Virus record (IMG/VR): IMGVR_UViG_2974607751_000001
Location: 35,533-99,532 of that record
Direction: 5' to 3' (one strand)
From: a virus
Lineage: Duplodnaviria; Heunggongvirae; Uroviricota; Caudoviricetes; Demerecviridae
Length of the DNA stretch: 64,000 nucleotides
Shown: one piece after another, positions 1 to 64,000 of the stretch
Numbering within the stretch: the stretch's first letter is position 1
Layout: the number at the start of each line of letters is the position of its first letter
Notes under the pieces: model-generated
What the model was told of the DNA's origin: nothing
The model's input: the letters and a program-made list of their open reading frames with translations, nothing else
The model's database searches: none
Made by a program: the position numbers and the translations under genes

Positions 1-590
1 ATACTGTCAGAGTCAATATAGACACCCTGATACTCTTGGTGAGACATAGAAACACCAAGCAGATAACCATCTCGAGCATACAGAGCTGAGGTTTCGGAGT
101 CGAATGCGATAGGTCCGATAACCATGTTATACACCATCTTGATGTATTCTTCAGCTTCGTCTGGATCAGTAATAGGACGATAATCACCGGCTTTTGCAAT
201 CTTCTCACGACCATTGATAATATTGTGAATACTTTCAACAGTTGCATCGAAAACTGGTTTCATTTCAGGTTTAAAGTGTAGCTGAGCTGGACTAATACTT
301 GCAATCCAGTTGGCATAGCCACCATGCTCTACACGTTTACCAGTATAATCACCGATACCTTTCTTACCTGCGAAATACAGGAAAGGTTCAGCACCAACTA
401 GTACAACAAAATCGTAATCGTTCGGATCGAACGGATTATCTGGAGTTCCGATTGTAATATGCTTTTTCAGCAAACGACCAGATAACTTCTCGTTACACAT
501 ATGGAATACATCAACTTCCTCACCGTAAAGCTGGAAGTGTTTATCATAACGAGTGTTATTTAGAGCTTTATCAACTACTGCAATTTTCAA
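1..590 (-). CDS. DNA polymerase (family A) N-terminal 3'-5' exonuclease part, truncated by the window edge; TTG start
   Basis: The reverse-strand ORF begins MKIAVVDKALNNTRYDKHF. An Exo I motif FDSETSALY and a GGAGA RBS sit upstream. The ORF runs off the left edge, so the 6-frame track omits it. Confidence 0.7.
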   Translation of the reverse strand, partial: MKIAVVDKALNNTRYDKHFQLYGEEVDVFHMCNEKLSGRLLKKHITIGTPDNPFDPNDYDFVVLVGAEPFLYFAGKKGIGDYTGKRVEHGGYANWIASISPAQLHFKPEMKPVFDATVESIHNIINGREKIAKAGDYRPITDPDEAEEYIKMVYNMVIGPIAFDSETSALYARDGYLLGVSMSHQEYQGVYIDSDS

Positions 591-652
591 ATTTAGTCTC
601 CTTTTGGTAAGTAAGTATAACTTCAGTGTTTCTTCTCTAACTTACCAATATA

Positions 653-1543
653 TTATACCAAATCTTTGAGCGATTCGGCAACTAAAATTTCAATACGTTG
701 AGCCAACATATCGATCTCTTCTTTATTTAAATCACCTGGGTCTTTGCCTTCTGGAAGAAGGAAGTTACCAACTACAGGTGTTAAACGTGTTTTTGTACGA
801 ATTAACTTCGCCAGTGCTTGTGCGGCTTTATTACCAGAAGCATCATTATCTAATAAGATAACTACTACTCTTACTCCAGCAATAATGTAAGGACTAAACT
901 TATCCGCAATGTTATCAGGTGTAAACTGATGTGTACCAAAGCAGCAAGAAGCATAATCCACACCGTTATCTTCTAGATTTAACATATCAAAGATACCTTC
1001 AACTAGAACAAGAACTGGTGTATTATATCGTACAGGGAAAATCGGTGGTGAAACTTGTTTTGGTTTTACTAAGTATTTAGGAGGGGCAGAACTGTTTATA
1101 GAACGTCCCAGGAATAGGATATTGCGTCCAACAGCATCTGTTATTGGGAATACAATTCTGCCTTCCCAGTCTGCTTGATGTTGGAAAGCAAAATATTTCT
1201 TCAAGGTCTTAGAACTGATACCTCGGAAATCACCTTCGAAAAGGTAAGCAGATTCAGGAATTGCAAGATTCGTAGATCCATTCCTAATCTCTGAAATCTT
1301 TTTACGTACTTGTGACAATCTTGGTGACTGTCTGTACTGAGTCTCATTAAAATAATGGTAAATGCTCGGTATTCCTCTACCGAAGCCACAACTCAAGCAA
1401 TGCATAATGCCTGATTCAGGATCAATACGCAAACTTGGGTGTTTATCATCATGATCTGGATTGAGACAACAGATGAGGATGTCCCCACCTGTGTCTTTGT
1501 ATTCAATGCCTTTCAGATCAAGTAGTTCTGTTATTCTACTCAT
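653..1543 (-). CDS. DnaG-type DNA primase (zinc ribbon + TOPRIM)
   Basis: A CHC2-type zinc motif CLNPDHDDKHP...HCLSCGFGRG is present. TOPRIM acidic motifs are LVEGIFDML and ILLDNDASG. Confidence 0.8.
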   Translation of the reverse strand: MSRITELLDLKGIEYKDTGGDILICCLNPDHDDKHPSLRIDPESGIMHCLSCGFGRGIPSIYHYFNETQYRQSPRLSQVRKKISEIRNGSTNLAIPESAYLFEGDFRGISSKTLKKYFAFQHQADWEGRIVFPITDAVGRNILFLGRSINSSAPPKYLVKPKQVSPPIFPVRYNTPVLVLVEGIFDMLNLEDNGVDYASCCFGTHQFTPDNIADKFSPYIIAGVRVVVILLDNDASGNKAAQALAKLIRTKTRLTPVVGNFLLPEGKDPGDLNKEEIDMLAQRIEILVAESLKDLV

Positions 1544-3063
1544 ATATCGCTGGCCTGTTCACCTGTTGAATTTTCAGCTTTGTCTTTCTTAGCACGTTTA
1601 GGTTGAGCTGGTTTATCCTTTTCAATAGGAATAACGAACTCAGCTTCCATTTGCGCAATATCTTCCATTGCTAGGTTGGTAGTGTTATCCATTCGTAGAG
1701 TTTCCCAGTTCATCTTAGGCATAAACTTCACACTATCAGAGGAACGAGTCTTAACGAAATCAAACATAATAGCACCTTGACCATTATCAGCTTTTGCAGC
1801 ATTAAGATTAGCAGCCATATCTGCGGAATCAAGAATCCCTTTAGACATACGCGTTCTACCATCTTGGTCAATCTGGTAAGGGGCAACACCAGCCACGTTA
1901 TGTTTCTGGCAGATAGATTTGAAAGATGAACTAACAACCATCTGTTCTTTCCAGTCATACATGTCAATGGTCTTTGAATCTGGAAGTCTTGTTTGGTTAA
2001 TATAGTCTAGAAGAGCTACAGTAACCTTATCACCATACTTAGCAACTAGTTTATTTAATTCTACGTCAACCGTCGTAATAGACAGTTCAGGATCGTAAAC
2101 GATGATCATAGGAGTGTGAAGCTCATAGCCTTCAAGGAGTTTACTTTCCATATCATAGAAGTCACTCATTTTAGCCATAGTGTATTGCTTAACGAAGTTA
2201 TCGAAAAGTTCTTCACCACCATTAAACATTCTAGCCCTAGTTCTGGCTAATCTCAACAGAGCAGCACCTTCAAGAGTGTTATTACGCATTGCTAATGCAG
2301 ATACTCCAGCTAACATAGCCAGATTACGCCTAAACACTTCGTGCTCTTTCATCTCAATTGAGAAATATGGAGCAATGTCTCCATTCAAATATTGCTGAAC
2401 CTGTATGTTTGAACAGATAATGGATTTACCAGTACCACGCCAACCACCAAGCAGTAACGTTTCTGTGCGAGCTAAACCAATTTGAGCGTCGAACTCATTA
2501 CAAATACCAAGAGCGATCAAGTTCAGTTTGGTATCTTCTTCTCTCTGGAAAATACGCATTGTGTCTGCGTTGAATACCTTTCCAGTATTCGTTACTTTCT
2601 CTTCTAATTTTAAGTGAAGGGAGGCAACTCGGTTGAGAATTTCTCCCTGATCCAGCATTGTTAAATCTTGAAGCACGTCTGTTTCTAGAAGTTTCAGGAA
2701 TAGATCCTGTGTATATTCAGCTTCTAGGACTTCAAGTGCCTGTTCCATGCTCACTTCTGGAATTTGAGTGTTAGCTAAGACGACAAGAGCTTGAGAAAGG
2801 CGGGCGTTCCTATTGGCCTCAAGCATCAGTGCGTCAATGGACGGCATTGCGTTATATTTCTTATAATAATTCTGGACGGCTTGGTAAATTGAGGAGAAAG
2901 CGTCATTAAAATGATCTTTATGCAGTTTTGAGAATGTTTCCAATGCTATTTGCTTCTGTTCAGAAGCGAGAAGCATCTTCAACACTACAGCTTGCACGTT
3001 AAACAAGGTCATTCTCCTTTGCACGCTTTCGTGCCTTCTAAATGCAAAAAGGGGAAGGAGCAT
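1540..3063 (-). CDS. DnaB-like replicative helicase
   Basis: A Walker A-like motif GGWRGTGKS is present. The protein has a RecA-like C-terminal domain and sits next to the primase. Confidence 0.75.
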   Translation of the reverse strand: MLLPLFAFRRHESVQRRMTLFNVQAVVLKMLLASEQKQIALETFSKLHKDHFNDAFSSIYQAVQNYYKKYNAMPSIDALMLEANRNARLSQALVVLANTQIPEVSMEQALEVLEAEYTQDLFLKLLETDVLQDLTMLDQGEILNRVASLHLKLEEKVTNTGKVFNADTMRIFQREEDTKLNLIALGICNEFDAQIGLARTETLLLGGWRGTGKSIICSNIQVQQYLNGDIAPYFSIEMKEHEVFRRNLAMLAGVSALAMRNNTLEGAALLRLARTRARMFNGGEELFDNFVKQYTMAKMSDFYDMESKLLEGYELHTPMIIVYDPELSITTVDVELNKLVAKYGDKVTVALLDYINQTRLPDSKTIDMYDWKEQMVVSSSFKSICQKHNVAGVAPYQIDQDGRTRMSKGILDSADMAANLNAAKADNGQGAIMFDFVKTRSSDSVKFMPKMNWETLRMDNTTNLAMEDIAQMEAEFVIPIEKDKPAQPKRAKKDKAENSTGEQASDI

Positions 3064-3094
3064 AGCCCCCTCCCCTTAGGTTTAATTTACCAGA

Positions 3095-3862
3095 TTATTC
3101 AGCAGCCGCAGCTTTTGCATCCAGTTTAGCACGCTTAGCGGCACCATCATAGTCCTTAGCAACCAGACCACGACGAGACAGCATAGATTTAACACCGCGC
3201 TCAGACTTACCAGTTTTCTCAGCGATCTCAGCAACAGTCATGTTAGCCAGATCCAGACCTTCTAACAGATCTTCACGAGTTTTAGCACTTGAAGTTTCCT
3301 GTACCGGCATAGCAGCGATACGACCTTCACGAAGCAGGCTCAGAGCTTTACCACGGATCTGCTTAATATTGCGACCGAAGTGAGCAGCGATAGCTTCAAT
3401 AGTAGCACCAGCAACAACCTGATTAACGAAATCAGTTTCTTCGTCAGGAGTGAAGGAACGAACAGCAGCAGCTTTTTCAGTTGGCTTAACAGAAGCGGTC
3501 ATTTCCAGACTCAGGATCTTACCTTGTACCTGCTTAGCACCGAACTGACCACCAGCTACAGCAGCAGCGATTTCAGCGTAAGTATACTGACCAGCATGAG
3601 CGTTCAGGAAATCAACTAGTTCAGCTTCCTGCTCAGGAGTCCACGGGGATTTCTGTACTTCGTTAGCTTTCTGTACTTCGAAACCTTCTTTACGCAGCTT
3701 AGAGCCAACAGAGCGAGCGGTAACGTCTTTACCAGTCTCGGTAGCCAGTTCAGCAGCGATAGCAGCTACTTGTTCTTGAGAGATTACAGCAACACCCAGA
3801 GCAGTGGCTTTTGCTTTCAGAGACTCGGTTACACCTTCTACGTTCCAGTTCAGTTTAGACAT
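3095..3862 (-). CDS. Protein with four ~45-aa HTH-like internal repeats (putative DNA-binding); host-like codon usage
   Basis: The repeat xxEIAxxxGKxxRxVxSKLRKEG occurs four times. GC content is about 50%, well above flanking genes. Confidence 0.5.
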   Translation of the reverse strand: MSKLNWNVEGVTESLKAKATALGVAVISQEQVAAIAAELATETGKDVTARSVGSKLRKEGFEVQKANEVQKSPWTPEQEAELVDFLNAHAGQYTYAEIAAAVAGGQFGAKQVQGKILSLEMTASVKPTEKAAAVRSFTPDEETDFVNQVVAGATIEAIAAHFGRNIKQIRGKALSLLREGRIAAMPVQETSSAKTREDLLEGLDLANMTVAEIAEKTGKSERGVKSMLSRRGLVAKDYDGAAKRAKLDAKAAAAE

Positions 3863-4637
3863 TATTATTTTTCTCCAATAGTTCTTTAATCGACAGGATT
3901 TCTATCCCATTCGTTTCGGCTTTCTTATAAGATGAGGAAGAACGTTTTGATTCATCCTCACAGATTAGGTATTTAACGTCTTTGGTAACGGACTTCTTAA
4001 CCGTATATCCTAGACTTTCTAAATAGTTTGTTGCATCCGTTCGATTTGCAAAATCTTGCAAAGATCCGGTAATACAGACCGTGATTCCATTTGGCTGGGC
4101 AACTAAATCATCTGTAATGATGATATCAGCTTTAGCACCTCGAATACCGGTTGAGAATTTCCACGGTAATTCAATAACATCCTTGCCTTGTGGGGAGTTT
4201 AGCCAGGTTTTGTAATTTTCTCCAGCCTTGCCGTCAGCCTTCACATCGTGGAAGCTAGTGCAATTTTGGGACAGTTTCTTTGCTGCAACCTCTCCAATAA
4301 GAGGAATTCCTAAAGAACCGAGAACTGAACCAAAGTCAATGTCTCCGCGAACCTTAGTATTTAACTCGCTAATCAACTTAGCGGCAACCTTGCTACCCAC
4401 AGCTCCGACCAAATCTTCTTCGGTCAGGTAAAACAGTTCTGAGATCTTAGTCAGCTCCAGCTTCTCAATAGTTTTCGGGCCAAAGCCCTTTAACTTCATT
4501 TTTGTGCAGAAGTTCTCGATTAACTTACTTGATTGCGCTGGACAGTTGGACTTATTCCTACAGAATAATTGCCCGTTGACAAGATCTAGCTTAGAACCAC
4601 AAGAGGGACATTGTGTTGGAATTTCGATTTTCATCAA
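3855..4637 (-). CDS. ligB: NAD-dependent DNA ligase subunit B (Zn-finger, HhH, BRCT part)
   Basis: A C4 zinc finger CPSCGS...CRNKSNCPAQ is followed by a helix-hairpin-helix region and a BRCT-like C-terminus. It has its own promoter and RBS (AGGAAGAAAtttgATG). Confidence 0.8.
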   Translation of the reverse strand: MMKIEIPTQCPSCGSKLDLVNGQLFCRNKSNCPAQSSKLIENFCTKMKLKGFGPKTIEKLELTKISELFYLTEEDLVGAVGSKVAAKLISELNTKVRGDIDFGSVLGSLGIPLIGEVAAKKLSQNCTSFHDVKADGKAGENYKTWLNSPQGKDVIELPWKFSTGIRGAKADIIITDDLVAQPNGITVCITGSLQDFANRTDATNYLESLGYTVKKSVTKDVKYLICEDESKRSSSSYKKAETNGIEILSIKELLEKNNNV

Positions 4638-4664
4638 ATTTCTTCCTTATCAATTTATATAAAT

Positions 4665-4693
4665 ATTATAGCAAGTATTTAAGCATTTAGCAA
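4665..4693 (-). promoter_or_regulatory. T5-type early sigma70 promoter (TTGCTA-17-TATAAT) inside the split ligase, driving ligB
   Basis: Reverse complement reads ttgTTGCTAaatgcttaaatacttgcTATAATatttatataaattgataaggaag. Confidence 0.6.
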
Positions 4694-4836
4694 CTACAAT
4701 TTTAACTAACTTTGCTTACCCTCGCCATAACTTTCTATCCCTCAACTGAATGATAATAGTATATACCTAAGCGGCGAAAATGTCAATAACCACTTTATAA
4801 TTCCGACATGGTAAACGGGTAGCAAAGGGTTACTAA

Positions 4837-5808
4837 TTAGTCGTATACTCGCTCCACTATACAAGGGATTACACCACCAGCACGAATCACTCGAATCTGG
4901 CAACCGATCTCTAAATCGAGAGCGTTAATATAATCAACGTTATTAAGAGTTGCTTTAACGATTGTGGCATCATCAATAATCACCGGTTCGAAATAACCAA
5001 CTGGAGTTACTTTACCAGAAGCCCCTACTTGCCATTCAACTTTAACAAGAGTGGTAATTTCGCCTTCTTCATCCTCTTTAATAGCAAACGCACCACGAGG
5101 AAATTTATTAGTCCAACCTTCACGGAAGAATTTATTGTTGTCATTAATACGAACAACTTTACCGTCCGTCGGAATCCACTTAAAGAAGGAACGAACATTA
5201 ACAACTGTTAAGAAGTTCTCATTCTCTAGCCAAAGCATATCTTTTAAATAGGCTTCTGTAATACCGACCGTTTCCGCTGAACACTGGATACCATATGCAA
5301 CGAAGATTAAACCGCCTTCACCAATACGTTGCATGAAATCATCACTATCTTTCAGGTTAATAGCACCGGAAGCATAGTTACGTTTGTTCTCTACTTCTTT
5401 AGTAATGAGAACTTCCCCAGTGATTTGAGTTGGTACTTTTTGGGAAATAGTTTTAGGAATGTTCAGCATTTTAACATTATGCGTTACATCATTTCCTAGA
5501 ATACCGTTACCCCGAGTTAATGCTTGAACAAATTCACCATTAATATATAATAGAGAAATCGCACAACCATCTAACTTATCAGTTTCAACCTGACCAAGTG
5601 GATTGAACGGAGCTTTATCACCACGACCGTAATAGACTTTCTGTAAAGAATACATACGATACAAATGAGGGATATCACCTTTCGGTCCGATTTCTTCCTC
5701 TAGTGGGAATCTTTTAGTCAGACGATCATATTCTTCATCGGAAATAAGACTCATTCCCTGGTAGTACGCTTCTTGACAACGTTTGATAAAGTCTTTTACA
5801 TTATTCAT
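4837..5808 (-). CDS. ligA: NAD-dependent DNA ligase subunit A (adenylation + OB domains)
   Basis: KLDGCA is the KxDG adenylation motif. An Ia-like N-terminus DEEYDRL is present. Confidence 0.8.
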   Translation of the reverse strand: MNNVKDFIKRCQEAYYQGMSLISDEEYDRLTKRFPLEEEIGPKGDIPHLYRMYSLQKVYYGRGDKAPFNPLGQVETDKLDGCAISLLYINGEFVQALTRGNGILGNDVTHNVKMLNIPKTISQKVPTQITGEVLITKEVENKRNYASGAINLKDSDDFMQRIGEGGLIFVAYGIQCSAETVGITEAYLKDMLWLENENFLTVVNVRSFFKWIPTDGKVVRINDNNKFFREGWTNKFPRGAFAIKEDEEGEITTLVKVEWQVGASGKVTPVGYFEPVIIDDATIVKATLNNVDYINALDLEIGCQIRVIRAGGVIPCIVERVYD

Positions 5809-6019
5809 CGTCTGCGATTTCCATTTTGAGTTCTTTATTATACTGAGCAGCCATACCAGCTAAATCAGCAGCTTCTTTCAACCACGCATCTTTGTACGCT
5901 TTCTGGTTTGGAGTGCCGATACTATCCTGATAATTGATTCTTGCTATGGAGAGCAAATTAAGTTTTGCTTGAATCTTTGGAAGTGTTATTGTCATTGCCA
6001 TAATTGATCCTCTCATCAA
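5801..6019 (-). CDS. hypothetical small protein
   Basis: The ORF is preceded on the minus strand by TTGCTT-17-TATAAT and the leader ataaattgatgagagg. Confidence 0.4.
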   Translation of the reverse strand: MMRGSIMAMTITLPKIQAKLNLLSIARINYQDSIGTPNQKAYKDAWLKEAADLAGMAAQYNKELKMEIADDE

Positions 6020-6086
6020 TTTATATAAATATTATATATGAAAACTGAGTCGAAAGCAAGTACATTTATAAAGAAAAAGCCAAGAA

Positions 6087-6395
6087 CTAGGCATTCTTGG
6101 CTTTGAGTTCTTCAGCTCGTTTCTGTACTTCATGCAAGACCTCGGATTCACTGAGGATTTGCGTAAAAGCGTAGAATAGCTGTGATGTAGTTTCTAGGGT
6201 ATAAGGAAAAGAGAAGCCGGATTTCGTTGGAAACCACTCTCCAGTAATATCTTGGAGCCAGTAACGAATTCCCATGTATAGATTCCCACGAAATTCAGAT
6301 ACGGTTAGTCTTACTTGTTCCCCCTCCTTCTCCCAAAGCATGATGGACTGGTCGTCAACGTGTCCTTCATAGTTTTGATTTACCTGATCGCTCAT
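6087..6395 (-). CDS. PC4/p15-like ssDNA-binding protein
   Basis: The segment LTVSEFRGNLYMGIRYW...GEWFPTKSGFSFP matches the PC4/YdbC fold pattern. T5 is known to encode a PC4 homolog. Confidence 0.55.
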   Translation of the reverse strand: MSDQVNQNYEGHVDDQSIMLWEKEGEQVRLTVSEFRGNLYMGIRYWLQDITGEWFPTKSGFSFPYTLETTSQLFYAFTQILSESEVLHEVQKRAEELKAKNA

Positions 6396-6416
6396 TTACA
6401 TATCCCAAATACACAA

Positions 6417-6440
6417 AAAGCCCCATATAGGGGCTAATTG
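6417..6440 (-). terminator. rho-independent terminator (minus strand)
   Basis: Reverse complement is agcccctatatggggcttttt. Confidence 0.5.
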
Positions 6441-6445
6441 GTTTC

Positions 6446-6742
6446 TTATCGGCCTACTGGCGAAGCACGATCTAACTCTGACTGGAGGCTCGTCACACGG
6501 CGAACTTTCGCAACAGGAATGAAACGGAAGCTATCGTTAGTACGAGAGAAAACGAGGATTTCATCTTCTTTCGGCTTACGGATGCGCTCACGTTTAATAC
6601 GCTCAGCCAGGTATTTATCCTGAGCTGGATCAAACTCCATCGTACCCTGAAGGTACGTGGTTCCTTTCTGACGAAGTTTTTCGTAATGAAGATAAAACTC
6701 ACCAAATTTTTCGCATTGAGCAATAATTTCAGCTTTATTCAT
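6446..6742 (-). CDS. hypothetical protein
   Basis: Intact ORF collinear with neighbouring early genes. Confidence 0.45.
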   Translation of the reverse strand: MNKAEIIAQCEKFGEFYLHYEKLRQKGTTYLQGTMEFDPAQDKYLAERIKRERIRKPKEDEILVFSRTNDSFRFIPVAKVRRVTSLQSELDRASPVGR

Positions 6743-6778
6743 AACTGTATTCCTTGTGTTGGTGGATTTATCTAAGAA

Positions 6779-7189
6779 TTACTTAGTGATAGCTCGGATA
6801 GCTTCTGCCAGATGAGCAGCTGCTTTACCGGTCAGCTTGTCGATGATTGCGTCGTCCAGGAAGTCCGGTGCTAAGCCAGCATCGGAGAATGCAGAGCGAA
6901 GATCGGAGTGAGCCTGAGCTTTGGAAGTACGGGAACCACCAGAAGCTTTTTCTCCAGTAGATGCGCTTGATTTAGAAGTAGAGCCAGCAGCTTTCTTGAT
7001 ATACAGACCTGCTTTGGTCAGCTTCATACGGAAACCGTTCGGAGTTACACCATTTTCCTGAGCAATTTCGCTAACAATTTCCATGCTAACGCCCGGACGC
7101 TCATCTTCTGGGAATTGCTCCATACGAGCAACGTAGTCGGAAGACATTTTTTCGAACAGTTCATCAGTCCACTGAGTTGGAGTAGTCAT
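6779..7189 (-). CDS. hypothetical protein (Ser/Gly-rich linker)
   Basis: Intact ORF with host-like GC-rich codons. Confidence 0.45.
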   Translation of the reverse strand: MTTPTQWTDELFEKMSSDYVARMEQFPEDERPGVSMEIVSEIAQENGVTPNGFRMKLTKAGLYIKKAAGSTSKSSASTGEKASGGSRTSKAQAHSDLRSAFSDAGLAPDFLDDAIIDKLTGKAAAHLAEAIRAITK

Positions 7190-7296
7190 ATTTTTCGATT
7201 TCCTTAATTAAGAATTAAACAGAATAGTTCTTTCAAACTATGAGAATATTATATCAAGAATTATAGGATTAAGCAACTGAAATTTTTCAGTAACTG

Positions 7297-7551
7297 CTAC
7301 ACATCTAGTTCAACGATCTCCCAATCGTCGGCCAGAGCTTCGTCTAGAGTTAGCTCAGTGGTTTTCCACGATGCATCGTCTAGCGTGAGTTTAGTACGCC
7401 CATCTTTAGACCACCACCAAGTAAATTCTATAATGTCATTATTATCAACATCTACTTTGATAATAGTGGTGGAATAAGTATTATTTTCCCAGCTATCTCG
7501 CTGGAGATATTTTACGTCTCCAGCTTTTAACAGATCAGTTAGTTTACTCAC
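7297..7551 (-). CDS. hypothetical protein
   Basis: ORF abutting the next gene by overlap. Confidence 0.4.
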   Translation of the reverse strand: MSKLTDLLKAGDVKYLQRDSWENNTYSTTIIKVDVDNNDIIEFTWWWSKDGRTKLTLDDASWKTTELTLDEALADDWEIVELDV

Positions 7552-8248
7552 GGCGTTTTCCTTTCTCTTTATCGAGTTTCAAGGCAGCTTTAACAGCTTC
7601 ATTAACCAATGTGATAACTTCTTCACGGCTCCACTTAAAGCCCAGAGCCTTAACATCAACACCCAGCTTTTCCAGATGTTTAACAGAAGCTAATTCGTAG
7701 TGCATATAGTGAACGTTCTGTTGTTTACCTTCTGATAACAACCAAACACGATAGCAACCAACTGGGTTAGTCATTGCTTTCTTGATTTCACCAATACACT
7801 GGTAGCCAGGAACCCAAACAAGTTCACCAACTTCAAATTCTTCTGCCATTGCATCATCAGGAATCAACGGAGGATTCAATGGATCAACAATATCGTTTAA
7901 ACGAAGCAGAGCACCGTAACGCTCCAGAACAGATTTAATCATCGCTACAGAACGATAGTTACGATCAGCAATTTCTTCAAAAGAATCACCAGAAAGATAC
8001 TGTTCAATTACGTTTGCAAGCTCAACACCTTCAATCAGTGTTCCACGCTTCTTCTTTTTCATTTCCGCAACCTGAACCTGACGATCTCTCCATTCTTCTA
8101 TCATTCGTTCCATAGTTGGGTTAGAAGAAACACCGAGCATTTCACATGCTGCTTTCTTAGTACCACCATTCTCCAGATGTTCAATAACCTTTTTAAAGGT
8201 TTCATCAGGGATTTCATGGATAAGTTTCTTTCTACGAGAACCAGCCAT
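7544..8248 (-). CDS. HTH DNA-binding protein (putative regulator)
   Basis: The N-terminus LENGGTKKAACEMLGVSSNPTMERMI is HTH-like. Confidence 0.5.
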   Translation of the reverse strand: MAGSRRKKLIHEIPDETFKKVIEHLENGGTKKAACEMLGVSSNPTMERMIEEWRDRQVQVAEMKKKKRGTLIEGVELANVIEQYLSGDSFEEIADRNYRSVAMIKSVLERYGALLRLNDIVDPLNPPLIPDDAMAEEFEVGELVWVPGYQCIGEIKKAMTNPVGCYRVWLLSEGKQQNVHYMHYELASVKHLEKLGVDVKALGFKWSREEVITLVNEAVKAALKLDKEKGKRRE

Positions 8249-8316
8249 ATTTAAACTCCTCTCTCAAATTTATGAATCTATTATACAGAAAATTTTTCCT
8301 GAAAGCAAATAAATTT

Positions 8317-8550
8317 TTATGATTCTTTGAGCAAAGAAGCAAGTTCAGCATAGACTTTATCTAACTCAAAGCCAATGCGAAGAGACACACGGGTCTTCCG
8401 TTGTTTAAGTAACCATATGGAGACATTAGGGATGCCAGCGAGGCGAGGCGGTACAACCCTACATAGTTTCTCCGCAGTATCGTAAACAGAAGTTTTACGT
8501 TCTTTTACGGGAAACTTCCTTGTTTCCCACTTTTTATTCTTCACTGTCAT
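8317..8550 (-). CDS. hypothetical small protein (internal Met start chosen)
   Basis: The track ORF 8317..8601 overlaps the 3' end of the large upstream gene, so the downstream Met (MTVKNKK) was used. Confidence 0.3.
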   Translation of the reverse strand: MTVKNKKWETRKFPVKERKTSVYDTAEKLCRVVPPRLAGIPNVSIWLLKQRKTRVSLRIGFELDKVYAELASLLKES

Positions 8551-11323
8551 TTCTAGCCCCCAATTCAGCAAGAGCTTCCTCATGCATCTGACGTTCTTCA
8601 TCTGTCATAAACTTAACTGGAACCGGCATACATTCGATTTTACAGTAAGTTCTGTACCAGTCCACAATCTTTTCCGTATTCAGATCTTTACCAATACCCA
8701 TCATGCCTAGATACATACGAGCATATTTTGAGTTAGCACTTTGACCTGTCTTAAGGAAGAAATCCTTCTTCTTATTCTTAAGAGCTTCAATAAATGGTTT
8801 GATTGTTACATTTGAACACTTCTTAATATCTTCCCAGAACATATCGTGCATCTTATGGAAGAATGCAGCTCTATCGTTTGGTTTATCCTTGATATACTGT
8901 TCAACGTGTTCCACTGTTACGTCTTTGATAGAATCCAGATGATAATAACGTACCAATAGTAACTTAGCTTCATATGCATCTGCATGACGTGGTGCGCAGT
9001 ATTCAGGAGTTGAGTATAGAATAGCTTTGATTCGCTCTTCAATATATTCTTTACCTGCTCCCTCGATAGTTCCCCAGCTTTCACTGAAAATATCGATAGT
9101 TGCACCCTGATCAAGCAGATAATAACGCAAGGTGCTAGTATAGTTCCTAGATTCCAGCTCACGACGGCGTGCGTACAGTTGCTGAGCTAACTCGACCCAA
9201 CCCTCATCGATATTATATTGCTCGGAACCAGCAGAGAATCCACTCGTAGATTTATCAATAAAATAATAAATGTTCTGAGCACCACGGTCGCGCCTGATTG
9301 CCTGAAAACGCATGTTTGGTGCTTGGTTTGAGGTTCGAGTGATAACAAATACGTTATCAAAATAGTTAAAGTCAACACCACTTGTTACAGATGGACTACA
9401 TAATAAACAATCAATCTGTTGATCAATTAGCTCATTAGTTGTATAATCCAGAATACGTCGGATATCTACATCAGACGTAGAGTTTGAGTGAATTTCTTTA
9501 ACTAACGCACCCGTATTACGACGTAATGCCATTCCTTTTTCATTCAGTTCATCTGGTCCGCAGTCAGATACTAGGATCGATTTCTCACCCATCTCTAGGG
9601 ATGTTTGAAGTGCAACCCAAATACTGGATTCATCAGGGAACTCATAAGCATGAGCTTTTGACAGCATTTTACGGTGATGGTTATAGAACGCAACTGGTTT
9701 ATCAAACTCAATCAAAGAACCATAGGCTTCAATCGTTTCAGCACTAATATCACCATCAGATAGAATTATGATTTTTGCAGTTGCAAGAATATCTCGAAGA
9801 ACCTGAATACATTCACGACGGTTTTTAACAACTGGGGCGAATAATAGGTCATTCATTACTGCGTCACATTCATCAATAAAGATGGCATCGATCTGACCAA
9901 TAAAGCTTTTGAACTTATGTAAGGAGTGGATAGTGGTTGACATACGATTAATCGCACCACGCTTGAAATTAAGCATGTCTACTGATTTATCATATTGACC
10001 AGCACCGAATTTCTTCGCATTTGAAGATACTAATGCCCGGGTATTCGTGATAGCAAGGAAATTACCTTCAATAACTCCAGAGTCTAGCCAACGTACAACC
10101 GCAGTGGTCTTACCAGTACCAAGACTAGCTTTTACAAACGTCATATGGTTTTCTGGTGGCACTGTATTTAACTTCAGGAAGTTATCCGTTTCCAGAGAGT
10201 TAGTTTCTAGTCTACGAAGTGGAACTCCTTTCAGAACTTCTGGAATCTCACGTTTAGAATTATTCACAAACGCTTTCAATGCCTGTTTACGACCATTATT
10301 GAAGTAGTCTTGAATATTACGGCTGTTATCTTTAGTTGCAATATACTCAGATAGAGCTGGTCTAATTTCCTTTTCTAACCAACCAAAATCAACACCGTCC
10401 TCTAAAGCTCTATGATAAAGTTTTGGAATAATACGTAAATACACTCCATCATCAGCTTCTTCTAACTCACTAATGGTTTCTTCTACCTTATCTGAGGCTG
10501 CTTTCTTACCCTTAATTTGATCTAACAAAGAGAAGAACTCCTCTTTAAACTCACCTCTAGTTGTTTCATAGTCCACTAGGTTATTAGGTAAATTTACTTT
10601 CGAACCCTTAACAAACACCAAACGTGACGCACCCTCCGCCTTAAACGGATCGACTATACCATCAATAAATAAGGGATCTGCGAAATAGTGAAGCTGAACT
10701 GAAGAGTAATAAGCTAAGTCGGCAATATCAAAACCGTACTTTTGTCTACTACTTTCATTGATAGATGTGAAAAGGAACTTGATCTGCCCTTGTGTTACCT
10801 TGACGTTAGATTCTAGTATTAAGTGCATTCGAATACCTGGTTTTAAGCCAGCTGAAGATGATGCATGAGCAATAAACCCGGCATCAAGAGGAAACATATC
10901 CTCACTAATACTATTTAACATCTTGATAATATGACGTGCCATGCCAACAAGATCAAACTTGTTACAACCACCTGTATCTACAATACCATCAACGTCCATT
11001 GCAATAATGTGACTTGGGTTAGATACATTAAAGTTGCCCTTCTTACGTCGCACATTAATTTTGGGTGCAAGACAACGACCTCGTACCGCAACGATATGAG
11101 GGTCAGACGTTAAACGTCTCATAAGAGGAAGCATTTCTACTAGGGACTGCGGATCAACCTCATCAATTACATCGAATTTGAATGGCATAGATACCGGTTT
11201 ACCTTCTGGATGAGACGCAGAGAACTGCTTAGCAAAGGTATGATCCTCTACCTTAATCTCTTTCCATAAACCTGTACCTAGATCGCGTGAAAATCCTGCG
11301 TGACCTTGTAGGATGGAAAACAC
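8534..11323 (-). CDS. Large P-loop NTPase / helicase-like replication protein (putative origin-binding or primase-helicase)
   Basis: 929 aa with Walker A LGTGKTTAVV and helicase-like C-terminal motifs. The N-terminal region contains IIAMDVDGI. Confidence 0.55.
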   Translation of the reverse strand: MFSILQGHAGFSRDLGTGLWKEIKVEDHTFAKQFSASHPEGKPVSMPFKFDVIDEVDPQSLVEMLPLMRRLTSDPHIVAVRGRCLAPKINVRRKKGNFNVSNPSHIIAMDVDGIVDTGGCNKFDLVGMARHIIKMLNSISEDMFPLDAGFIAHASSSAGLKPGIRMHLILESNVKVTQGQIKFLFTSINESSRQKYGFDIADLAYYSSVQLHYFADPLFIDGIVDPFKAEGASRLVFVKGSKVNLPNNLVDYETTRGEFKEEFFSLLDQIKGKKAASDKVEETISELEEADDGVYLRIIPKLYHRALEDGVDFGWLEKEIRPALSEYIATKDNSRNIQDYFNNGRKQALKAFVNNSKREIPEVLKGVPLRRLETNSLETDNFLKLNTVPPENHMTFVKASLGTGKTTAVVRWLDSGVIEGNFLAITNTRALVSSNAKKFGAGQYDKSVDMLNFKRGAINRMSTTIHSLHKFKSFIGQIDAIFIDECDAVMNDLLFAPVVKNRRECIQVLRDILATAKIIILSDGDISAETIEAYGSLIEFDKPVAFYNHHRKMLSKAHAYEFPDESSIWVALQTSLEMGEKSILVSDCGPDELNEKGMALRRNTGALVKEIHSNSTSDVDIRRILDYTTNELIDQQIDCLLCSPSVTSGVDFNYFDNVFVITRTSNQAPNMRFQAIRRDRGAQNIYYFIDKSTSGFSAGSEQYNIDEGWVELAQQLYARRRELESRNYTSTLRYYLLDQGATIDIFSESWGTIEGAGKEYIEERIKAILYSTPEYCAPRHADAYEAKLLLVRYYHLDSIKDVTVEHVEQYIKDKPNDRAAFFHKMHDMFWEDIKKCSNVTIKPFIEALKNKKKDFFLKTGQSANSKYARMYLGMMGIGKDLNTEKIVDWYRTYCKIECMPVPVKFMTDEERQMHEEALAELGARNDSEE

Positions 11324-11822
11324 AACAATACTCCTGTGTTGGAAATGAAATAAGTTTTCTTTAGGACTATTCAGAAAGAATAGAACAACTGTTACTGTTA
11401 ATCTTCGAACAAAAGAATCTCAAATACTGAAGTGGGGTGGCAACTTCCACTTTCACGCTGCGCTGCTGCTTCACTATATCGCACAAATCCTTGAGGAAAG
11501 CCGCTAAGCCAGATTTGCTCACCTAATGCTTCATGTACAAGCTCATACTAGATGCAATATAACTTACAGAATCACGTCTCGGAGTTTTTCACTCCTCCCG
11601 TCTCACTTCACAACCACCTCTATCTAGGTTGCTTCGAGGCCTTACCAGGGTTCCTACGGGACGCAGATCGCTAAGTATTCTATTAATTATTTGTTTAAAA
11701 ACTAACACGTAACAGTTAAAACAACCTTTAATGGGGCAGCCTAACTGTTCCGTATTGCGGATTGTAAACAAGAAAAATTAGCAAAATCAATTTTTACTAA
11801 TGTCTCTCAATTCAATATAAAT

Positions 11823-11851
11823 ATTATATCAAGATTTTGAGCGTCCTGCAA
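11823..11851 (-). promoter_or_regulatory. early promoter (TTGCAG-17-TATAAT) starting a ~500-nt leader for the 929-aa gene
   Basis: Reverse complement reads TTGCAGgacgctcaaaatcttgaTATAATatttatattgaattgagagac. Confidence 0.5.
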
Positions 11852-11942
11852 GTAAAATTTTCCGGATGGTGCTATTAGTGTCTTTGAACACAGTGAAAAC
11901 CGAGCCAAATTGACTCGGTAATCAGGATTGGGCTAATGAAAA

Positions 11943-12353
11943 TCAATCATCATTTAGGCCTGGTACATAGATCCCAACACTATCTAATTGAATTTTAGCT
12001 TCTTCGAGGATCTTAGGATCATACTCCCAAACCCCATCATCAGCTACTAAAAGGTATGGGGACTCGCCAACATGGGGGTCACGTGCAATGGCCAAACCAC
12101 GTGGGTGGAATATAGAGAAGTTAAGGGCAACAATTAAACCCATCTCTGATAATTCATTCCAGTCCATCTCCACATACTCAATATCTTCGTTATCAGGTAC
12201 ATATATCTTGAGGAATATCCCTAGACTATGATCATCTACCTGTACATCAGGAAACGTTACACTAGCTTCAAGTGCACCTAACCAACGTGCAAGGAGCCCT
12301 TCAGCACGCTCTACCAAACTAGGATCTATCTGACGCCAAAATACTTGTTCCAT
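11943..12353 (-). CDS. hypothetical protein, paralog of the next gene
   Basis: It shares SEMGLIVALN and the C-terminal IYVPGLN pattern with the 12363..12791 ORF. Confidence 0.5.
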   Translation of the reverse strand: MEQVFWRQIDPSLVERAEGLLARWLGALEASVTFPDVQVDDHSLGIFLKIYVPDNEDIEYVEMDWNELSEMGLIVALNFSIFHPRGLAIARDPHVGESPYLLVADDGVWEYDPKILEEAKIQLDSVGIYVPGLNDD

Positions 12354-12362
12354 TCTGCCTCC

Positions 12363-12791
12363 TTAAGCAGTTAAACCTGGGATCATATACCCGAAACGAC
12401 GAAGTTTCTGAATCCCCTCATTTACTTCTTCGGGCGAATATGACCAGCCCTCACGTTCATTTACCTGGAAAGCAGGAGCTTCACCAGTGCGATAATTTAC
12501 AATAAGACGGTGATTTGCAGGCATAAATAGCTTATGGTTCAAGGCAAAAACCAGACCCATTTCATCGAGTTCTTTCCAGTCTACAATCTCTTCTACTCCC
12601 TCACCTAAATCCACACTAACTCCAATACACGGGGCTTCCTCTAGCGGGCCTTTAAAAGACAGGAAGATATCATTATTCTCACACCAAATCTTGAGCAGAT
12701 TGATAGTTTCATTATACATACCATTAGGGAGAGAACGCCAGAAGTTGAGGAGTATAGGGTTTACTTCTTTCATGAAAATATTATTGAACAT
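12363..12791 (-). CDS. hypothetical protein, tandem paralog
   Basis: DEMGLVFALN and a C-terminal YMIPGL match the neighbouring ORF. Confidence 0.5.
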   Translation of the reverse strand: MFNNIFMKEVNPILLNFWRSLPNGMYNETINLLKIWCENNDIFLSFKGPLEEAPCIGVSVDLGEGVEEIVDWKELDEMGLVFALNHKLFMPANHRLIVNYRTGEAPAFQVNEREGWSYSPEEVNEGIQKLRRFGYMIPGLTA

Positions 12792-12793
12792 AC

Positions 12794-13333
12794 TTACACC
12801 TTGAGTTTCTGAAGAGCCTTACACATTTCAAGATCTGGACTAAACTCCAGCATATAGCTGATAGCATTTAAATCTTGAAGGTTTATTCCAGTCCTGCCAT
12901 TTACAATAACAGTAGGGAATTGGTACATCATCGCACCAGCATCGTCTAAGACGCACCAATGCTTGAGCTTATGTTTTTCTACGAAACGTAAAACAGAATT
13001 ACCACGAGATAAACCGCCTCCAGTAAAATCTGTTGTACCAAGAAAACGATCGATCAAACCAAGACTGGTCATAATCTGAACGTTCTCCATTTCATTTTTC
13101 ACAGAAAACCACGAGGATACCCCAACAATCATTATTGGGGAGGGTTTAAGGAAGTTCTGAAAAGCCTGGAGTAATGGCTTATAAACCCAATCACTGCCAA
13201 AGAACAGCTTTTCATTATTCGGAGCATGATGGTGAGAGATGCTCGAATTGAGCACCCCATCAATATCCAGGAAAATCACAGGAGTATTACTTATTTCCAC
13301 CAGTAGCATCCCACGTCCAGACTTTAACTTCAT
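12794..13333 (-). CDS. HAD-superfamily phosphatase
   Basis: FLDIDGVLN is HAD motif I (DxDG). Confidence 0.55.
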   Translation of the reverse strand: MKLKSGRGMLLVEISNTPVIFLDIDGVLNSSISHHHAPNNEKLFFGSDWVYKPLLQAFQNFLKPSPIMIVGVSSWFSVKNEMENVQIMTSLGLIDRFLGTTDFTGGGLSRGNSVLRFVEKHKLKHWCVLDDAGAMMYQFPTVIVNGRTGINLQDLNAISYMLEFSPDLEMCKALQKLKV

Positions 13334-13472
13334 CAGTAAAAGGAACTGGAACCTTCAATTCACCTTTACCCCACATAACAGATATGAATAGAGAATAAAT
13401 GGTAATCATACCGATTAGGTTGACAAACCATACTAGACCCTTCCAGATACCCTTAAAAATCTTCTTTATCAT
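13287..13472 (-). CDS. small membrane protein
   Basis: Single predicted TM segment. Confidence 0.3.
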   Translation of the reverse strand: MIKKIFKGIWKGLVWFVNLIGMITIYSLFISVMWGKGELKVPVPFTDEVKVWTWDATGGNK

Positions 13473-13684
13473 TCGTTCTCCTCTAGGAACACCTTATGTT
13501 CCGGGGTGTCGATATAGATTACACAGAAATCATCTGACATATAATCCATTTCCCACAACTCTTCACGATAGCACCATGTTTTATCTGGCCATACAATTAT
13601 ATCATCAGGGTGTCTTTTAGGTGATTTGTAAAATCGGGGGTCTGATCCCATATCTCCCATTTTACCCTTATTAGGATGCGACAT
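13469..13684 (-). CDS. hypothetical small protein
   Basis: Short ORF packed tightly between neighbours. Confidence 0.35.
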   Translation of the reverse strand: MSHPNKGKMGDMGSDPRFYKSPKRHPDDIIVWPDKTWCYREELWEMDYMSDDFCVIYIDTPEHKVFLEENE

Positions 13685-14513
13685 AAATAGTTCCTTCCAT
13701 AAAGGCTTCTACTTGACCAATGAAGTGTTTGTTACCAAAAACTTCGGCAGCCCCAGCACGCCATACAGTAACACCACGTTTCTCATACTCAAGCTGTTCG
13801 TCATAACGAACTTGTGGGTTAACAACCATCATCTTAGTTCCACGACATACAGCAGGAAATAGCTCCCAGTTGAAGTCGATTACTTGGTTGCTACAACCTA
13901 CTACAATAACCATATCATTGCTAGTAAGTGTATCAAACAGGTTAATCTGACCCATATACCACGGAGCCGTCTCACCAAAGAATGTTACGTTTGGTTTGAC
14001 CCATTCGTAATCTTCAGGGGCAATCGCAGTATACCCAACATCTTCGATGATTTGGTTGCGACCCTGACGATAGATCACCTCTTTCAAGTACCCGTGAGCG
14101 TGAATGATTTCATCACGAGGGATACCAGCACGTTCCAGAAGGTCATCAACGTTAGTAGTGAAGTTCTTCACGCTATCCGCACCATAACGCTGGAACCATT
14201 CTGCAACTCGCATATGGGCAATGTTAGGCTCAACAGTCTGTAATTCCTGACGACGCATATTGTAGAACTCATGAGTCTTGAGATACAGATCGTTACCATC
14301 TTCATCAATGCCAGGGAAACGAGCACTGAAGTAGTTAGGATCATCTTCACCACAGAAGCGACGGAAGCCAGCTTCAAAGTTAGGCAAGCTACATACTTCC
14401 TCTAGATCGTACTCATCCCACAAGGATTTCCCACTAGCAGTATCAGTACGGAAAGCACGAACACCACTATCTACACTCAAACCTGCACCACTAACAACGA
14501 TTAGTCTACGCAT
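13671..14513 (-). CDS. Sir2/sirtuin-family NAD-dependent protein
   Basis: VVSGAGLSVDSGVRAFR matches GAGIS.ESGIP.FR. Motifs NVDDL..HG, VVGCS and VNP follow the sirtuin order. Confidence 0.7.
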   Translation of the reverse strand: MRRLIVVSGAGLSVDSGVRAFRTDTASGKSLWDEYDLEEVCSLPNFEAGFRRFCGEDDPNYFSARFPGIDEDGNDLYLKTHEFYNMRRQELQTVEPNIAHMRVAEWFQRYGADSVKNFTTNVDDLLERAGIPRDEIIHAHGYLKEVIYRQGRNQIIEDVGYTAIAPEDYEWVKPNVTFFGETAPWYMGQINLFDTLTSNDMVIVVGCSNQVIDFNWELFPAVCRGTKMMVVNPQVRYDEQLEYEKRGVTVWRAGAAEVFGNKHFIGQVEAFMEGTIYVAS

Positions 14514-14791
14514 TATACGATTCCTTGCTTGAATCCTTCGATGATATTTTGGAGCAGAATTGCTTCTTCTGGGCGAACCTTCTCTTGCTTAATAAGCATA
14601 TCCAAACCAGCAATACAGGTAGCTACTCCAGCATTATACCCAGCATTCCACTGCTCCATGAGCATATTTTCTAAATTACTTTTTAGATTCTGATTCAAGA
14701 AGTCCATAAAGTTTTTCCTCCAATTCCATAATACGATTTTCGTAAGAAGCACGCAGCTTCTCGATGGACAAAGCACGAACTGTAACTTCAT
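14513..14791 (-). CDS. hypothetical small protein (true start probably the internal Met)
   Basis: This ORF overlaps 14676..14879 in another frame. Confidence 0.3.
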   Translation of the reverse strand: MKLQFVLCPSRSCVLLTKIVLWNWRKNFMDFLNQNLKSNLENMLMEQWNAGYNAGVATCIAGLDMLIKQEKVRPEEAILLQNIIEGFKQGIV

Positions 14792-14879
14792 CTGAATTGA
14801 TCGCTAGCTGAGCTAGATCTTCTGTTTCCATACGTCCGTTGTAAATTAAGCGATATTTAAGATGTTTTACGTTTTTCAT
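14676..14879 (-). CDS. hypothetical small protein
   Basis: Short ORF in the run of minus-strand early genes. Confidence 0.35.
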   Translation of the reverse strand: MKNVKHLKYRLIYNGRMETEDLAQLAINSDEVTVRALSIEKLRASYENRIMELEEKLYGLLESESKK

Positions 14880-14888
14880 TCTTGTTCC

Positions 14889-15170
14889 TTAGTTCTGTAC
14901 TGTAAATTCATTCTTATCACAGTGAGCATAATAATACCCATACATACGATAAATTTTCACAGCCTTAGTAGACCCCTTCGATTCTTCATAATCAATCCAG
15001 AGCCACTTGTCTTTACCTACATAATGTACCCGAAACTTCTTAACTTTCTTATCATTCCATGTTGCAACAACACGACGATAATCAAATCCGCCCAACCAAT
15101 CTAGAGCCTTACGTTCTTCACTAGGCTCTCCAAGATGGGAAACATCTACTTTCGGAAGCAATTCGCTCAT
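14889..15170 (-). CDS. hypothetical protein
   Basis: Intact ORF preceded on the minus strand by an RBS. Confidence 0.45.
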   Translation of the reverse strand: MSELLPKVDVSHLGEPSEERKALDWLGGFDYRRVVATWNDKKVKKFRVHYVGKDKWLWIDYEESKGSTKAVKIYRMYGYYYAHCDKNEFTVQN

Positions 15171-15268
15171 AGCTTTCTCCTCTCAAATTTATAAATCAAT
15201 TATACATAAGTTTTAGCTCGAAAGCAAATAAAATAAAAGCCAGGTCGACTAGCAACCTGGCTGATTCA

Positions 15269-17143
15269 TTATTTAGCGCGAATGTCTTGATGTTTCACTC
15301 GACCCATAACCTCATGCTGTTTGCCTGGGTTAAATGGACGAGCACCTGGATTTCCGAGATATCCACAAACTCGACGAGTTACCTCAAGAGTCTCAGGATC
15401 ATGGTTGCCACAGATAGGGCATTTGAAACCATCCTCAGAAGCTATAGTTTCACCCAAGAACCCACATTCCCCACAAGAGTCTACTGGAGTATTAATACCG
15501 AAATAATGAACTTTACTTGCAGCATAGTTAATAACCCATTCCAGTGCATCTGGGAATCGTTTCATGTCTGGCAATTCCACATAGGAAATGCACCCACCAG
15601 AAGCAATTGGAGTAAAGTTAGACTCATAATCAAACTTCACGTTTGGAGCAACCTTACGCTCCACATCAAGGTGATGGGAGTTAGTGTAGTATCCTTTAGC
15701 CAGAATATCTTCATGCTCTGGGAAATACTCACGGTCTAGACGACAGAAGCGATCACACAGAGATTCAGATGGTGTAGCATATAGACTATAACCTAATTGA
15801 GTCTCTTCCTTCTTCTGATCAGCACGATCACGCATATACTGTAACACACGTTGAACGAACTTGATACAAGACTCAGACATTGTATCTACGTCTTTACCAA
15901 ACATGAACTGCAACATTTCGTGACAGCCTATATATCCTAGAGATACAGAAGCACGCTTGTAGAAATGATCAAATACATATTCATCTGGCCCCAGACGTAA
16001 TCCAAAGGCTCCTGACATATAGAGGATGGGCGCAGCTTTAGCTTGAATGTATTTTAAGCGATCAACCCTCCACTCCAATGCTTTTAACGCAGTATCAACA
16101 CGCAGCTCGAGCAGATCGAAGAATAGATCAATATTTCCTTCTGCTTCAATAGCGATTCGAGGAAGGTTTACAGAGACAACGCCTAAATTGTTACGACCAG
16201 AAGTCTCCCCATCTTCTGCAGCAGCTAAGAATGAACGACAGCCCATAGAGACTTTGTAGTCGCCAGTAACTTCTACAACCTTATCATAACTGATATAGTC
16301 AGGATACATACGTTCAGCAGTACATTTCATAGCTAACTTCTTGATATCATAGTTGACATCTCCAGGTTTCATATTTACGCCATCTTGCAGAACAAATACT
16401 AGTTTAGGGAAGATAGCTGTACGTTTATTAATACCCAAACCATCCATGCGCACTTCTAGGATTGCTTTCTGTACAAGACGTGCTTCCCAAGAAGTTCCTA
16501 GACCAAAACCAAAGGTAATAAATGGACTCTGACCATTAGAGTTGAACATCGTATTGATTTCGTACTCTAGACCTTGACAGGCATCGTAAACTTCCTTCTC
16601 AGTCATTTCCGTAGCCATTACAGATGCTTTGGCTTCATCCTTAGTCCAACGTTTTGCAAACGCATGATTCTTATCATAAGACTTACGAACATAGGGAGCC
16701 AATACTTCATCTAATCGGTCTACAGAAGTACCACCATACTGATGGGAGCTAACTTGAGTGATAATCTGAGCTGTAATAGCAGCCGCAGTAGTAATAGAGT
16801 TTGGTGTACTGATTTCAGCATTACCAACCTTCATACCATTCTTCAACATATCTTCCAAAGCAACCAGGCAACAGTTAGTCATACCTAACGCAGCGTAATC
16901 AGCATCATGGAAGTGAATATCACCAATCATGTGAGCATTTCGAATCTGGATTGGCATTTCTTCCAGAATCAGATATTTACTCAATTCCCCTGCAAGCATA
17001 TCCCTTTGTGTAGGGAAACGTTCTGAGGGCTTATTGGCATTATTAAACAGCAGCTCTTCATCTGCTGAACCTTCGATAATTTCTTTGCAGTTTCGAATCA
17101 AGGACTGCATTCCTTTATATTTTAGTTCTTCATTGCGATTCAT
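15269..17143 (-). CDS. nrdD: Anaerobic ribonucleoside-triphosphate reductase (class III, glycyl radical)
   Basis: The C-terminal glycyl radical motif is TRRVCGYLG. A Zn ribbon CGECGF...CPICG lies just upstream of it. Confidence 0.9.
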   Translation of the reverse strand: MNRNEELKYKGMQSLIRNCKEIIEGSADEELLFNNANKPSERFPTQRDMLAGELSKYLILEEMPIQIRNAHMIGDIHFHDADYAALGMTNCCLVALEDMLKNGMKVGNAEISTPNSITTAAAITAQIITQVSSHQYGGTSVDRLDEVLAPYVRKSYDKNHAFAKRWTKDEAKASVMATEMTEKEVYDACQGLEYEINTMFNSNGQSPFITFGFGLGTSWEARLVQKAILEVRMDGLGINKRTAIFPKLVFVLQDGVNMKPGDVNYDIKKLAMKCTAERMYPDYISYDKVVEVTGDYKVSMGCRSFLAAAEDGETSGRNNLGVVSVNLPRIAIEAEGNIDLFFDLLELRVDTALKALEWRVDRLKYIQAKAAPILYMSGAFGLRLGPDEYVFDHFYKRASVSLGYIGCHEMLQFMFGKDVDTMSESCIKFVQRVLQYMRDRADQKKEETQLGYSLYATPSESLCDRFCRLDREYFPEHEDILAKGYYTNSHHLDVERKVAPNVKFDYESNFTPIASGGCISYVELPDMKRFPDALEWVINYAASKVHYFGINTPVDSCGECGFLGETIASEDGFKCPICGNHDPETLEVTRRVCGYLGNPGARPFNPGKQHEVMGRVKHQDIRAK

Positions 17144-17172
17144 TATACCCTCCTTCTCTAACTAAGACTACT

Positions 17173-17201
17173 ATTATAACTCATTCGAAGGCGGATGTCA
17201 A
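17173..17201 (-). promoter_or_regulatory. nrdD promoter, perfect consensus TTGACA-17-TATAAT
   Basis: Reverse complement reads TTGACAtccgccttcgaatgagtTATAATagtagtcttagttagagaaggagggtataATG. Confidence 0.6.
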
Positions 17202-17250
17202 TATAATTTTTCTCTTAACATATGACAATTGATTTTAGTCAAAATTGTGT

Positions 17251-17279
17251 TTGCTTTCATGCTCTATTTTAGATATAAT
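17251..17279 (+). promoter_or_regulatory. early promoter P1 for the phoH-nrdAB operon
   Basis: Sequence is TTGCTTtcatgctctattttagaTATAAT. Confidence 0.55.
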
Positions 17280-17391
17280 CACGCACCCGTGTACGCGATA
17301 TAAAATGATTATCTAGTACCACACATCTCCCAATAAAAGCAAGCAAATTTTTTATTTAAATGCAATATCATAGGCTTATTTAAAATTGTAG

Positions 17392-17420
17392 TTGCTTTCT
17401 CCCGCATATATTGGTATAAT
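17392..17420 (+). promoter_or_regulatory. early promoter P2 for the phoH-nrdAB operon
   Basis: Sequence is TTGCTTtctcccgcatatattggTATAAT. Confidence 0.55.
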
Positions 17421-17493
17421 ATATTTGTAAGTTGATAAACAAGATCTTTTTGTTGATCCTCTGTTAGCGAAGTACACTATAGGAGTGTTATTT

Positions 17494-18246
17494 ATGGGAA
17501 AAGCACGTCAAAAAAGAGAGAACCGCAATGGTTCAAGAAAGCGTGGCAACAAGTACGAGAGTAACGTAATTCAAGCAGATTTCTCTGGTGATTACGCCAA
17601 TCCAGTTGCTAAATCCCTAGTTGGTAAAAACCGTGAGCAAAAATCATATATCAATATGATCAAGAACAACACAGTGACTGTGGGTATCGGTGAACCAGGT
17701 ACTGGTAAAACCTTTATTCCATCCGTTCTTGCAGCTCAGGAACTCGTAGACATTCACTCAGATATTGAGCAAGTGATCCTCGTGCGTCCGAACGAACCTC
17801 TAGGTAAATCTCTTGGTATGCTCCCAGGTGATCTGGCAGAAAAGCTAGAGCCTTGGTTGGAACCAATAGCCGATGGCATGAAATGGGCAATCGGTGATCA
17901 CGCCTACAAAGGGTATGTCGAACGTCAGAAAATCAAATTCCTGGCTATCGAACATGCCCGTGGCCGAACTTTCAACAACTCCTATGTAATTGTCGATGAA
18001 GCTCAGAATATCTCCGTTGAAGCAATGATCTGTCTCCTGACTCGTGTAGGACAAGATTGTCGTTTAATTATCTGTGGGGATATAGCTCAGAAAGACATCA
18101 AGGGTGATTCAGGTCTAGCACTTCTTATGGAAGTCTATGAGAAGTACGAAAACTCTCCTTTCTCTATGATCGAACTGATCGACAACGTTCGCTCACCAGA
18201 GTCTAAAGCATTCTACGATATCTTTAAGGATATGGGGAAGGTGTAA
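17494..18246 (+). CDS. phoH: PhoH-like ATPase
   Basis: Walker A GEPGTGKTF and Walker B VIVDEAQN are present. Confidence 0.85.
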   Translation: MGKARQKRENRNGSRKRGNKYESNVIQADFSGDYANPVAKSLVGKNREQKSYINMIKNNTVTVGIGEPGTGKTFIPSVLAAQELVDIHSDIEQVILVRPNEPLGKSLGMLPGDLAEKLEPWLEPIADGMKWAIGDHAYKGYVERQKIKFLAIEHARGRTFNNSYVIVDEAQNISVEAMICLLTRVGQDCRLIICGDIAQKDIKGDSGLALLMEVYEKYENSPFSMIELIDNVRSPESKAFYDIFKDMGKV

Positions 18247-18247
18247 T

Positions 18248-18490
18248 ATGGGAAACGTCGTACATCTACACCGCAAAACTAAGATCCACCGTACTTCACT
18301 GAGTGCTGCTAATATGATTACACGTAAGGAAGGAGAAGAAAGTCCTAAGACTACCCTAGCGTGGAAAATTGTAGCCTCTAATCCAAATCGGCCTTTCAAC
18401 TATAATGAACTAAGTACTTCTATAGACATTCTAATGGCTAAGGAAATACGACAGAAACTAACTGATATGACCGATAAACTTAAACGGTAA
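18248..18490 (+). CDS. hypothetical small protein
   Basis: ORF directly after phoH, followed by a terminator. Confidence 0.4.
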   Translation: MGNVVHLHRKTKIHRTSLSAANMITRKEGEESPKTTLAWKIVASNPNRPFNYNELSTSIDILMAKEIRQKLTDMTDKLKR

Positions 18491-18497
18491 GACAGAC

Positions 18498-18530
18498 GAG
18501 CCTGGGTATGAAAATATCCGGGCTCTTTTT
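18498..18530 (+). terminator. rho-independent terminator
   Basis: Sequence is gagcctgggtatgaaaatatccgggctcttttt. Confidence 0.6.
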
Positions 18531-18613
18531 ATCTGTAAAATTGTACTTGCAAAATGACCCAAAACAAAGTAGAATATTTCCTAAATCCTGATAACTACAA
18601 AAAGGAAAGCCAA

Positions 18614-20944
18614 ATGAGCCATCGCATCGAAAAAGTAATTAAACGTGACGGTACTGTTCAGGACTTTGCTCCTGAAAAACTCAATGATTGGGCTGCATGG
18701 GCATGTAAAGATACTGACGTAAGTTGGTCTGCCGTAGTTATGGCTGCCCTGAAAAATCTACCCAAAGGTGTTGTAGACTCCGATACACTCCAAGATGTGT
18801 TAATTAAAGCTGCTGAAGGTCTTATCAAAGACAACCCAGCATATGATACTGTAGCAAAGGAATTACGTCTTGCGCAGATGCGTAAACGCCTATATGATTC
18901 CTTTGAACCTCCTTCTCTGCGTTTCTTCCACGATCATATGGTTCGTGTCGGCGCTTGGGAAGACATGAGTGCATGGATTAGCGATGATCAGTTTGACGCT
19001 CTGAACCAAGTTATTGATCATGATCGTGATCGTTTATTCACCAGTGGTGGACTGAAACAGTTCTTCGACAAGTATTCTCGTCGTAATATTGCAACTGGTG
19101 AAATTTATGAAACTCCGCAGTTTGCCTACATGGGTATGGCAATGGCGATGTTATCTCAACCTAACTGGACAATTCTAGATGCAATCGACCTCTACAATGC
19201 AATGTCGCTCCACAAAATCAACGTTCCTACGCCGCCACTGGTTGGCCTGCGCTCTAGTGACCGTGGATTTGCTAGTTGCTGCCTCGTGGATTCCACTGAC
19301 ACGCTGGATTCAATCGACACAGCCGAGCACATCGTCTTCAAAATGGTCGCAGCCAGAGCGGGAATCGGGTATCATCTTGAAAGCCGATCAATTGCTGATC
19401 CGGTGCGAAATGGGGCATTCCCGCATTCCGGAAAACTGCCATATTATCGACACATTGACCGATCAGTAAAAGCTAACACTCAGCAAACCCGTGGTGGTTC
19501 TGCTACTGTGTCTTACCCATACTTCGATCCTGAAATCATTCAGTTGATGCAGGTTAAGCAGCAACGTGCTACAGACGAGAATAAAATCGATAAGATGGAT
19601 TACTCTCTGAGCTTTAACAACCTTCTGTTAAAACGTTACCTGAAAAATGAAGATATTACGCTAATGTCCTACTTCTACGCACCAGAAGTTCATGAAGCGT
19701 TTTATGGTGAAGATGAGGCTAAGTTTGAAGAAATCTACGTGGCAGCGGAGAAACGTGTGGCATCTCTTACAAAGATCGACCACGAAGGAAAAACAATTCC
19801 AGCAGCTCCTAGAATCTCTGCAAAAGAAATCCTAGATACTTGGTTACGTATCCGTATGGAAACAGGGCGTATGTATGCTCATCACATTGGTGAATCTAAC
19901 CGTCACGGTAACTTCCTTGACCCGATTCGTATGACCAACCTTTGTGTAGAGATTACTCAGCCTACTCGTCCATTCCAGCACATTACGGAACTGTACAAAA
20001 CTGCGGATCAATTAGATGATATGCGTCCAGAAGATATTGGTGAAGTATCCCTGTGTAACTTAGGTGGTGTTGTACTAGGTCGCATGGAATCTCTGGCTGA
20101 ATGGGAGAAAACTTGCTACATTCTTCTGAAATTCGTTGATACAATCATCGAGATTCAGGATTACCCATTCCCAACTATGGAGTACACGGCTAAGAAACGT
20201 CGTAACGTTGGTATTGGTCTGATGAACGCAGCAGGTGCAATGGCAGCAGAAGGTTTGGCTTACGAAGGTGTTGAAGCCCGTAACTGGATTCACCGTGAAG
20301 CTGAAAAGCTGTCCTACTTCCTACATAAAGCCTCTGTACGTCTGGCTAAAGAACAAGGTGCATGTGACTGGTTTAATCGTACTAAGCCTTCGCAAGGAAC
20401 TCTGGTAATCGACACGTACAAGAAAACTGTTGATGAACTGGTAACTGTAGGTCTAGAAATGGATTGGGAATCTCTGCGTGCAGATATTCTGAAATATGGT
20501 ATGCGCAACTCTGTTCTGACTGCTCAGATGCCAGGTGAAAGTTCCTCTGTACTGCTAGGTGTTACTAACTCTATCGAACCACCTCGTAAGATCGTATCTA
20601 TCAAGGGTAGTGCAGTGAATAAAGTAATTGCAATTGCTCCAGGTGCAACTGATTGGGATACATTAATGAGCTATAAACTGGCTTATGATGTAGATCGTAT
20701 CGAGTGGATCAAATGGGTAGCAACCATGCAGAAATTCTTCAGTCAGTCTATCAGTACGAATATGTACTATGACTACACCAAGTTTGAGAATGAAATCATT
20801 CCTGGTCCAGTAGTAGTTCGTGATTTCATGACTGCTGTTAAGTACGGTTGGAAAACTTGGTACTACGCTAACTTCAACACTGAAAATGGTGGTGGAGCTG
20901 GTGAAGAAGCAGCAGGTTGTGCATCAGGCGGTTGTAACCTGTAA
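18614..20944 (+). CDS. nrdA: Class Ia ribonucleotide reductase alpha subunit
   Basis: The ATP-cone motif VIKRDGTVQDF is present. The RBS is aaaaggaaagccaaATG. Confidence 0.9.
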   Translation: MSHRIEKVIKRDGTVQDFAPEKLNDWAAWACKDTDVSWSAVVMAALKNLPKGVVDSDTLQDVLIKAAEGLIKDNPAYDTVAKELRLAQMRKRLYDSFEPPSLRFFHDHMVRVGAWEDMSAWISDDQFDALNQVIDHDRDRLFTSGGLKQFFDKYSRRNIATGEIYETPQFAYMGMAMAMLSQPNWTILDAIDLYNAMSLHKINVPTPPLVGLRSSDRGFASCCLVDSTDTLDSIDTAEHIVFKMVAARAGIGYHLESRSIADPVRNGAFPHSGKLPYYRHIDRSVKANTQQTRGGSATVSYPYFDPEIIQLMQVKQQRATDENKIDKMDYSLSFNNLLLKRYLKNEDITLMSYFYAPEVHEAFYGEDEAKFEEIYVAAEKRVASLTKIDHEGKTIPAAPRISAKEILDTWLRIRMETGRMYAHHIGESNRHGNFLDPIRMTNLCVEITQPTRPFQHITELYKTADQLDDMRPEDIGEVSLCNLGGVVLGRMESLAEWEKTCYILLKFVDTIIEIQDYPFPTMEYTAKKRRNVGIGLMNAAGAMAAEGLAYEGVEARNWIHREAEKLSYFLHKASVRLAKEQGACDWFNRTKPSQGTLVIDTYKKTVDELVTVGLEMDWESLRADILKYGMRNSVLTAQMPGESSSVLLGVTNSIEPPRKIVSIKGSAVNKVIAIAPGATDWDTLMSYKLAYDVDRIEWIKWVATMQKFFSQSISTNMYYDYTKFENEIIPGPVVVRDFMTAVKYGWKTWYYANFNTENGGGAGEEAAGCASGGCNL

Positions 20945-20952
20945 TAAAAACA

Positions 20953-20976
20953 AGGAGATCTTCGGGTCTCCTTTTT
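20953..20976 (+). terminator. rho-independent terminator
   Basis: Sequence is ggagatcttcgggtctccttttt. Confidence 0.6.
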
Positions 20977-20990
20977 CTTTGAAATTTTAC

Positions 20991-21019
20991 TTGCTAATCG
21001 CTACCAGATTTGCTATAAT
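20991..21019 (+). promoter_or_regulatory. early promoter upstream of nrdB
   Basis: Sequence is TTGCTAatcgctaccagatttgcTATAAT. Confidence 0.5.
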
Positions 21020-21050
21020 ATTCCTGAAATAGTGAGAAAGAGGAAAATCA

Positions 21051-22196
21051 ATGACTACTTTACTAAACCTGAATTGGGATCATACTAACGCTGATCTTTT
21101 CCTGGGCGATTCTCTTGGTATCGCAGACTACGTTCGTGTAGCGCATCCTGAACTTGAGCGTCTAGCACTTCTGCAACGTTCTCAATTCTGGACTGAAACT
21201 GAAATCAGTCTAGAGGCCGATAAAAAGCAATGGCCTAATCTACCTCGTGATATTCAGGAAATTACTCTCCTGAACTTAGCATGGCAAACTCAAACAGATT
21301 CTTTCATTAGTCGTGCTCCTGAAGCAGCTATTATGCCACTTGTAAGCCGTCCTGAACTGGAAGGTATGCTCAAGCAGTGGAGCTACTTCGAAGATCTGCA
21401 CAGCCGTGCGTATAGTAACATTATTCGTAACGTTCTGACTGATCCAGCAGAATTTATTGATTCTGTAACCAAAAACCAAGAAGCATTTGCACGTATTGCA
21501 GATTCTGTTGAACTGTTTGATGAACTGTATCTATTAGGTCAGTATTTCCTCGCAGTACGTGATCATCAGGGTGATAATACTTATCCAGAAACTGAGTTCC
21601 CTGAAGTTAAACGTGAAACTCAGGCTAAACTGTTAGATGCTTACTTTGCAATCTACGGTCTGGAAGCAATGCAGTTCTACGCATCTTTTGCATGTACCTT
21701 TGCTCTAGCAGAGAACGATATTCTGCAAGGTATTGCTAAAAACCTGCAATTAATCGCTAAAGACGAAGCTCTGCATACTCAAATGTCTAAAGCTATCATC
21801 CAGATTATGTTCCAGCAGTTTGATAAAGATCTGGTAGATGAAGCATTAGCTAAAGCACCAGCACAACTCCTGAAAACTCTGAAAACTGAGATTGAATGGG
21901 GTCACTTTATCTTTAAAGGCCGCAGTCTGATTGGTTTGAACGCAGAACTGCTCGAAGAATACCTTTACTTTGTAGGACGTAACGCATTTATGCACATCGG
22001 TGTTGAATGGCCAAGCCACTTACCTGTAATCATGAAGAACCCTATTCCGTGGATTATGAACTGGTTAGATACTACATCTTTACAACCTGCTCCTCAGGAA
22101 ATTCAGATTGGTGCAGCCTACCGTGTAGGTCAAGTAACTGAAACCTCTGCTGATACTCTGAAAGATCTTGGCAACGAATTTGAGGACATGTTCTAA
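21051..22196 (+). CDS. nrdB: Class Ia ribonucleotide reductase beta subunit
   Basis: Ferritin-like di-iron motifs include EALHT. Confidence 0.85.
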   Translation: MTTLLNLNWDHTNADLFLGDSLGIADYVRVAHPELERLALLQRSQFWTETEISLEADKKQWPNLPRDIQEITLLNLAWQTQTDSFISRAPEAAIMPLVSRPELEGMLKQWSYFEDLHSRAYSNIIRNVLTDPAEFIDSVTKNQEAFARIADSVELFDELYLLGQYFLAVRDHQGDNTYPETEFPEVKRETQAKLLDAYFAIYGLEAMQFYASFACTFALAENDILQGIAKNLQLIAKDEALHTQMSKAIIQIMFQQFDKDLVDEALAKAPAQLLKTLKTEIEWGHFIFKGRSLIGLNAELLEEYLYFVGRNAFMHIGVEWPSHLPVIMKNPIPWIMNWLDTTSLQPAPQEIQIGAAYRVGQVTETSADTLKDLGNEFEDMF

Positions 22197-22726
22197 TGAT
22201 TGCAGCAATATACGCAACTGGGCCGAATGGGGAGTTCGGCCTCAATGGTAAGCTCCCCTGGGGTTCTTTCAAAGAAGAACTAGATACTTTCTACGCTACT
22301 TTGGATTCTCTAGCACCTGATAATATTATTGTAGGAGCAGGAACTTGGTTAGCCTTCCCTGAGACTCTGCAAAAAAGAATACTAGGAGATTCTGACCTAT
22401 TTATTTATGCAAATAGACCACTACCTAACTCTGTAGGATCAGCCACACGCATAAGTAATATTGGATACAGTCTGCCTGATTTCCTCAAGGAAGAAGTAAC
22501 TATAGTATTAGGAGGAGCAACTCTGCTTCTTGAAATGTATGTCAAAAATCATCTAGATATGGCGTATATCTCTACTATTACTTCAGCTACACCATTATCT
22601 GCTGATGTACATCTGCATCATCACATTACTTTAACTAATTCAACGGCAACTAGAATGGACTATGTAGCAGGACAGAATGCAGATAAAACGCTTTCTTTCT
22701 TACAAGAATTGGTGATATTTAAATGA
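22196..22726 (+). CDS. frd: Dihydrofolate reductase
   Basis: [23 protein letters not shown] matches the DHFR N-terminal pattern. The gene lies next to thyA. Confidence 0.65.
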
Positions 22727-23577
22727 AGCAATATATCGAAACGGGAAAACGTATTCTTGAAGAGGGTGTATGGGTAACAAATCCTAGAACGGGGGTTCGT
22801 TGCCTAACCATTATTGATGCAGACTTTACTTTTAACGTAGGAGCTGGAGAGCTGCCACTAGTAACTACTCGTAAAGCATTTGCTAAACAAGCAATAATGG
22901 AAATGATCGGGTATCTACGTGGGTATGACTCAGCAGCACAATTCCGTGCTATTGGAGTTAATACTTGGAATGCTAATGCCAATGAAAACATTGCATGGCT
23001 GGATAATCCATATCGTAAAGGCGAAGATGATATGGGACGAGTCTATGGTGTTCAAGGACGTCATTGGACTAACTCCGATGGTCTGATGTTTGACCAGTTG
23101 GCCAAGATCTACCGTAATCTGAAAAGAGGTATTGATGATCGTGGGGAAATTCTAACTTTCTGGAACCCAGGAGAATTTTCTAAGGGTTGCTTACGTCCAT
23201 GTATGCATACCCATCAGTTCTCTATTTTAGGTGATACACTATACCTAAACTCTTTCCAGAGGTCTAATGATTTCTTGCTGGGCCAAGTATTTAATATGGT
23301 GCAATGCTATGCACTTCTAGCTATTATGGCACAGATTACAGGTCTTAAGCCAGGTATTGCTCGTCAAAAGATTATCAATCTTCATATCTATGAAGATCAG
23401 CATAATGTTCTGATGGAACACAAGCAATTCGATCGTGAACCTTTTGCACCTCCTACTTTAGAAATTAATCCGAATATTCGAACTTTGGATGATGTATTAA
23501 CGTGGGTAAGTAAAGATGATTTTACTGTTCGTGGCTATGAACACCATCCTGCTATTGCATATCCATTCACAGTCTAA
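22723..23577 (+). CDS. thyA: Thymidylate synthase
   Basis: The active-site region [11 protein letters not shown] is present. The N-terminus is TS-like. Confidence 0.85.
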
Positions 23578-23583
23578 TTCAAA

Positions 23584-23601
23584 TAGCCCTTCGGGGCTAT
23601 T
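23584..23601 (+). terminator. rho-independent terminator
   Basis: Sequence is tagcccttcggggctatt. Confidence 0.5.
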
Positions 23602-23675
23602 ATATTTAAATTTCATTTGCTTATTAAGTGAAATTCAAATATAATATACTTCTAATTTGACAGAAGGATTTAATA

Positions 23676-24254
23676 ATGACAGCCATAGTAGCATTTAAAT
23701 ATAAAGATAAAGTATACTTAGCTGGTGATCGTATGGGTTCTAATGGCTATACGAAACTGCTGGTTAAAAATCCGAAAGTATTCAAAATCTCTGATGATTT
23801 GTACTTTGGATACACTAGTTCCTTCTACATGGGACAATTACTAGAACATAGCTTTACTATACCACCACGTTTAGCAGATATTTCCGACGATAAATATTTA
23901 TACACGGAAATAGTACTTAAACTACGTGATATGTTCAACCAGAAAGACTTTGGCGAAAAGAAAAATGAAAAATATGCTGAACCTAATCTGGGACAATTTA
24001 TTATGCTCTACAAAGGAAGAATCTTTATTTTCCAATCTAATGCTTCTATTCTAGAAGTTGAATATGCCGGTGTAGGTTGTGGAGGAGAGGATGTACTTTC
24101 CAGTATCCGTACAGGTTTAGCTATTGCGGATTGTCGAGCTACAGATTTAGATGTAGATGATATATTCGAAATCATTGATCTGGCTTTTACGCATTGTGCA
24201 GATTATATGTGTGGTGTATCTTCCCAACATGATATTTTAGTAATTGGAGAATAA
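23676..24254 (+). CDS. HslV/proteasome-beta-like Ntn-hydrolase
   Basis: MTAIVAFKYKDKVYLAGDRMGSNG follows the HslV N-terminal pattern TTIV.V..G.V.AGD.Q.T.G with Thr2 as nucleophile. A later GCGGE segment resembles the HslV GSGG region. Confidence 0.45.
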   Translation: MTAIVAFKYKDKVYLAGDRMGSNGYTKLLVKNPKVFKISDDLYFGYTSSFYMGQLLEHSFTIPPRLADISDDKYLYTEIVLKLRDMFNQKDFGEKKNEKYAEPNLGQFIMLYKGRIFIFQSNASILEVEYAGVGCGGEDVLSSIRTGLAIADCRATDLDVDDIFEIIDLAFTHCADYMCGVSSQHDILVIGE

Positions 24255-24257
24255 ATA

Positions 24258-24527
24258 ATGTCTATTCTTTTATCTGCTTTAGAAGCAAAGCAAAATACTA
24301 TTGCTAGTATTAAAAAGGAAGTAATTGATCTGGAATCACTTATCGCCGTAGAAATCGATAAAGCCATTAAAGATAAGGAATTTAATTGCCACATTCAGGG
24401 ACTGACCGAATACTCAGAAAACGCTAGAAATAGCGTTATGCAAAAACTTAGCAAACTAGGTTATGTTGTAGAAGCTAAGTATGAACAGCGTGAAGGTTTT
24501 TGGCTTGAAATTGATTGGAGCAAATAA
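24258..24527 (+). CDS. hypothetical protein
   Basis: ORF overlaps the rnh start by 1 nt. Confidence 0.4.
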   Translation: MSILLSALEAKQNTIASIKKEVIDLESLIAVEIDKAIKDKEFNCHIQGLTEYSENARNSVMQKLSKLGYVVEAKYEQREGFWLEIDWSK

Positions 24528-25003
24528 TGTCGGTTTTCCACATATATACAGATGGTGCATGTAAAGGCAATCCTGGTTTAGGTGCGTGGGGATTCGTTGT
24601 CTATAATGATAATGATGATCGTATTGGCTCTAAATCTGGCTTCAGCCCTAAAACTACTAATAACGAAATGGAACTTACTGCAATTGTAGAAGTTCTTCGT
24701 TGGTCTACTAAGAAAGATAATCGTCCAGTAATTATCTATACTGATTCTGCTTACTGCAAAAATGGTATGGAAAGCTGGATGTGGTCTTGGCAGAAGAAAG
24801 GCTGGAAGAAGGGAGATGGTGAAACTCCTCTTAATCTAGAACTCTGGCAAGAAGCATTTAAACTAACTCAACAGTATATTAATTTCCATGATACCAATCC
24901 AACCTTTGTTAAGGTTAAAGGTCATTCAGGTATTCGTGGTAACGAAGAAGTTGATGTTCTATGCAATACTGTAATTACTGAGCAAGAACTTGCTGAGATG
25001 TAA
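24527..25003 (+). CDS. rnh: Ribonuclease H
   Basis: HIYTDGACKGNPGLGAWGFVV, ELTAI and TDS catalytic motifs are present. Confidence 0.85.
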   Translation: MSVFHIYTDGACKGNPGLGAWGFVVYNDNDDRIGSKSGFSPKTTNNEMELTAIVEVLRWSTKKDNRPVIIYTDSAYCKNGMESWMWSWQKKGWKKGDGETPLNLELWQEAFKLTQQYINFHDTNPTFVKVKGHSGIRGNEEVDVLCNTVITEQELAEM

Positions 25004-25023
25004 TAAATAAATTAAAAATTCAC

Positions 25024-25052
25024 TTGCTTAAAGCCCTCAAATTTAGTATAAT
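25024..25052 (+). promoter_or_regulatory. PN25-type early promoter
   Basis: Sequence is TTGCTTaaagccctcaaatttagTATAAT. Confidence 0.55.
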
Positions 25053-25079
25053 ATTCGTATTGAAAGTGAGGAGGGCTTT

Positions 25080-25358
25080 ATGCGAATTTACAACTCAAAT
25101 TCATTAGGATTTAAACCTTTGAGAAAACGCGCACAATCTCCGCGTCAGATCAGAAAGGCAAATATTGGTGAGCCAGAAACTAGGCTTCCACCACCTCCGG
25201 AGCAACGTCTAGTTTACCTAGATGAAGAATTAGCCGAAAGGGAACGCAAAGCTCAAGAAGAAATTGAGCGTAAGAAACTGTGTACTGCTCCTGCGTATAA
25301 TAAAGGTGGTTATCAGTATGTTTCCAGTGAGGAACAAGCTAAGATGATCGGCAGATAA
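25080..25358 (+). CDS. hypothetical protein
   Basis: Promoter-driven small ORF. Confidence 0.4.
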   Translation: MRIYNSNSLGFKPLRKRAQSPRQIRKANIGEPETRLPPPPEQRLVYLDEELAERERKAQEEIERKKLCTAPAYNKGGYQYVSSEEQAKMIGR

Positions 25359-25374
25359 TTTTTAAAAAATTCAT

Positions 25375-25403
25375 TTGCTAAACGCTTCAAAATTTCGTAT
25401 AAT
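25375..25403 (+). promoter_or_regulatory. PN25-type early promoter
   Basis: Sequence is TTGCTAaacgcttcaaaatttcgTATAAT. Confidence 0.55.
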
Positions 25404-25441
25404 ATATCTCATAAATTGATCAACAAAAAGGAAAACAAATA

Positions 25442-25957
25442 ATGGCTAAGCAGAAAAACGCAAAAACTCAGGCAGCTCCAGCAGTTAAAACTTTCGCTCA
25501 GACCGAAGCCAATCGTAAGGCTCGTCTGGAACGTCATCTGCGTAAGCATCCTACTGATGCTCAGGCTCAGACTGCCCTGAAGTCTCCGGCTCCGGTTCGT
25601 CAGAAGCCGAAGGCTAAGAACTCCACTCGCGCAACTGCTAAGCAGGTTGTGTTCATCAAGGGTGAAGGCCATAAGTCTGTACCGGTAACTCTGAGCTTTA
25701 ATGGCGGTGCTGAGATGTTCGCCCGCAATGGTATGGCTCTGAAGGATTATGAAAAAGCAGTCAATCAGAAGCGTAAGCCAATGGCTGACGTAATGCGTGA
25801 ATCCCGTGGTCAGTTTGGCTCCGTTAAGCCGAATATCTTCGGTGTAGAATATAGCCGTGACAACGTTCGCGCGCTGTGCTATGGTATCGGTATTAAGTTT
25901 ACCGGTGTTTCTGATCGTAAATTCGCTAAACCTGCTCGTAAGCGTAAAGCGAAGTAA
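25442..25957 (+). CDS. Highly basic Lys/Arg/Ala-rich protein (putative nucleic-acid binding), host-like codon usage
   Basis: GC content is about 50% with CGT/GCT/CTG codon bias. A terminator follows. Confidence 0.5.
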   Translation: MAKQKNAKTQAAPAVKTFAQTEANRKARLERHLRKHPTDAQAQTALKSPAPVRQKPKAKNSTRATAKQVVFIKGEGHKSVPVTLSFNGGAEMFARNGMALKDYEKAVNQKRKPMADVMRESRGQFGSVKPNIFGVEYSRDNVRALCYGIGIKFTGVSDRKFAKPARKRKAK

Positions 25958-25963
25958 TGATTG

Positions 25964-25980
25964 ATGGGGCGAAAGCCCCA
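25964..25980 (+). terminator. terminator hairpin ggggcgaaagcccc
   Basis: GNRA-type loop stem; a second copy at 26243..26262. Confidence 0.5.
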
Positions 25981-26019
25981 TATACTAACTCTTTCTCTGA
26001 CTAATCAAGGATATTTTTT

Positions 26020-26235
26020 ATGTTCTCTAAGAAACCACGTTCCGTTACTGAAATCGTTGCTTCCTTTACCACTATTACTGATGAACTTCAAGCTCGTATT
26101 GAAGCTGACCAGAAAACTGCTGCTGATATTCAGAAACAGCAGGAAGAACTCGCTCTGAAACTGGCTGAAACCAATAAGAGTGAAAAATCTGCTCAAACTA
26201 TTAAGGAAAATATCCTTAAACTGCTGGGCAAGTAA
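26020..26235 (+). CDS. hypothetical small protein
   Basis: Coiled-coil-like sequence. Confidence 0.4.
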   Translation: MFSKKPRSVTEIVASFTTITDELQARIEADQKTAADIQKQQEELALKLAETNKSEKSAQTIKENILKLLGK

Positions 26236-26276
26236 TTTAAATCAGGGGGCGAAAGCCCCTCTTATTTGGAGAAACT

Positions 26277-26489
26277 ATGCGTAACTTCGTTGCAAAGAAT
26301 GATTTTAACCGTGCTAGCACTCATAAGTCTGCTAGAGACTACACTCGTCTTTCTAAACACGAGCTTCTAGAAGAAATTATGGAAGAAAACTGGGATGTTA
26401 ATGAAAATGGAACAGACCTGTTTGAAGAGGAGGAACTTCCTCTGAAAGACCCCAAGAAGTGGGAGTCTATTAAAGAGATGGCTCTTTAA
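26277..26489 (+). CDS. hypothetical small acidic protein
   Basis: Short intact ORF. Confidence 0.4.
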   Translation: MRNFVAKNDFNRASTHKSARDYTRLSKHELLEEIMEENWDVNENGTDLFEEEELPLKDPKKWESIKEMAL

Positions 26490-26519
26490 TAGTTTTCTAC
26501 AACAATAAAGGACATAATT

Positions 26520-27221
26520 ATGAAATTCAAGCCCTTTGGTATGCTGGACATTGAATCTCTAGGTACTCCAGGAAATTGTGGTACTACTCATATCGCAATG
26601 CCTTCTTTCGCTTTTGTAGCGATGCACGGAATTGATAAAGATCCTGATCTGGTATTCATTACTCTAGACGTTCAAGATCAACTTAATGCAGGTGCTAAAG
26701 TTACAGCATCTACTATTGCATTTTGGATGGAACAAGCTAGACTGAGCACTTCAGCTTGCCATATAGTAGAAGCATTGACTAATCGCAATCCAAAACTGAT
26801 TGCCTTCCGTGATGGTAAGCATCACTGCACTAATGACGTAGGTTCTAACTATGCTGCCTTCTCTATGGCTCAGAACATTATGGAATTGTCTCTAGGAGAT
26901 AATGCTCTGTATTACGGCAATGGCCCAGAGTTTGATATGACTATCTACTCTGCAAATACATTCCATGCCGGAACCCATGAAGAAATAGTTCCATGGAAAT
27001 TCTGGAACTTAGGTAACGTTCGATCTTTCCGTAATCAGTGGATGCAAGCTGGTTATAGCTATAAAGATCTAGAAGCCGAAGGTGCTAGCTGGGCAAAAGC
27101 TAAAATGGAAAAGATGGACACCATTCGTTATGGAATCTATCCTGTGAAGCATGATCCAGCATTCGATGCTTTAGTTGAAAGTTATTGTGTAGCCGTCATG
27201 CTCGAAAAAATCAAAATTTGA
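26520..27221 (+). CDS. DEDDh-family 3'-5' exonuclease
   Basis: LDIESLG is the exo I DxE motif. HDPAFDA is the exo III H-x4-D motif. Confidence 0.55.
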   Translation: MKFKPFGMLDIESLGTPGNCGTTHIAMPSFAFVAMHGIDKDPDLVFITLDVQDQLNAGAKVTASTIAFWMEQARLSTSACHIVEALTNRNPKLIAFRDGKHHCTNDVGSNYAAFSMAQNIMELSLGDNALYYGNGPEFDMTIYSANTFHAGTHEEIVPWKFWNLGNVRSFRNQWMQAGYSYKDLEAEGASWAKAKMEKMDTIRYGIYPVKHDPAFDALVESYCVAVMLEKIKI

Positions 27222-27222
27222 T

Positions 27223-27251
27223 TTGCTTTCAGCTCCAAAATTTTGTATAAT
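27223..27251 (+). promoter_or_regulatory. PN25-type early promoter
   Basis: Sequence is TTGCTTtcagctccaaaattttgTATAAT. Confidence 0.55.
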
Positions 27252-27291
27252 ATATTCATAAATTTGAGAGAACAACAAAAGGAAAATAATT

Positions 27292-27474
27292 ATGCCAGTA
27301 TCTAAAAACGTCCGTAAAAATGGTAAAGTAGCAAAACGTAACCTGGGTCTGCGTCGTATGGCTGAACGTCAGTCCGGCATCCAGAAAATCTTTAACGTAC
27401 TGAATCGCGCCAATCCGAATATTGATAACAGTTCTGATACTGTTCTGCGCACTCTGCTGGCAATCGGTCTGTAA
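27292..27474 (+). CDS. hypothetical small basic protein
   Basis: Short ORF directly downstream of the promoter. Confidence 0.4.
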   Translation: MPVSKNVRKNGKVAKRNLGLRRMAERQSGIQKIFNVLNRANPNIDNSSDTVLRTLLAIGL

Positions 27475-27529
27475 TAGACCGTTTTTTAAAACAAATTCAA
27501 ATCTCAAACTTCATATAAGGAAGCAAATA

Positions 27530-28168
27530 ATGACTACTCGTATCTCTAAAACTCGTGCTCTGGCAACTATCAAGTCTCTGGAAGCTAAAATCCGTAAAGC
27601 TACTGAACAACAGCTTTTGATCGCTGTTGGTGAAGGTAAGGACAAGAACCAAGTTGTAGTTGGCGCTGCAATCGAAGTAGATGCTCTGTCTGCTCGTATT
27701 AAGACTGATTTCCAGTCTCTGCTGGATATGATGTCCCAGCGCGATCGTCTGAAAGCTGCGCTGATCAAGAGCAATGCTGAAACTGTTGTAGAGATCGGTT
27801 CTCGCTCTATGACTGTTGCGGAAGCAATCGAAGCTAAGCGTTCTATGGAACTCAAGGCTCAGTTGCTGGCTAACATGCGTAAGCAGTTCCATGCTGCTAC
27901 TGTTAAGTTTAACACTCAGAAGGCTCAGTTTGATGCCAAGTATGAGCGTCTGCAGGATACCATGGCTACCCGCGACAAGAAGACTTCCGAGGATGAAGTT
28001 AAGATGCAGCTTAACCTGCTGGAACTCAAGAACACTCCGTTCCTGATCGATCCGCTGGAACTGGAAAAGCTGATCAAGCAACACGACGAAGAATACCAGG
28101 ACTTTGCAACTAACGTTGACTTTGTTCTGTCTGAGTCCAACGCCTCTACTTTTATCGAAGTAGAGTAA
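27530..28168 (+). CDS. coiled-coil protein, host-like codon usage
   Basis: The internal Met MTTRISK was chosen over the track start; the RBS is aaggaagcaaataATG. Confidence 0.5.
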   Translation: MTTRISKTRALATIKSLEAKIRKATEQQLLIAVGEGKDKNQVVVGAAIEVDALSARIKTDFQSLLDMMSQRDRLKAALIKSNAETVVEIGSRSMTVAEAIEAKRSMELKAQLLANMRKQFHAATVKFNTQKAQFDAKYERLQDTMATRDKKTSEDEVKMQLNLLELKNTPFLIDPLELEKLIKQHDEEYQDFATNVDFVLSESNASTFIEVE

Positions 28169-28548
28169 TAATTTAAAAGACTAGTAAATCGGTAGACGAA
28201 AGCCCAAGCATCTTACCTCGCAGCAGCGGTTGAAATACGAGGTTAAATAAGACCGCTGACCATACTATAAAGTATAATCTATTGGAGATTATGTTTATTA
28301 CACCAGCCTCTTAAGCTGAACTGTAAAAACGGTCGTTGGTAGTACCAACACAACTTCAAAGATCAACGCTCAAGTATGAAAGCTGAAAAGTTAAAAGCAC
28401 TCAAACTTCTAACCTTCTAAAGCTAAAAGATGCAAAGTATTCGTTGATGATTCAAACCCTAGATCAAAGGTACATGGCTCATAAGATATGGCCTGTGGCG
28501 CCTCTAGGCTGTTTATCGGTTTACTAGTCTCTCAATTTAAAAATGTAT

Positions 28549-28577
28549 TTGCTAATTAGTTTAGTTTTCTGTATAAT
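28549..28577 (+). promoter_or_regulatory. PN25-type early promoter
   Basis: Sequence is TTGCTAattagtttagttttctgTATAAT, followed by the leader aaattgatgagacgagg. Confidence 0.55.
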
Positions 28578-28607
28578 ATATTTTTAAATTGATGAGACGA
28601 GGCTATT

Positions 28608-28925
28608 ATGATTTTTCATATTCTGATTGATGATGTGCGTAACCTACATGGAATGGACATTATCATTCGAACCCCCGAAGCCGCTGTTGAGTTTCTGAAT
28701 AAAACCGATACCACAGGTCATTTCGTTTATATGGATAACGATCTGGCTGTAGATGGTATGGAAGGTTATCAAATTCTTCGTTTACTCCTGGAATTTGGTC
28801 AGAGACCCAAGAAAGTGGTACTAGTAACCTCGAACCCAGTAGCTAAAGAGACCATGCGTAATGATCTCCTAGACGAAGGGTATCAAGAAAGCCCTAATCG
28901 TATTGAGTACGATTGGCCGGAGTAA
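28608..28925 (+). CDS. Stand-alone receiver (REC/CheY-like) domain protein
   Basis: HILIDDV, an acidic pocket VYMDNDLAVDGMEGY, VLVTSN (conserved T/S) and PVAK (conserved K) appear in REC order. Confidence 0.45.
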   Translation: MIFHILIDDVRNLHGMDIIIRTPEAAVEFLNKTDTTGHFVYMDNDLAVDGMEGYQILRLLLEFGQRPKKVVLVTSNPVAKETMRNDLLDEGYQESPNRIEYDWPE

Positions 28926-28930
28926 ATAAA

Positions 28931-29380
28931 ATGAAGGCAGCTTTGCTTTTAATAGCTGCCCTAACCTATAGCTTCAATAGTCATGCGACCTACGACTCAA
29001 AGCAGATTGATTGCATTGCAAAAAATATCTACTTCGAAGCACGAGGTGAGGGCACTAAAGGAATGATCGCAGTTGCACAGGTTACTAAAAATCGTGTTAA
29101 CTCTGGTACTTTTCCTGATTCTTACTGTAAAGTAGTATATCAGTCTAACCAGTTCTCTTGGGTGGCCAAGAGACCAAAAGTTGATAAAACCGATGAGGCT
29201 TGGCAAGTTGCTAAGAATTTAGCTAGAGTGATATACTACGTTGATTTACCACAAGATCCAACACATGGAGCGTTATACTTCCATAGTGGTAAAGATAAAC
29301 CATACTGGACAAAGAAGTTTAAGAAAACAACGAAGATTCAAGGCCATACGTTCTACAAGCCTGTGGTTAAGAAAACTTAA
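28931..29380 (+). CDS. Secreted SleB/CwlJ-type cell-wall hydrolase (Hydrolase_2 family)
   Basis: A signal peptide MKAALLLIAALTYS is followed by IYFEARGEGTKGMIAVAQVTKNR. Confidence 0.6.
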   Translation: MKAALLLIAALTYSFNSHATYDSKQIDCIAKNIYFEARGEGTKGMIAVAQVTKNRVNSGTFPDSYCKVVYQSNQFSWVAKRPKVDKTDEAWQVAKNLARVIYYVDLPQDPTHGALYFHSGKDKPYWTKKFKKTTKIQGHTFYKPVVKKT

Positions 29381-29388
29381 AAATTCGA

Positions 29389-29417
29389 TTGCTTAAAGCC
29401 TTAAATTTCTGTATAAT
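29389..29417 (+). promoter_or_regulatory. PN25-type early promoter
   Basis: Sequence is TTGCTTaaagccttaaatttctgTATAAT. Confidence 0.55.
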
Positions 29418-29448
29418 ACTTTCATAAATTAATGAGAGGAAGCGAAAT

Positions 29449-29619
29449 ATGAAATCAGTTGTAATTATTGGTGTTAATACTCATGGTATCCGTAATACGA
29501 AAACAGTTAAAACTACTAACGTTGCTGAAATTACTACAAACCCTAAGAAGTTTGATTTCGCCAAAGTCTCGGCAGTTATGACAGAACAATCTTTTAACCA
29601 AGCACTGGGAATTAAATAA
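29449..29619 (+). CDS. hypothetical 56-aa protein
   Basis: Below the track length cutoff; the RBS is gaggaagcgaaatATG. Confidence 0.35.
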   Translation: MKSVVIIGVNTHGIRNTKTVKTTNVAEITTNPKKFDFAKVSAVMTEQSFNQALGIK

Positions 29620-30068
29620 TGGAAGAGAATATTCTAGATGTTTTGCGTAGGGCTTTGCAGGAATCTAAGGTTGATGGTTCTGATAAAGAAGTAGCTAAAA
29701 GCTACCAGACCATAATCGGAGATCTTCAGCGTGTTGATAAAGACTTCATTACTTCTGAACAGTTTGTATCTTATCTAAAAGCTCAACTGAAAAGCATTAA
29801 TCAGACGAAAGCTAAACTTCACGGTCAAGACCCTGATAACTATAGCTTGCAGTCTGCTCAGTATGAATATATACTGAACAAATGGTTACAACAATATCTG
29901 CCGCCTCAGCTTTCTGATTCTGAGATTCGCAAATACTTTGCAGAATTAGTCAAGCTGAACCCTGGAATTACAAAAGGTATGCTGATGAGAGCGATTAAGG
30001 AAGAGTTTCCTGGTCGTTACGACGGTGGCATTGCTGCTCAGGTTGCTGGCGAATTTAATAAAAATTGA
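29619..30068 (+). CDS. GatB/YqeY-domain protein
   Basis: YLPPQLSDSEI...KGMLMRAIKEEFPGRYDGGIAAQVAGEF matches the YqeY C-terminal pattern. Confidence 0.55.
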   Translation: MEENILDVLRRALQESKVDGSDKEVAKSYQTIIGDLQRVDKDFITSEQFVSYLKAQLKSINQTKAKLHGQDPDNYSLQSAQYEYILNKWLQQYLPPQLSDSEIRKYFAELVKLNPGITKGMLMRAIKEEFPGRYDGGIAAQVAGEFNKN

Positions 30069-30098
30069 TTTGCTAAATGCTTCAAAATTCTGTATAAT
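30069..30098 (+). promoter_or_regulatory. PN25-type early promoter (TTGCTA-18-TATAAT) followed by ~830 nt with no ORF
   Basis: Sequence is TTGCTAaatgcttcaaaattctgTATAATagattcataaattagagaacagcg. This is very close to the classical T5 PN25 initial transcribed sequence. Confidence 0.6.
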
Positions 30099-30104
30099 AG
30101 ATTC

Positions 30105-30935
30105 ATAAATTAGAGAACAGCGAGCCGATTACGCTGAGTGAGCTTTAGCGATTCACCTAGTGATAGCTTCTGACACTGAATAGATTCGGTGAGTTGGAGA
30201 CTAGTAAGTACTCTGAGAGAGGCTACGAGCTAACGCTTATTGCTATTGATAGGGAACTGAAAATCTGCGGAAAACTCGGGAGCTGTCCCGAAATCTCGTA
30301 AACTCTTCTCTAGTTTATGTTAGTGGGGTGTCGAACTGACTTATGTGATAACACTGCCAGATGCTCACAGGCTGACATTGAGCTTTACTGCTCCTTCTGG
30401 AAAGAATCGGATAACTCGGGCTTATACCGGATAAGCATTCGCTGCTGGAGTACATACTATGACGGTTCAGGAGGTACGCCGCCTGATCAGTATTAGGTTA
30501 GAATCGAAACAGCTAAACCACGAGGAAACCTGACGGCCTCAACCAAACTCGGAACTCGGGATCACTGCCTAGTGTGTACCCCGTTTAACCTGAGACTAGG
30601 CATCCAGCTTCGCATCGAAAATCGGAGGTGCGATTCTAACAGACCGCGTGAATATGAGAGTGGGAAATGGTAAACCTTCACGGAGGAGCCTTAATGGCAC
30701 GACTAAAGAGCTAGGAAGAACTCGAGATAACTTCCTAGCCGGTGAGTAAAGAGCGACGAGGAGTCATGACCTAAGAGCTGCCGATCAGCCTTAGCTGAAT
30801 AACCACAAAGTCACCCTGACTTAAACTGGAAGATATTGTCTGACGGAAGGGCTGCAGAGCTTAATCTGAGGTGGCTGACCCTACCTACCGCCGGGTATCT
30901 TTAAGGACTTTTACGAGAGTTCTTAAAAATACCTA
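30105..30935 (+). ncRNA. Candidate large structured noncoding RNA (~830 nt), promoter-driven, GC-enriched, no ORF longer than 60 aa in any frame
   Basis: Local hairpins include ctaggaag...cttcctag, gcctagt...actaggc, cggga-gctg-tcccg and gcttat-accgg-ataagc. The aactcggg motif recurs four times. GC content is clearly above flanking genes. Confidence 0.5.
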
Positions 30936-30950
30936 ACAAAAGGAATCAAT

Positions 30951-31460
30951 ATGAATCTAGGAACAACTTGTATCTTTGATCATCAAGAAATGTGTTGCCC
31001 TCGTATTCTGCATATAGCACATTTTCCAGAACGCCTGACACTTGATCAAGCTCGTGAGAAAATGAGTGAGATTACAGGATACAATCTTCGAGAAGGTGAA
31101 TACTTTAGCGTAGCTTTGGATTACATCGACAATACTCGTCTTTATCACCTAGTTCAGCTTGGTGAAGAAACTGATGAAATAAAAATGGCGAAAGATACAT
31201 TACGTCGTTATCGCCCTCAGATTCTAGAGCGTACACTTCGTGGAGAGCCTAGTGATTACTTCTATATGCGCTGTTACGATGCAGATGCACAAGAATACAT
31301 GGCACATCAACGTTTCTACCATGATATTAAAGAGTTCGTTAATATCAAGTATGACAAGCTATTGATTGACTCTAAAGCACGACGTGCTGCTAGGGATGCT
31401 GAGAAATCAGCTAAAGCAGCGCTAGAAAGCCAAACCAAACTGAACGAAATCATTAAGTAA
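30951..31460 (+). CDS. hypothetical protein
   Basis: The RBS is aaaggaatcaatATG. Confidence 0.5.
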   Translation: MNLGTTCIFDHQEMCCPRILHIAHFPERLTLDQAREKMSEITGYNLREGEYFSVALDYIDNTRLYHLVQLGEETDEIKMAKDTLRRYRPQILERTLRGEPSDYFYMRCYDADAQEYMAHQRFYHDIKEFVNIKYDKLLIDSKARRAARDAEKSAKAALESQTKLNEIIK

Positions 31461-31467
31461 TTTATTC

Positions 31468-31542
31468 TCGGGGTGTAGTCTAAGGGATAGGCAGGAGTCT
31501 TCTAAATTCCTTTATGCAGGTTCGAATCCTGTCACCTCGGCC
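31468..31542 (+). tRNA. tRNA-Arg (anticodon TCT)
   Basis: Acceptor cggggtg/cacctcg with G-CCA. Anticodon loop cttctaa. T-loop ggttcgaatcc. Confidence 0.6.
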
Positions 31543-31576
31543 AATTTTATTAACTGTAACTAAACAAAGGAAATAT

Positions 31577-32521
31577 ATGTTTACTAAAAACACTAAAGAA
31601 CTGACTTCTGAGCAAAAAGTAATTCGTACTATTAAACGTTGGGGTGTTGGTGCTGCTGTTGGTCTTGGTGCTCTTATTCTGGCTCTCAATTCCTATACAG
31701 TTGTTCAGGATGGTACTGTTAAGACTCAAACCTTCCTGGGTAAAGTTAGCCCTAATCCTGTATTGCCAGGCTTCCATATTGTTAACCCATTTGCTTCTTT
31801 TGATACTTTTAGTACGAAAGATATTTCCATGAAACTGGATAAACTTCAGGTTCCTAGCCAGGATAAGTTTAAGTCTACTGTTGACATTACCGTTATGTTG
31901 CAGTTTGATGGTGCTAAAGCTCCTATGAACCGTGTTAACGCAGGTACTCAGGATCAGGCTCTGAACAAATACGTTGAAGAGAAGATGCTGTCTACGATTC
32001 GTGAGTTTGGTAAGTCCGTACCAAAAGCACAAGATCTGTTCGACGCTAAGATTCAGGCTCAACTGCAAACCGCTATTCAGCAAGAAGTAGAAGAATATGC
32101 GCGCCCTTATGGTTACACCGTTAAGCAAGTATTCCTTCAAGATATTACTCTGCCACCGGTAATCATGGAACAGGTACAGAACACCAAAGTTCGTGAAGAA
32201 CAAGTTAACGCTGCAAAAGCGGAACTGGCTCGTGTTGAACAAGAAGCACAGCAGAAGGTTAAGCAAGCTGAAGCAGATCGTTCCGCTCGTGAAAACATGG
32301 CAGTAGCTAACGAACGTGACGCAGATGCTAAACTGTATGCAGCTAAGAAAGAAGCTGAAGCTAACGCCGCTTTACAACGTACCATTACTCCTGAAATGAT
32401 TCGTTGGAAGCAGCTGGAAGTTGAAATGCTTCGTGCTGAAAAATACCAAGGTGGTGTACCACAGACTGTTGTTGGTACTGGCTACGATGGTCAAATGATC
32501 ATGGATATGCGTAACAAGTAA
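31577..32521 (+). CDS. SPFH/band-7 (prohibitin/HflC-like) membrane protein
   Basis: An N-terminal TM is followed by an SPFH core and a long coiled-coil Ala/Gln-rich tail. The track start 31514 overlaps the tRNA, so the start was moved. Confidence 0.6.
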   Translation: MFTKNTKELTSEQKVIRTIKRWGVGAAVGLGALILALNSYTVVQDGTVKTQTFLGKVSPNPVLPGFHIVNPFASFDTFSTKDISMKLDKLQVPSQDKFKSTVDITVMLQFDGAKAPMNRVNAGTQDQALNKYVEEKMLSTIREFGKSVPKAQDLFDAKIQAQLQTAIQQEVEEYARPYGYTVKQVFLQDITLPPVIMEQVQNTKVREEQVNAAKAELARVEQEAQQKVKQAEADRSARENMAVANERDADAKLYAAKKEAEANAALQRTITPEMIRWKQLEVEMLRAEKYQGGVPQTVVGTGYDGQMIMDMRNK

Positions 32522-32524
32522 TAG

Positions 32525-32572
32525 TTACACGTAATCTTCAAACCAAGCCCGCGTTTCCTCCGAGAGCGCGGG
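32525..32572 (+). terminator. rho-independent terminator
   Basis: Sequence is gcccgcgtttcctccgagagcgcgggctttt. Confidence 0.65.
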
Positions 32573-32584
32573 CTTTTCTGTATT

Positions 32585-32630
32585 TAAGGCAAAAGAAAAG
32601 CCCCTTACCTTTCGGCAGGGGCTTTGTTTT
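32585..32630. terminator. bidirectional terminator
   Basis: aaaagcccct...aggggctttgttttt has U-tracts on both strands. It separates the plus-strand genes from the minus-strand island. Confidence 0.6.
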
Positions 32631-32838
32631 TGGTTTAGAACCATACTCTCGGTGTACAGCAACCACCCATACGGGAGACCAATCTTGACTGAAAATCTAC
32701 TCTAGGGGGCAGGATAAGAGTAGGCTTAAAGGCAAAGGGATTGAACACCGGTATTTGTGTAAACATTGCTGGAGAGCAACAACGTGCTACAGGCATAGGA
32801 CAGCATGACACGGGTTTTCTACAACACATAATTTCTCC

Positions 32839-33273
32839 TTAGGAGTTATTACCCCCATTCTGAGCTTTTGCAACCTGACTCTGACAGAAGCTGTTAAACT
32901 TACCCATAAGTGATACAAGTTGCTTCCCATCCTCTGTTTTAGCGAAGTCTTCGAAAAGGGCTAGAACAGCCTGTCCTTCCGCAGATACCTGCGGATGTTG
33001 GAGTTGTTGAACTTGCTGCTGTTGAGGCATTTGTTGCATTTGCTGCATCTGAGGCTGCATTTGTTGAGGCATTTGCGGCTGCCCTACCATTTGCTGTTGC
33101 ATCATCTGCATAGGGTTAGCAGCTCCAGGTTGTTGGAACTGCTGTTGCATATTTTGTGCTTCTGCCAAACGCTGTTGCAACTGTTGTAAGTAAGGGTTAT
33201 CCAGACCCGGAACGGGCTGTTGGGAGCCCATTTGTTGATTAAATCCGTTGTTCACAAAACCATATTTACTCAT
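32839..33273 (-). CDS. Gln-rich low-complexity protein with structured C-terminal domain
   Basis: MQQQFQQPGAANPMQMMQQQM... fills about 90 aa. The C-terminus reads VLALFEDFAKTEDGKQLVSLMGKF. Confidence 0.5.
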   Translation of the reverse strand: MSKYGFVNNGFNQQMGSQQPVPGLDNPYLQQLQQRLAEAQNMQQQFQQPGAANPMQMMQQQMVGQPQMPQQMQPQMQQMQQMPQQQQVQQLQHPQVSAEGQAVLALFEDFAKTEDGKQLVSLMGKFNSFCQSQVAKAQNGGNNS

Positions 33274-33295
33274 AATGGGCTCCTCCCCTTAATTA

Positions 33296-34336
33296 TTAAG
33301 CCGGCAGTTTAGCCTGCAGACCAGCTAGAGCTTGAGTGATAGAACCCAGGCTTACAGCGATTTGGTTGATTACCTGACCGTTAGCACCGCTACCCTGAGC
33401 GATTGCTTCACGAAGACGGCATTCGTCTAATTCATCTTGAATACGCGCAGTAGTTACACCAGCGATTGCAGTCTGAAGTTCACAGCAACATTCAGCGATC
33501 TGACGTTCCAGAGCGTTCTGGTTAGCGCACGCCTGTGCAGCTACAGCAGCGAACTGGTTGTTAGTCTGAATAGTCTGCTGGAAAGCAATCTGAGCAGCAT
33601 CAAACTTGTCTTGAGCACGAGCGATCTGGTTAGCCGCGAAGGACTGATCGATCTGGAGAGACAGGTCAAACTGTCCAGCTAATACGCTACGAGTTTCGGA
33701 ACAAATCTGGTTGGACAGGTTAGCACCAGTACCATACAGAGAAGTCAGAACCTGTTGAGTGCTAGCAGCTTGAGCAGCACCTACACCGTTAACAGCGCTC
33801 AGTACAGCACCAGTTCCCTGGTTTGCTTCAGTACGAGTAGTGTTGATTGCAGCTAGAATACTGGAGGTATTCTGATTACTTAGAACAGTTTCCACACCTG
33901 TTAGCTCCGCAGCAGCGCCAGCAGCACCGCGACCGAAACCACCGAAACCACCAAATCCGCCTGTTAATAGAGCACCGATTAGGATAGCTCCGAATAGACC
34001 CATACCTTCTCCACCGAAAGCACCTGCGTTAGCTGGGAATGCACCCATGCCAGGAAAGCCGTTAGTGAATACGTTTACTGGTTCTTGCATTTTTCTTTCT
34101 CCATATTTGTGATAACCATGATGTTCATGTTCATCTTCTTCTTCGTCGTCTTCATCATCTTCCTCATAGTGTTCATGATGGTGATGGTGATGATGATAAT
34201 GATGCTCGTCAGCTCGCTCTTGAGCTTTAAGCTTTTCCCACTTTTTCTTGTCTGATTCTTCGTGACGATGCAGTTCTGCTGCTACTTCACTTAGAGATTC
34301 AGGTTTCTTAGCTACTTCTTCTGTCATTTTTGACAC
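33296..34336 (-). CDS. His-rich/acidic N-terminus, Gly-rich TM-like middle, Ala/Gln-rich Cys-containing C-terminal protein
   Basis: Segments HHYHHHHHHHEHYEEDDEDDEEEDEHEHH, GGFGGFGGFGRG and ECCCEL are present. Confidence 0.5.
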   Translation of the reverse strand: MSKMTEEVAKKPESLSEVAAELHRHEESDKKKWEKLKAQERADEHHYHHHHHHHEHYEEDDEDDEEEDEHEHHGYHKYGERKMQEPVNVFTNGFPGMGAFPANAGAFGGEGMGLFGAILIGALLTGGFGGFGGFGRGAAGAAAELTGVETVLSNQNTSSILAAINTTRTEANQGTGAVLSAVNGVGAAQAASTQQVLTSLYGTGANLSNQICSETRSVLAGQFDLSLQIDQSFAANQIARAQDKFDAAQIAFQQTIQTNNQFAAVAAQACANQNALERQIAECCCELQTAIAGVTTARIQDELDECRLREAIAQGSGANGQVINQIAVSLGSITQALAGLQAKLPA

Positions 34337-34599
34337 CTCCTAGTATATAGAAAATGTGTGTCTCTTTGATCACTCATCCATAACATATACTTTACACTAC
34401 CCCAGCGAAAATGTCAAGGGGTCTTTAAAAATTGCCCCCGGATTTTTAGTGGGGGTACAAAATCTCTGGGTACTCTCTAAAGTGCCCTCGAATTGTGCTC
34501 CTAATATTTGCTTTCCTGTACTTTTAAAATTAAGTTGATAAATTATGTACTCTATAATATAATAAGTTTATGTATTTTTAAAAGACTATGGAGATACTT

Positions 34600-34833
34600 A
34601 TGATAAAATTCAAAGATCTTGTATTTAAGGATTTAAAGCATGACATAGATGCAATACGTTGTATCCCGTGCTGGGGACAAGGTACTGTTCCTACTTCAAC
34701 GGAAGATAATGTTATTTTAAAATCAGATCCATGCCCTTTCTGTGGAGGATCTGGTATTAATCATCATTACGAAGTAAAACATACAGAAACTATTCATGGT
34801 ACTAAAGTATTTATTATTACTAAAATCAAATAA
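34600..34833 (+). CDS. DnaJ-CR-like zinc-finger mini-protein
   Basis: CIPCWGQG...CPFCGGSG is two CxxCxGxG repeats. Confidence 0.45.
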   Translation: MIKFKDLVFKDLKHDIDAIRCIPCWGQGTVPTSTEDNVILKSDPCPFCGGSGINHHYEVKHTETIHGTKVFIITKIK

Positions 34834-34846
34834 ATTAAAAATTCAA

Positions 34847-34875
34847 TTGCTTAGACGCCAAAATCTCTGTATAAT
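34847..34875 (+). promoter_or_regulatory. PN25-type early promoter
   Basis: Sequence is TTGCTTagacgccaaaatctctgTATAAT, followed by ataaatttgagagaggaatcaaatATG. Confidence 0.55.
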
Positions 34876-34905
34876 ATATTTATAAATTTGAGAGAGGAAT
34901 CAAAT

Positions 34906-35961
34906 ATGATTAAGACTGGTCTAGTAATTGGTAAGTTCGCACCATTAACGCGTGGCCATATTAACTTAATTAACACAGCAGCAACTATGTGTGAACGAGT
35001 TATTGTTGTAGTTAGTCATGATAATCGCTGGCTGGATAAGCAAAACACACGTGATCAGGAAGTCTTACAATTAAAGAACCGTTTACGTTGGTTAGAACAA
35101 ACCTATGCTGATATCGAACATGTATCAGTAGAATATATTATAGAAGATGATATTCCTGAGTATCCTAATGGTTGGCCAGAATATGCTAGAATACTGAATG
35201 ATAATTATGGCCATTTGCCTGAAATTACCATTTTCTCTAGCGAACTAGACTATGATGCAGAATATAAGAAATATCTGCCGAAGTTCGGACATTATATTGT
35301 AGACTCTGATCGGACTCGTGTTCCAATCTCAGCTACTATGATTCGTAATGATCTTATGAAGTATTGGGAATTTCTTCCTAGCGTAGTTCGTAAAGACTAT
35401 GTGCGTAAGGTTGTTATCATTGGTACGGAAAGCTCCGGCAAAACAACTTTAACAAAGTACCTTGCGAAATTATATAATACTTCGTGGGTAGAAGAATATG
35501 GACGTACTTACTGTGAAGTTGATCTAGTTGGTAATGAAGAACTCCTGACTAGCGAGGACTATAATAAAATTGCATTCAGGCACAAAGAGCTAGAGTTTGA
35601 AGCAGAACGTACTGCAAATAAGATCATGTTTGTGGATACCAATGCTTTCATTACTGAATTCTATCACAGGCTCTATGAACATCGTAAAAATCCGGTTGTA
35701 ACAGCTATTGCTAAAGAAGAGCATTATGATTTAGTTATAGTTTTAGCACCTACTGTTAAGTGGGTAGATGATGGTTTACGTATTAACTCCGATCGTTCAA
35801 TTACTTCTGAACTGTTCGAGCAGATGAAGAAAGAATTTCCTAATCAGTTCCCAGAAGGGCGTACTGTGTATATTGACTCCCCGGACTATAAAGTTCGTAT
35901 GGACGAAGCAGTAAACGCAGTAGATTGGCTGATTCATCACTTTAACGTTGGAGAGTTTTAA
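34906..35961 (+). CDS. nadR: NadR-type bifunctional NMN adenylyltransferase / ribosylnicotinamide kinase (lacks the HTH repressor domain)
   Basis: Segments align with E. coli NadR. GKFAPLTRGH matches GKFYPLHTGH. RLRWLEQTY and EYPNGWPEY are shared. Walker A is GTESSGKTTL. The C-terminal block is HYDLVIVLAPTVKWVDDGLR. Confidence 0.85.
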   Translation: MIKTGLVIGKFAPLTRGHINLINTAATMCERVIVVVSHDNRWLDKQNTRDQEVLQLKNRLRWLEQTYADIEHVSVEYIIEDDIPEYPNGWPEYARILNDNYGHLPEITIFSSELDYDAEYKKYLPKFGHYIVDSDRTRVPISATMIRNDLMKYWEFLPSVVRKDYVRKVVIIGTESSGKTTLTKYLAKLYNTSWVEEYGRTYCEVDLVGNEELLTSEDYNKIAFRHKELEFEAERTANKIMFVDTNAFITEFYHRLYEHRKNPVVTAIAKEEHYDLVIVLAPTVKWVDDGLRINSDRSITSELFEQMKKEFPNQFPEGRTVYIDSPDYKVRMDEAVNAVDWLIHHFNVGEF

Positions 35962-35962
35962 T

Positions 35963-36640
35963 ATGACTAACTATCTTGTAAATGACTTTAAAAACTGGAA
36001 ATCTTTGGAATATTTGTGGCTGTTCATAGCAGTTGCCTTTATTAGCTTAGCAAATTATAACGGTACAGCTCTAGACTGGGCTACCGCAATAACCAACGTG
36101 GTTTGTGTTATTCTGGTTGCAAAAGGGCGTGTTTCCAACTATATTTGGGGCTTAGTTGGTGTTCTTACCTATGGTATTACAGCTTTAAATGCAGATCTTT
36201 ATGGTAACGCTGCACTAAACCTGCTATACTACGTTCCTATGCAGTTTTATGGTATGTATTTATGGCATAAAAATAAGCCAAGTAATCTGCCAGACGTTCC
36301 GACTAAGATTCTGACTAAAGCCCAAGCTTTGTTGACTCTAGGGGTTCTAGCAGTAGCTACTTTAGGTTACGGCAGCTTCCTTGCTACCACAGCTGATCCA
36401 TTCCCAATGCTTGACGCATTTACTGCGGTTGGTAGTGTGATTGCTATGTGGCTTATGGTTAAGCAATATGCTGAACAATGGCTGATCTGGATTGCTATTA
36501 ACATTGGTACTGTGTACATTTGGCTTGTAACTGCTCAATCTACAGGTGCATCTTACGCAATCCTAGCAATGTGGCTAGTATTCTTAGGTAACTCTATTCT
36601 TGGAGCTTATAAAGGATACTTTGTACGCGTTAACAAATAA
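35963..36640 (+). CDS. pnuC: PnuC nicotinamide riboside transporter
   Basis: A ~225-aa polytopic membrane protein with NY.WG...V..Y and a W-rich pattern like PnuC. It overlaps the nadR stop codon. Confidence 0.7.
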   Translation: MTNYLVNDFKNWKSLEYLWLFIAVAFISLANYNGTALDWATAITNVVCVILVAKGRVSNYIWGLVGVLTYGITALNADLYGNAALNLLYYVPMQFYGMYLWHKNKPSNLPDVPTKILTKAQALLTLGVLAVATLGYGSFLATTADPFPMLDAFTAVGSVIAMWLMVKQYAEQWLIWIAINIGTVYIWLVTAQSTGASYAILAMWLVFLGNSILGAYKGYFVRVNK

Positions 36641-36687
36641 AGTAGTTATAGCCCTCTAAGCGAGGGCTATTATACAGAAATTTTCAC

Positions 36688-36716
36688 TTGCTTAATATAG
36701 AAAATTTCTGTATAAT
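36688..36716 (+). promoter_or_regulatory. PN25-type early promoter
   Basis: Sequence is TTGCTTaatatagaaaatttctgTATAAT. The leader is identical to the 34.87 kb copy over about 35 nt. Confidence 0.55.
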
Positions 36717-36746
36717 ATATTTATAAATTTGAGAGAGGAATCAAAC

Positions 36747-37043
36747 ATGAAACGCATCGTACTTGCATTGACTCTAGTATCTACTTCTGTATTTGCTGCT
36801 CCACAACAGGAACTTTGTCAAGTTCAAGTTTGTAATAAGCTAGAACGATTTACTCTAGACATTTGGTCACACATTAAAGATAATATGGGTGAACAGTGTT
36901 TTGATATTGTTCTGCCAAAAGAACAAGCTGTTCCTGGTGCTGTTCTCAGCTCAGAATCACGTTGGTGGCAGGGTTCTTCTATCAATCCAACTAAGAAGTC
37001 AGTGACACGTATCAAACAAGTATATCAGTGCAATGTTCAGTAA
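36747..37043 (+). CDS. Secreted small protein (signal peptide)
   Basis: The signal peptide is MKRIVLALTLVSTSVFA-APQ. Confidence 0.5.
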   Translation: MKRIVLALTLVSTSVFAAPQQELCQVQVCNKLERFTLDIWSHIKDNMGEQCFDIVLPKEQAVPGAVLSSESRWWQGSSINPTKKSVTRIKQVYQCNVQ

Positions 37044-37051
37044 AATTTCAC

Positions 37052-37080
37052 TTGCTTAATGCCGAAATTTTCTGTATAAT
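37052..37080 (+). promoter_or_regulatory. PN25-type early promoter driving tRNA genes
   Basis: TTGCTTaatgccgaaattttctgTATAAT is followed directly by two tRNAs. Confidence 0.55.
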
Positions 37081-37094
37081 ATATTCATAAATTT

Positions 37095-37188
37095 GGAAGA
37101 TTAACCCTAAAGGTAAGGGAGCTGTTTGCTAAACAGCCAGTAGCTGTGGAGACACGGTGTGCCAGTTCGAGTCTGGCATCTTCCTCCA
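37095..37188 (+). tRNA. tRNA-Ser (GCT), type II
   Basis: Acceptor ggaagat/atcttcc. Anticodon loop tgctaaa. Long variable arm. CCA is encoded. Confidence 0.6.
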
Positions 37189-37193
37189 AATTT

Positions 37194-37271
37194 GGTTCTC
37201 AAGCTCATTTGGTATGAGCCGTCGCCTCATAAGCGAAAGGTAGGTAGGTTCGAATCCTCCGGGAGCCACCA
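37194..37271 (+). tRNA. tRNA with CAT anticodon (Met/fMet/Ile2), copy 1
   Basis: Acceptor ggttctc/gggagcc with G-U pairs. Anticodon loop ctcataa. Confidence 0.5.
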
Positions 37272-37288
37272 ATTAACTAGGAGACTAT

Positions 37289-37477
37289 ATGTCTAAGTTT
37301 CGAGAGCTTAAACAAGAACTAGAAGAACTCGCCTGCCCTCATTGTTTTGGAAGAGGCGAGAAAGATGATGCAGAACCTGGAGATATATTTTGTAGAACAT
37401 GGACTTGTCCAGTCTGCGAGGGTACTGGGATTAATCCTCTTTATACTGTTTCTCTTTTTGTAGGAGTTGCTAAGTAA
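37289..37477 (+). CDS. DnaJ-CR-like zinc-finger mini-protein (paralog of 34600)
   Basis: The motif is CPHCFGRG...CPVCEGTG. Confidence 0.45.
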   Translation: MSKFRELKQELEELACPHCFGRGEKDDAEPGDIFCRTWTCPVCEGTGINPLYTVSLFVGVAK

Positions 37478-37809
37478 TGGATATCTATACTACTCCAGCA
37501 GTAAACCTGATTGGCTCTTGCCTTGTGCATTTCCGCTTCTTCCAGACGGATGATAGCAAAGAGGAAGTTACACATCCTCTGATGGATTTTCAGATCGAGG
37601 ACTTCTTCCGTGAAGTTCGTAATATTTCTGAAAACTTCTACTACGGTATGGATAAGGAAGATTTCGACATTGAATTTCCTACAATCTCTCGTTATTTCCT
37701 AGAGCAGTCTGATGCTCGGTTTGAGAAGATTGAACATATGGAAGTAGTTTGGGCAATTCAGTTTGAAATTACTGGTTTTGCTCGATACATTCAAGGCTAC
37801 GAACTCTAA
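37477..37809 (+). CDS. hypothetical protein
   Basis: Translationally coupled to the upstream ORF (ATG overlaps its stop). Confidence 0.45.
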   Translation: MDIYTTPAVNLIGSCLVHFRFFQTDDSKEEVTHPLMDFQIEDFFREVRNISENFYYGMDKEDFDIEFPTISRYFLEQSDARFEKIEHMEVVWAIQFEITGFARYIQGYEL

Positions 37810-37818
37810 AGATTACAT

Positions 37819-37895
37819 GGGGGTGTAATCGAATTGGCATAGGTACTGGACTTAAAATTCAGGTTTTGTGGGTTCGAGTCCCACCACCCCTACCA
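37819..37895 (+). tRNA. tRNA with TAA anticodon (Leu) on a type-I scaffold
   Basis: Acceptor gggggtg/cacccct. Anticodon stem ctgga/ttcag with loop cttaaaa. Short 5-nt variable region. CCA is encoded. Confidence 0.45.
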
Positions 37896-38046
37896 AATTA
37901 AGGAAATAAAATGAAAGCTATTAAGAAAGCACTACGTAAATTTATGTACTGTCGTTTTCATAGCATCAAGGCTTCAACTAATGGTACGACTTACGATCGC
38001 TATGATCCTAAGTTTGGCTTACATTCTAAACAACTGGAGAAAACAA

Positions 38047-38253
38047 ATGGCTAATCCTGAAATTACGGCACAACGCTTTATGCTGAAAGGAATTATTGCT
38101 GAAGCAGGCATGACAGAAGAAGTTGCAGATTTTCAAAAGCAATTCCTCAATATTCTCACTCAAGCCAAAGAGCTAGGAGAGAAAGAACATGGCGCGGCTA
38201 TTATGGCAATCACGTTGGTTGGGCTTGATCTGGCTGAAGAATCCGGAGTTTAA
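38047..38253 (+). CDS. hypothetical small protein
   Basis: The RBS is ggagaaaacaaATG. A 45-aa ORF at 37911..38048 lies upstream. Confidence 0.4.
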   Translation: MANPEITAQRFMLKGIIAEAGMTEEVADFQKQFLNILTQAKELGEKEHGAAIMAITLVGLDLAEESGV

Positions 38254-38343
38254 CTCCCCCAAGCAGAAATTTTAAAAATGTACTTGCTTTTTACTTAAGA
38301 TTTCTGCTATAATAGTTATATAAATTGATGAAGGAGTTAACGA

Positions 38344-38619
38344 ATGTCAAAACGTGTTACTGCAACTGGTGTTGAAAGTGCTGTTTGTAAATCCTGGGGT
38401 GGCTGGGAAGGTGAGATTGAATGGCTTTATTTCTACGATGTAGAACTTCTGCCGGAAATCAAAGCTAAATGTGTGGAAGCTGGTATGGCCCCTGATGCAA
38501 AGGCTGATATCGAAATCACCATGACTAAGCTAGAAGGTCGTGTAATTACGCTCAATGATGATTATGAAGAAGTGTTCGAGCTTCCATTCAAACTGAGTGT
38601 CACTCCTAGCTTCGAGTAA
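38344..38619 (+). CDS. hypothetical protein
   Basis: A promoter TTGCTT-18-TATAAT lies at about 38284-38313. Confidence 0.45.
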   Translation: MSKRVTATGVESAVCKSWGGWEGEIEWLYFYDVELLPEIKAKCVEAGMAPDAKADIEITMTKLEGRVITLNDDYEEVFELPFKLSVTPSFE

Positions 38620-38809
38620 CTGATATAGCACTGAGCAAGTTCTTTAAAATTTGACTTGCTCAGTCCTTCAAAACTTGATATAATAGTTATCTAATTTGGA
38701 AAACATATCTGAATGAGAAGTAACTAAGCGAGTTGCTTTTAGGGGTAAAGTCAGGAAATCCTGAAATATTCCACCTTGGGTTTAACCGACTTACTTTTCA
38801 TTCAAATAT

Positions 38810-38900
38810 GTTGGATTAGTATCGTAGAGGTAGCGAAGCAGACTGTAAATCTGCCGACTCGGAAGGGTCTCGGGTGGTTCGACTCCATCATCCAACACCA
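38810..38900 (+). tRNA. tRNA-Tyr (GTA), type II
   Basis: Acceptor gttggat/atccaac. Loop ctgtaaa. Long variable arm. Confidence 0.65.
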
Positions 38901-38907
38901 AATTTAA

Positions 38908-38984
38908 GTCCTGTTAGACAAACTGGTAAAGTCACTACCCTTTCAAGGTAGGATTTGCGGGTTCGATCCCCGCACAGGACGCCA
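38908..38984 (+). tRNA. tRNA-Glu (TTC)
   Basis: Acceptor gtcctgt/acaggac. Anticodon arm ctacc-ctttcaa-ggtag. Confidence 0.65.
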
Positions 38985-38992
38985 ATTTCTGC

Positions 38993-39069
38993 ATTCCTAG
39001 AGTGTTACTGGACAGCATGTCGGTCTCCAAAACCGTACGGTCTAGGTTCGAGTCCTAGTAGGTTTGCCA
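38993..39069 (+). tRNA. degenerate tRNA-Trp-like (CCA anticodon), acceptor stem with U-U mismatches
   Basis: T-arm ctagg-ttcgagt-cctag. Loop ctccaaa. The acceptor pairs poorly. Confidence 0.35.
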
Positions 39070-39075
39070 ATATTT

Positions 39076-39150
39076 GCACCTTTAGCTGAGATGGATTAGC
39101 GCTTGCCTGAAGAGCTTGAGAGGTTCGTTCGATACGAACAGGGTGCACCA
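39076..39150 (+). tRNA. tRNA-Phe-like (GAA), anticodon stem with two U-U mismatches
   Basis: Acceptor gcacctt/agggtgc. T-arm gttcg-ttcgata-cgaac. Loop ctgaaga. Confidence 0.4.
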
Positions 39151-39167
39151 ATTTGGAGGAGATGCTG

Positions 39168-39440
39168 ATGCATCCTAAAAACTTCTTTATTTACTGTGCG
39201 GATAAGTCACTGAAACGCAGAATTAACAAAGTCTATCATTATCGTGCTAGTCAACAGCCTTATGTTTATGCTTTTGACGGAGATTACATTCCACTAGATC
39301 AGTTGGCCTGTGATTACATGGTATTGAAGAACTTTGACGAGACAAAGATCTCAAGCGTTCATAATCTACAGAACCCGTTAACGTGGAAGTATAAGAAGAA
39401 AAAGAAAGGCATCACATTTCTGAAAAATGTAGTTGCTTAA
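39168..39440 (+). CDS. hypothetical protein
   Basis: The RBS is ggaggagatgctgATG. Confidence 0.4.
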   Translation: MHPKNFFIYCADKSLKRRINKVYHYRASQQPYVYAFDGDYIPLDQLACDYMVLKNFDETKISSVHNLQNPLTWKYKKKKKGITFLKNVVA

Positions 39441-39490
39441 CCGCTTAAAGTTCTGTATAATTATTACATAAATTGAACTGGAGAAGCAAC

Positions 39491-39715
39491 ATGACTGAAC
39501 AAGAATTGAAAGAACGTAAGCTGGTAATGCTTCGTTTACTAAACATTTTCTCTGGTATGGATGGTGGTATTGACTTCATGCAACTACGTTGCTTTGTAGA
39601 AGAAGCAGAAGGCGAGGCTATCACTAGAATTCTTAAACATATGGGTTTGTTACTAGATGCTGCTAATGTGGCTACTCAATATAAACTCGAAGATTTACCG
39701 GAGCGTGTTGGATGA
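39491..39715 (+). CDS. hypothetical small protein
   Basis: A promoter lies at about 39428-39460. The RBS is ctggagaagcaacATG. Confidence 0.4.
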   Translation: MTEQELKERKLVMLRLLNIFSGMDGGIDFMQLRCFVEEAEGEAITRILKHMGLLLDAANVATQYKLEDLPERVG

Positions 39716-39903
39716 AAAAGTTAGTTAAATTTAAGTGTTGTGGCTCTGAACATATCTTTACACGTCTACGTGAGTTTAAGATGTGTAAGTGTGGTAAATC
39801 AGGCTATGATGCTGGAGACGGTTATTACTCCCGTACTCTAGGAGACTTCAACGATTTAGAGTTCGTTGATCTCGAAAAACAAGATAAATCGACCGTTGGC
39901 TGA
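39712..39903 (+). CDS. small zinc-ribbon protein
   Basis: The motif is CCGSEH...CKCGKSG. Its 3' end overlaps the next tRNA by about 14 nt. Confidence 0.4.
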   Translation: MKKLVKFKCCGSEHIFTRLREFKMCKCGKSGYDAGDGYYSRTLGDFNDLEFVDLEKQDKSTVG

Positions 39904-39965
39904 ATGGCTTAGGCGGAGGCCTGCAAAACCTCTTTATGTGAGTTCGAATCTCATGCGGTCGTCCA
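39890..39965 (+). tRNA. tRNA-Cys (GCA)
   Basis: Acceptor cgaccgt/gcggtcg. Loop ctgcaaa. T-arm gtgag-ttcgaat-ctcat. Confidence 0.55.
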
Positions 39966-39972
39966 AATTTTA

Positions 39973-40055
39973 GGGTCGTTAGCCAAGCGGTTTGGCGGTG
40001 GACTGTTAATCCATGTCGAAAGACAACGTAGGTTCGAATCCTACACGGCCCGCCA
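39973..40055 (+). tRNA. Type-II-architecture tRNA carrying an Asn anticodon (GTT), discriminator G73
   Basis: Acceptor gggtcgt/acggccc. 3-bp D-stem gcc/ggc. Anticodon arm gtgga-ctgttaa-tccat. 13-nt variable arm gtc-GAAA-gac. Confidence 0.5.
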
Positions 40056-40082
40056 ATTTCATTAACAACTGAGGAAATAGAT

Positions 40083-40268
40083 ATGACAACTCGTGCAATT
40101 GCTCGACTAGAAGCTGACCGTGATAATCTAATTAATAATATTAAGGTCTGGGATCAAGAAATTGAAAACCAAAAACTGACGTTAATACAAGATATGCAGC
40201 AACAGAATGCACGTCGTGAAGCTCTAAAAGAGGTTGAGGAAGCTATCGAAAAACTCAAAGCTGAGTAA
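40083..40268 (+). CDS. hypothetical small coiled-coil protein
   Basis: Short ORF between tRNA blocks. Confidence 0.4.
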   Translation: MTTRAIARLEADRDNLINNIKVWDQEIENQKLTLIQDMQQQNARREALKEVEEAIEKLKAE

Positions 40269-40277
40269 ACAAATTAT

Positions 40278-40354
40278 GCGATCGGGGCTGGCTTGGTAAT
40301 GGTACTCCCCTGTCACGGGAGAGAATGTGGGTTCGAATCCCATCGGTCGCGCCA
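40278..40354 (+). tRNA. tRNA-Asp (GTC)
   Basis: Acceptor gcgatcg/cggtcgc. Loop ctgtcac. Confidence 0.65.
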
Positions 40355-40360
40355 AATAAT

Positions 40361-40436
40361 ACATCCATAGCTCAATGGTTAGAGCTACCGCCTCTTAAGC
40401 GGAGGGTTCTAGGTTCAAGTCCTAGTGGGTGTACCA
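40361..40436 (+). tRNA. tRNA-Lys (CTT)
   Basis: Acceptor acatcca/tgggtgt. D-arm gctcaatggttagagc. Loop ctcttaa. Confidence 0.55.
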
Positions 40437-40442
40437 AATAAA

Positions 40443-40566
40443 CATTCTAGCGTGGTGGAGAGGGGACACCAGCTTGCCGAGGGTAGAAGCTCGTTCGATT
40501 CGAGTGAAAGAATGGTTCTCGTAAATCCGCACAAGTGATAGCAGGTTCAAGTCCTGCCTAGATTGA
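40443..40566 (+). ncRNA. ~120-nt tRNA-like element (acceptor-like ends and T-arm gcagg-ttcaagt-cctgc, but oversize core, no CCA)
   Basis: Ends cattcta/tagattg pair. There is an internal second T-loop-like gctcg-ttcgatt-cgagt. The size fits no standard tRNA class. Confidence 0.3.
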
Positions 40567-40574
40567 CTTATTAT

Positions 40575-40648
40575 GCGTTCGTAGTTAAAAGGTATAATTT
40601 TTGGTTGCCAACCAGAAGTTGAGGGTTCGATTCCCTCCGACCGCACCA
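40575..40648 (+). tRNA. tRNA-Gly (GCC)
   Basis: Acceptor gcgttcg/cgaccgc with one mismatch. Anticodon arm tttgg-ttgccaa-ccaga. Confidence 0.55.
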
Positions 40649-40960
40649 AATTTAGGTTTCTGCTTCCTAGAGAACGGACTCCTAGATAAACAAGGCGATG
40701 AGTTTCCGGCCGGTTCTAGTCGCTGAAAATCCTCCCGACCAGGTAGGTGTAAGTAAACAAAAGTTTACTTATTGAGTAGGTTCCGATAGATCGGCGGGTC
40801 TATTCTGGCATTTAAGAGAAGTCTCGCAAACTTCTTTGTCAGCAGAGCGTTTGAAGCGTGAGGTGGCCTACACAATAAGTAAATTTATTAAAAACTCATT
40901 TGCTATTTCGCTTAATTCTCTATATAATATATTTTATAGAGTGAAGAGAAGGAAAGTTAA

Positions 40961-41470
40961 ATGAAATATAATAAAGGCGAATCAAAAAGTCTATATGAAC
41001 TACTATCTACTGGTTCAGTATCGGGAGATATTACACCAGAAAATATAAGGTTCTTAGTAGAAAATATAACTAATAAAGAATCTTGTGATAAATTTAAGGT
41101 TTCTTGTTCGCCCCATAATTATGCTAGAAAAATAAGGCATTTTGAGCAGATAGTAGCAAGAGATTTATTAAAATTCTACCATAAAGAGAATAAATCGTCA
41201 GGATTAGACGCAGGGTATGTATATTTAATATCTAACCCTGCATGGGAAGAATTTAAAGTAGGGTGTGCTATTGATGTATATGATAGATTAAAATCGTATC
41301 AAACGTATAGCCCTTACAGAGATTATAGCTTAGAGTTTTATTTCTTCTCATTTCAAAGAAGAGAAGATGAATCTAAAGTGCTAGAGTTCTTTAACTCCAC
41401 AGGAGAATGGATTTCTTCCCCAAAAGAAGAAATTATTGCCTTTATGAAAACTTTAGCTAAATATAGATAA
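40961..41470 (+). CDS. T5orf172 / GIY-YIG-like domain protein (putative homing-type endonuclease) inside the tRNA cluster
   Basis: GYVYLISNPAWEEFKVGCAIDVYDRLKSYQT matches the GIY...YIG-like core of the T5orf172 family. Confidence 0.55.
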   Translation: MKYNKGESKSLYELLSTGSVSGDITPENIRFLVENITNKESCDKFKVSCSPHNYARKIRHFEQIVARDLLKFYHKENKSSGLDAGYVYLISNPAWEEFKVGCAIDVYDRLKSYQTYSPYRDYSLEFYFFSFQRREDESKVLEFFNSTGEWISSPKEEIIAFMKTLAKYR

Positions 41471-41546
41471 CAGTGCGTAGCGCAGTTGGTAGCGTGGGAG
41501 CCTTGGATGCTTCGGGTCGCAGGTTCGAGTCCTGCCGCACTGACCA
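41471..41546 (+). tRNA. tRNA-Pro (TGG)
   Basis: Acceptor cagtgcg/cgcactg. Loop cttggat. It starts 1 nt after the ORF stop codon. Confidence 0.65.
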
Positions 41547-41552
41547 AACAAT

Positions 41553-41630
41553 CGCGGGTTAGATCTCTGGTAGAGATCGCTAGTCTCATAAGCTAGAAAG
41601 AGGTAGGTTCGATTCCTGCACCCGCTTCCA
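41553..41630 (+). tRNA. tRNA with CAT anticodon, copy 2, with a 1-72 C-U mismatch (initiator-like top pair)
   Basis: Acceptor cgcgggt/acccgct. Anticodon arm ctagt-ctcataa-gctag. Confidence 0.5.
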
Positions 41631-41818
41631 ATTTAATAGAAGGATTTCGAAATGAAATTATTTCATTTAAAGGTAAGTGATTTACGTTCTAGCAAAGATC
41701 GTAAGAAGTATCCACTAGCTCACTACGGTAAAGATGAAAACGAAGTGATGGCGGAATTTGGTATTAATCATCCTTACTTGAGAGTTTATTCTATTAAAGA
41801 AGTATACATGTATTAAAT

Positions 41819-41897
41819 AGATCGCTAGCTCAATTGGTTTAGCAGCACCCGGCTTTTAACCGGAAGGTTCTGGGTTCGAGTCCCAGGCGGTCTACCA
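41819..41897 (+). tRNA. tRNA-Lys (TTT)
   Basis: Acceptor agatcgc/gcggtct. Anticodon arm ccgg-cttttaa-ccgg. Confidence 0.6.
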
Positions 41898-41914
41898 ATT
41901 TAAAGGAATTTGTT

Positions 41915-42232
41915 ATGAATATTAACAAAGTTCTAGAAACAATATCAGAAATGTCTGGCAGAGCTGGAAAACGCTTTACTGAACTGTGTATTAAAAATCA
42001 AAAAGTACCAGAACATCAGTGTCATTATTGTCGAGACTGTGAACAATACCATGAAATGTGTATGGTTGAAGATCGGGTCTGGGATCAGATAAGAAAAGAG
42101 CAGCCCAAAGATATTGTTCTATGTTTCACTTGTATGGAACGACGCTTAGGACGTAAAATTACTCTTAAAGATCTTAAACATGTTCCGTGTAATGCACCTT
42201 ACTTCATTGGCTTTAGAATGGAGAGATTTTAA
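41915..42232 (+). CDS. Cys-rich zinc-finger protein
   Basis: Motifs include CHYCRDCEQYHEMC...CFTCMERR. Confidence 0.45.
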   Translation: MNINKVLETISEMSGRAGKRFTELCIKNQKVPEHQCHYCRDCEQYHEMCMVEDRVWDQIRKEQPKDIVLCFTCMERRLGRKITLKDLKHVPCNAPYFIGFRMERF

Positions 42233-42365
42233 TGACTATCTGGTTTTATTTAATGAAGCAGAAAATAAAAGACTCCTACGTATTCTCTGCTGATTTTACA
42301 ATAGGTATGTTTATAGCAGGTTTCTGTGAATTTGTAGTTGAAGCCTACATTATAGGTAGATTACT

Positions 42366-42439
42366 GCTCGGTTAGTTTAATGGGAGAACCCCGTCTTTAC
42401 ACGGCGGTTGCGATAGTTCGATTCTATCACCGAGTACCA
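42366..42439 (+). tRNA. tRNA-Val (TAC)
   Basis: Acceptor gctcggt/accgagt. Anticodon arm ccgtc-tttacac-ggcgg. Confidence 0.6.
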
Positions 42440-42458
42440 ATTAACTCAAAATAAGGAA

Positions 42459-42818
42459 TTGCAAATGCAATTATCAAGCAAGGTTCAAGGCTATTTCGGC
42501 CATGTAACAATGGAGTTCGCTATCTCTAAAGGTTGGGACTTCGAACAAGATTTAGCTGAGTTCTACAAAGATATTGATCTGAACGTACCGTACATGGGAC
42601 TCTCTACTGGTCAGGAGATCACAGAAGGCGATGTGTTCAAGGCAAGTCAAGGTGAGGTAACACCTAGTTTTGCCAAGTTCTGGTTAGGTATCACACTGAA
42701 AGAAGATGCACCAGATAGTGGAGTACTAATGACTAGTATGCACTCTGGAAGCTCTGATTACCTTTTCGTTAGTGACGTTAAGGAAATACAAGAAATCTGC
42801 AAAAATGTACTTGCTTGA
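42459..42818 (+). CDS. hypothetical protein
   Basis: The RBS is aaggaattgcaaATG. Confidence 0.45.
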   Translation: MQMQLSSKVQGYFGHVTMEFAISKGWDFEQDLAEFYKDIDLNVPYMGLSTGQEITEGDVFKASQGEVTPSFAKFWLGITLKEDAPDSGVLMTSMHSGSSDYLFVSDVKEIQEICKNVLA

Positions 42819-43082
42819 TGCTTAATTTCTTGTTATAATATTTATATAAATTGATGAGGAGAAATCCTCATCAAAGTTCACTAAGGTATTAGCTCGACCT
42901 AGGACTGGCTGCCAAAAAGCACGATCCCTACGACTCGGGAGAAGTTCTAGATTAGTCCACTAGATTCAGCGGCAACTGAATAGTGTATCGGGTTTGTGAA
43001 GAGCGATTATCCTCTACTGGCTAATGTCTGAGGGTAAGACGCGCACCGAGCTAATAGCCTTAGTAAACTAGAAGGAATATCT

Positions 43083-43346
43083 ATGTTTGATCTGAAAGAT
43101 ATGGCTAAGAAACTAATGTCGCAACGTTATCAACAAAGAACACTCCATAAACGAGTTTCCGATATGAAGAAACGTTGCAATAATGCTAAGTATTATAATA
43201 GTCTTAATAAACTATCTGATGTAGATCTTGCTAAAACTGAAGCAATATATAATCACTTAGTAGTAGAATCTGATATAGTGGATAAAGATATTGCTAGGCT
43301 AGAAGCTCAGATTGTAGCAACTGTTCTTGATATGTATAGAGAATAA
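43083..43346 (+). CDS. hypothetical small protein
   Basis: It follows a ~230-nt structured leader. Confidence 0.4.
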   Translation: MFDLKDMAKKLMSQRYQQRTLHKRVSDMKKRCNNAKYYNSLNKLSDVDLAKTEAIYNHLVVESDIVDKDIARLEAQIVATVLDMYRE

Positions 43347-43355
43347 ATAAATTTT

Positions 43356-43434
43356 GGGGAATGGGTCTGCTTGGAGTGGACACCTCGCTTGCACCGAGGA
43401 TATCAGAAGAGTTCGAATCTCTTATTCTCCACCA
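43356..43434 (+). tRNA. tRNA-Ala (TGC), G3:U70
   Basis: Acceptor ggggaat/attctcc. Anticodon arm cctcg-cttgcac-cgagg. Confidence 0.55.
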
Positions 43435-43440
43435 AAATTC

Positions 43441-43516
43441 GGGGTCATAGGTTATTTGGTTAAACTTACTGCCTTGCAAGCAGTGGAACTCAGTTCAATT
43501 CTGAGTGACTCCACCA
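43441..43516 (+). tRNA. tRNA-Ala (TGC) second copy, G3:U70
   Basis: Acceptor ggggtca/tgactcc. Anticodon arm actgc-cttgcaa-gcagt. Confidence 0.55.
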
Positions 43517-43523
43517 AACAAAT

Positions 43524-43604
43524 GGGGATGTGGCGAAATTGGCAGACGCGCTAGATTTAGGTTCTAGTCTTCGGGTGTGGGTTCGAGTCCCTCCATCCCT
43601 ACCA
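43524..43604 (+). tRNA. tRNA-Leu (TAG)
   Basis: Acceptor ggggatg/catccct. Anticodon arm ctaga-tttaggt-tctag. Extended variable region. Confidence 0.5.
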
Positions 43605-43791
43605 TTTTAAAATAGGATTAATTAATGTTAAAGACGCCAGTAAAACATATTTGGTTAGCTAGAAATAGGGCTACTAATGAGTTTGTCTTTATAGATACAG
43701 GAATGACATATGATCAACGAATATATGATCTTCTGTATTCCGTGTCTGCCGAAGAAGTACACAAATTAATTCTAAAAGATGCAACATAATT

Positions 43792-43884
43792 GGAAGAGCA
43801 AATCGATCTGGTGACGAAAACCGCTTGGAAAGTGGCTGACTTGTGAAAGCAGGCTTGAGAGTTCGAATCTCTCTTCTTCCGCCA
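43792..43884 (+). tRNA. tRNA-Ser (GGA), type II
   Basis: Acceptor ggaagag/ttcttcc. The anticodon arm is like E. coli Ser(GGA) with loop ttggaaa. Long variable arm. Confidence 0.55.
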
Positions 43885-43891
43885 AACAACT

Positions 43892-43981
43892 GGAAGTACG
43901 GGCGTAGTGGTATGCAACTAGTCTTGAAAACTAGCCCGCTGTAGCGATATGGTGATGGTTCGACTCCATGTGCTTCCGCCA
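43892..43981 (+). tRNA. tRNA-Ser (TGA), type II
   Basis: Acceptor ggaagta/tgcttcc. Anticodon arm ctagt-cttgaaa-actag. Confidence 0.55.
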
Positions 43982-44001
43982 ATTAACTATAAGAAAACCT
44001 T

Positions 44002-44175
44002 ATGAGCAAAACAGTTACTGTAACAATGAAAGACGGTGAAAAGTTTAAAGCATGTCTTCATGAAACAGATAATGGGTGGAAGGCTTATTTGCCTCACCTA
44101 GATTCTACTGGTCATGGAATGACACAACGTGAAGCTATTGTTGATGCTTTAAATGAGGCTTCTGCTGGTTTATAA
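44002..44175 (+). CDS. HicB/UPF0150-like small protein (57 aa)
   Basis: MKDGEKFKACLHETDNGWKAYLPHLDSTGHGMTQREAIVDALNEA resembles the HicB antitoxin-like fold. It is below the track size cutoff. Confidence 0.35.
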   Translation: MSKTVTVTMKDGEKFKACLHETDNGWKAYLPHLDSTGHGMTQREAIVDALNEASAGL

Positions 44176-44493
44176 AAATTCTTGAAGTATGCCGGAATCG
44201 GTAGACGGGGCTTCCTAAAGGGCGTAAGGGGAACATCCACTCCTCATAAGATACCCGAAAACGAGGCTGAGATAAATGGTCTATCTCGTGAAGGTTCAAG
44301 TCCTTCTGCTTCTTGATACATCAATGGCTCAAAGAGTAACGGTGCACCTTTCTAGAGAATTTCCTGGGCGAGAATCCAGGTGTAATCAACTAGTTGTTAG
44401 TGTGATGAGTTTCGGAGAGCCGCCACAATTGAAGTCTTTAGAATGGGTATCGCCCTTTAGCCCCTACGAAAGGGATAACTAGAGATTTCAATT

Positions 44494-44570
44494 GTGGCTA
44501 TATCATAATTGGTTAATGATCCTGATTGTGAATCAGGCCTATGTGGATTCGAATTCCACTAGCCACCCCA
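44494..44570 (+). tRNA. tRNA-His (GTG)
   Basis: Acceptor gtggcta/tagccac. Anticodon arm cctga-ttgtgaa-tcagg. Confidence 0.65.
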
Positions 44571-44576
44571 AATATT

Positions 44577-44651
44577 GCGTCCTTATTTCAATGGAAAGAA
44601 TGTAAAGCTACGAACTTTACGATCGGGGTTCGATTCCCTGAGGATGCACCA
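44577..44651 (+). tRNA. tRNA-Arg (ACG) carrying a G3:U70 wobble pair
   Basis: Acceptor gcgtcct/aggatgc. Anticodon arm taaag-ctacgaa-cttta. Confidence 0.55.
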
Positions 44652-44675
44652 ACTAACTTAAACAGGAAATAAAAT

Positions 44676-44876
44676 ATGGCTGATTTCTGCAAAGAATGCT
44701 CTATCGATATGTGGGGCAAAGATACTGGTGATCTTTCTGGTCTGATTACAGAAGCCGAAGTTAAAGAAGGCTACGGTGCTGTTGTAATCTGTGAAGGTTG
44801 TGGCATCATTCGTGTTGATCATAATGGCAAACGTCTAGAAGAACCAGATCCAATCGCCACGGTTCCTGTAGAATAA
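44676..44876 (+). CDS. hypothetical small Cys-containing protein
   Basis: The RBS is acaggaaataaaatATG. Confidence 0.4.
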   Translation: MADFCKECSIDMWGKDTGDLSGLITEAEVKEGYGAVVICEGCGIIRVDHNGKRLEEPDPIATVPVE

Positions 44877-44884
44877 AAAATTAT

Positions 44885-44960
44885 TGGGATGTAGATCAAT
44901 TGGCAGATCATCGGCCTCTGACTCCGAAGGTTCCACGTTCGATCCGTGGCATCCCAGCCA
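44885..44960 (+). tRNA. tRNA-Gln (CTG)
   Basis: Acceptor tgggatg/catccca. Loop ctctgac. Confidence 0.6.
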
Positions 44961-44966
44961 AATACT

Positions 44967-45042
44967 TGGAGAGTAGTGTAACGGTTAGCACAACGGCCTT
45001 TGACTCCGTTAATGGTAGGTTCGATTCCTCCTTCTCCAGCCA
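44967..45042 (+). tRNA. tRNA-Gln (TTG)
   Basis: Acceptor tggagag/ttctcca. Loop ctttgac. Confidence 0.6.
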
Positions 45043-45058
45043 ATTTATGCGTGATTAG

Positions 45059-45133
45059 TTCAGTGGCTAGAATAACTGGCTTCCAACCAGTAGACACGAG
45101 TTCGACTCTCGTATCCCGCACCAATTTAAGGAA
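45059..45133 (+). tRNA. tRNA-Gly (TCC)
   Basis: Acceptor gcgtgat/atcccgc with one mismatch. Anticodon arm actgg-cttccaa-ccagt. Confidence 0.55.
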
Positions 45134-45138
45134 ACGTT

Positions 45139-45375
45139 ATGCACGTTTTTGAGTTTCGTAATAAAAACCCCAATAGACGAGTTTTAATTATTGGTGAAAC
45201 ATATCGAGCTTATGAGCAAGAAGATGGTTCGGTTTTATTAAATGATGAAAAGCAAGGCTATAGCTTTCATCCAGAAGAAACATATGAAGAATTTCGTAAA
45301 CAATTTAGTCTAGACTGGAGAAAGCTAGTTACTAGCAGTTCGTTACCTGCTTCTATCAGTATGAGTTCACTATAA
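45139..45375 (+). CDS. hypothetical small protein
   Basis: Intact ORF between tRNA blocks. Confidence 0.4.
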   Translation: MHVFEFRNKNPNRRVLIIGETYRAYEQEDGSVLLNDEKQGYSFHPEETYEEFRKQFSLDWRKLVTSSSLPASISMSSL

Positions 45376-45549
45376 ATGGCTGATAATCTAAAGCTAAAGG
45401 TAGATAAACAAATGAAGTGCGTTGAGGTTGAGTTAGGCGAAGAACGTTTAAAACTCTCCTTCGAATTTCTACAGCAGTTGGCTATGACAGTAATGTCTGA
45501 TAAGTCTCCTGTATTTGAAAAAGAAATCCCGTTGAAATAACGGGCTAAT

Positions 45550-45636
45550 GCTGGGTTGGCAGAAAGGCTGAATGCACCTGACTTGTAATCAGAAGGAGCA
45601 ATCCCGTTGCAGGTTCGAATCCTGTGCCCAGCACCA
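45550..45636 (+). tRNA. Type-II-architecture tRNA carrying a Thr anticodon (TGT), discriminator A73
   Basis: Acceptor gctgggt/gcccagc. 3-bp D-stem gca/tgc with an 11-nt D-loop. Anticodon arm ctga-cttgtaa-tcag. 15-nt variable arm gga-GCAA-tcc. Confidence 0.5.
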
Positions 45637-45651
45637 ATTTAAGGAAACCTA

Positions 45652-46074
45652 ATGCAAGAAACGTTATACGAAAGGCTTGGGGGCATATTTGCTATAGCGG
45701 CAATAGTAAATCATTTTAGTGATGCACTTATCACTAATCCAGTAGTAGGACAGCATTCTGCTAATAAAGCTCTAGCTGATTGGCATAACAATAGTTTAGC
45801 TAATTTACCTGGTCTTAAATGGATGCGTACTCTTTGGGTTGCTAGTATTACAGGTGGGCCATACACTTATGTTGGAACTAAACCTGATGCTTCTCCTCTA
45901 GGATTACAGAATGCACATGCCAGATTTAAGATTACCTCAGAAGAGTTTGATGCTGTTGCGGGCGAGCTATTAAAAACTCTAAAGATTGGTAAAGTTGGTG
46001 ATAAAGAAATTCAGGAAGTTATGGGTGCATTTGCTGCTCATAAGAATGAAGTTATTGCTGGTTCTAAAATTTAA
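45652..46074 (+). CDS. Truncated (2/2) hemoglobin
   Basis: N-terminal LYERLGG..AIAAIV, a second Gly-Gly SITGGPY and a proximal-His region NAHARFKITSEEFDA follow the trHb layout. The RBS is aaggaaacctaATG. Confidence 0.6.
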   Translation: MQETLYERLGGIFAIAAIVNHFSDALITNPVVGQHSANKALADWHNNSLANLPGLKWMRTLWVASITGGPYTYVGTKPDASPLGLQNAHARFKITSEEFDAVAGELLKTLKIGKVGDKEIQEVMGAFAAHKNEVIAGSKI

Positions 46075-46141
46075 AAATTCATTTGCCTTCTCTCTTATTT
46101 CTTGTTATAATATTTATATAAATTAATGAGAGGGAAACCAA

Positions 46142-46435
46142 ATGAAACGTTATCTTTCTGTCGTATTCCAAACAGGTGGCCAACGCTACACTTACGAATT
46201 TCCTGAGTCTTGGAAAATAAAAGAAGGCGATCAAGTTGTTGTACTAACTCCTCGTGAAGGCTTCAAAGTAGTAACGGTTAAACAAGTATTTCCAAAAGAT
46301 CACGAACCATCTAAGTCTATTCAGTACAAGATGATTCACGGTCTGGTACGAAAAGTACCTAGAACAGAAGTCGAAGTAGATAAAACTGGGGAAGCTAAAT
46401 ACCAGTATACCTCTTACTTAGACGAAATGATGTAA
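46142..46435 (+). CDS. hypothetical protein
   Basis: A PN25-type promoter lies at about 46085-46113. Confidence 0.45.
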   Translation: MKRYLSVVFQTGGQRYTYEFPESWKIKEGDQVVVLTPREGFKVVTVKQVFPKDHEPSKSIQYKMIHGLVRKVPRTEVEVDKTGEAKYQYTSYLDEMM

Positions 46436-46436
46436 T

Positions 46437-46512
46437 GCTCTGATAGTTCAACAGGTTAGAACAGACGACCGATAATCGTCAAATCTTGGTTCGATCCCAA
46501 GTCGGAGTACCA
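46437..46512 (+). tRNA. tRNA-Ile (GAT)
   Basis: Acceptor gctctga/tcggagt. Anticodon arm gacga-ccgataa-tcgtc. Confidence 0.55.
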
Positions 46513-46518
46513 AATTAT

Positions 46519-46594
46519 AGTTAGTTGGCAGAGTGGTTATGCACCTCCTTCATACGGAGCGACTACAGTGGTTCAAATCCACTACTAACTACCA
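46519..46594 (+). tRNA. tRNA with CAT anticodon, copy 3
   Basis: Acceptor agttagt/actaact. Anticodon arm ctcc-ttcatac-ggag. Confidence 0.55.
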
Positions 46595-46997
46595 AACATG
46601 CAGTGAGCTTCGGGAGAAGCAGCGCGGTGACACTATAAGGTCTAAGTGCGAAAAGCTGTGATGAGAAGAGAGTCCACATTCTATAAATGGCCGGGCGTGA
46701 CAGCAGGAAGTAGACTGCAACTCCATGCTATCCAGGAGTCTAAATGTAGAAGCTAAGACTTTAGATAGTCATTGTCTTAGCGTGAGCAATCACGTAGTTG
46801 CAACAGACCTGGAAGATCGCAACGTTAAAATCAAAGTTCCAGTGCTTATTTATCTAATCGAGACCATCAATCTCACCGGAACGCTAGCACCCCAACAGTA
46901 GCTAGTGATTAGATAGTAAGCAAGCCTGCCTTCCAGTTTTTATCTTGCTTCTGGGTTAACAAAAAGCTGAGCCAAATTCTAACATCAGGGAGATCTA

Positions 46998-47366
46998 ATG
47001 AAAGCATATCAAAGTCTTAAGTCTGGCGTAATTAACATTGTTCATAACAATCAGATCATTCAACTATATTCTAAAGATGGTGAACTTAAACAGAAAGTTC
47101 TAGTCGAAGATCTAGAAGGTATCACACCTCACTTTGACCCTGAGGCCTTTCGCATTGTAGATGTGGAAGTGGTTCCTCAAGTCGAGGGTGGTCAGCACCT
47201 AAATGTCAATGTGTTAAGCCGTGATCAGCTTTTGGATGCGCAGAAACATCCTGAAAAATATCCTCAGTTGACCATCCGTGTCTCTGGCTATGCTGTTCGA
47301 TTTAACGCATTGACGCGTGAACAACAGAACGACGTTATTAGTCGTACATTTACTCAGGCGATATAA
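46998..47366 (+). CDS. grcA: GrcA/YfiD-like autonomous glycyl radical cofactor
   Basis: The C-terminus [56 protein letters not shown] is near-identical to the E. coli GrcA/PFL C-terminal glycyl radical domain, including RVSGY. Confidence 0.8.
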
Positions 47367-47447
47367 TGGGGTTTGGATACGATTTCTCCCAGCTACGCAA
47401 GGTAGTCGAGCAAACTCCATTTATCTCCCAAGTTTTAGGAGAAATGT

Positions 47448-47741
47448 GTGGATCGAGCATTAAGACGCCATCACCGGCAACGTGTGAAAAACAATCGCAA
47501 GAAGTATTGGACAGTCTTCCCACAAGAAGAAAGTCCTAAGCGATTAGGCATTATCACTACCACTCCTTGCATCTGTTCTTGTTGGATGTGTGGGAATCCT
47601 CGCAAGTACTATAAGAATAGTAAAGCAGGCATGAAAATCTCGGAGATTAAAAAGATGGATGCAATGATCTTAGGTATCGGATATGGCGAAGGTATTTCAA
47701 ATGATGAATTTGATGGCTTCGTAGGTTTCGGAGAAGGTTAA
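47448..47741 (+). CDS. Cys-rich hypothetical protein (GTG start)
   Basis: The RBS is aggagaaatgtGTG. A terminator follows. Confidence 0.4.
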   Translation: MDRALRRHHRQRVKNNRKKYWTVFPQEESPKRLGIITTTPCICSCWMCGNPRKYYKNSKAGMKISEIKKMDAMILGIGYGEGISNDEFDGFVGFGEG

Positions 47742-47752
47742 TTAATAATAAA

Positions 47753-47784
47753 CCCCAGCTATTGAATAAGTAGTCTGGGGTTTT
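47753..47784 (+). terminator. rho-independent terminator
   Basis: Sequence is ccccagctattgaataagtagtctggggtttt. Confidence 0.6.
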
Positions 47785-48050
47785 CTTGTATATAGGATTT
47801 TCGAAATGAAAATTTTTAAAGTGAACTATAGTGGCCTGTGGTTAGGTGGTACAGCTATTGTTGTTGCAGAAACTGCAGAAGAAGCAATCGAACTGGCCAG
47901 AAACCATAGAAGTTCTATAGAATTCGAGAATGTGACAGTAGAAGAACTCCCCAGCAGTGGGGTAGTATACAACGACAACGGAGATTACTGATGTTATATT
48001 TTGAAGTTCGTCCACATTAAGTTAATTTAAAAAGACTTAATGGAGGTAAT

Positions 48051-48398
48051 ATGAGCCGTACATATCGTAAACAATCTGGTGATCAGTGGTGGAAATCTAA
48101 AGCTAAGTATACTCAGGAGTACACATTCCTTAAAGGGAGTGGCTACTGGATTCGAGTTACTTATGCTAAATCCTGGGATGAAGTAGAACAGGAGATGAAG
48201 GAAGCAACTATCCGCAATGAGAAAAAGGATGGCTACAACTGGGATTCTGTTAGCAAGAATGTTAAGTGGCATTCTAACAAAATGGTTCGTCAAGGGAATC
48301 GCCAAGAACTCCACCGTGTAATGAGAGATCCAGAAAATTACGACTATAATCGCGACCATGACATGCGTAAGCGTGGTTTATGGTGGTGCTACGACTAA
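48051..48398 (+). CDS. hypothetical basic protein
   Basis: Intact ORF; a 61-aa ORF lies upstream at 47806..47991. Confidence 0.45.
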   Translation: MSRTYRKQSGDQWWKSKAKYTQEYTFLKGSGYWIRVTYAKSWDEVEQEMKEATIRNEKKDGYNWDSVSKNVKWHSNKMVRQGNRQELHRVMRDPENYDYNRDHDMRKRGLWWCYD

Positions 48399-48474
48399 TT
48401 TCGTAAATAATTCATTTGCTAAAACCCTCTCCTTTTGATATAATATTTATATAAATTGATGAGAGGGCTTTGAA

Positions 48475-48750
48475 ATGAAAACTTCTAACGAACTTAAAGA
48501 AGAGGCCAAAGTATTTGTTAATGGTTTTATTGCAGGATCTTGCAATTCCTTTGACTACTCTTTAACTGTGTTTACAGAAGAACATCCAGAAGTAAATAAA
48601 GATATTCTAGAAACTATTCTTAACAAAGCTATCGAAGAAGCTGAAATATTCCTGTGTGACTCTTGTGGATGGTGGTGCTGGGCACATGAACGTTCTTGGA
48701 ATGATTATGATACATGTCGAGACTGTGATCCTGAAGAGGAGGAAGATTAA
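48475..48750 (+). CDS. hypothetical Cys-rich protein
   Basis: A PN25-type promoter lies at about 48412-48440. Confidence 0.45.
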   Translation: MKTSNELKEEAKVFVNGFIAGSCNSFDYSLTVFTEEHPEVNKDILETILNKAIEEAEIFLCDSCGWWCWAHERSWNDYDTCRDCDPEEEED

Positions 48751-48954
48751 TGGAAACTAATTACGCAATTATCTTTGGTAAGTGGTATGATGGGTTTGCA
48801 GTAGTCTTCACTGATTCAGCAGAAAAAGCAGTTGAAATGCTGAAAAATAAAGCAGCTTTTAAAGAGCGTGAAGAGTGGGATCAAGAAATCCAAGAAGTTA
48901 TTGAGCTACCACGCGAAACAGTACACTGCACTATAGTTTACAACGGAGACTAAC

Positions 48955-49254
48955 ATGAATAAGTTTATTATTGCTCTGGTAATTTCAGTAGTTAGTTTCG
49001 GTTCCCTGGCATCTACCAAAGTTTCTATGAAAAATGGTAATGTTAAAGTTCAGCAGAACGGCATTACCACCGAATATGGTAAAGTACGTGATGTTAAAGA
49101 ACGTAATGGCAAAGTAGAAATATATACTAATAAAAACTTCTCTACTCCGGCTGTTACTGTTAGCAAACGTGGTGAAATCACTACTCAACGTACTGATAGT
49201 TCTGATTCTTTTACTTGCCGTTATGACTGTGGCTTTGAAGGTGAAGATGAGTAA
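48955..49254 (+). CDS. secreted small protein (signal peptide)
   Basis: The signal peptide is MNKFIIALVISVVSFGSLAS. Confidence 0.45.
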   Translation: MNKFIIALVISVVSFGSLASTKVSMKNGNVKVQQNGITTEYGKVRDVKERNGKVEIYTNKNFSTPAVTVSKRGEITTQRTDSSDSFTCRYDCGFEGEDE

Positions 49255-49666
49255 TTTAGACCCCAGAATTAAACATGCAGTTGAAGAAATCCAAGATCAA
49301 ATCGATGAGGACTTCACTATTTGGTCAAGATTTGGTAATGGTGAAGGTTGTCAGCTTTATAGTATGAAAATGGGTATCTCGATTGAACTTAGTATCAATC
49401 CCGAAGGCAACATAGAAGCCCAACCCATGTTCAGTGTTCCAGGCTTCTCTGGATTTGTTATGGGTATGAAGTTATGTCTACCAAACAAACATCTTTACCG
49501 TGTTATCTGTCAGCTAGAGACAATTAAACATTTCTTACCCGAAGGTAACATTAATGATTATTATCATGAAGTTGTGGCAGCTTACATGATGGAAGAACGC
49601 AAACGTCGGAGAGAAGAACGTGAAAGAGCTAAATCTCAACAGTCTAGTACAGATTCCAGCAACTGA
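49247..49666 (+). CDS. hypothetical protein
   Basis: The internal Met MSNLDPR was chosen; its ATG overlaps the upstream stop. Confidence 0.4.
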   Translation: MSNLDPRIKHAVEEIQDQIDEDFTIWSRFGNGEGCQLYSMKMGISIELSINPEGNIEAQPMFSVPGFSGFVMGMKLCLPNKHLYRVICQLETIKHFLPEGNINDYYHEVVAAYMMEERKRRREERERAKSQQSSTDSSN

Positions 49667-49909
49667 TGCTGTACTAGAGTATCTTAGAAAGGATCATGTT
49701 AAGTTCTGGACTGATTATAGTTATGAGCACAATTCAGATTTAGCTACCGATTTTGCAAATAAACGAATAGCTGAGTATACAGATCCTAGAGTTAAAAATG
49801 GTATGATTACCTTACCACTTTGGGATGTAATGGAAAAGTTTGGTAAAGATTTGTGCCCTGGTTGTATACCATTGTTTGTTACTATTCTAATTGACGAAAA
49901 GGATCTTAA

Positions 49910-50194
49910 ATGATTATCTCTCCATTTGCTTTGTGGTTTGTTATTGGTGCAGTTGTCGCGATTTACAGTCTGATTGATGATCTGTACATCTCTAAAAATA
50001 AAGATGTTATTATTTATGTAATAAATAAATATCGTCCACCAGAACTAGCAGAATTTGACGATGAAAAGATGTTCAAATTCATTATGTCAGGTATGCTTAT
50101 TATGGATACCTTGTTCGGGCCAGTAGCCACTTATTTCTTCTTCCGTAAAACTCGTAAGATGAAAAAGTTCCGTGCTGAAATGCAGAACAAGTAA
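49910..50194 (+). CDS. small membrane protein
   Basis: Two TM segments; a 97-aa ORF lies upstream at 49620..49913. Confidence 0.4.
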   Translation: MIISPFALWFVIGAVVAIYSLIDDLYISKNKDVIIYVINKYRPPELAEFDDEKMFKFIMSGMLIMDTLFGPVATYFFFRKTRKMKKFRAEMQNK

Positions 50195-50310
50195 AGAACT
50201 CGCGTAGGACCGAGTTGCGTCACCTGCAACTGTTACGGATAAGGGAGTCGTGCCCCTTAGTGCGGTAAGTGGTGAGTTGGTCGCTGACCTCAACTTTAAC
50301 TGGAGATATC

Positions 50311-50658
50311 ATGAGCTTTATTTTATTCATTGTAGCAGCATGGTTTATTATTGGTTTAGGCTATGCTATTGCAGTTATTCGTCATCTGGATGAATATTCT
50401 GCTGAATGGTTTATTAAGTACCTACGTTTAGACGATCAAGAACACGAGTTCGACAGTGCTGAGGAAAGGCAGGCTGTCCAGTTAATGACTCCCAAAGAAT
50501 GCTTGCTTTACATGCGTGTAATTGGTTTCTTTGGACTGTTGGTAGCGGGGCCTATAGGTCTTACTATTGCTCCCTACAAAGAAGTTGTTGACGACATTAA
50601 ACTATGGAGAACCGCTGGATCGCTACGTCGTGCTAGAGAATTAAGTAAACAAGAGTGA
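50311..50658 (+). CDS. membrane protein
   Basis: The RBS is ggagatatcATG. Predicted TM helices. Confidence 0.4.
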   Translation: MSFILFIVAAWFIIGLGYAIAVIRHLDEYSAEWFIKYLRLDDQEHEFDSAEERQAVQLMTPKECLLYMRVIGFFGLLVAGPIGLTIAPYKEVVDDIKLWRTAGSLRRARELSKQE

Positions 50659-50693
50659 TGATAATCACCTCCTAGCAAGAATAATAATGACAA

Positions 50694-50728
50694 AGCCCAG
50701 CCTGCAATTTTGCGACTGGGCTATTTTT
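50694..50728 (+). terminator. rho-independent terminator
   Basis: Sequence is agcccagcctgcaattttgcgactgggctattttt. Confidence 0.6.
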
Positions 50729-50803
50729 GTAATAAAATTTCAGTTGCTCAGATGCCACAAGTATTGTATAATATGTTTATAGATTGAGGCAAAAGGATAA
50801 TTT

Positions 50804-51502
50804 ATGAGAATCATTTCAAAGTTCAATGATGTATACGATTTGCAGAATAGTTTATTTGATCCAGATCGTGTCTGGGAGCGTAAAACTGAAGAGCTGCTGG
50901 TAAAAGTAACTGACGATGTAGAAAAGAACATTGTTCATAATCGTCAGGTGTTTCGTGAAGGTTCCTTATCCTTCCGTGGTGACTTCGAATACTCAGTAAA
51001 TCCACTGTTTATTGCAGGTGAAGTTTACTGGTTACATGAGCTGTCTTGCTGGCATCCGGCATTCAGTTTCAAAACGTTCAACATCGATGCTGTGTTCGAT
51101 AAAATGGAAGAAATGGGATTACACGCCCGTTCTTACTTACTAGATAAGAATCGTGGTGATGTTCGTGAAACTATGCGAGATATGTTGGTTGAAGCAAAAC
51201 CTAAAGCAGAACGTATCTTATCTGAACTGCGTGTACCAATTGCGTATGTGAAAGGTATTAAAAAGAACGATAACGATGATGTTCGTAACTTCGTAATTCA
51301 GACAAACATTCGTTTCCACCAGTCAGGTATTCCGTGGCAGGAAATTGAAAGTAACTTATACCGTTTACACCAAGTTCTCGAACAGTATATCTTCGGTGTA
51401 CTAGGAACTGGTGAGCCTGATATGATTACCGTATCAGATAAAGACAGGTTAGCAGCACATGGATTTGATACAAAAACTTCTTTCAGGAATATGGCAAGGT
51501 AA
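50804..51502 (+). CDS. hypothetical protein
   Basis: A promoter lies at about 50741-50770. Confidence 0.45.
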   Translation: MRIISKFNDVYDLQNSLFDPDRVWERKTEELLVKVTDDVEKNIVHNRQVFREGSLSFRGDFEYSVNPLFIAGEVYWLHELSCWHPAFSFKTFNIDAVFDKMEEMGLHARSYLLDKNRGDVRETMRDMLVEAKPKAERILSELRVPIAYVKGIKKNDNDDVRNFVIQTNIRFHQSGIPWQEIESNLYRLHQVLEQYIFGVLGTGEPDMITVSDKDRLAAHGFDTKTSFRNMAR

Positions 51503-51908
51503 GGGGTATATCCTGGGAGCTGGTCTTGCGATAGGTATCGGATTCGGTGCTTATCACTTAGTAAATAAGGTTGAAACTCTAGCTGGAGATCTTGCAGTTG
51601 CGACTAAAAAGATCTCCACTCTAGAGACTTCTCTTAATAAGGTGAAAACTGAGAGTGAACTTCGTGAGACTCGAATGAATCAGTATTTCACAATGAATAA
51701 TATTTCGCAAGCAGATCTAGACAAAAAGATTAAGCAGCTAGATAAAGCTCTTAGTCGTCAAGATGTTATCGCTGCAAAGCCTGGATTGGTAACATTAATT
51801 GCTAAAAAGCAGAATAAAGAGTTCGAGGAAAGATTAGCATGTTTAACTGGAAACTTGGAGTACTGCTCGCAGCCGCAATCACAATCACAGGCTGTGCAGA
51901 AGAAATAA
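51459..51908 (+). CDS. membrane-anchored coiled-coil protein
   Basis: N-terminal TM. Confidence 0.4.
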   Translation: MDLIQKLLSGIWQGKGYILGAGLAIGIGFGAYHLVNKVETLAGDLAVATKKISTLETSLNKVKTESELRETRMNQYFTMNNISQADLDKKIKQLDKALSRQDVIAAKPGLVTLIAKKQNKEFEERLACLTGNLEYCSQPQSQSQAVQKK

Positions 51909-52192
51909 AACCAGAGCCGTCACATGAGTTAAAGCAAGCTCATGTCGATTGGCCTAAAGGACTTCAGCCGTGTAGCTTTGATTTCAAATTCGAAAAGAAA
52001 TTAGCTACAAATGGTGAAGATGGCGTAGTAGTTGTTGTACCTTACAAAGATTGGAATGCAAAAGCAAAATGCGAGGAAGCAGTTTACTCTTACATTTCAC
52101 GACTGACCGGTATGGTTTGCTTCTATCGTCAAGATTTACAAGAAAAACGTTGCTTAGTTTACTATCCACCCATTACAAATAGGAAAGATTAA
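51839..52192 (+). CDS. lipoprotein
   Basis: The lipobox is LAAAITITG-C. Confidence 0.45.
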   Translation: MFNWKLGVLLAAAITITGCAEEIKPEPSHELKQAHVDWPKGLQPCSFDFKFEKKLATNGEDGVVVVVPYKDWNAKAKCEEAVYSYISRLTGMVCFYRQDLQEKRCLVYYPPITNRKD

Positions 52193-52944
52193 TGTCAGTA
52201 TTAGTCGGTTTACATGGTGAGGCTGGTGCGGGAAAAGATACCGTTGCAGAATTAATGATCGACTGGTGTAACGACACGTTCCCAACGTGTTTATCCCGTC
52301 GTTACAGTTTTGCTAAACCCGTTTACGAACTTGCATCCGTAATCCTCGGAGTAACTCCAGAGTTTCTGGGAGAGCGCAGGGGAAAAGAGATTGACCAATG
52401 GTTTACGGTCACACAATCTCAATTGGAGCGAGCTAGAGACGTATGGTTTAAGTATGGTATCGATAAGTTTGAGGACTTCTCGTACGTTTGGCCGATTTTT
52501 GAAGGAAAATACCTTGATCCTCAGCAGTTAATTGGGCAAGCTGATGATGCGCTATATAGTGTGTTTATCTCCCCAAGAAAAATGCTACAACTTGTAGGTA
52601 CTGAGTTAGGAAGGCAGCTGGTGCATGAACGCATTTGGCTCATAATTCTGGAGCAATCCATCGATAAAGACGACCCAGACGTCGCAATCGTTACCGATGT
52701 GCGTTTCCCCAATGAGGGAGAGCTAATCATGGAAACCAATACTCTAGATATGGATTCCATGCTTATTAAGGTTGAATCTGGTATTACTAATAAGTATCGC
52801 ATCGAGACAGATCATCCGTCTGAAAGCGGTATTCCTGAAAAATACATTTCTCATAAATTTGAGAATACCTTCAACGGACTTGATGCACTTCGTACCGATG
52901 TGTACCACTTCTGTGACTTAGAGCTAGAACCACTAGTTGGATAA
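52192..52944 (+). CDS. dnk: deoxynucleoside monophosphate kinase
   Basis: The P-loop is GLHGEAGAGKDT. It is 250 aa, matching the T5 dNMP kinase. Confidence 0.65.
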   Translation: MSVLVGLHGEAGAGKDTVAELMIDWCNDTFPTCLSRRYSFAKPVYELASVILGVTPEFLGERRGKEIDQWFTVTQSQLERARDVWFKYGIDKFEDFSYVWPIFEGKYLDPQQLIGQADDALYSVFISPRKMLQLVGTELGRQLVHERIWLIILEQSIDKDDPDVAIVTDVRFPNEGELIMETNTLDMDSMLIKVESGITNKYRIETDHPSESGIPEKYISHKFENTFNGLDALRTDVYHFCDLELEPLVG

Positions 52945-52956
52945 TTAAGGATCACT

Positions 52957-53556
52957 ATGACTAATAAGAAAGAAGAAAAGACTAACCTGTTTCACACTGT
53001 TCGCCAATCTAACGAATATACCTTTTTCTTTGACGAAGAATTAGGTTCACCAGATGAGTATCGTGACCTATCCATGATACTGATGCAGGCTGGTGAAGAA
53101 GATGAAATTAATCTGATGATTAATGGGCCAGGTGGTTATGTTGATACTGCTGCACAGCTATCTAACCTAATCGCTAACTGTCGTGGAACGGTTATTGGAC
53201 ACCTGCTCGGTCCTAGTGCTTCTGCTTACTGCACAATCTTCCTGTCTTGCCACGGTTGGGTTGTACATCCACATGCTACGCTTATGGGACATACGTTCTC
53301 TGGCGGATTCTGTGAGAAAGGTCAAGAAATCAAGAAAGCCTATGAATCTTACAACCAGTTTGTAGAAGATATGATGCTCGATGTTTACTTCCCGTTCTTC
53401 TCTATTGACGAGATCGAGGATATGGTAAAAGAGAATAAGAATATCTATCTCAACAGCAAAGAAATCAATAAGCGTATTGAAATTTTGGCGAATTATCGCA
53501 AAGAGCAATATAGTAAAGCTCAAGCTCCGCATCCAGAAGAACATGGAGAAGTGTAA
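52957..53556 (+). CDS. ClpP-like serine peptidase
   Basis: INGPGGYVDTAAQLSNLI is ClpP-like. Ser region GPSASAYCTIFLS and His HPHATLMGH are present. Confidence 0.5.
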   Translation: MTNKKEEKTNLFHTVRQSNEYTFFFDEELGSPDEYRDLSMILMQAGEEDEINLMINGPGGYVDTAAQLSNLIANCRGTVIGHLLGPSASAYCTIFLSCHGWVVHPHATLMGHTFSGGFCEKGQEIKKAYESYNQFVEDMMLDVYFPFFSIDEIEDMVKENKNIYLNSKEINKRIEILANYRKEQYSKAQAPHPEEHGEV

Positions 53557-53567
53557 GTAGTTTTAAG

Positions 53568-53602
53568 CCAGAGTTTAACGACTCTGGCTTTTCTTTTGCC
53601 TA
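53568..53602 (+). terminator. rho-independent terminator
   Basis: Sequence is aagccagagtttaacgactctggctttt. Confidence 0.6.
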
Positions 53603-53653
53603 AAATTCTTCTTGACAACGACAAAAAATTGTGCTCCAGAAGTGAACTTTAAA

Positions 53654-53686
53654 AACACGTTGTAATTTTCCTCTAGAATTAGTATA
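53654..53686 (+). promoter_or_regulatory. sigma70-type promoter TTGTAA-17-TATAAT for the lysis cassette
   Basis: Sequence is ttgtaattttcctctagaattagTATAAT. The architecture differs from the PN25-type early promoters. Confidence 0.45.
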
Positions 53687-53712
53687 ATGGTAATGGTTAG
53701 AGGAGGTTACAA

Positions 53713-54369
53713 GTGGAAAAGTTTCTACAACTATTAACGGTACTGCTCCAAGAAGCGAAAGATCCAGCTTCGCTACTAAAACGTCTGCTAACTATCTTAG
53801 TTGCTGTCATTATTTTCTTGTTTGTAAGTAACACTAGCGAGGTGATGTCATTTTTAAAGACTTTCTCCACGTCTGCGGTTTTACAGGATGTTCAAACCCA
53901 AAGGATAGATAACTTTCCTAATGTAGCACGAGAAAAGAGCATGGTTCTTTTCTCTCAGACGGGTGCGGATGCTGTTTTTGTAGTCAAGTATAAACCCGAT
54001 GCTATAAACGATTATTCGAACATTATTGCATGGGAAAGCAATGCGCAATTGGATAGGGCTGACTTGGCCGATAAAGCAGTAAACAAGACGTCTGAACTTT
54101 ATAGACGTCACCTAGAAGGCTTTAACTACGCTTCGGATTTAAGTGTAAAAGTAAATAAATATATGGGGTCAAATATACCCGCGTTTAAGAATGTTACTTT
54201 TAATTACGTCTACACTTGTCCGTATTTCAACCTAAATAATATCTATGCTGGATACATAGGTATTGCCTGGAAGGATAAACCCGTAGATACAGCTGACTCA
54301 GAACAATTTAATGAGTACTTAACAAAGCTCTGTTCCCCACAACAGAGATCATTAGGTAGATCTATATGA
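53713..54369 (+). CDS. hol: holin (218 aa, single TM) with GTG start
   Basis: The RBS is gaggaggttacaaGTG. TM segment LLTILVAVIIFLFV. It sits immediately upstream of and overlapping the endolysin. Confidence 0.55.
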   Translation: MEKFLQLLTVLLQEAKDPASLLKRLLTILVAVIIFLFVSNTSEVMSFLKTFSTSAVLQDVQTQRIDNFPNVAREKSMVLFSQTGADAVFVVKYKPDAINDYSNIIAWESNAQLDRADLADKAVNKTSELYRRHLEGFNYASDLSVKVNKYMGSNIPAFKNVTFNYVYTCPYFNLNNIYAGYIGIAWKDKPVDTADSEQFNEYLTKLCSPQQRSLGRSI

Positions 54370-54779
54370 GTTTTAAATTTGGTAAAAATAGCGAAAAACA
54401 ATTAGCAACTGTTAAGCCCGAGCTACAGAAGGTAGCTCGTAGGGCTTTAGAATTATCCCCGTATGATTTCACAATCATACAGGGTATTCGTACAGTAGCA
54501 CAAAGTGCCCAAAACATTGCTAATGGTACTTCATTTTTGAAAGACCCTAGCAAGAGTAAGCATGTAACTGGAGACGCTATCGATTTTGCACCATATATTA
54601 ATGGTAAGATTGATTGGAAAGACCTGGAAGCATTTTGGGCTGTTAAGAAGGCTTTTGAACAAGCTGGTAAGGAACTTGGTGTCAAACTTCGTTTTGGTGC
54701 CGACTGGAATAGTTCTGGTGATTATCATGATGAGATTGATCGTGGTACTTACGACGGTGGTCACGTAGAATTAGTCTGA
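54366..54779 (+). CDS. lys: Endolysin, L-alanyl-D-glutamate peptidase (M15 family), 137 aa
   Basis: HVTGDAIDF and DWNSSGDYHDEIDRGTYDGGHVEL are Zn-binding H..D...H motifs of M15 peptidases. Confidence 0.85.
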   Translation: MSFKFGKNSEKQLATVKPELQKVARRALELSPYDFTIIQGIRTVAQSAQNIANGTSFLKDPSKSKHVTGDAIDFAPYINGKIDWKDLEAFWAVKKAFEQAGKELGVKLRFGADWNSSGDYHDEIDRGTYDGGHVELV

Positions 54780-54789
54780 TAATAAATCA

Positions 54790-54811
54790 AGGCGGGGTAA
54801 TTCCCGCCTTT
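54790..54811 (+). terminator. rho-independent terminator
   Basis: Sequence is gcggggtaattcccgcctttt. Confidence 0.6.
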
Positions 54812-54854
54812 TAAAGCAAAGGGGGCTTTAAAAACTTAATGATAGGAGAAAGCC

Positions 54855-55271
54855 ATGTTTGCAGAACTATTCACCATGATGTTACTAGGAATATGGAAGA
54901 TAAGCCTAGTAGTCTTCATATTAATGATAATTCTTACGGTTGTCGCACTAGTTACCCAAAATGACACACTAAAGAAAGTCGTTCATGGGCTAGAGTATAT
55001 AATTATGGGCACATTCGGCGTTTGCAAATGCAACTGCCAGAGAAATACGAAATATTGTTGGCTTTGGATGGAGTTAGAGAACTGCGTCACAGTAGCCCTG
55101 GCTGTCTCATTCGGTATGATTCTTATGGCCCTTACTCTAGCATTGATACCACTGATGTTAGCTGGGGGAGTCACGGCTTATTTCACCCTTTTCTCCCCTA
55201 TACTTATGTATTCAATATATCCAATAACTATGTATTTAGTTAGGAAGAGATTCCCACATCAAGCACATTAA
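54855..55271 (+). CDS. polytopic membrane protein
   Basis: Three to four TM helices. Confidence 0.4.
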   Translation: MFAELFTMMLLGIWKISLVVFILMIILTVVALVTQNDTLKKVVHGLEYIIMGTFGVCKCNCQRNTKYCWLWMELENCVTVALAVSFGMILMALTLALIPLMLAGGVTAYFTLFSPILMYSIYPITMYLVRKRFPHQAH

Positions 55272-55346
55272 TATAAAAAAGTAGTTGACTTTCCGCTGAA
55301 ATTTTTATATAATATTTGTATAAATTGAATCAGAGGAGTTTCACAA

Positions 55347-55754
55347 ATGTCAGATCGTTACTATACTCAGATGGCTAACCATTACAATATGGCTCCGTAT
55401 GAATTGAACATCGCATTACGTGACCTCGATTCACCAGAGCGTGCAAAACTTGAGAAAAAGGCGGGAATTCGTATGTCTAGCAAGGGCAAGAAACTTACTC
55501 GTATTGACTTAAATACCATGCTAATGGAAGAGCTTGGCGTGAATATTGAAGGTCAGAAGTTGCCTCTCAATGTTCTTGAAACGATGCTGGATAAAGTCAA
55601 AAAGAAAACTTATAAGAAAGTACAAGTACCGGAAGGCAGGCTAAAAGCCCCTTATCAGGCTGCTGTATCTGAGTGCTTAGGTGTTACTTTAGATCTTAGC
55701 ACTGCAACTGTTAAAGTGATGAAGGCATTTTTGGAGGCCATTAATAAACTGTGA
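55347..55754 (+). CDS. hypothetical protein
   Basis: A PN25-type promoter lies at about 55283-55311. Confidence 0.45.
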   Translation: MSDRYYTQMANHYNMAPYELNIALRDLDSPERAKLEKKAGIRMSSKGKKLTRIDLNTMLMEELGVNIEGQKLPLNVLETMLDKVKKKTYKKVQVPEGRLKAPYQAAVSECLGVTLDLSTATVKVMKAFLEAINKL

Positions 55755-56257
55755 TAACTAGGGAAAGATTATTAGAGGTACTAGAGTACCACGAAGATGG
55801 TACTCTAACCTGGAAACCTAGACCAGAAGGGACAAGAGGCTGGAATACCAGTCTCAATAACACACCTGCTGGATCTATTAATGCTGATGGCTATCTAATG
55901 CTCTCTATTGATGGAGAACGAATACTTGCGCATAGAGCAATTTTCTTTATGCACAAAGGTTATCTGCCGGATATAGTAGATCATGATGATACCAATACAT
56001 TAAATAATCGTATTGGTAACTTAAGAGAAGCTACAAAAGCTCAAAATGCTTTTAATAGAAAATCGGCTAATAAAAATAACCTATTGGGACTAAAAAATAT
56101 ATCTCAAAGAGGGAAGTCTTTTAGAGTAAAAATCTCTAGGGCAGGAATTAACTATATGAAAACATGCAGTTCTTTGGAAGAAGCAATTGCATGGAGAGAT
56201 GAAAAACTAGAAGAACTCCACGGTGAGTTTGCCAGTAAAGGAAATAAAAATGTCTAA
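55751..56257 (+). CDS. HNH homing endonuclease (HNH_3 + AP2-like DNA-binding domain)
   Basis: The catalytic region is INADGYLMLSIDGERILAHRAIFFMHKGYLPDIVDHDDTNTLNNRIGNLREATKAQN, an HNH N...H...N architecture. Confidence 0.75.
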   Translation: MITRERLLEVLEYHEDGTLTWKPRPEGTRGWNTSLNNTPAGSINADGYLMLSIDGERILAHRAIFFMHKGYLPDIVDHDDTNTLNNRIGNLREATKAQNAFNRKSANKNNLLGLKNISQRGKSFRVKISRAGINYMKTCSSLEEAIAWRDEKLEELHGEFASKGNKNV

Positions 56258-56540
56258 ATTAGTCTATCTATTAAAAGGTTCCACTTGCAACCCATGTAAA
56301 CTTTTCGAGCCTGTATTTGATAAAGTAGTACAGGACTACAGTCTAGAAGTTCATAAAGAGACTGATAACACAGAACTTATGCAGAAATTTGGCGTTCGTC
56401 AGGTTCCTGTAGTAGTTCTAGCAGATCGTCTCCCGAATGGCCGTGTGGAAGCCAACCACATTCTGATTGGTCGTCAGCTTCGTAAAGAAACTATGCACGA
56501 TGCAATCAAAAACTTCCTGGAAGATAATCCAGAAGATTAA
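56250..56540 (+). CDS. thioredoxin/glutaredoxin-like protein (CxxC)
   Basis: The active site reads LLKGSTCNPCK. The motif VPVVVL is present. Confidence 0.5.
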   Translation: MSKLVYLLKGSTCNPCKLFEPVFDKVVQDYSLEVHKETDNTELMQKFGVRQVPVVVLADRLPNGRVEANHILIGRQLRKETMHDAIKNFLEDNPED

Positions 56541-56548
56541 TAAATCCA

Positions 56549-56577
56549 ACCCAGATCTTAGCTGATCTGGGTTTTTT
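56549..56577 (+). terminator. rho-independent terminator
   Basis: Sequence is acccagatcttagctgatctgggtttttt. Confidence 0.6.
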
Positions 56578-56642
56578 ATTACTTGCTTTCTGCTAAAAAT
56601 TTTGATATAATATATGTATAAATTGATGAGAGGAGTATCACA

Positions 56643-57023
56643 TTGAATTACGCATATCTTATAATACATAACAACGTGGTCTGTGGTACTCGTGCTGTAG
56701 AGATGGGAATCACAGAAGAAAAGTATAAGTCACTGCCTGAAAAGGAGCAAGAATATTATGTTGAGCAAGCTGCTTGGGAATATGCTGAGGCTTATCCCGA
56801 AGAACGTGAAGGCCGTGTTACTATTGTTGTTACTCTGGGGCTGGTGGGCTGTGATACCGAAGTTGATACAGATCTAGAAACACTTGAAGAATGGGAAGAG
56901 TTGGATATTGCAGAACAAAATGCTATCATCCGTCAATCTTTCTGGGAAGCAGTAGACTGTCACGTTGTCTTTGAGCCAAACGATACAGAAGCTGAAAAAC
57001 ACACTAATTGGATGACTCGATAA
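56643..57023 (+). CDS. hypothetical acidic protein (TTG start)
   Basis: The RBS is gagaggagtatcacaTTG. Confidence 0.35.
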   Translation: MNYAYLIIHNNVVCGTRAVEMGITEEKYKSLPEKEQEYYVEQAAWEYAEAYPEEREGRVTIVVTLGLVGCDTEVDTDLETLEEWEELDIAEQNAIIRQSFWEAVDCHVVFEPNDTEAEKHTNWMTR

Positions 57024-57886
57024 TGAAAAAAGAATTTAACCTGCACGAAATGTTAGTAGTACCAGACGATGTTAACCTGTTCTTCGTAGGGGATATTCAC
57101 GGCTGTAATGATATGCTGGAAAATGCTCTTAAACTAGCAGGGTATAAAGAGAAGCGTGATTATGTTGTCTGTGTTGGCGACCTAATTGACCGTGGCCCGC
57201 AGAACTTACAGGTTCTAGCCAAATTCTTATATAACCCACGCTTCCGTAGCGTTCGTGGCAACCATGATCAGTTTATGATTGCTGGTGACTATGCTAACTG
57301 GATGTATAATGGTGGAATGTGGGCAATGAATGATCTGGATACCGATACAATTAAAGGTATCGCAGAAGATATGGCAGTTAAAATGCCGGTATTCATGACT
57401 GTACTCCATCGTGGCAAGAAATATGGTGTTGTTCATGGTGGAATACCATTCCAATATAAAGATGCTGGATTCGATGTACATACACCTAACTGGGATGATA
57501 TTATTGATCATATCGCTGCAAGTGAAAATGATCCTAATGACCATCCTAGTTATTACATTGAACCATATTTGTGGGATCGTGATGTAATTCAGGAAATTGG
57601 TTTTCATCTGTCTAAGCAAGGTGCAGAACATCCTTATTTCCAGCGTTATGCAGGCTTTAAAGATGAATTGATGGTGGAAGTACCAGAAGTTGAAAGTGTA
57701 GATTTCATATTCCACGGCCATACTGGGGTTCCTTACCCGATTCTATATAAGAACCGTGTTTATCTTGATACTGGCGGTGTTTTCAACGGGCAGTTGACGG
57801 TTGCGCAAGTTAATGATGAAGCTGGTAAGATTATGACATTTACCACTGACAAAGATGATAGCTGTGGTGTACAGAGGATTCTATAA
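57023..57886 (+). CDS. Ser/Thr protein phosphatase (PPP/calcineurin-like)
   Basis: Metallophosphatase motifs GDIHG, GDLIDRG and GNHD are present. Confidence 0.85.
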   Translation: MKKEFNLHEMLVVPDDVNLFFVGDIHGCNDMLENALKLAGYKEKRDYVVCVGDLIDRGPQNLQVLAKFLYNPRFRSVRGNHDQFMIAGDYANWMYNGGMWAMNDLDTDTIKGIAEDMAVKMPVFMTVLHRGKKYGVVHGGIPFQYKDAGFDVHTPNWDDIIDHIAASENDPNDHPSYYIEPYLWDRDVIQEIGFHLSKQGAEHPYFQRYAGFKDELMVEVPEVESVDFIFHGHTGVPYPILYKNRVYLDTGGVFNGQLTVAQVNDEAGKIMTFTTDKDDSCGVQRIL

Positions 57887-58254
57887 TGGAACGTGAAGAA
57901 CGTTATGTAGTTATAAAGTTGAGCGACATTGAAGAAGGTTTAAAACTAGGACATATCAGCCCTAGTACTGTTACCACACTAGAACATATCGTAACTACGG
58001 TATGGTTTAGTAGAGCACAACGTGGAAAAGAAGATCTCAAAACAGTTGTAGTAGAGCATGATTGGCCAGAGTATGAAGAAGTCTGGAAAATGCTGGAGAA
58101 TCGTGTTGATTTTGAGCAAGCACGACAGGAAGAGCTTGACAAAGGATATCAAGAAGCAAAAGAACATCACGAGATTCATGATGAGATATTCAAACTTCGT
58201 GGTATTAGTAGTTACTGCCAGGGCTGGAATAAATATGCGGAGGAAGTTCTGTAA
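57886..58254 (+). CDS. hypothetical protein
   Basis: Translationally coupled to the upstream phosphatase gene. Confidence 0.45.
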   Translation: MEREERYVVIKLSDIEEGLKLGHISPSTVTTLEHIVTTVWFSRAQRGKEDLKTVVVEHDWPEYEEVWKMLENRVDFEQARQEELDKGYQEAKEHHEIHDEIFKLRGISSYCQGWNKYAEEVL

Positions 58255-58460
58255 TGAAGAGATTACTTCTATTATCAGTACTAATACTAGCTGGGTGTGA
58301 CCCTTATTATAATAGTATAAGATTCACCGCAGAAGATACTAGACACTTGTGTGACGTAGCTGGAGGTGAGCTAGACAATTCCAGCATTCAAATCGGGCTC
58401 ACAAAAGGTATATTCTACGATAGCTATACTATTACCTCTACTTGTGTAAGGAATAAATAA
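58254..58460 (+). CDS. small lipoprotein
   Basis: The lipobox is LILAG-C. Confidence 0.45.
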   Translation: MKRLLLLSVLILAGCDPYYNSIRFTAEDTRHLCDVAGGELDNSSIQIGLTKGIFYDSYTITSTCVRNK

Positions 58461-58625
58461 TGAAAGTTAAATTCTGGTCGGATACAATATTTATAGCAAT
58501 AGGGATAGTAGTCCTTATCTCTTTCTTTACTGGCCTAGGATTAGGCCTTTTATTTTAAAACTTCATTTGCTAAAATGCTTAGTTTTCTGTATAATTACTT
58601 TATAAATTGATGAGAAGGAATCAAA

Positions 58626-59057
58626 ATGCAAAAGATTGATAAAGCACTTTTAATCGCAACAGCAGATAAGTTTGAGCAAGTTAAAGCTACTTTTAGAGCA
58701 GTCTTTCAGTCCTATGTTCAAGACAAATCGAACCCGATTTCTGAGCGTTTGATGATGTGGGAATGTTTTGCTTGCAATGCTCTGCTAATTTCCGATTATA
58801 AGGGAGAAGTATCTGAGGAATTGCATGAGATCTTTATTAATGAGGATACTCCACGCTATCAGTTAGTGAACTTCCAAGATCTAGCTGAGCAAGTTATTCC
58901 TGATGATCTTTGGGACAAGTATTACGGTGATCCTGAAGAAGATGGTATGGAACCTGAGAAGTGCATTGAACTGATCTGTAAAGATCATCCTGAAATTGCT
59001 GAGAAATTTGAGTTGGTATTTGCTTCTGAATTCTCAGGTTTCGTTAACGATTGGTAA
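58626..59057 (+). CDS. hypothetical protein
   Basis: A PN25-type promoter lies at about 58570-58598. Confidence 0.45.
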   Translation: MQKIDKALLIATADKFEQVKATFRAVFQSYVQDKSNPISERLMMWECFACNALLISDYKGEVSEELHEIFINEDTPRYQLVNFQDLAEQVIPDDLWDKYYGDPEEDGMEPEKCIELICKDHPEIAEKFELVFASEFSGFVNDW

Positions 59058-59117
59058 GTAATTAAAAAATTCAGTTGCTTTTAGCTTTAAAATTCTGTAT
59101 AATAAGTTCATAAATTA

Positions 59118-59387
59118 ATGAAAGAGGAAATTCTAATGGAAAACATGACTAAAACTGAAATGGCTAACGTTCTGGCAATTCTCCTCGATATGCAGGGTTT
59201 TGAAGGTCAGCTCATGAAGATGTCTATTCCGGCAATGAAAAAGATGTACGATTCTCTGAACAAGAATGCTATGGCATTCAACCTCGCAAAACAGGAAGCA
59301 CGTTTTGCGAAAGAGCATCAGGCAACTGCGGAACGTCGTGCAGCATCTTTTGAGCGTGAAGTTAAACAACTGAAAGGTAAGAAATAA
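59118..59387 (+). CDS. hypothetical protein
   Basis: A promoter lies at about 59078-59106. Confidence 0.4.
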   Translation: MKEEILMENMTKTEMANVLAILLDMQGFEGQLMKMSIPAMKKMYDSLNKNAMAFNLAKQEARFAKEHQATAERRAASFEREVKQLKGKK

Positions 59388-60690
59388 TGGAGGCTAAGTT
59401 AAATATATTAGTAGTAGTTTTAGCTTTCCAAGCAATGGTATTAGGGTTTATTCACGGTAAAGTATCCCATTTAGAGGATTCAGTGAAGGAATTAAAAGTA
59501 GAAATGTGTAAAACCGTCTCAGATAATGAAAAATGCAGGAGCACTTAATGATTACAGAAATTTTAATTGGATTGCTGGTTCTCACGACTTTAGCAGCAAT
59601 TGGTGGAATCATTGGCATTATTAATGCTAATAAAAATATGGAAGCAATGAAGGCCACCAACAATGCGCTCTGGGAAAAGTATATAGCTGCTGAGAAGGAT
59701 ATCGAGGACACACAAAGACGTTCAGATCTTCTCAAAGAAAAGCTAAAGAATGTTGAAGCTCTTGTTGGTAACACTAAACTTCCTATTAAAGTCCTGCGCG
59801 CTCAGGTAATCACGGAGATTAAGAAATGACGTTAATTATCTTAGCTTTTTATCTGGTTATTGTTGGTATTCTGGTTACTAAGTATCACACCTGGACTCCG
59901 AAGAACGTTGGTAAAGTAGCGCTGTTTGTTCTGCCAGTTCCGATTATCATCATTGCTATGCTGTTCACGATGTTGGCAGGTAAAGTGACAAGAACTGACG
60001 TTAAACGCATTGTAGACGAACTACAGCAATCTTCTGACATGATCGAGGATATTCTGAAAGATGAAGCTTAATTTTAGTGAATTAACCCTGCTGGACGAGT
60101 TTCTAGGTTTTGTTACTGAACGTGGGTTTATTAACGTAGACCCTCAGACACTAGAAGTCCTGCAATCCATCCAGAATAAAACTAAAACAGATCTGGAAGA
60201 CTTATGGCGACCGCTTTCTGAGTTAACTCCTCTTAATATGAAAGTGATTGTTAAAAATATTGAAACTGGTGAAGAACGTGAAATGGTTCGTAAAGAACTG
60301 GCTAATAGTTATTCTCCAGAGTCCCTAGTGATGCATCATGACGATGAACCAGAAACACTTTGGACAGCCCATTACGTTTGGCGTCTGCCTTGATTGATTT
60401 AACAACTGTTACGGCAATCCTAATCTTCGGTTTAGTGGTTGCCGTTTTCATAATCATTGAGCAGGCCAAAGTAATACGGAGACTTAAAAATAGATGATTA
60501 ATTTTTATAACCCTAACTTGCAGAAAGCAACGTGGGATTACTTTATAATTCTACCAGCTTTTATGTTAAGTTGTGCAATCATTAACATTATGTATCAAGA
60601 AGCTGGTTGGACAGTTCAAGATTTCCACATTTCACAAATTCTTCCTTTCATGTATGAAGGCGTTATCGCAGCAATAAATGGAGTTCGTAA

Positions 60691-61158
60691 ATGACAGCAC
60701 TGCAAAGATTACAGAATTATTGGTTTGATGGCCAATTTAATGATTTATTCATCCAGTTGTTTGTCGAAACGAACGGACGTTTTAATTACCGCTTCTTTAA
60801 TACTTTCCATGATACGAAGTTCTCGCATACAGAGATTAATGCAGCGATTCAAGATCTCACTGGTTCTAAGGTAATTCCTTATCGTGATGTAGATTTTGCA
60901 CCTGACTGTTTTGGTTTTGAACTATTTAAGAAAGCATATAAGTTCGGTAAGTTCGAAGATGCACGACATTGGGTTCATGACTTCTGGTATAACACCGATA
61001 TCGTTCCTAGCCGTGTACTGATCCTCAACTGGATTGCTAAACAACATCCGCCGAAGGCACAATCGGCATTCCTTCCAACTGATACAGGAAATCTTTACCA
61101 TGACACAAAAGAAAAATCCAGTGCTAGAGCAGATGAAGCAGTTGGAGAAGCAGATTGA
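60691..61158 (+). CDS. hypothetical protein
   Basis: One of a run of short collinear ORFs (59548..60694), probable membrane or small proteins. Confidence 0.4.
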   Translation: MTALQRLQNYWFDGQFNDLFIQLFVETNGRFNYRFFNTFHDTKFSHTEINAAIQDLTGSKVIPYRDVDFAPDCFGFELFKKAYKFGKFEDARHWVHDFWYNTDIVPSRVLILNWIAKQHPPKAQSAFLPTDTGNLYHDTKEKSSARADEAVGEAD

Positions 61159-61483
61159 AGAAGGAAGCGTTGATGGACAGTCAATTGTCAATCATGCTTT
61201 CGATCTTACAGTAGGATGTGCTAATCCGCTGGTGGCGGGTGAAACAGCAGATATTCTTGGGCTTTTAATGGCAGTTGGCCAGTTAATTGAGATTACCCAA
61301 GAAGAGCTAGATAATGATGAAGAAGTAACTGTTCATGATGTTCTCGGTGCTCTAGATCTGATTGTTAATGCTTATGCCTTTAAACGCCGCCACTCAATTG
61401 ATGAATATCTAGTTTCTCGTGAGATTACCGAATCTCTTCTGGAAACTGCTGATATGGCCTTAAACGGCAAGCAACTTCACTAA
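61100..61483 (+). CDS. hypothetical protein (start uncertain)
   Basis: The track ORF 61034 overlaps the upstream gene, so the internal Met MTQKKNPV was used. Confidence 0.3.
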   Translation: MTQKKNPVLEQMKQLEKQIEEGSVDGQSIVNHAFDLTVGCANPLVAGETADILGLLMAVGQLIEITQEELDNDEEVTVHDVLGALDLIVNAYAFKRRHSIDEYLVSREITESLLETADMALNGKQLH

Positions 61484-61489
61484 TCCTAG

Positions 61490-61517
61490 AGGCCAGGACT
61501 TAATTGTTCTGGCCTTT
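61490..61517 (+). terminator. rho-independent terminator
   Basis: Sequence is ggccaggacttaattgttctggccttt. Confidence 0.55.
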
Positions 61518-61527
61518 CGTGTATACT

Positions 61528-62046
61528 ATGAGAGATAAAATAAACGAATTACTTTATGAGGAAGCACTACAATTCCCCATAAATAGATTCACTAAGTCAG
61601 ATGGATCTATTAATAGAACTAAGCTCAAACAACTTCATCCAGACTTCCAACAAGATGCACTTAATCTTATCTTTATCAGGAGAGCTGTTGAAGCACATGG
61701 TAAGTTCTTTGGATACGAGAGAGTTAAGTACAGAACTATGCAACAGCAAGTTGAGATCTATTGCCCAGATCACTATGGTTACTTCTTGCAAACTGCACGG
61801 TCTCACTTAGAAGGACACGGTTGCCGATTATGTGCCCATAAAGTTGTGACACGCTTAACAGAATATGGAGTGTACACCGTACCAGCACCTTTCCACAAAT
61901 TTGTAGTTGACGGTGAGCATATAATTTGGTATAATAAAGATCAAAAGTTAAAACAGGAGTTAAAGAAAGATGGAGTACGTAGTTTGGTCAAACCCATTAG
62001 CTCTACTATCCCACAAACTGTTCAAGACGACGTGGGGAAGGAATGA
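61528..62046 (+). CDS. Zn-binding endonuclease-like protein, possibly disrupted (overlaps out-of-frame ORF 61970..62254)
   Basis: YCPDHYGYFLQTARSHLEGHGCRLC is a Cys/His cluster. The downstream ORF overlaps by 77 nt in another frame. Confidence 0.3.
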   Translation: MRDKINELLYEEALQFPINRFTKSDGSINRTKLKQLHPDFQQDALNLIFIRRAVEAHGKFFGYERVKYRTMQQQVEIYCPDHYGYFLQTARSHLEGHGCRLCAHKVVTRLTEYGVYTVPAPFHKFVVDGEHIIWYNKDQKLKQELKKDGVRSLVKPISSTIPQTVQDDVGKE

Positions 62047-62673
62047 GATAACTGTTAATGAGAATCCCCTTAATCATCAACATCCTTTAGTCCCAACTCT
62101 CTATAAGATTATTATAAATGGTACAGAATACTTATTAGATGATTTTGGTAAAGAGTTTGTACAAGAAGCCATAGACGACAATAATGTTTCTATGGGCGAA
62201 TTAATTAATAGAGCATCCAACTTTGATAAGAGTTGGATGCTAATCTGGGGTTAATATGGAAATTATAGCAAGTGTCTTAGTAGTTATGTTATTCATCGTA
62301 ATACTTGTATCTTTCGTTATTATGCGTAGAGCCAGAGAACTAGCAGAGGATGTAATGAAGTTACGTGGCGAGGTGGCTACTCTTAAACTACAACGTGAAT
62401 CTCTCAAGTTATTCGTAGCTCAAGGTAGCTTAGAACATACAGCGGAAGACTTCATCGTATATCTTAAACGTTACATGGGAATCAAATAATGGAAACCTTA
62501 CTTCTTGTATTACTAGGCGGTTCACTCTTAACCATTCTAGGCTTGATAATTATATGCAGTCGCCTCAATGTTAAGAATCTAGAATTAAATAGTGAGAATC
62601 AGATTCTTAACCGAGAAATTAAACAACATAATATCGCAGCTCGTAAGCTGTTAGATAAACTGGAGAATAGATA

Positions 62674-63285
62674 ATGTTTACACAACAAACCATTAAAGTA
62701 GTTGCAGATCATGAACTCGATACATGGGATTACAGCTTTAAAGATCTGACTGCTACAGTACAGTTTAAATCTATGCAACTGTCGTTTTTGCACATTGATA
62801 TTCAGGCTTGTAAAGAGTTTCAGGTTAAACTCATGAATGCTCGTAAGATCTTTGGCACGGCTCGCATCCCTGCTGATAATCTGATTAATGCACTAATCGA
62901 TGCTGGGTACAAACTCGTGAAGACTGAGGTGAATCGCCCAAGTACTCCAGTAACTATTCGAGATCCGTGGCAGTCAGGGCCAATCGCAATGCTGAATAAT
63001 TCTGATAAAAGATTAATGTCGGATATGCACAATATTCCATGTGGTGGTGTGGTAAGTAATACGCAAACCTATAAGTTTGGGGAAGATTGCAGTCCTTCTG
63101 TACAATTGAAACATACTCAAGAAGCTCTCGAATCTGATATGCGAAGCGTAGCACCTGCGGATGCCGGAGTTTCTAGGAACTCATATACTATTCACCTGAG
63201 CACACCATCTAGTAAGAATGAGAGCTTTGCTGATGCAGTTATGGAAGCTCTTGTTGATCTGACTAACAGTAAGGGTTTTAATTAA
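62674..63285 (+). CDS. hypothetical protein
   Basis: It follows two small TM peptides (62256..62489 and 62489..62674). A terminator lies at 63296-63313. Confidence 0.45.
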   Translation: MFTQQTIKVVADHELDTWDYSFKDLTATVQFKSMQLSFLHIDIQACKEFQVKLMNARKIFGTARIPADNLINALIDAGYKLVKTEVNRPSTPVTIRDPWQSGPIAMLNNSDKRLMSDMHNIPCGGVVSNTQTYKFGEDCSPSVQLKHTQEALESDMRSVAPADAGVSRNSYTIHLSTPSSKNESFADAVMEALVDLTNSKGFN

Positions 63286-63355
63286 TTAACACATAAGCCT
63301 CTACGGAGGCTTTAAAATAAAAAGCAGGTCATCTGACCTTAAAAAGGAAACACAA

Positions 63356-64000
63356 TGAGTACATATAATTTTAAAGACAAACTGAGACAAAATGCTGGTA
63401 GGGGAAAAGCTAAGGAAACAAATAATATTCCAAATGCTAAGATCCTACCATTTCCTGAGCTAACCCAAGAAGAAAAAGATAAGCTAGCATTTATGTTTGA
63501 TACCTTGCTAGGACTGAACGGACGTTTATACTCTAGTCTCTCTTTAAATGAGAAGCGTTTAGTAGAGTTCTTCGGAAAACGTTATCAAGTTACATCTAAA
63601 GGTAACGCTCTCAAAGAAGGAGAAAAACCCTACACAGTTATTAAGATTAGTGCATATGCACATCGTTTCTTAATTCGTGCGCTAGAGACGGAATACTTCA
63701 CATTGCCTTCATTTAGTGCATTCCACATCTTCGAAGATGAACGAATGAATATTGATGATTTATATGGAGATCGTTATCAATATTCTGGAAGCCCGTTCCA
63801 TGATGCCTTAAGAAGCTACCCAAATTGTTATCTTCCAATTAGAGCATCACAAGGTAAAGCAAGTGTCTTTGCAGTGTACTCAGGGTCTAAAGCATCAGAT
63901 CTAGAAACTTATATTTATAAAGAACGTAGATCTGCTATTCCAGAAGAAGCACGTTATGAAAATCCAATCCTGCCAACTAAAGAAGTCAAGGAAACCAAAA
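63356..64000 (+). CDS. hypothetical protein, 3'-truncated by the window edge
   Basis: The RBS is aaaggaaacacaATG. The ORF is open to the end of the window. Confidence 0.4.

What the first reader, a model, noticed from the sequence alone, without database searches (positions are those of the whole stretch)
45652..46074. Truncated (2/2) hemoglobin gene embedded in the tRNA cluster
The 140-aa ORF has the hallmarks of trHb group I/II: an N-terminal LYERLGG motif, a second Gly-Gly motif, and a proximal His in the region NAHARFKITSEEFDA. It has a good RBS. Together with NrdD and GrcA (both oxygen-labile glycyl radical systems), this suggests a phage-borne module for managing oxygen or nitric oxide. 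A globin in a T5-like phage would be unusual.
Basis: partly seen in the sequence, partly recalled or inferred. Interest (0 to 1): 0.6.

Follow-up and report, generated by a model that had tools for sequence, protein, structure and literature searches.

The report
Truncated hemoglobin gene in T5-like phage
A T5-like Salmonella phage (STG2) carries a well-conserved gene for a small bacterial-type "truncated" hemoglobin, which is almost unheard of in phages and probably lets the infected cell cope with nitric oxide, oxygen or related reactive molecules, though its chemistry has not been tested.

Summary
Window 45652-46074 (+) is a real 140-aa gene, STG2_99 of Salmonella phage STG2, deposited as "hypothetical protein". 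It passes Pfam Bac_globin. Its AlphaFold model matches solved group-1 (N) truncated hemoglobins (TM 0.90, rmsd 1.8 A). Both Gly-Gly motifs and the proximal His (His89, F8) are present.

It belongs to a large, uncharacterised bacterial subfamily with an atypical pocket: Ser at B10 instead of Tyr, Leu E7, Met E10, Arg E11, Trp E14, His at H16, and two insertions. Classical NO-dioxygenase chemistry therefore cannot be assumed.

Among about 50,700 phage records only STG2 has the gene. Three metagenomic T5-like contigs carry it in the same slot, between tRNA-Thr and a conserved promoter. dN/dS is about 0.06, its divergence equals that of flanking genes, and its GC3 is the lowest in the window. It is an old, selected resident with a patchy distribution, not a fresh import.

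The proposed "module" with NrdD and GrcA is not supported. Those are core genes of all T5-like phages, and NrdD lies 30 kb away.

Verdict: a new member, in an unusual host genome, of a known protein family. The function (heme-based NO/O2/ROS chemistry) is inferred only. Interest is moderate.

The parts
45652..46074 (+). Globin CDS (STG2_99, 140 aa), a group-N-type truncated hemoglobin homolog. Key codons: Phe22 (B9) and Ser23 (B10) at 45715-45720; Leu55 (E7) at 45814-45816; Met58 (E10) and Arg59 (E11) at 45823-45828; Trp62 (E14) at 45835-45837; His89 (F8) at 45916-45918; Val102 (G8) at 45955-45957; His130 (H16) at 46039-46041.
   Evidence: ORF. Pfam. PDB sequence hits. AF2 model with pLDDT 86. 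Foldseek TM 0.90 to 8ugz. Residue mapping and the numbering in PMC11904497. Conservation. dN/dS 0.06.
45641..45645 (+). Shine-Dalgarno AAGGA, 6 nt upstream of the ATG. It is shared with the alternative 55-aa cassette of slur09-type phages.
   Evidence: Sequence.
45550..45636 (+). tRNA-Thr(UGU), the 87-nt allele with a long variable arm. It ends 15 nt before the globin ATG with no promoter-like site between them, so the globin is presumably co-transcribed with it.
   Evidence: ARAGORN. Rfam tRNA 51.8 bits. Promoter scan. The allele is shared with about 100 T5-like phages.
45636..45642 (+). Left copy of the 7-nt direct repeat AATTTAA that brackets the cassette.
   Evidence: The empty-site relatives read CACCAAATTTAAAAATTC.
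46068..46074 (+). Right copy of the direct repeat AATTTAA. It includes the globin stop codon TAA.
46083..46111 (+). Promoter-like site (TTGCCT, 17-nt spacer, TG-extended TATAAT) for the downstream 97-aa ORF. It marks the right boundary of the variable slot. The intergenic stretch 46075-46141 is 98-100% identical to the closer T5-like loci L003, L004 and L005 (95.5% to slur09, L007), while the flanking ORFs are only 82-85% identical.

Best explanation
STG2_99 is a functional, cytoplasmic, heme-binding truncated hemoglobin of the group-N lineage that T5-like phages carry as an accessory gene. It is translated from its own Shine-Dalgarno on the early tRNA-region transcript. It binds heme b through His89 (F8), possibly helped by His130 (H16), the position that covalently anchors heme in cyanobacterial GlbN. 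It then reacts with small reactive ligands in the infected enterobacterial cell. The most likely role is removing or buffering NO and related reactive nitrogen or oxygen species, with generic host reductases re-reducing the heme. This would come at a time when the phage has shut off host gene expression, so the host can no longer induce its own defences such as Hmp and NorV. That would protect radical- and iron-dependent enzymes the phage needs for dNTP synthesis. What is shown: the gene is real, has the globin fold and F8 His, has a fully conserved pocket, is under strong purifying selection, lacks an export signal, and has a sporadic distribution. What is inferred: heme binding, the ligand, the reductase, the expression timing and the benefit to the phage.
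For: Family and fold: Pfam Bac_globin is above its cutoff. The best PDB sequence hits are all group 1 trHbs. The AF2 model has pLDDT 86 and pTM 0.79. All 50 top Foldseek PDB hits are truncated hemoglobins with group N first (TM 0.90, rmsd 1.8 A to SbHbN 8ugz). Pocket: the positions mapped to B9, B10, E7, E11, E14, F4, F7, F8, G5, G8 and H16 are invariant (E10 nearly so) in 48 bacterial homologs, and all, including E10, are identical in the three phage alleles and six other viral copies. Selection: dN/dS is 0.059-0.061 at dS 0.7-1.2. The globin's nucleotide divergence equals that of flanking genes, and its GC3 of 0.20 is ameliorated from bacterial loci with about 62% GC. Location: there is no leader peptide, whereas 55 of the 120 closest homologs have Sec- or Tat-like leaders. 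The Tat leaders are consistent with a protein that folds around a cofactor. The host lacks the gene, with no match in 5,426 E. coli genomes. Precedent: M. tuberculosis HbN detoxifies NO when expressed in E. coli (Pathania 2002, as listed in PMC3820574). The low-confidence pre-F loop (residues 71-90, pLDDT 59-67) is what one expects of a trHb modelled without heme.
Against: The distal residues that support high-affinity O2 binding and NO dioxygenation in TrHbN-1 are absent: Tyr B10 and Gln E11 are replaced by Ser23 and Arg59. By sequence alignment CD1 falls on Ser36, and an 11-13 residue insertion remodels the CD region, so pocket geometry is uncertain. Two arginines that are nearly invariant in bacterial homologs (R51, and R90 at F9) are Asn and Ala in all phage alleles, which could affect heme-propionate contacts or partner binding. 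Bacterial genomic context gives no functional pointer. Gardner's review warns that NOD function cannot be assigned a priori (PMC3820574). No expression or biochemical data exist.
Confidence: 0.55

Rival explanations
1. It is a heme protein with different chemistry. The Ser B10 / Arg E11 / Met E10 / His H16 pocket would make a covalently anchored, possibly His/Met six-coordinate heme. That heme would work as a peroxidase, peroxynitrite- or anion-directed enzyme (nitrite, peroxide, superoxide), or as a small electron carrier, rather than as an O2-dependent NO dioxygenase.
For: Arg59 (E11), Ser23 (B10) and Trp62 (E14) are invariant and Met58 (E10) is nearly invariant. A distal Arg is typical of peroxide- or anion-handling heme enzymes (general knowledge). 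Met at E10 ligates ferrous iron in the THB1 K(E10)M variant (PMC11904497). His130 aligns with GlbN His117, the heme-crosslinking residue. About 46% of close bacterial homologs look exported, to a compartment without NAD(P)H reductases. Bustamante et al. link polar or aromatic pockets to a catalase-peroxidase-like function (PMC4720485).
Against: In SbHbN the Met at E10 does not ligate the iron. The orientation of Arg59 relative to the iron could not be measured. The phage copy is cytoplasmic. No member of the subfamily has been characterised.
Confidence: 0.2
2. It manages oxygen. The globin would buffer or scavenge O2 to protect the oxygen-labile glycyl-radical proteins NrdD and GrcA, or deliver O2 under microaerobic gut conditions.
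For: NrdD, the class Ia RNR and a GrcA-like protein are all encoded in the window. GrcA is 0.9 kb downstream. TrHbN-2 proteins are predicted to be low-affinity O2 carriers (PMC11904497).
Against: There is no co-occurrence. NrdD and GrcA are in essentially all T5-like relatives, while the globin is in about 1 of 450 matched records. A stoichiometric O2 binder cannot lower O2 meaningfully without turnover. The pocket differs from both the N-1 and N-2 types.
Confidence: 0.12
3. The globin fold has been repurposed. The phage protein would act by binding a host protein or another hydrophobic ligand (for host takeover or anti-defence), with heme chemistry irrelevant.
For: It lies in the accessory, highly mosaic early/tRNA region where T5-like phages keep small takeover genes. 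All phage alleles share surface-type changes at positions nearly invariant in bacteria (R51N, G79D, E86Q, R90A, D111K, K120I).
Against: Every pocket position, including F8 His, is strictly retained across phage alleles that have diverged to dS of about 1. That is hard to explain if ligand binding were dispensable.
Confidence: 0.08
4. It is a non-functional passenger or a mis-called ORF.
For: It was deposited as 'hypothetical protein'. It has no PHROG or NCBIfam hit and is absent from nearly all relatives.
Against: dN/dS is 0.06. The 140-aa frame is intact in three alleles that are 81-87% identical at nucleotide level. It has a proper SD and a strong family match.
Confidence: 0.02

Closest known systems
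Shewanella benthica TrHbN-2 (SbHbN; PDB 8UGZ, 8TLS, 7TT9)
   Same: It is the best sequence and structure match (30% identity, TM 0.90 normalised to the target, rmsd 1.8 A). It shares the LYERLGG start, both Gly-Gly motifs, His F8, Met at E10, Val at G8 and the absence of Tyr B10.
   Different: SbHbN is 116-117 aa with a hydrophobic pocket (Phe B10, Val E7, Val E11) and Tyr CD1. The phage protein has Ser B10, Leu E7, Arg E11, Trp E14, an insertion of about 11 residues forming an extra helix (residues 39-47, with invariant Trp44), a 7-residue pre-F insertion, and His at H16.
Mycobacterium tuberculosis HbN (TrHbN-1; PDB 1IDR), the archetypal NO-dioxygenase trHb
   Same: It has the same fold (TM 0.75-0.82, 24-25% identity), Leu at E7, Val at G8, His F8, and is a stand-alone globin relying on external reductases. 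It works in E. coli (PMC3820574).
   Different: HbN has Tyr B10 and Gln E11 forming the ligand H-bond network, plus a pre-A motif. The phage protein has Ser and Arg at those positions and no pre-A extension.
Cyanobacterial GlbN (Synechocystis / Synechococcus 7002; PDB 1RTX, 1S69, 4MAX)
   Same: The C-terminal AHK[x][DE]V motif aligns, placing phage His130 on GlbN His117 (H16), the residue that forms a covalent bond to the heme 2-vinyl. His F8 also aligns.
   Different: [quoted passage not shown] The phage protein has Met E10, Ser B10, Leu E7 and Arg E11.
Bacterial 'group 1 truncated hemoglobin' subfamily with the HFSDA...WH...LPGLKWMRTLW...FAAHK signature (Acidobacteriota, Limnocylindria, Hyphomicrobiales, Actinomycetota; PGAP-named, uncharacterised)
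   Same: Members are 57-66% identical over the full length, with the same insertions and an identical pocket.
   Different: About 46% of members carry Sec or Tat leaders, and their loci have about 62% GC. The phage clade has no leader, GC3 of 0.20, and clade-specific replacements R51N, G79D, E86Q, R90A, D111K and K120I.
Giant-virus truncated hemoglobins (Edafosvirus 'Globin' A0A3G4ZUD7; permafrost Pithoviridae-like MAGs, PMC9546926)
   Same: They belong to the same subfamily (54% identity, TMq 0.90. GVMAG loci L009, L010 and L013 are at 49-56%). They are virus-encoded accessory globins.
   Different: They are viruses of eukaryotes known from metagenomes only. They look like independent acquisitions, and none has been tested experimentally.

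Membership tests
Truncated (2/2) hemoglobins, Pfam PF01152 | Sequence match to the family profile above the curated threshold | tested here: met
   29.9 bits against a gathering score of 21, E 7e-7, covering profile positions 1-116 of 121.
Truncated (2/2) hemoglobins | 2-on-2 alpha-helical sandwich fold (B/E over G/H helices) | tested here: met
   AF2 pLDDT 86 and pTM 0.79. The top 50 Foldseek PDB hits are all trHbs, with best TM 0.90 and rmsd 1.8 A.
Truncated (2/2) hemoglobins | Gly-Gly motifs at the AB and EF corners | tested here: met
   G10-G11 and G68-G69 are invariant in the 51-sequence alignment.
Truncated (2/2) hemoglobins | Proximal histidine at F8 | tested here: met
   His89 aligns with SbHbN His69 and GlbN His70 and is invariant.
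Truncated (2/2) hemoglobins | Binds heme b | not testable with these tools
   This needs expression and spectroscopy. Conservation of the pocket residues is only indirect support.
Group I (N) rather than II (O), III (P) or IV (Q) | Closest to group N sequences and structures, and lacking the hallmarks of other groups (the basic EF/F stretch HPRLRxR of group O; His E7 and Trp E15 of group P; His E7, Glu E17 and RxR of group Q) | tested here: met
   All significant PDB sequence hits are group 1. In Foldseek, group N ranks 1-24 ahead of group II. E7 is Leu55, and the pre-F segment reads SPLGLQNAH without a basic stretch.
TrHbN-1 (HbN/GlbN type, NO dioxygenase-competent pocket) | Phe B9-Tyr B10 pair with Gln at E7 and/or E11 forming a ligand H-bond network | tested here: not met
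   B9 is Phe22, but B10 is Ser23, E7 is Leu55 and E11 is Arg59.
TrHbN-2 (SbHbN type) | Hydrophobic residues at B10, E7, E11 and G8, in a compact chain of about 116-118 aa | tested here: not met
   Ser23 and Arg59 are polar. There are two insertions (residues about 38-53 and 77-83) relative to SbHbN. E7 Leu and G8 Val do fit.
Truncated hemoglobins (general) | Aromatic residue (Phe, Tyr or His) at CD1 contacting the heme | tested here: inconclusive
   Both sequence alignments put CD1 on the invariant Ser36. However, the adjacent insertion forms a new helix carrying the invariant Trp44, which could fill the position.
GlbN-type covalent heme attachment | His at H16 positioned to add to the heme 2-vinyl | tested here: inconclusive
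   His130 aligns with GlbN His117 and is invariant. The crosslink itself cannot be tested in silico. The GlbN sequence used was recalled from memory and checked against its known landmarks.
NO dioxygenase (functional class) | Catalytic O2-dependent conversion of NO to nitrate with a reductase partner | not testable with these tools
   No adjacent reductase is present in the phage or in bacterial loci.
Phage accessory ('moron'/AMG-like) gene | Sporadic presence among close relatives at a fixed slot, with its own translation signals and under purifying selection | tested here: met
   It is present in STG2 and 3 metagenomic T5-like contigs in the same slot. It is absent from Sw2 and HMD-P2, and replaced by a 55-aa ORF in slur09. 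dN/dS is 0.06.

The most novel reading that the evidence does not exclude
STG2_99 would be the first tractable representative, in a cultured phage with E. coli and Salmonella hosts, of a third, uncharacterised branch of group-N truncated hemoglobins. That branch has Ser B10, Arg E11, Met E10, Trp E14, His H16 and an extra CD helix. Its heme would be covalently anchored and/or His/Met-ligated and would perform chemistry distinct from classical trHb NO dioxygenation. T5-like phages would use it as a genuine auxiliary gene to protect replication from nitrosative or oxidative stress after host shutoff, making it the first functional globin described in a bacteriophage.
Probability: 0.25. Interest if true: 0.7.

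Novelty: new member of a known kind. Interest (0 to 1): 0.5.

Why it matters
Globins are among the best-studied proteins, yet I found no described bacteriophage globin in the searched literature. The only viral examples are giant-virus metagenome bins reported in 2022 as "functions not previously observed". Here the gene sits in a cultured, lytic, genetically tractable phage of Salmonella and E. coli. It has clearly been kept by selection, and natural isogenic-like relatives lack it. That makes "what does a phage gain from a hemoglobin?" directly testable with knock-out or knock-in phages under NO, nitrite, peroxide or O2 shifts. It also gives an easy entry point to a widespread bacterial trHb subfamily (at least 563 species) with an unusual Ser/Arg/Met/His pocket that nobody has characterised. 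If it protects against nitrosative or oxidative stress, it would add redox-stress management to the list of phage auxiliary functions relevant to gut infection and to phage biocontrol, since STG2 was isolated for food biocontrol.

Tried and rejected
- PHROGs and NCBIfam gave no hit at E <= 1, so no phage-family or equivalog annotation exists.
- I clustered the neighbours of 80 bacterial loci to find a conserved partner such as a reductase or regulator. Nothing recurred beyond an ECF-type sigma factor in about 9 of 80 loci, so context gives no function.
- Group Q (IV) membership was considered because of the odd pocket. I rejected it because His E7, Glu E17 and the RxR motif are absent.
- His45 (the WH motif) was considered as a distal ligand because hhalign paired it with GlbN His46. 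I rejected it as obligatory because it is Ser, Asn or Tyr in other viral copies. The continuous E helix (residues 49-66) places Met58 at E10.
- I looked for a bacterial donor. NJ clustering puts the T5-like clade on its own long branch with no specific sister, so the donor is unresolved.
- I wanted to measure heme-pocket distances, but the model coordinates are not exposed to the sandbox.
- A recent-insertion scenario was suggested by the globin's absence in 96-97% identical relatives. I rejected it as the origin of the gene, because the globin's divergence equals the flank divergence to the other globin-bearing lineages and its GC3 is fully ameliorated. The patchiness is better explained by cassette exchange or loss at the slot flanked by AATTTAA repeats.
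- MFE folding of the 87-nt tRNA did not give a cloverleaf. Rfam and ARAGORN confirm it is a tRNA.

Full report
**Identity of the window and the ORF**

The window is Salmonella phage STG2 (MK005300.1 / NC_048089.1; Demerecviridae, Epseptimavirus), a T5-like phage. It matches at 100% identity over the 2-kb test stretch. The finding's ORF is exactly where stated: ATG at 45652, TAA ending at 46074, 140 aa. It was deposited as STG2_99, "hypothetical protein". An in-frame TAA at 45640-45642 excludes any N-terminal extension. AAGGA at 45641-45645 is a well-spaced Shine-Dalgarno. The gene lies between tRNA-Thr (45550-45636) and the 97-aa ORF, which is followed by tRNA-Ile and tRNA-Met, inside a run of 29 tRNA genes.

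**Is it a globin?**

Yes. Pfam Bac_globin (PF01152) matches end to end at 29.9 bits against a cutoff of 21. The only significant solved-structure relatives by sequence are group 1 truncated hemoglobins: Shewanella benthica SbHbN, cyanoglobins, M. tuberculosis HbN, THB1 and the Tetrahymena protein.

An AlphaFold2 model built on 51 homologs has mean pLDDT 86 and pTM 0.79. Its only soft region is the pre-F loop (residues 71-90), which in trHbs is organised by the heme. In Foldseek against the PDB, all 50 best hits are truncated hemoglobins. Group N comes first (SbHbN 8ugz: TM 0.90 normalised to the target, rmsd 1.8 A, 30% identity; HbN TM about 0.8), followed by group II.

**Pocket anatomy**

I combined the ungapped HMMER alignments to SbHbN with the residue numbering published for that protein (Phe(B10)21, His(B13)24, Tyr(CD1)34, Met(E10)45, His(F8)69, Glu(G2)76; PMC11904497). 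I then checked the result with an hhalign of the family profile against Synechocystis GlbN. That GlbN sequence is recalled from memory, but it reproduces the known landmarks: 124 aa, Tyr22, His46, His70 and His117.

The mapping is:
- B9: Phe22
- B10: Ser23
- B13: Leu26
- E7: Leu55
- E10: Met58
- E11: Arg59
- E14: Trp62
- F8: His89
- G8: Val102
- H16: His130

Most of these positions are invariant in 48 bacterial homologs (B13 varies among Leu, Val and Ile, and E10 is nearly invariant). All are identical in every viral copy.

So the proximal side and the hydrophobic core of a trHb are intact, but the distal side is atypical. The near-universal Tyr B10 (PMC4720485) is Ser, and Gln E11 is Arg. An 11-13 residue insertion forms an extra helix (residues 39-47) carrying the invariant Trp44, and there is a 7-residue insertion in the pre-F loop. 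By sequence alignment CD1 falls on Ser36, but the insertion makes that assignment uncertain, and I could not access model coordinates to check it.

His130 aligns with the GlbN histidine that covalently binds the heme 2-vinyl. That role is my own knowledge; adduct formation is referenced in PMC11904497, reference 43. According to the same paper, Met at E10 is a potential sixth ligand in some contexts. The protein fits neither the TrHbN-1 nor the TrHbN-2 consensus, and it lacks the group Q hallmarks.

**The family**

The large protein database returns 7,855 homologs. After two 91-93% identical phage proteins, identity drops to about 66%. The relatives form a tight subfamily (HFSDA...WH...LPGLKWMRTLW...GGP...AH...FAAHK) found in at least 563 species genomes. 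These are mostly soil and freshwater bacteria: Acidobacteriota, Limnocylindria, Hyphomicrobiales including Bradyrhizobium, Mesorhizobium and Methylocystis, and Actinomycetota. The subfamily is also on rhizobial megaplasmids, where PGAP names it "group 1 truncated hemoglobin".

Of the 120 closest homologs, 55 have Sec-like (34) or twin-arginine-like (21) leaders. The phage protein has none. No neighbour is conserved around the bacterial genes. I found no paper characterising a member.

**Distribution in viruses**

tblastn against 50,697 phage records finds only STG2, in its GenBank and RefSeq copies. About 450 T5-like records match the surrounding DNA.

The closest relatives, such as Sw2 and HMD-P2, have flanks 96-97% identical to STG2. 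In them a different 75-nt tRNA-Thr is followed directly by the conserved promoter and the 97-aa ORF. About 100 other T5-like phages share STG2's 87-nt tRNA-Thr allele, but an unrelated 55-aa ORF follows it. That ORF is swapped in precisely between the shared Shine-Dalgarno and the stop codon. In STG2 the cassette is bracketed by the direct repeat AATTTAA (45636-45642 and 46068-46074).

Three metagenomic T5-like contigs (112 kb, 66 kb and 7 kb) carry the globin in the same slot.

IMG/VR has six further loci of the subfamily at 49-62% identity. One ORF sits immediately after a Mu-type portal gene, two are on contigs of more than 200 kb, and three are in giant-virus bins. BFVD has a single significant hit, an Edafosvirus "Globin". 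Giant-virus trHbs were reported in 2022 as previously unobserved functions (PMC9546926). I found no report of a bacteriophage trHb. The E. coli collection (5,426 genomes) has no DNA match.

**Evolutionary status**

The three distinct phage alleles are 81-87% identical at nucleotide level but 91-93% identical at protein level. Nei-Gojobori dN/dS is 0.059-0.061 with dS of 0.7-1.2.

The globin's divergence between STG2 and the metagenomic lineages equals that of the neighbouring protein-coding genes (82-85%). Its GC3 of 0.20 is the lowest of 61 ORFs in the window (mean 0.345), while bacterial loci have a median GC of 62%. The T5-like proteins form one long branch with no identifiable donor.

The gene is therefore an old, selected resident of the T5-like accessory region. 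Its patchy distribution reflects cassette exchange or loss, not recent capture.

All phage alleles share replacements at positions nearly invariant in bacteria (R51N, G79D, E86Q, R90A at F9, D111K, K120I). That is compatible with adaptation to a new cellular context or partner.

**Context claims**

NrdD (15269-17143, minus strand), NrdA, NrdB, ThyA and a GrcA-like glycyl-radical protein (46998-47366) are confirmed. However, they are core genes present in relatives that lack the globin. NrdD is 30 kb away. A strong, extremely conserved promoter-like element (46083-46111) separates the globin from everything downstream. The intergenic stretch that holds it is 98-100% identical to the closer T5-like loci (95.5% to slur09), while the flanking ORFs are 82-85% identical. 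There is no genomic evidence for a dedicated module. A physiological link is still conceivable.

**Mechanism**

What is shown:
- The gene is real, selected, cytoplasmic and trHb-fold.
- It has F8 His and a strictly conserved pocket.
- It has its own SD and no promoter between it and the upstream tRNA.

What is inferred:
- It binds heme. I put this at about 0.8.
- It is expressed early with the tRNAs. T5 biology places this region in the early class (my knowledge).
- It reacts with NO, O2 or ROS.

I favour NO or reactive-species detoxification using host reductases. Three things point that way. A stand-alone trHbN can do this in E. coli (Pathania 2002, cited in PMC3820574). The host lacks any such globin. 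And T5-type host shutoff (my knowledge) would prevent induction of host defences.

The Ser B10 / Arg E11 / Met E10 / His H16 pocket makes different chemistry a serious rival: peroxide- or anion-directed reactions, or electron transfer by a six-coordinate, covalently held heme. Gardner's caution against a priori NOD assignment applies.

**Verdict**

Novelty is a new member of a known family in an unusual genomic host, belonging to an uncharacterised subfamily variant. Interest is moderate (0.5), helped by how easily it can be tested.

Noticed in passing
window 45550-45636 (+): The tRNA-Thr(UGU) just upstream of the globin is 87 nt, with a class-II-like long variable arm (a GGA-GCAA-TCC hairpin) and a 3-bp D stem. 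That is unusual for a Thr acceptor. Rfam scores it 51.8 bits as a tRNA. T5-like phages carry two alternative alleles at this slot: this 87-nt form in about 100 phages, and a conventional 75-nt tRNA-Thr in Sw2-type phages. In STG2 position 43 gives a C-A mismatch in the anticodon stem, which L004 and L005 repair (TCAGG). Whether ThrRS or SerRS, which reads long variable arms, charges it is an open question.
   Followed up: partly
window 46075-46141 (+): The 67-nt intergenic region downstream of the globin has a TTGCCT, 17-nt spacer, TGnTATAAT promoter-like site and an SD. It is 98.5-100% identical in L003, L004 and L005 and 95.5% identical in slur09, while the ORFs on either side are only 82-85% identical. 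It appears to be a strongly constrained regulatory element.
   Followed up: partly
L007 1603-1770 (Escherichia phage slur09) versus window 45652-46074: An unrelated 55-aa ORF (MFKLLVVIWYSQSNR...) occupies exactly the same slot as the globin in slur09-type phages, swapped between the shared Shine-Dalgarno and the stop codon. This indicates a cassette-exchange hotspot. The direct repeats AATTTAA flank the STG2 cassette.
   Followed up: partly
P0005, P0010, P0017 and others; statistics: About 46% of the closest bacterial homologs of this trHb subfamily carry Sec-like or twin-arginine (Tat-like, e.g. MSHFTRRSAVAGLAL) leaders. That implies exported or periplasmic truncated hemoglobins, a location rarely discussed for trHbs.
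   Followed up: partly
L012 3347-6570 (IMGVR_UViG_3300043331_001702): In a 19.7-kb viral contig, a 203-aa ORF containing the same globin subfamily domain starts at the stop of a Mu-type portal gene (Pfam Portal_Mu), inside a morphogenesis module. This is an odd place for a globin.
   Followed up: no
L004 1079-1597; L005 2184-2657, 4663-5244 and 11350-11847: The tRNA/accessory regions of the globin-bearing metagenomic T5-like contigs carry T5orf172/MUG113 and HNH_3 homing-endonuclease-like genes at positions that differ between lineages. These are plausible drivers of the mosaicism around the globin slot.
   Followed up: no
window ~43083-43346 (record 78615-78878, STG2_93) and ~43892-43981 (record 79424-79513): The GenBank record annotates an 87-aa ORF as 'rho-associated, coiled-coil containing protein kinase 2', which is almost certainly an annotation artefact. 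It also lists a second tRNA-Ser (STG2_t22) that ARAGORN did not report.
   Followed up: no
L011 10770-12245 (IMGVR_UViG_3300037466_001790, 216 kb, 32% GC): A TnpB/Cas12f-like OrfB_IS605 protein lies about 4 kb from the globin homolog on a large AT-rich viral contig.
   Followed up: no

Follow-up and report, generated by a model that had tools for sequence, protein, structure and literature searches.

Salmonella phage STG2 encodes a small protein, STG2_101, that is very probably a phage autonomous glycyl-radical cofactor, a predicted spare part for enzymes of the pyruvate formate-lyase (PFL) type. Rescue of host PFL, which a reading made from the sequence alone had put forward as one use of a phage copy, would be the best-supported function of the protein, by homology to its bacteriophage T4 counterpart Y06I. 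The gene is a 122-codon ORF with an ATG start that occupies positions 46998–47366 on the plus strand of the window (the whole stretch of 64,000 nucleotides that was analysed, in which a coordinate of the source record is converted by subtracting 35532). A 4-kb query around the gene is 99.9% identical to the genome of STG2 (MK005300), a T5-like siphovirus of the family Demerecviridae, genus Epseptimavirus. Identification of the coding sequence draws on the ORF itself, on matches to PF01228, phrog_1209 and PDB entries, on the T5.056 and T4 vs.6 orthologues and on dN/dS. Direct reading of the sequence places a Shine–Dalgarno-like AGGGAG at 46987–46992 (plus strand), 5 nt before the ATG, and a ribosome binding site is annotated at the equivalent position in the record of Salmonella phage 5. 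The protein can be divided into an N-terminal half of phage type (residues 1–60, 46998–47177, plus strand), delimited by alignments, an AF2 model and dN/dS, and a glycyl-radical domain (residues 61–122, 47178–47363, plus strand), delimited by phmmer, Foldseek, invariant positions and dN/dS.

The glycyl-radical domain is matched by the Pfam Gly_radical profile (PF01228) at E=4e-18, and phmmer searches of the PDB retrieve Escherichia coli YfiD/GrcA (6owr) at 2e-29 and PflB (1h16, 2pfl) at 1.6e-26, a likeness that, judged by these scores, far exceeds chance. The phmmer alignment spans PflB 698–758 and YfiD 53–126, and residues 61–122 of STG2_101 are the counterpart of PflB 698–759 and YfiD 66–127. 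Aligned without gaps, the last 62 residues are identical to those of TdcE at 52 positions, to GrcA at 49 and to PflB at 47 (also 47/62 for the radical domain of T4 Vs.6), and over residues 51–122 BLASTP gives 74% identity to GrcA. Gly97, encoded by the GGC codon at 47286–47288 (plus strand), aligns with PflB Gly734 and is the predicted radical glycine, within the loop RVSGYAV (residues 94–100). Whether 18 or 51 homologues are aligned, it falls inside an invariant block, and 32–38 positions of the radical domain, together with RVSGYAV, are invariant across phage and bacterial sequences. The sequence-only reading of this ORF as having a PFL/GrcA-type C-terminus with an RVSGY motif is thus borne out, and realignment to GrcA and PflB confirms that the context of the radical glycine is present.

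The NCBIfam equivalog for GrcA (TIGR04365) gives STG2_101 118.3 bits, against a cut-off of 170, and aligns with residues 54–121 only. The same cut-off is missed by the validated T4 protein Vs.6 (151.1 bits) and by three further phage versions (132–141 bits), and because Vs.6 also fails, the 170-bit threshold divides bacterial from phage sequences and does not divide them by function. The PFL/TdcE model TIGR01255 is matched solely at profile positions 683–743 of 744, with 84 bits against a cut-off of 994. STG2_101 is a small stand-alone protein of 122 amino acids without a catalytic barrel; its ORF is furnished with a separate ribosome binding site and ends in a stop codon of its own, and there are no cysteines in its translation. 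The sequence evidence supports a stand-alone glycyl-radical ‘spare part’ of the GrcA/YfiD type; the protein cannot act alone as a formate-lyase because it is without the 10-stranded barrel and the catalytic Cys418/Cys419 pair. The names ‘pyruvate formate-lyase’, ‘acetyltransferase-related’ and ‘ribonucleotide reductase subunit’, all of which have been deposited for this gene, are misnomers.

The N-terminal half is clearly homologous to the N-terminus of T4 Vs.6 in pairwise alignment, the two sharing an MKAYQ start and weak similarity. Before residue 51, BLASTP produces no alignment of STG2_101 with YfiD/GrcA; a multiple alignment sets MKAYQ opposite MITGIQ, with weak column conservation. The AF2 model of STG2_101 (mean pLDDT 77) predicts a beta-rich N-terminal half with strands in residues 2–36 and 51–54 (pLDDT 84–89), and places Gly97 between the strands of a predicted hairpin (92–95/98–101) with two flanking helices. 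When this model is submitted to Foldseek, the NMR structure of YfiD (6owr) ranks first and the crystal structure of PFL (2pfl) is among the top matches. In YfiD, residues 61–127 duplicate PFL 693–759, and the disordered residues 1–60 are required for binding to cleaved PFL and for efficient installation of the radical (PMC8683613). By analogy, residues 1–60 of STG2_101 may be the part required for cleaved-PFL binding and efficient activation.

Homologues of the gene are widespread in phages. A tblastn search found one in 1,584 of 50,697 phage records: about 440 of these are T5-like phages, with at least 80% identity, and more than 1,100 are other phages, mostly T4-like ones that infect Escherichia, Klebsiella, Shigella, Yersinia, Cronobacter and Aeromonas, where full-length identity is ~50%. 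Carriers also include jumbo phages. The family phrog_1209 matches STG2_101 at E=7e-47 from end to end (residues 1–122 on profile positions 1–121 of 121). Many phage records already use the annotation ‘autonomous glycyl radical cofactor’, and a protein of phage beppo that is identical to STG2_101 bears the name ‘glycyl radical cofactor’. In a comparison of six T5-like phages, dN/dS for the gene lies between 0.04 and 0.23 overall, with dS up to 0.7; codons 61–122 taken separately give 0.00–0.05 and the N-terminal half 0.05–0.5. Both halves of the gene are under strong purifying selection.

The grcA-like gene stands at the downstream end of a cluster of 29 tRNA genes in STG2. Immediately upstream lie genes for tRNA-Ile and tRNA-Met and a conserved 58-aa ORF (phrog_19031), the last of these within the 400-nt spacer at 46595–46997. 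The T5 orthologue, T5.056 (named ‘putative acetyltransferase-related protein’), starts 13 nt past tRNA-Met; the annotated promoter P11 precedes it, and T5.055 and a terminator follow. In STG2 the position of P11 is occupied by a promoter-like, TG-extended TTGCCT-17-TATAAT at 46083–46111 (plus strand), found by a consensus scan, and this sequence is conserved with T5 and Bas26. As the counts from promoter and terminator scans did not exceed shuffled expectation, we used them only where they coincided with T5 P11. The site at 46083–46111 likely starts a transcription unit consisting of a 97-aa ORF, tRNA-Ile, tRNA-Met, the 58-aa ORF, the grcA-like gene and a further 97-aa ORF. Synteny with T5 suggests that the grcA-like gene would be transcribed early and together with the tRNA genes.

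Two other features of the locus were considered and set aside. A structured RNA or riboswitch in the spacer is not indicated by Rfam, which in E-value mode reports two tRNAs only. The 97-aa Cys-rich ORF directly downstream of the grcA-like gene (47448–47741; phrog_4499) was rejected as a conserved partner of it: the matches listed for phrog_4499 come from T5-like phages and from some phages of Erwinia, Rhizobium and Vibrio, and no T4-like phage is included. It also contains a match to CxxxCxxC, the motif of radical-SAM activases, but is too small to be one.

STG2 encodes no activase of its own. A tblastn search of the whole STG2 genome with T4 NrdG gave a best E-value of 0.3, and when every stop-to-stop ORF of at least 50 aa was scanned for CxxxCxxC, no credible radical-SAM activase emerged. 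Because the phage encodes no such enzyme, it must use the host activases PflA and NrdG. T5-like phages present two glycyl-radical proteins and no activase.

The second of these proteins is the class III ribonucleotide reductase NrdD, which the sequence-only reading had correctly located at 15269–17143. The gene lies on the minus strand, 30 kb from the plus-strand grcA-like gene, and its 624-aa product matches Pfam NRDD at 2.5e-172, Pfam Gly_radical and, among PDB entries, T4 NrdD (1h78) at 1e-175. The formate that PFL makes is what NrdD would consume, formate being described as the hydrogen donor of the E. coli class III enzyme (Mulliez 1995), and this offers a testable reason for phages to carry grcA and nrdD together.

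On these grounds the following mechanism can be proposed for STG2_101 as a spare part for PFL. Its gene, placed where the tRNA cluster ends, would be expressed at an early stage of infection, and Gly97 would lose a hydrogen to the host radical-SAM activase PflA; the heptapeptide loop in which it lies, RVSGYAV, is reportedly a minimal substrate of PFL-AE (Frey 1994; Vey 2008). Cleavage at Gly734 by traces of O2 would damage the PflB of the host, or the paralogue TdcE, and STG2_101 would then dock on what is left of the enzyme: the last 62 residues of the phage protein would stand in for the radical domain that had been cut off, and the N-terminal half would aid binding. Conversion of pyruvate to acetyl-CoA and formate could thus resume. 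Production of fermentative ATP and acetyl-CoA would be sustained by the phage copy, and a supply of formate would be kept up for phage NrdD as it makes dNTPs in the anoxic or micro-oxic gut. A bioRxiv preprint (10.64898/2026.04.02.716235) describes early degradation of host DNA by T5; with the host DNA destroyed, we infer that induction of host grcA and resynthesis of PflB would come to a stop.

How far grcA and nrdD are linked in phages was examined at 80 IMG/VR loci and in one RefSeq phage, where the surroundings of the grcA-like gene were scanned for NrdD and NrdG to a distance of 10 kb. Within that distance nrdD was present at 0 of the 27 T5-like loci and at no sampled T4-like locus except a 235-kb contig. 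On that contig nrdB, nrdD, nrdG, the grcA-like gene and a glutaredoxin gene follow one another with junctions that overlap or measure 2 nt. A gap of 10 nt separates nrdD from a downstream grcA in Aeromonas phage BUCT695 (Grimontviridae). A jumbo contig of ~346 kb has the order nrdD, grcA-like gene, DUF4326, nrdG, and two more have nrdD, the grcA-like gene and nrdG within ~4 kb, making three jumbo contigs of ~350 kb each. Across the phage collection the grcA-like gene is recorded 1,584 times against 2,924 for nrdD, and for each host genus listed in both tallies its count is never above that of nrdD. The operon context in these other phages supports a functional link of some kind between grcA and NrdD.

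The most direct form of such a link, in which STG2_101 would itself be a spare part for phage NrdD and supply a new radical loop after O2 cleavage at Gly594, was also raised in the sequence-only reading, and we regard it as very improbable. The same cleavage by O2 hits all glycyl-radical enzymes, in BUCT695, the three jumbo contigs and the 235-kb contig nrdD and nrdG share an operon with the grcA-like gene, and reviews have left open whether spare parts exist beyond PFL (PMC8683613, PMC13450708). STG2_101 nonetheless has no detectable similarity to STG2 NrdD by BLASTP (E=16). Gly594 lies in RRVCGYLG, at a site made up of a Cys4 zinc ribbon and then RRVCGYLGNP; the segment after the ribbon, RRVCGYLGNPGARPFN, is unlike the radical region of STG2_101, from which an NrdD-type radical domain (Cys4 zinc ribbon, RxCGY-type loop, NrdD tail) is absent. 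Even in the phages that have grcA within an nrd operon, the GrcA radical domain tracks PFL, with 47–51 of 62 residues identical to that of STG2 and 47–50 of 62 to E. coli PflB, whereas the radical-domain tails of NrdD from the same phages are identical to that of STG2 at only 31–35 of 62 positions. With the GrcA domain PFL-like and the NrdD tails variable, the sequence constraint would therefore come from PFL, and the T4 orthologue Y06I is described as working on PFL (Wagner et al. 2001, as presented in PMC8683613). The earlier suggestion that cleaved NrdD is complemented thus finds no support, and the linkage suggests instead a metabolic coupling through formate. If that coupling holds, grcA would exemplify a phage that shields an enzyme of its host so as to sustain phage nucleotide synthesis in the micro-oxic gut.

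One of the remaining alternatives is a variant of the spare-part reading, in which TdcE (2-ketobutyrate formate-lyase/PFL) takes the place of PflB as the main enzyme to which the T5-type protein is tuned. The last 62 residues are indeed closest to TdcE, and between the radical glycine and the C-terminus a manual count gives 24/26 identities with TdcE, 20/26 with PflB and 19/26 with GrcA; the best DNA matches in E. coli are likewise pflB and tdcE (~75.7%). The segment is short, however, with few differences, and the part before the glycine carries a GrcA-like KHPEKYPQ. TdcE is a minor enzyme, induced by threonine, and seems a weaker target for a gene that is nearly universal in T5-like phages, nor are PflB and TdcE mutually exclusive as targets; we consider tuning to TdcE improbable. 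A protein that displays the exact loop recognised by PflA, and that would be abundant early, could conceivably also be a decoy or sink that titrates PflA or blocks cleaved PFL, redirecting the pyruvate metabolism of the host. To this we attach a very slight probability: the T4 orthologue restores PFL activity in the account given of Wagner et al. 2001 in PMC8683613, and conservation extends over the whole 62-residue domain and not just the loop recognised by PflA, more than a decoy would call for. Finally, DNA similarity to host genes confined to the 3′ half, together with the ‘pyruvate formate-lyase’ misannotation in several records, might suggest a functionless, decaying fragment of a captured host pflB or tdcE 3′ end. 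Against such decay stand the uninterrupted ORF and the ribosome binding site in front of it, the low dN/dS at appreciable dS, the retention of the gene in ~1,580 phage records of several families and the conservation of a phage-specific N-terminal half between T5-like and T4-like phages; the selection analysis effectively refutes it, and its probability is next to nil.

A further gene in the neighbourhood may bear on the chemistry of radicals. Some 0.9 kb upstream of the grcA-like gene, on the same strand, a 140-aa ORF at 45652–46074 encodes a group-1 truncated haemoglobin. Pfam Bac_globin matches it with 29.9 bits (cut-off 21), and its best sequence matches in the PDB are group-1 truncated haemoglobins at ~1e-7 (8tls and relatives, a set that the fold search identifies as Shewanella benthica trHbN). 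The AF2 model, for which one of five models is confident, superposes on 8ugz with a TM score of 0.91 and also matches Mycobacterium tuberculosis HbN. His89, which we take from comparison with HbN to be the candidate proximal histidine, is invariant among the relatives. The ORF has no PHROG family, and tblastn found it in no phage record other than STG2. Outside the phage record collection just two close clusters were found, at 91–93% identity; for one of them, five contigs carry the gene, the longest 112 kb, and the one contig shown has the same synteny. The next relatives are metagenomic proteins at 60–66% identity, and the few that are named are group 1 truncated hemoglobins from Limnocylindria and Acidimicrobiia MAGs, the former a group that we assume to belong to the Chloroflexota. 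The globin insert measures exactly 432 nt, is flanked by a 6-nt repeat, ATTTAA, and is absent from T5 and from phage GreteKellenberger. NO destroys the glycyl radicals of PFL and of class III ribonucleotide reductase as well as the Fe–S clusters of the activases (PMC11888291). The STG2 globin could act as a scavenger of O2 or NO, each of them destructive to glycyl radicals and to their activases, and a connection between globin and spare part is conceivable.

Taken further, grcA might belong to a phage strategy that keeps anaerobic dNTP synthesis going under traces of O2 or NO, with formate secured through the repair of PFL and, in the STG2 sub-lineage, with the globin perhaps as reinforcement. 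We put this forward as an unlikely but not negligible proposal; it would account for the placing of grcA within nrdD–nrdG operons in three further phage lineages. In a more radical form, which the sequences make unlikely, STG2_101 would also service NrdD directly, and glycyl-radical enzymes beyond PFL would then have their first spare part.

The nearest known system is that of T4, and phage grcA is on that account an already recognised kind of auxiliary gene, with a biochemically characterised orthologue. The view taken in the sequence-only reading, that the function of a GrcA gene in a phage was untested, does not hold: as related in PMC8683613, Wagner et al. 2001 (BBRC 285:456) found that both T4 Y06I and YfiD receive a radical from PFL-AE and reconstitute PFL fragmented by oxygen, and YfiD and Y06I are the only validated spare parts (Andorfer et al. 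2021; PMC8683613). Our literature search returned no study of the role of the gene during infection and none of the T5-type protein. T4 Vs.6 (Y06I, NP_049730) has 120 amino acids to the 122 of STG2_101 and is 51% identical to it over the full length, MKAYQ included; the RVSGYAV loops are identical, phrog_1209 is matched by both proteins, and STG2 and T4 are both virulent enterobacterial phages that encode NrdD. They differ in that T4 has its own NrdG and STG2 encodes no activase, and in context, the T4 gene lying in the vs region and the T5-like gene at the end of the tRNA cluster.

The origin of the radical domain also differs between the two phages. Nucleotides 179–363 of T4 vs.6 are 98.4% identical to E. 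coli grcA, with 59 of 62 amino acids shared, so Vs.6 is in effect a chimera whose host domain, to judge from this identity, was recently acquired or converted. The STG2 gene, unlike that of T4, has ~75.7% nucleotide identity to E. coli pflB and tdcE, and its 5′ half has no DNA similarity to E. coli genes; a recent transfer from the host was on this basis rejected for STG2. The radical domain of STG2 and T5 is, as its divergence indicates, an old and independently evolving version with a predicted competence for the same reaction. Because T4 carries essentially the host's own domain, the T4 result transfers to STG2_101 by homology only, and since the one phage protein that has been tested has a host-derived domain, the diverged T5-type domain makes a fair new object for such a test.

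The bacterial proteins complete the comparison. E. coli and Salmonella GrcA resemble STG2_101 as stand-alone proteins of ~14 kDa whose C-terminal half copies PflB 693–759, and differ from it at the N-terminus, which in YfiD (residues 1–60) is disordered by NMR and in STG2_101 is predicted by modelling to form a beta-sheet. With PflB and TdcE, STG2_101 shares an invariant radical glycine and flanking residues, and its radical domain departs from that of PflB at 15 of 62 positions and from that of GrcA at 13.

In three lineages of phages that are not related to T5, the operon for class III ribonucleotide reductase (RNR) itself contains a grcA-like gene. Such operons are found in Aeromonas phage BUCT695 (L014, 14471-16948), on three jumbo-phage contigs (L042, 8039-11082; L043; L045) and on a 235-kb contig (L061, 6383-10517), and the gene orders seen are nrdD-grcA, nrdD-grcA-DUF4326-nrdG and nrdB-nrdD-nrdG-grcA-glutaredoxin. 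Despite the class III RNR context, the operon-borne grcA-like genes retain a PFL-like radical domain. In STG2, the genes adjoining nrdD encode a Sir2-family protein (window 13671-14513, minus strand), a HAD_SAK_2 domain protein (12794-13333, minus) and two side-by-side DUF7415 paralogues (11943-12791, minus), with the genes for PhoH and class I RNR (nrdA and nrdB) following on the opposite strand, together at 17485-22196.

The region upstream of the STG2 grcA-like gene is occupied by a cluster of 29 tRNA genes (window 31469-46594, plus strand), which includes three copies of tRNA-Met(CAT) and a duplicated tRNA-Ala(TGC) and has small conserved ORFs (DUF7293, phrog_4760, phrog_19031 and others) scattered through it. 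The 87-nt tRNA-Thr(UGU) (45550-45636, plus) has a long variable arm, in which 11 nt are inserted compared with the Rfam tRNA model; reading the sequence by eye gives G1-C72, C2-G71 and A73. Its shape is type-II-like, which is unusual for a tRNA-Thr. This 87-nt allele is common to ~100 T5-like records, whereas T5 and phage GreteKellenberger have an unrelated 75-nt tRNA-Thr in its place.

A 140 amino acid ORF (window 45652-46074, plus strand) encodes a group-1 truncated haemoglobin: it matches Pfam Bac_globin, its fold matches trHbN of S. benthica and HbN of M. tuberculosis, and the candidate proximal histidine, His89, is invariant. The ORF lies on a precise insertion of 432 nt (45643-46074) flanked by the repeat ATTTAA, with the grcA-like gene 0.9 kb downstream. 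The globin belongs to no PHROG family, and STG2 is its sole carrier among 50,697 phage records. Two close clusters turned up outside that collection, and the gene of one cluster sits on five contigs, of which the longest measures 112 kb. Next nearest are metagenomic proteins (60-66% identity), those with names coming from Limnocylindria and Acidimicrobiia MAGs.

Immediately downstream of the grcA-like gene is a 97 amino acid ORF with a GTG start (window 47448-47741, plus strand) that belongs to phrog_4499, a family of unknown function, and contains the Cys cluster TPCICSCWMCGNPR. T5-like phages have it, as do phages of Erwinia, Rhizobium and Vibrio (44-47% identity), and the matches listed include no T4-like phage.

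T4 has its own gene of this type, vs.6 (L002, 7558-7920, minus strand). The DNA of its 3' half (nt 179-363) is 98.4% identical to E. coli grcA in every one of the 5,426 E. coli genomes, while the 5' half has no match. This pattern suggests that vs.6 has recently recombined with the host gene or undergone gene conversion by it.

STG2 has two glycyl-radical proteins of its own: NrdD, encoded at window 15269-17143 (minus strand), and the GrcA-like protein. However, no NrdG/PflA-type radical-SAM activase was found in the whole STG2 genome (the window together with L006 and L007, which cover the remainder). Both proteins must depend on host activases, in contrast to the situation in T4, which encodes an activase of this type itself.
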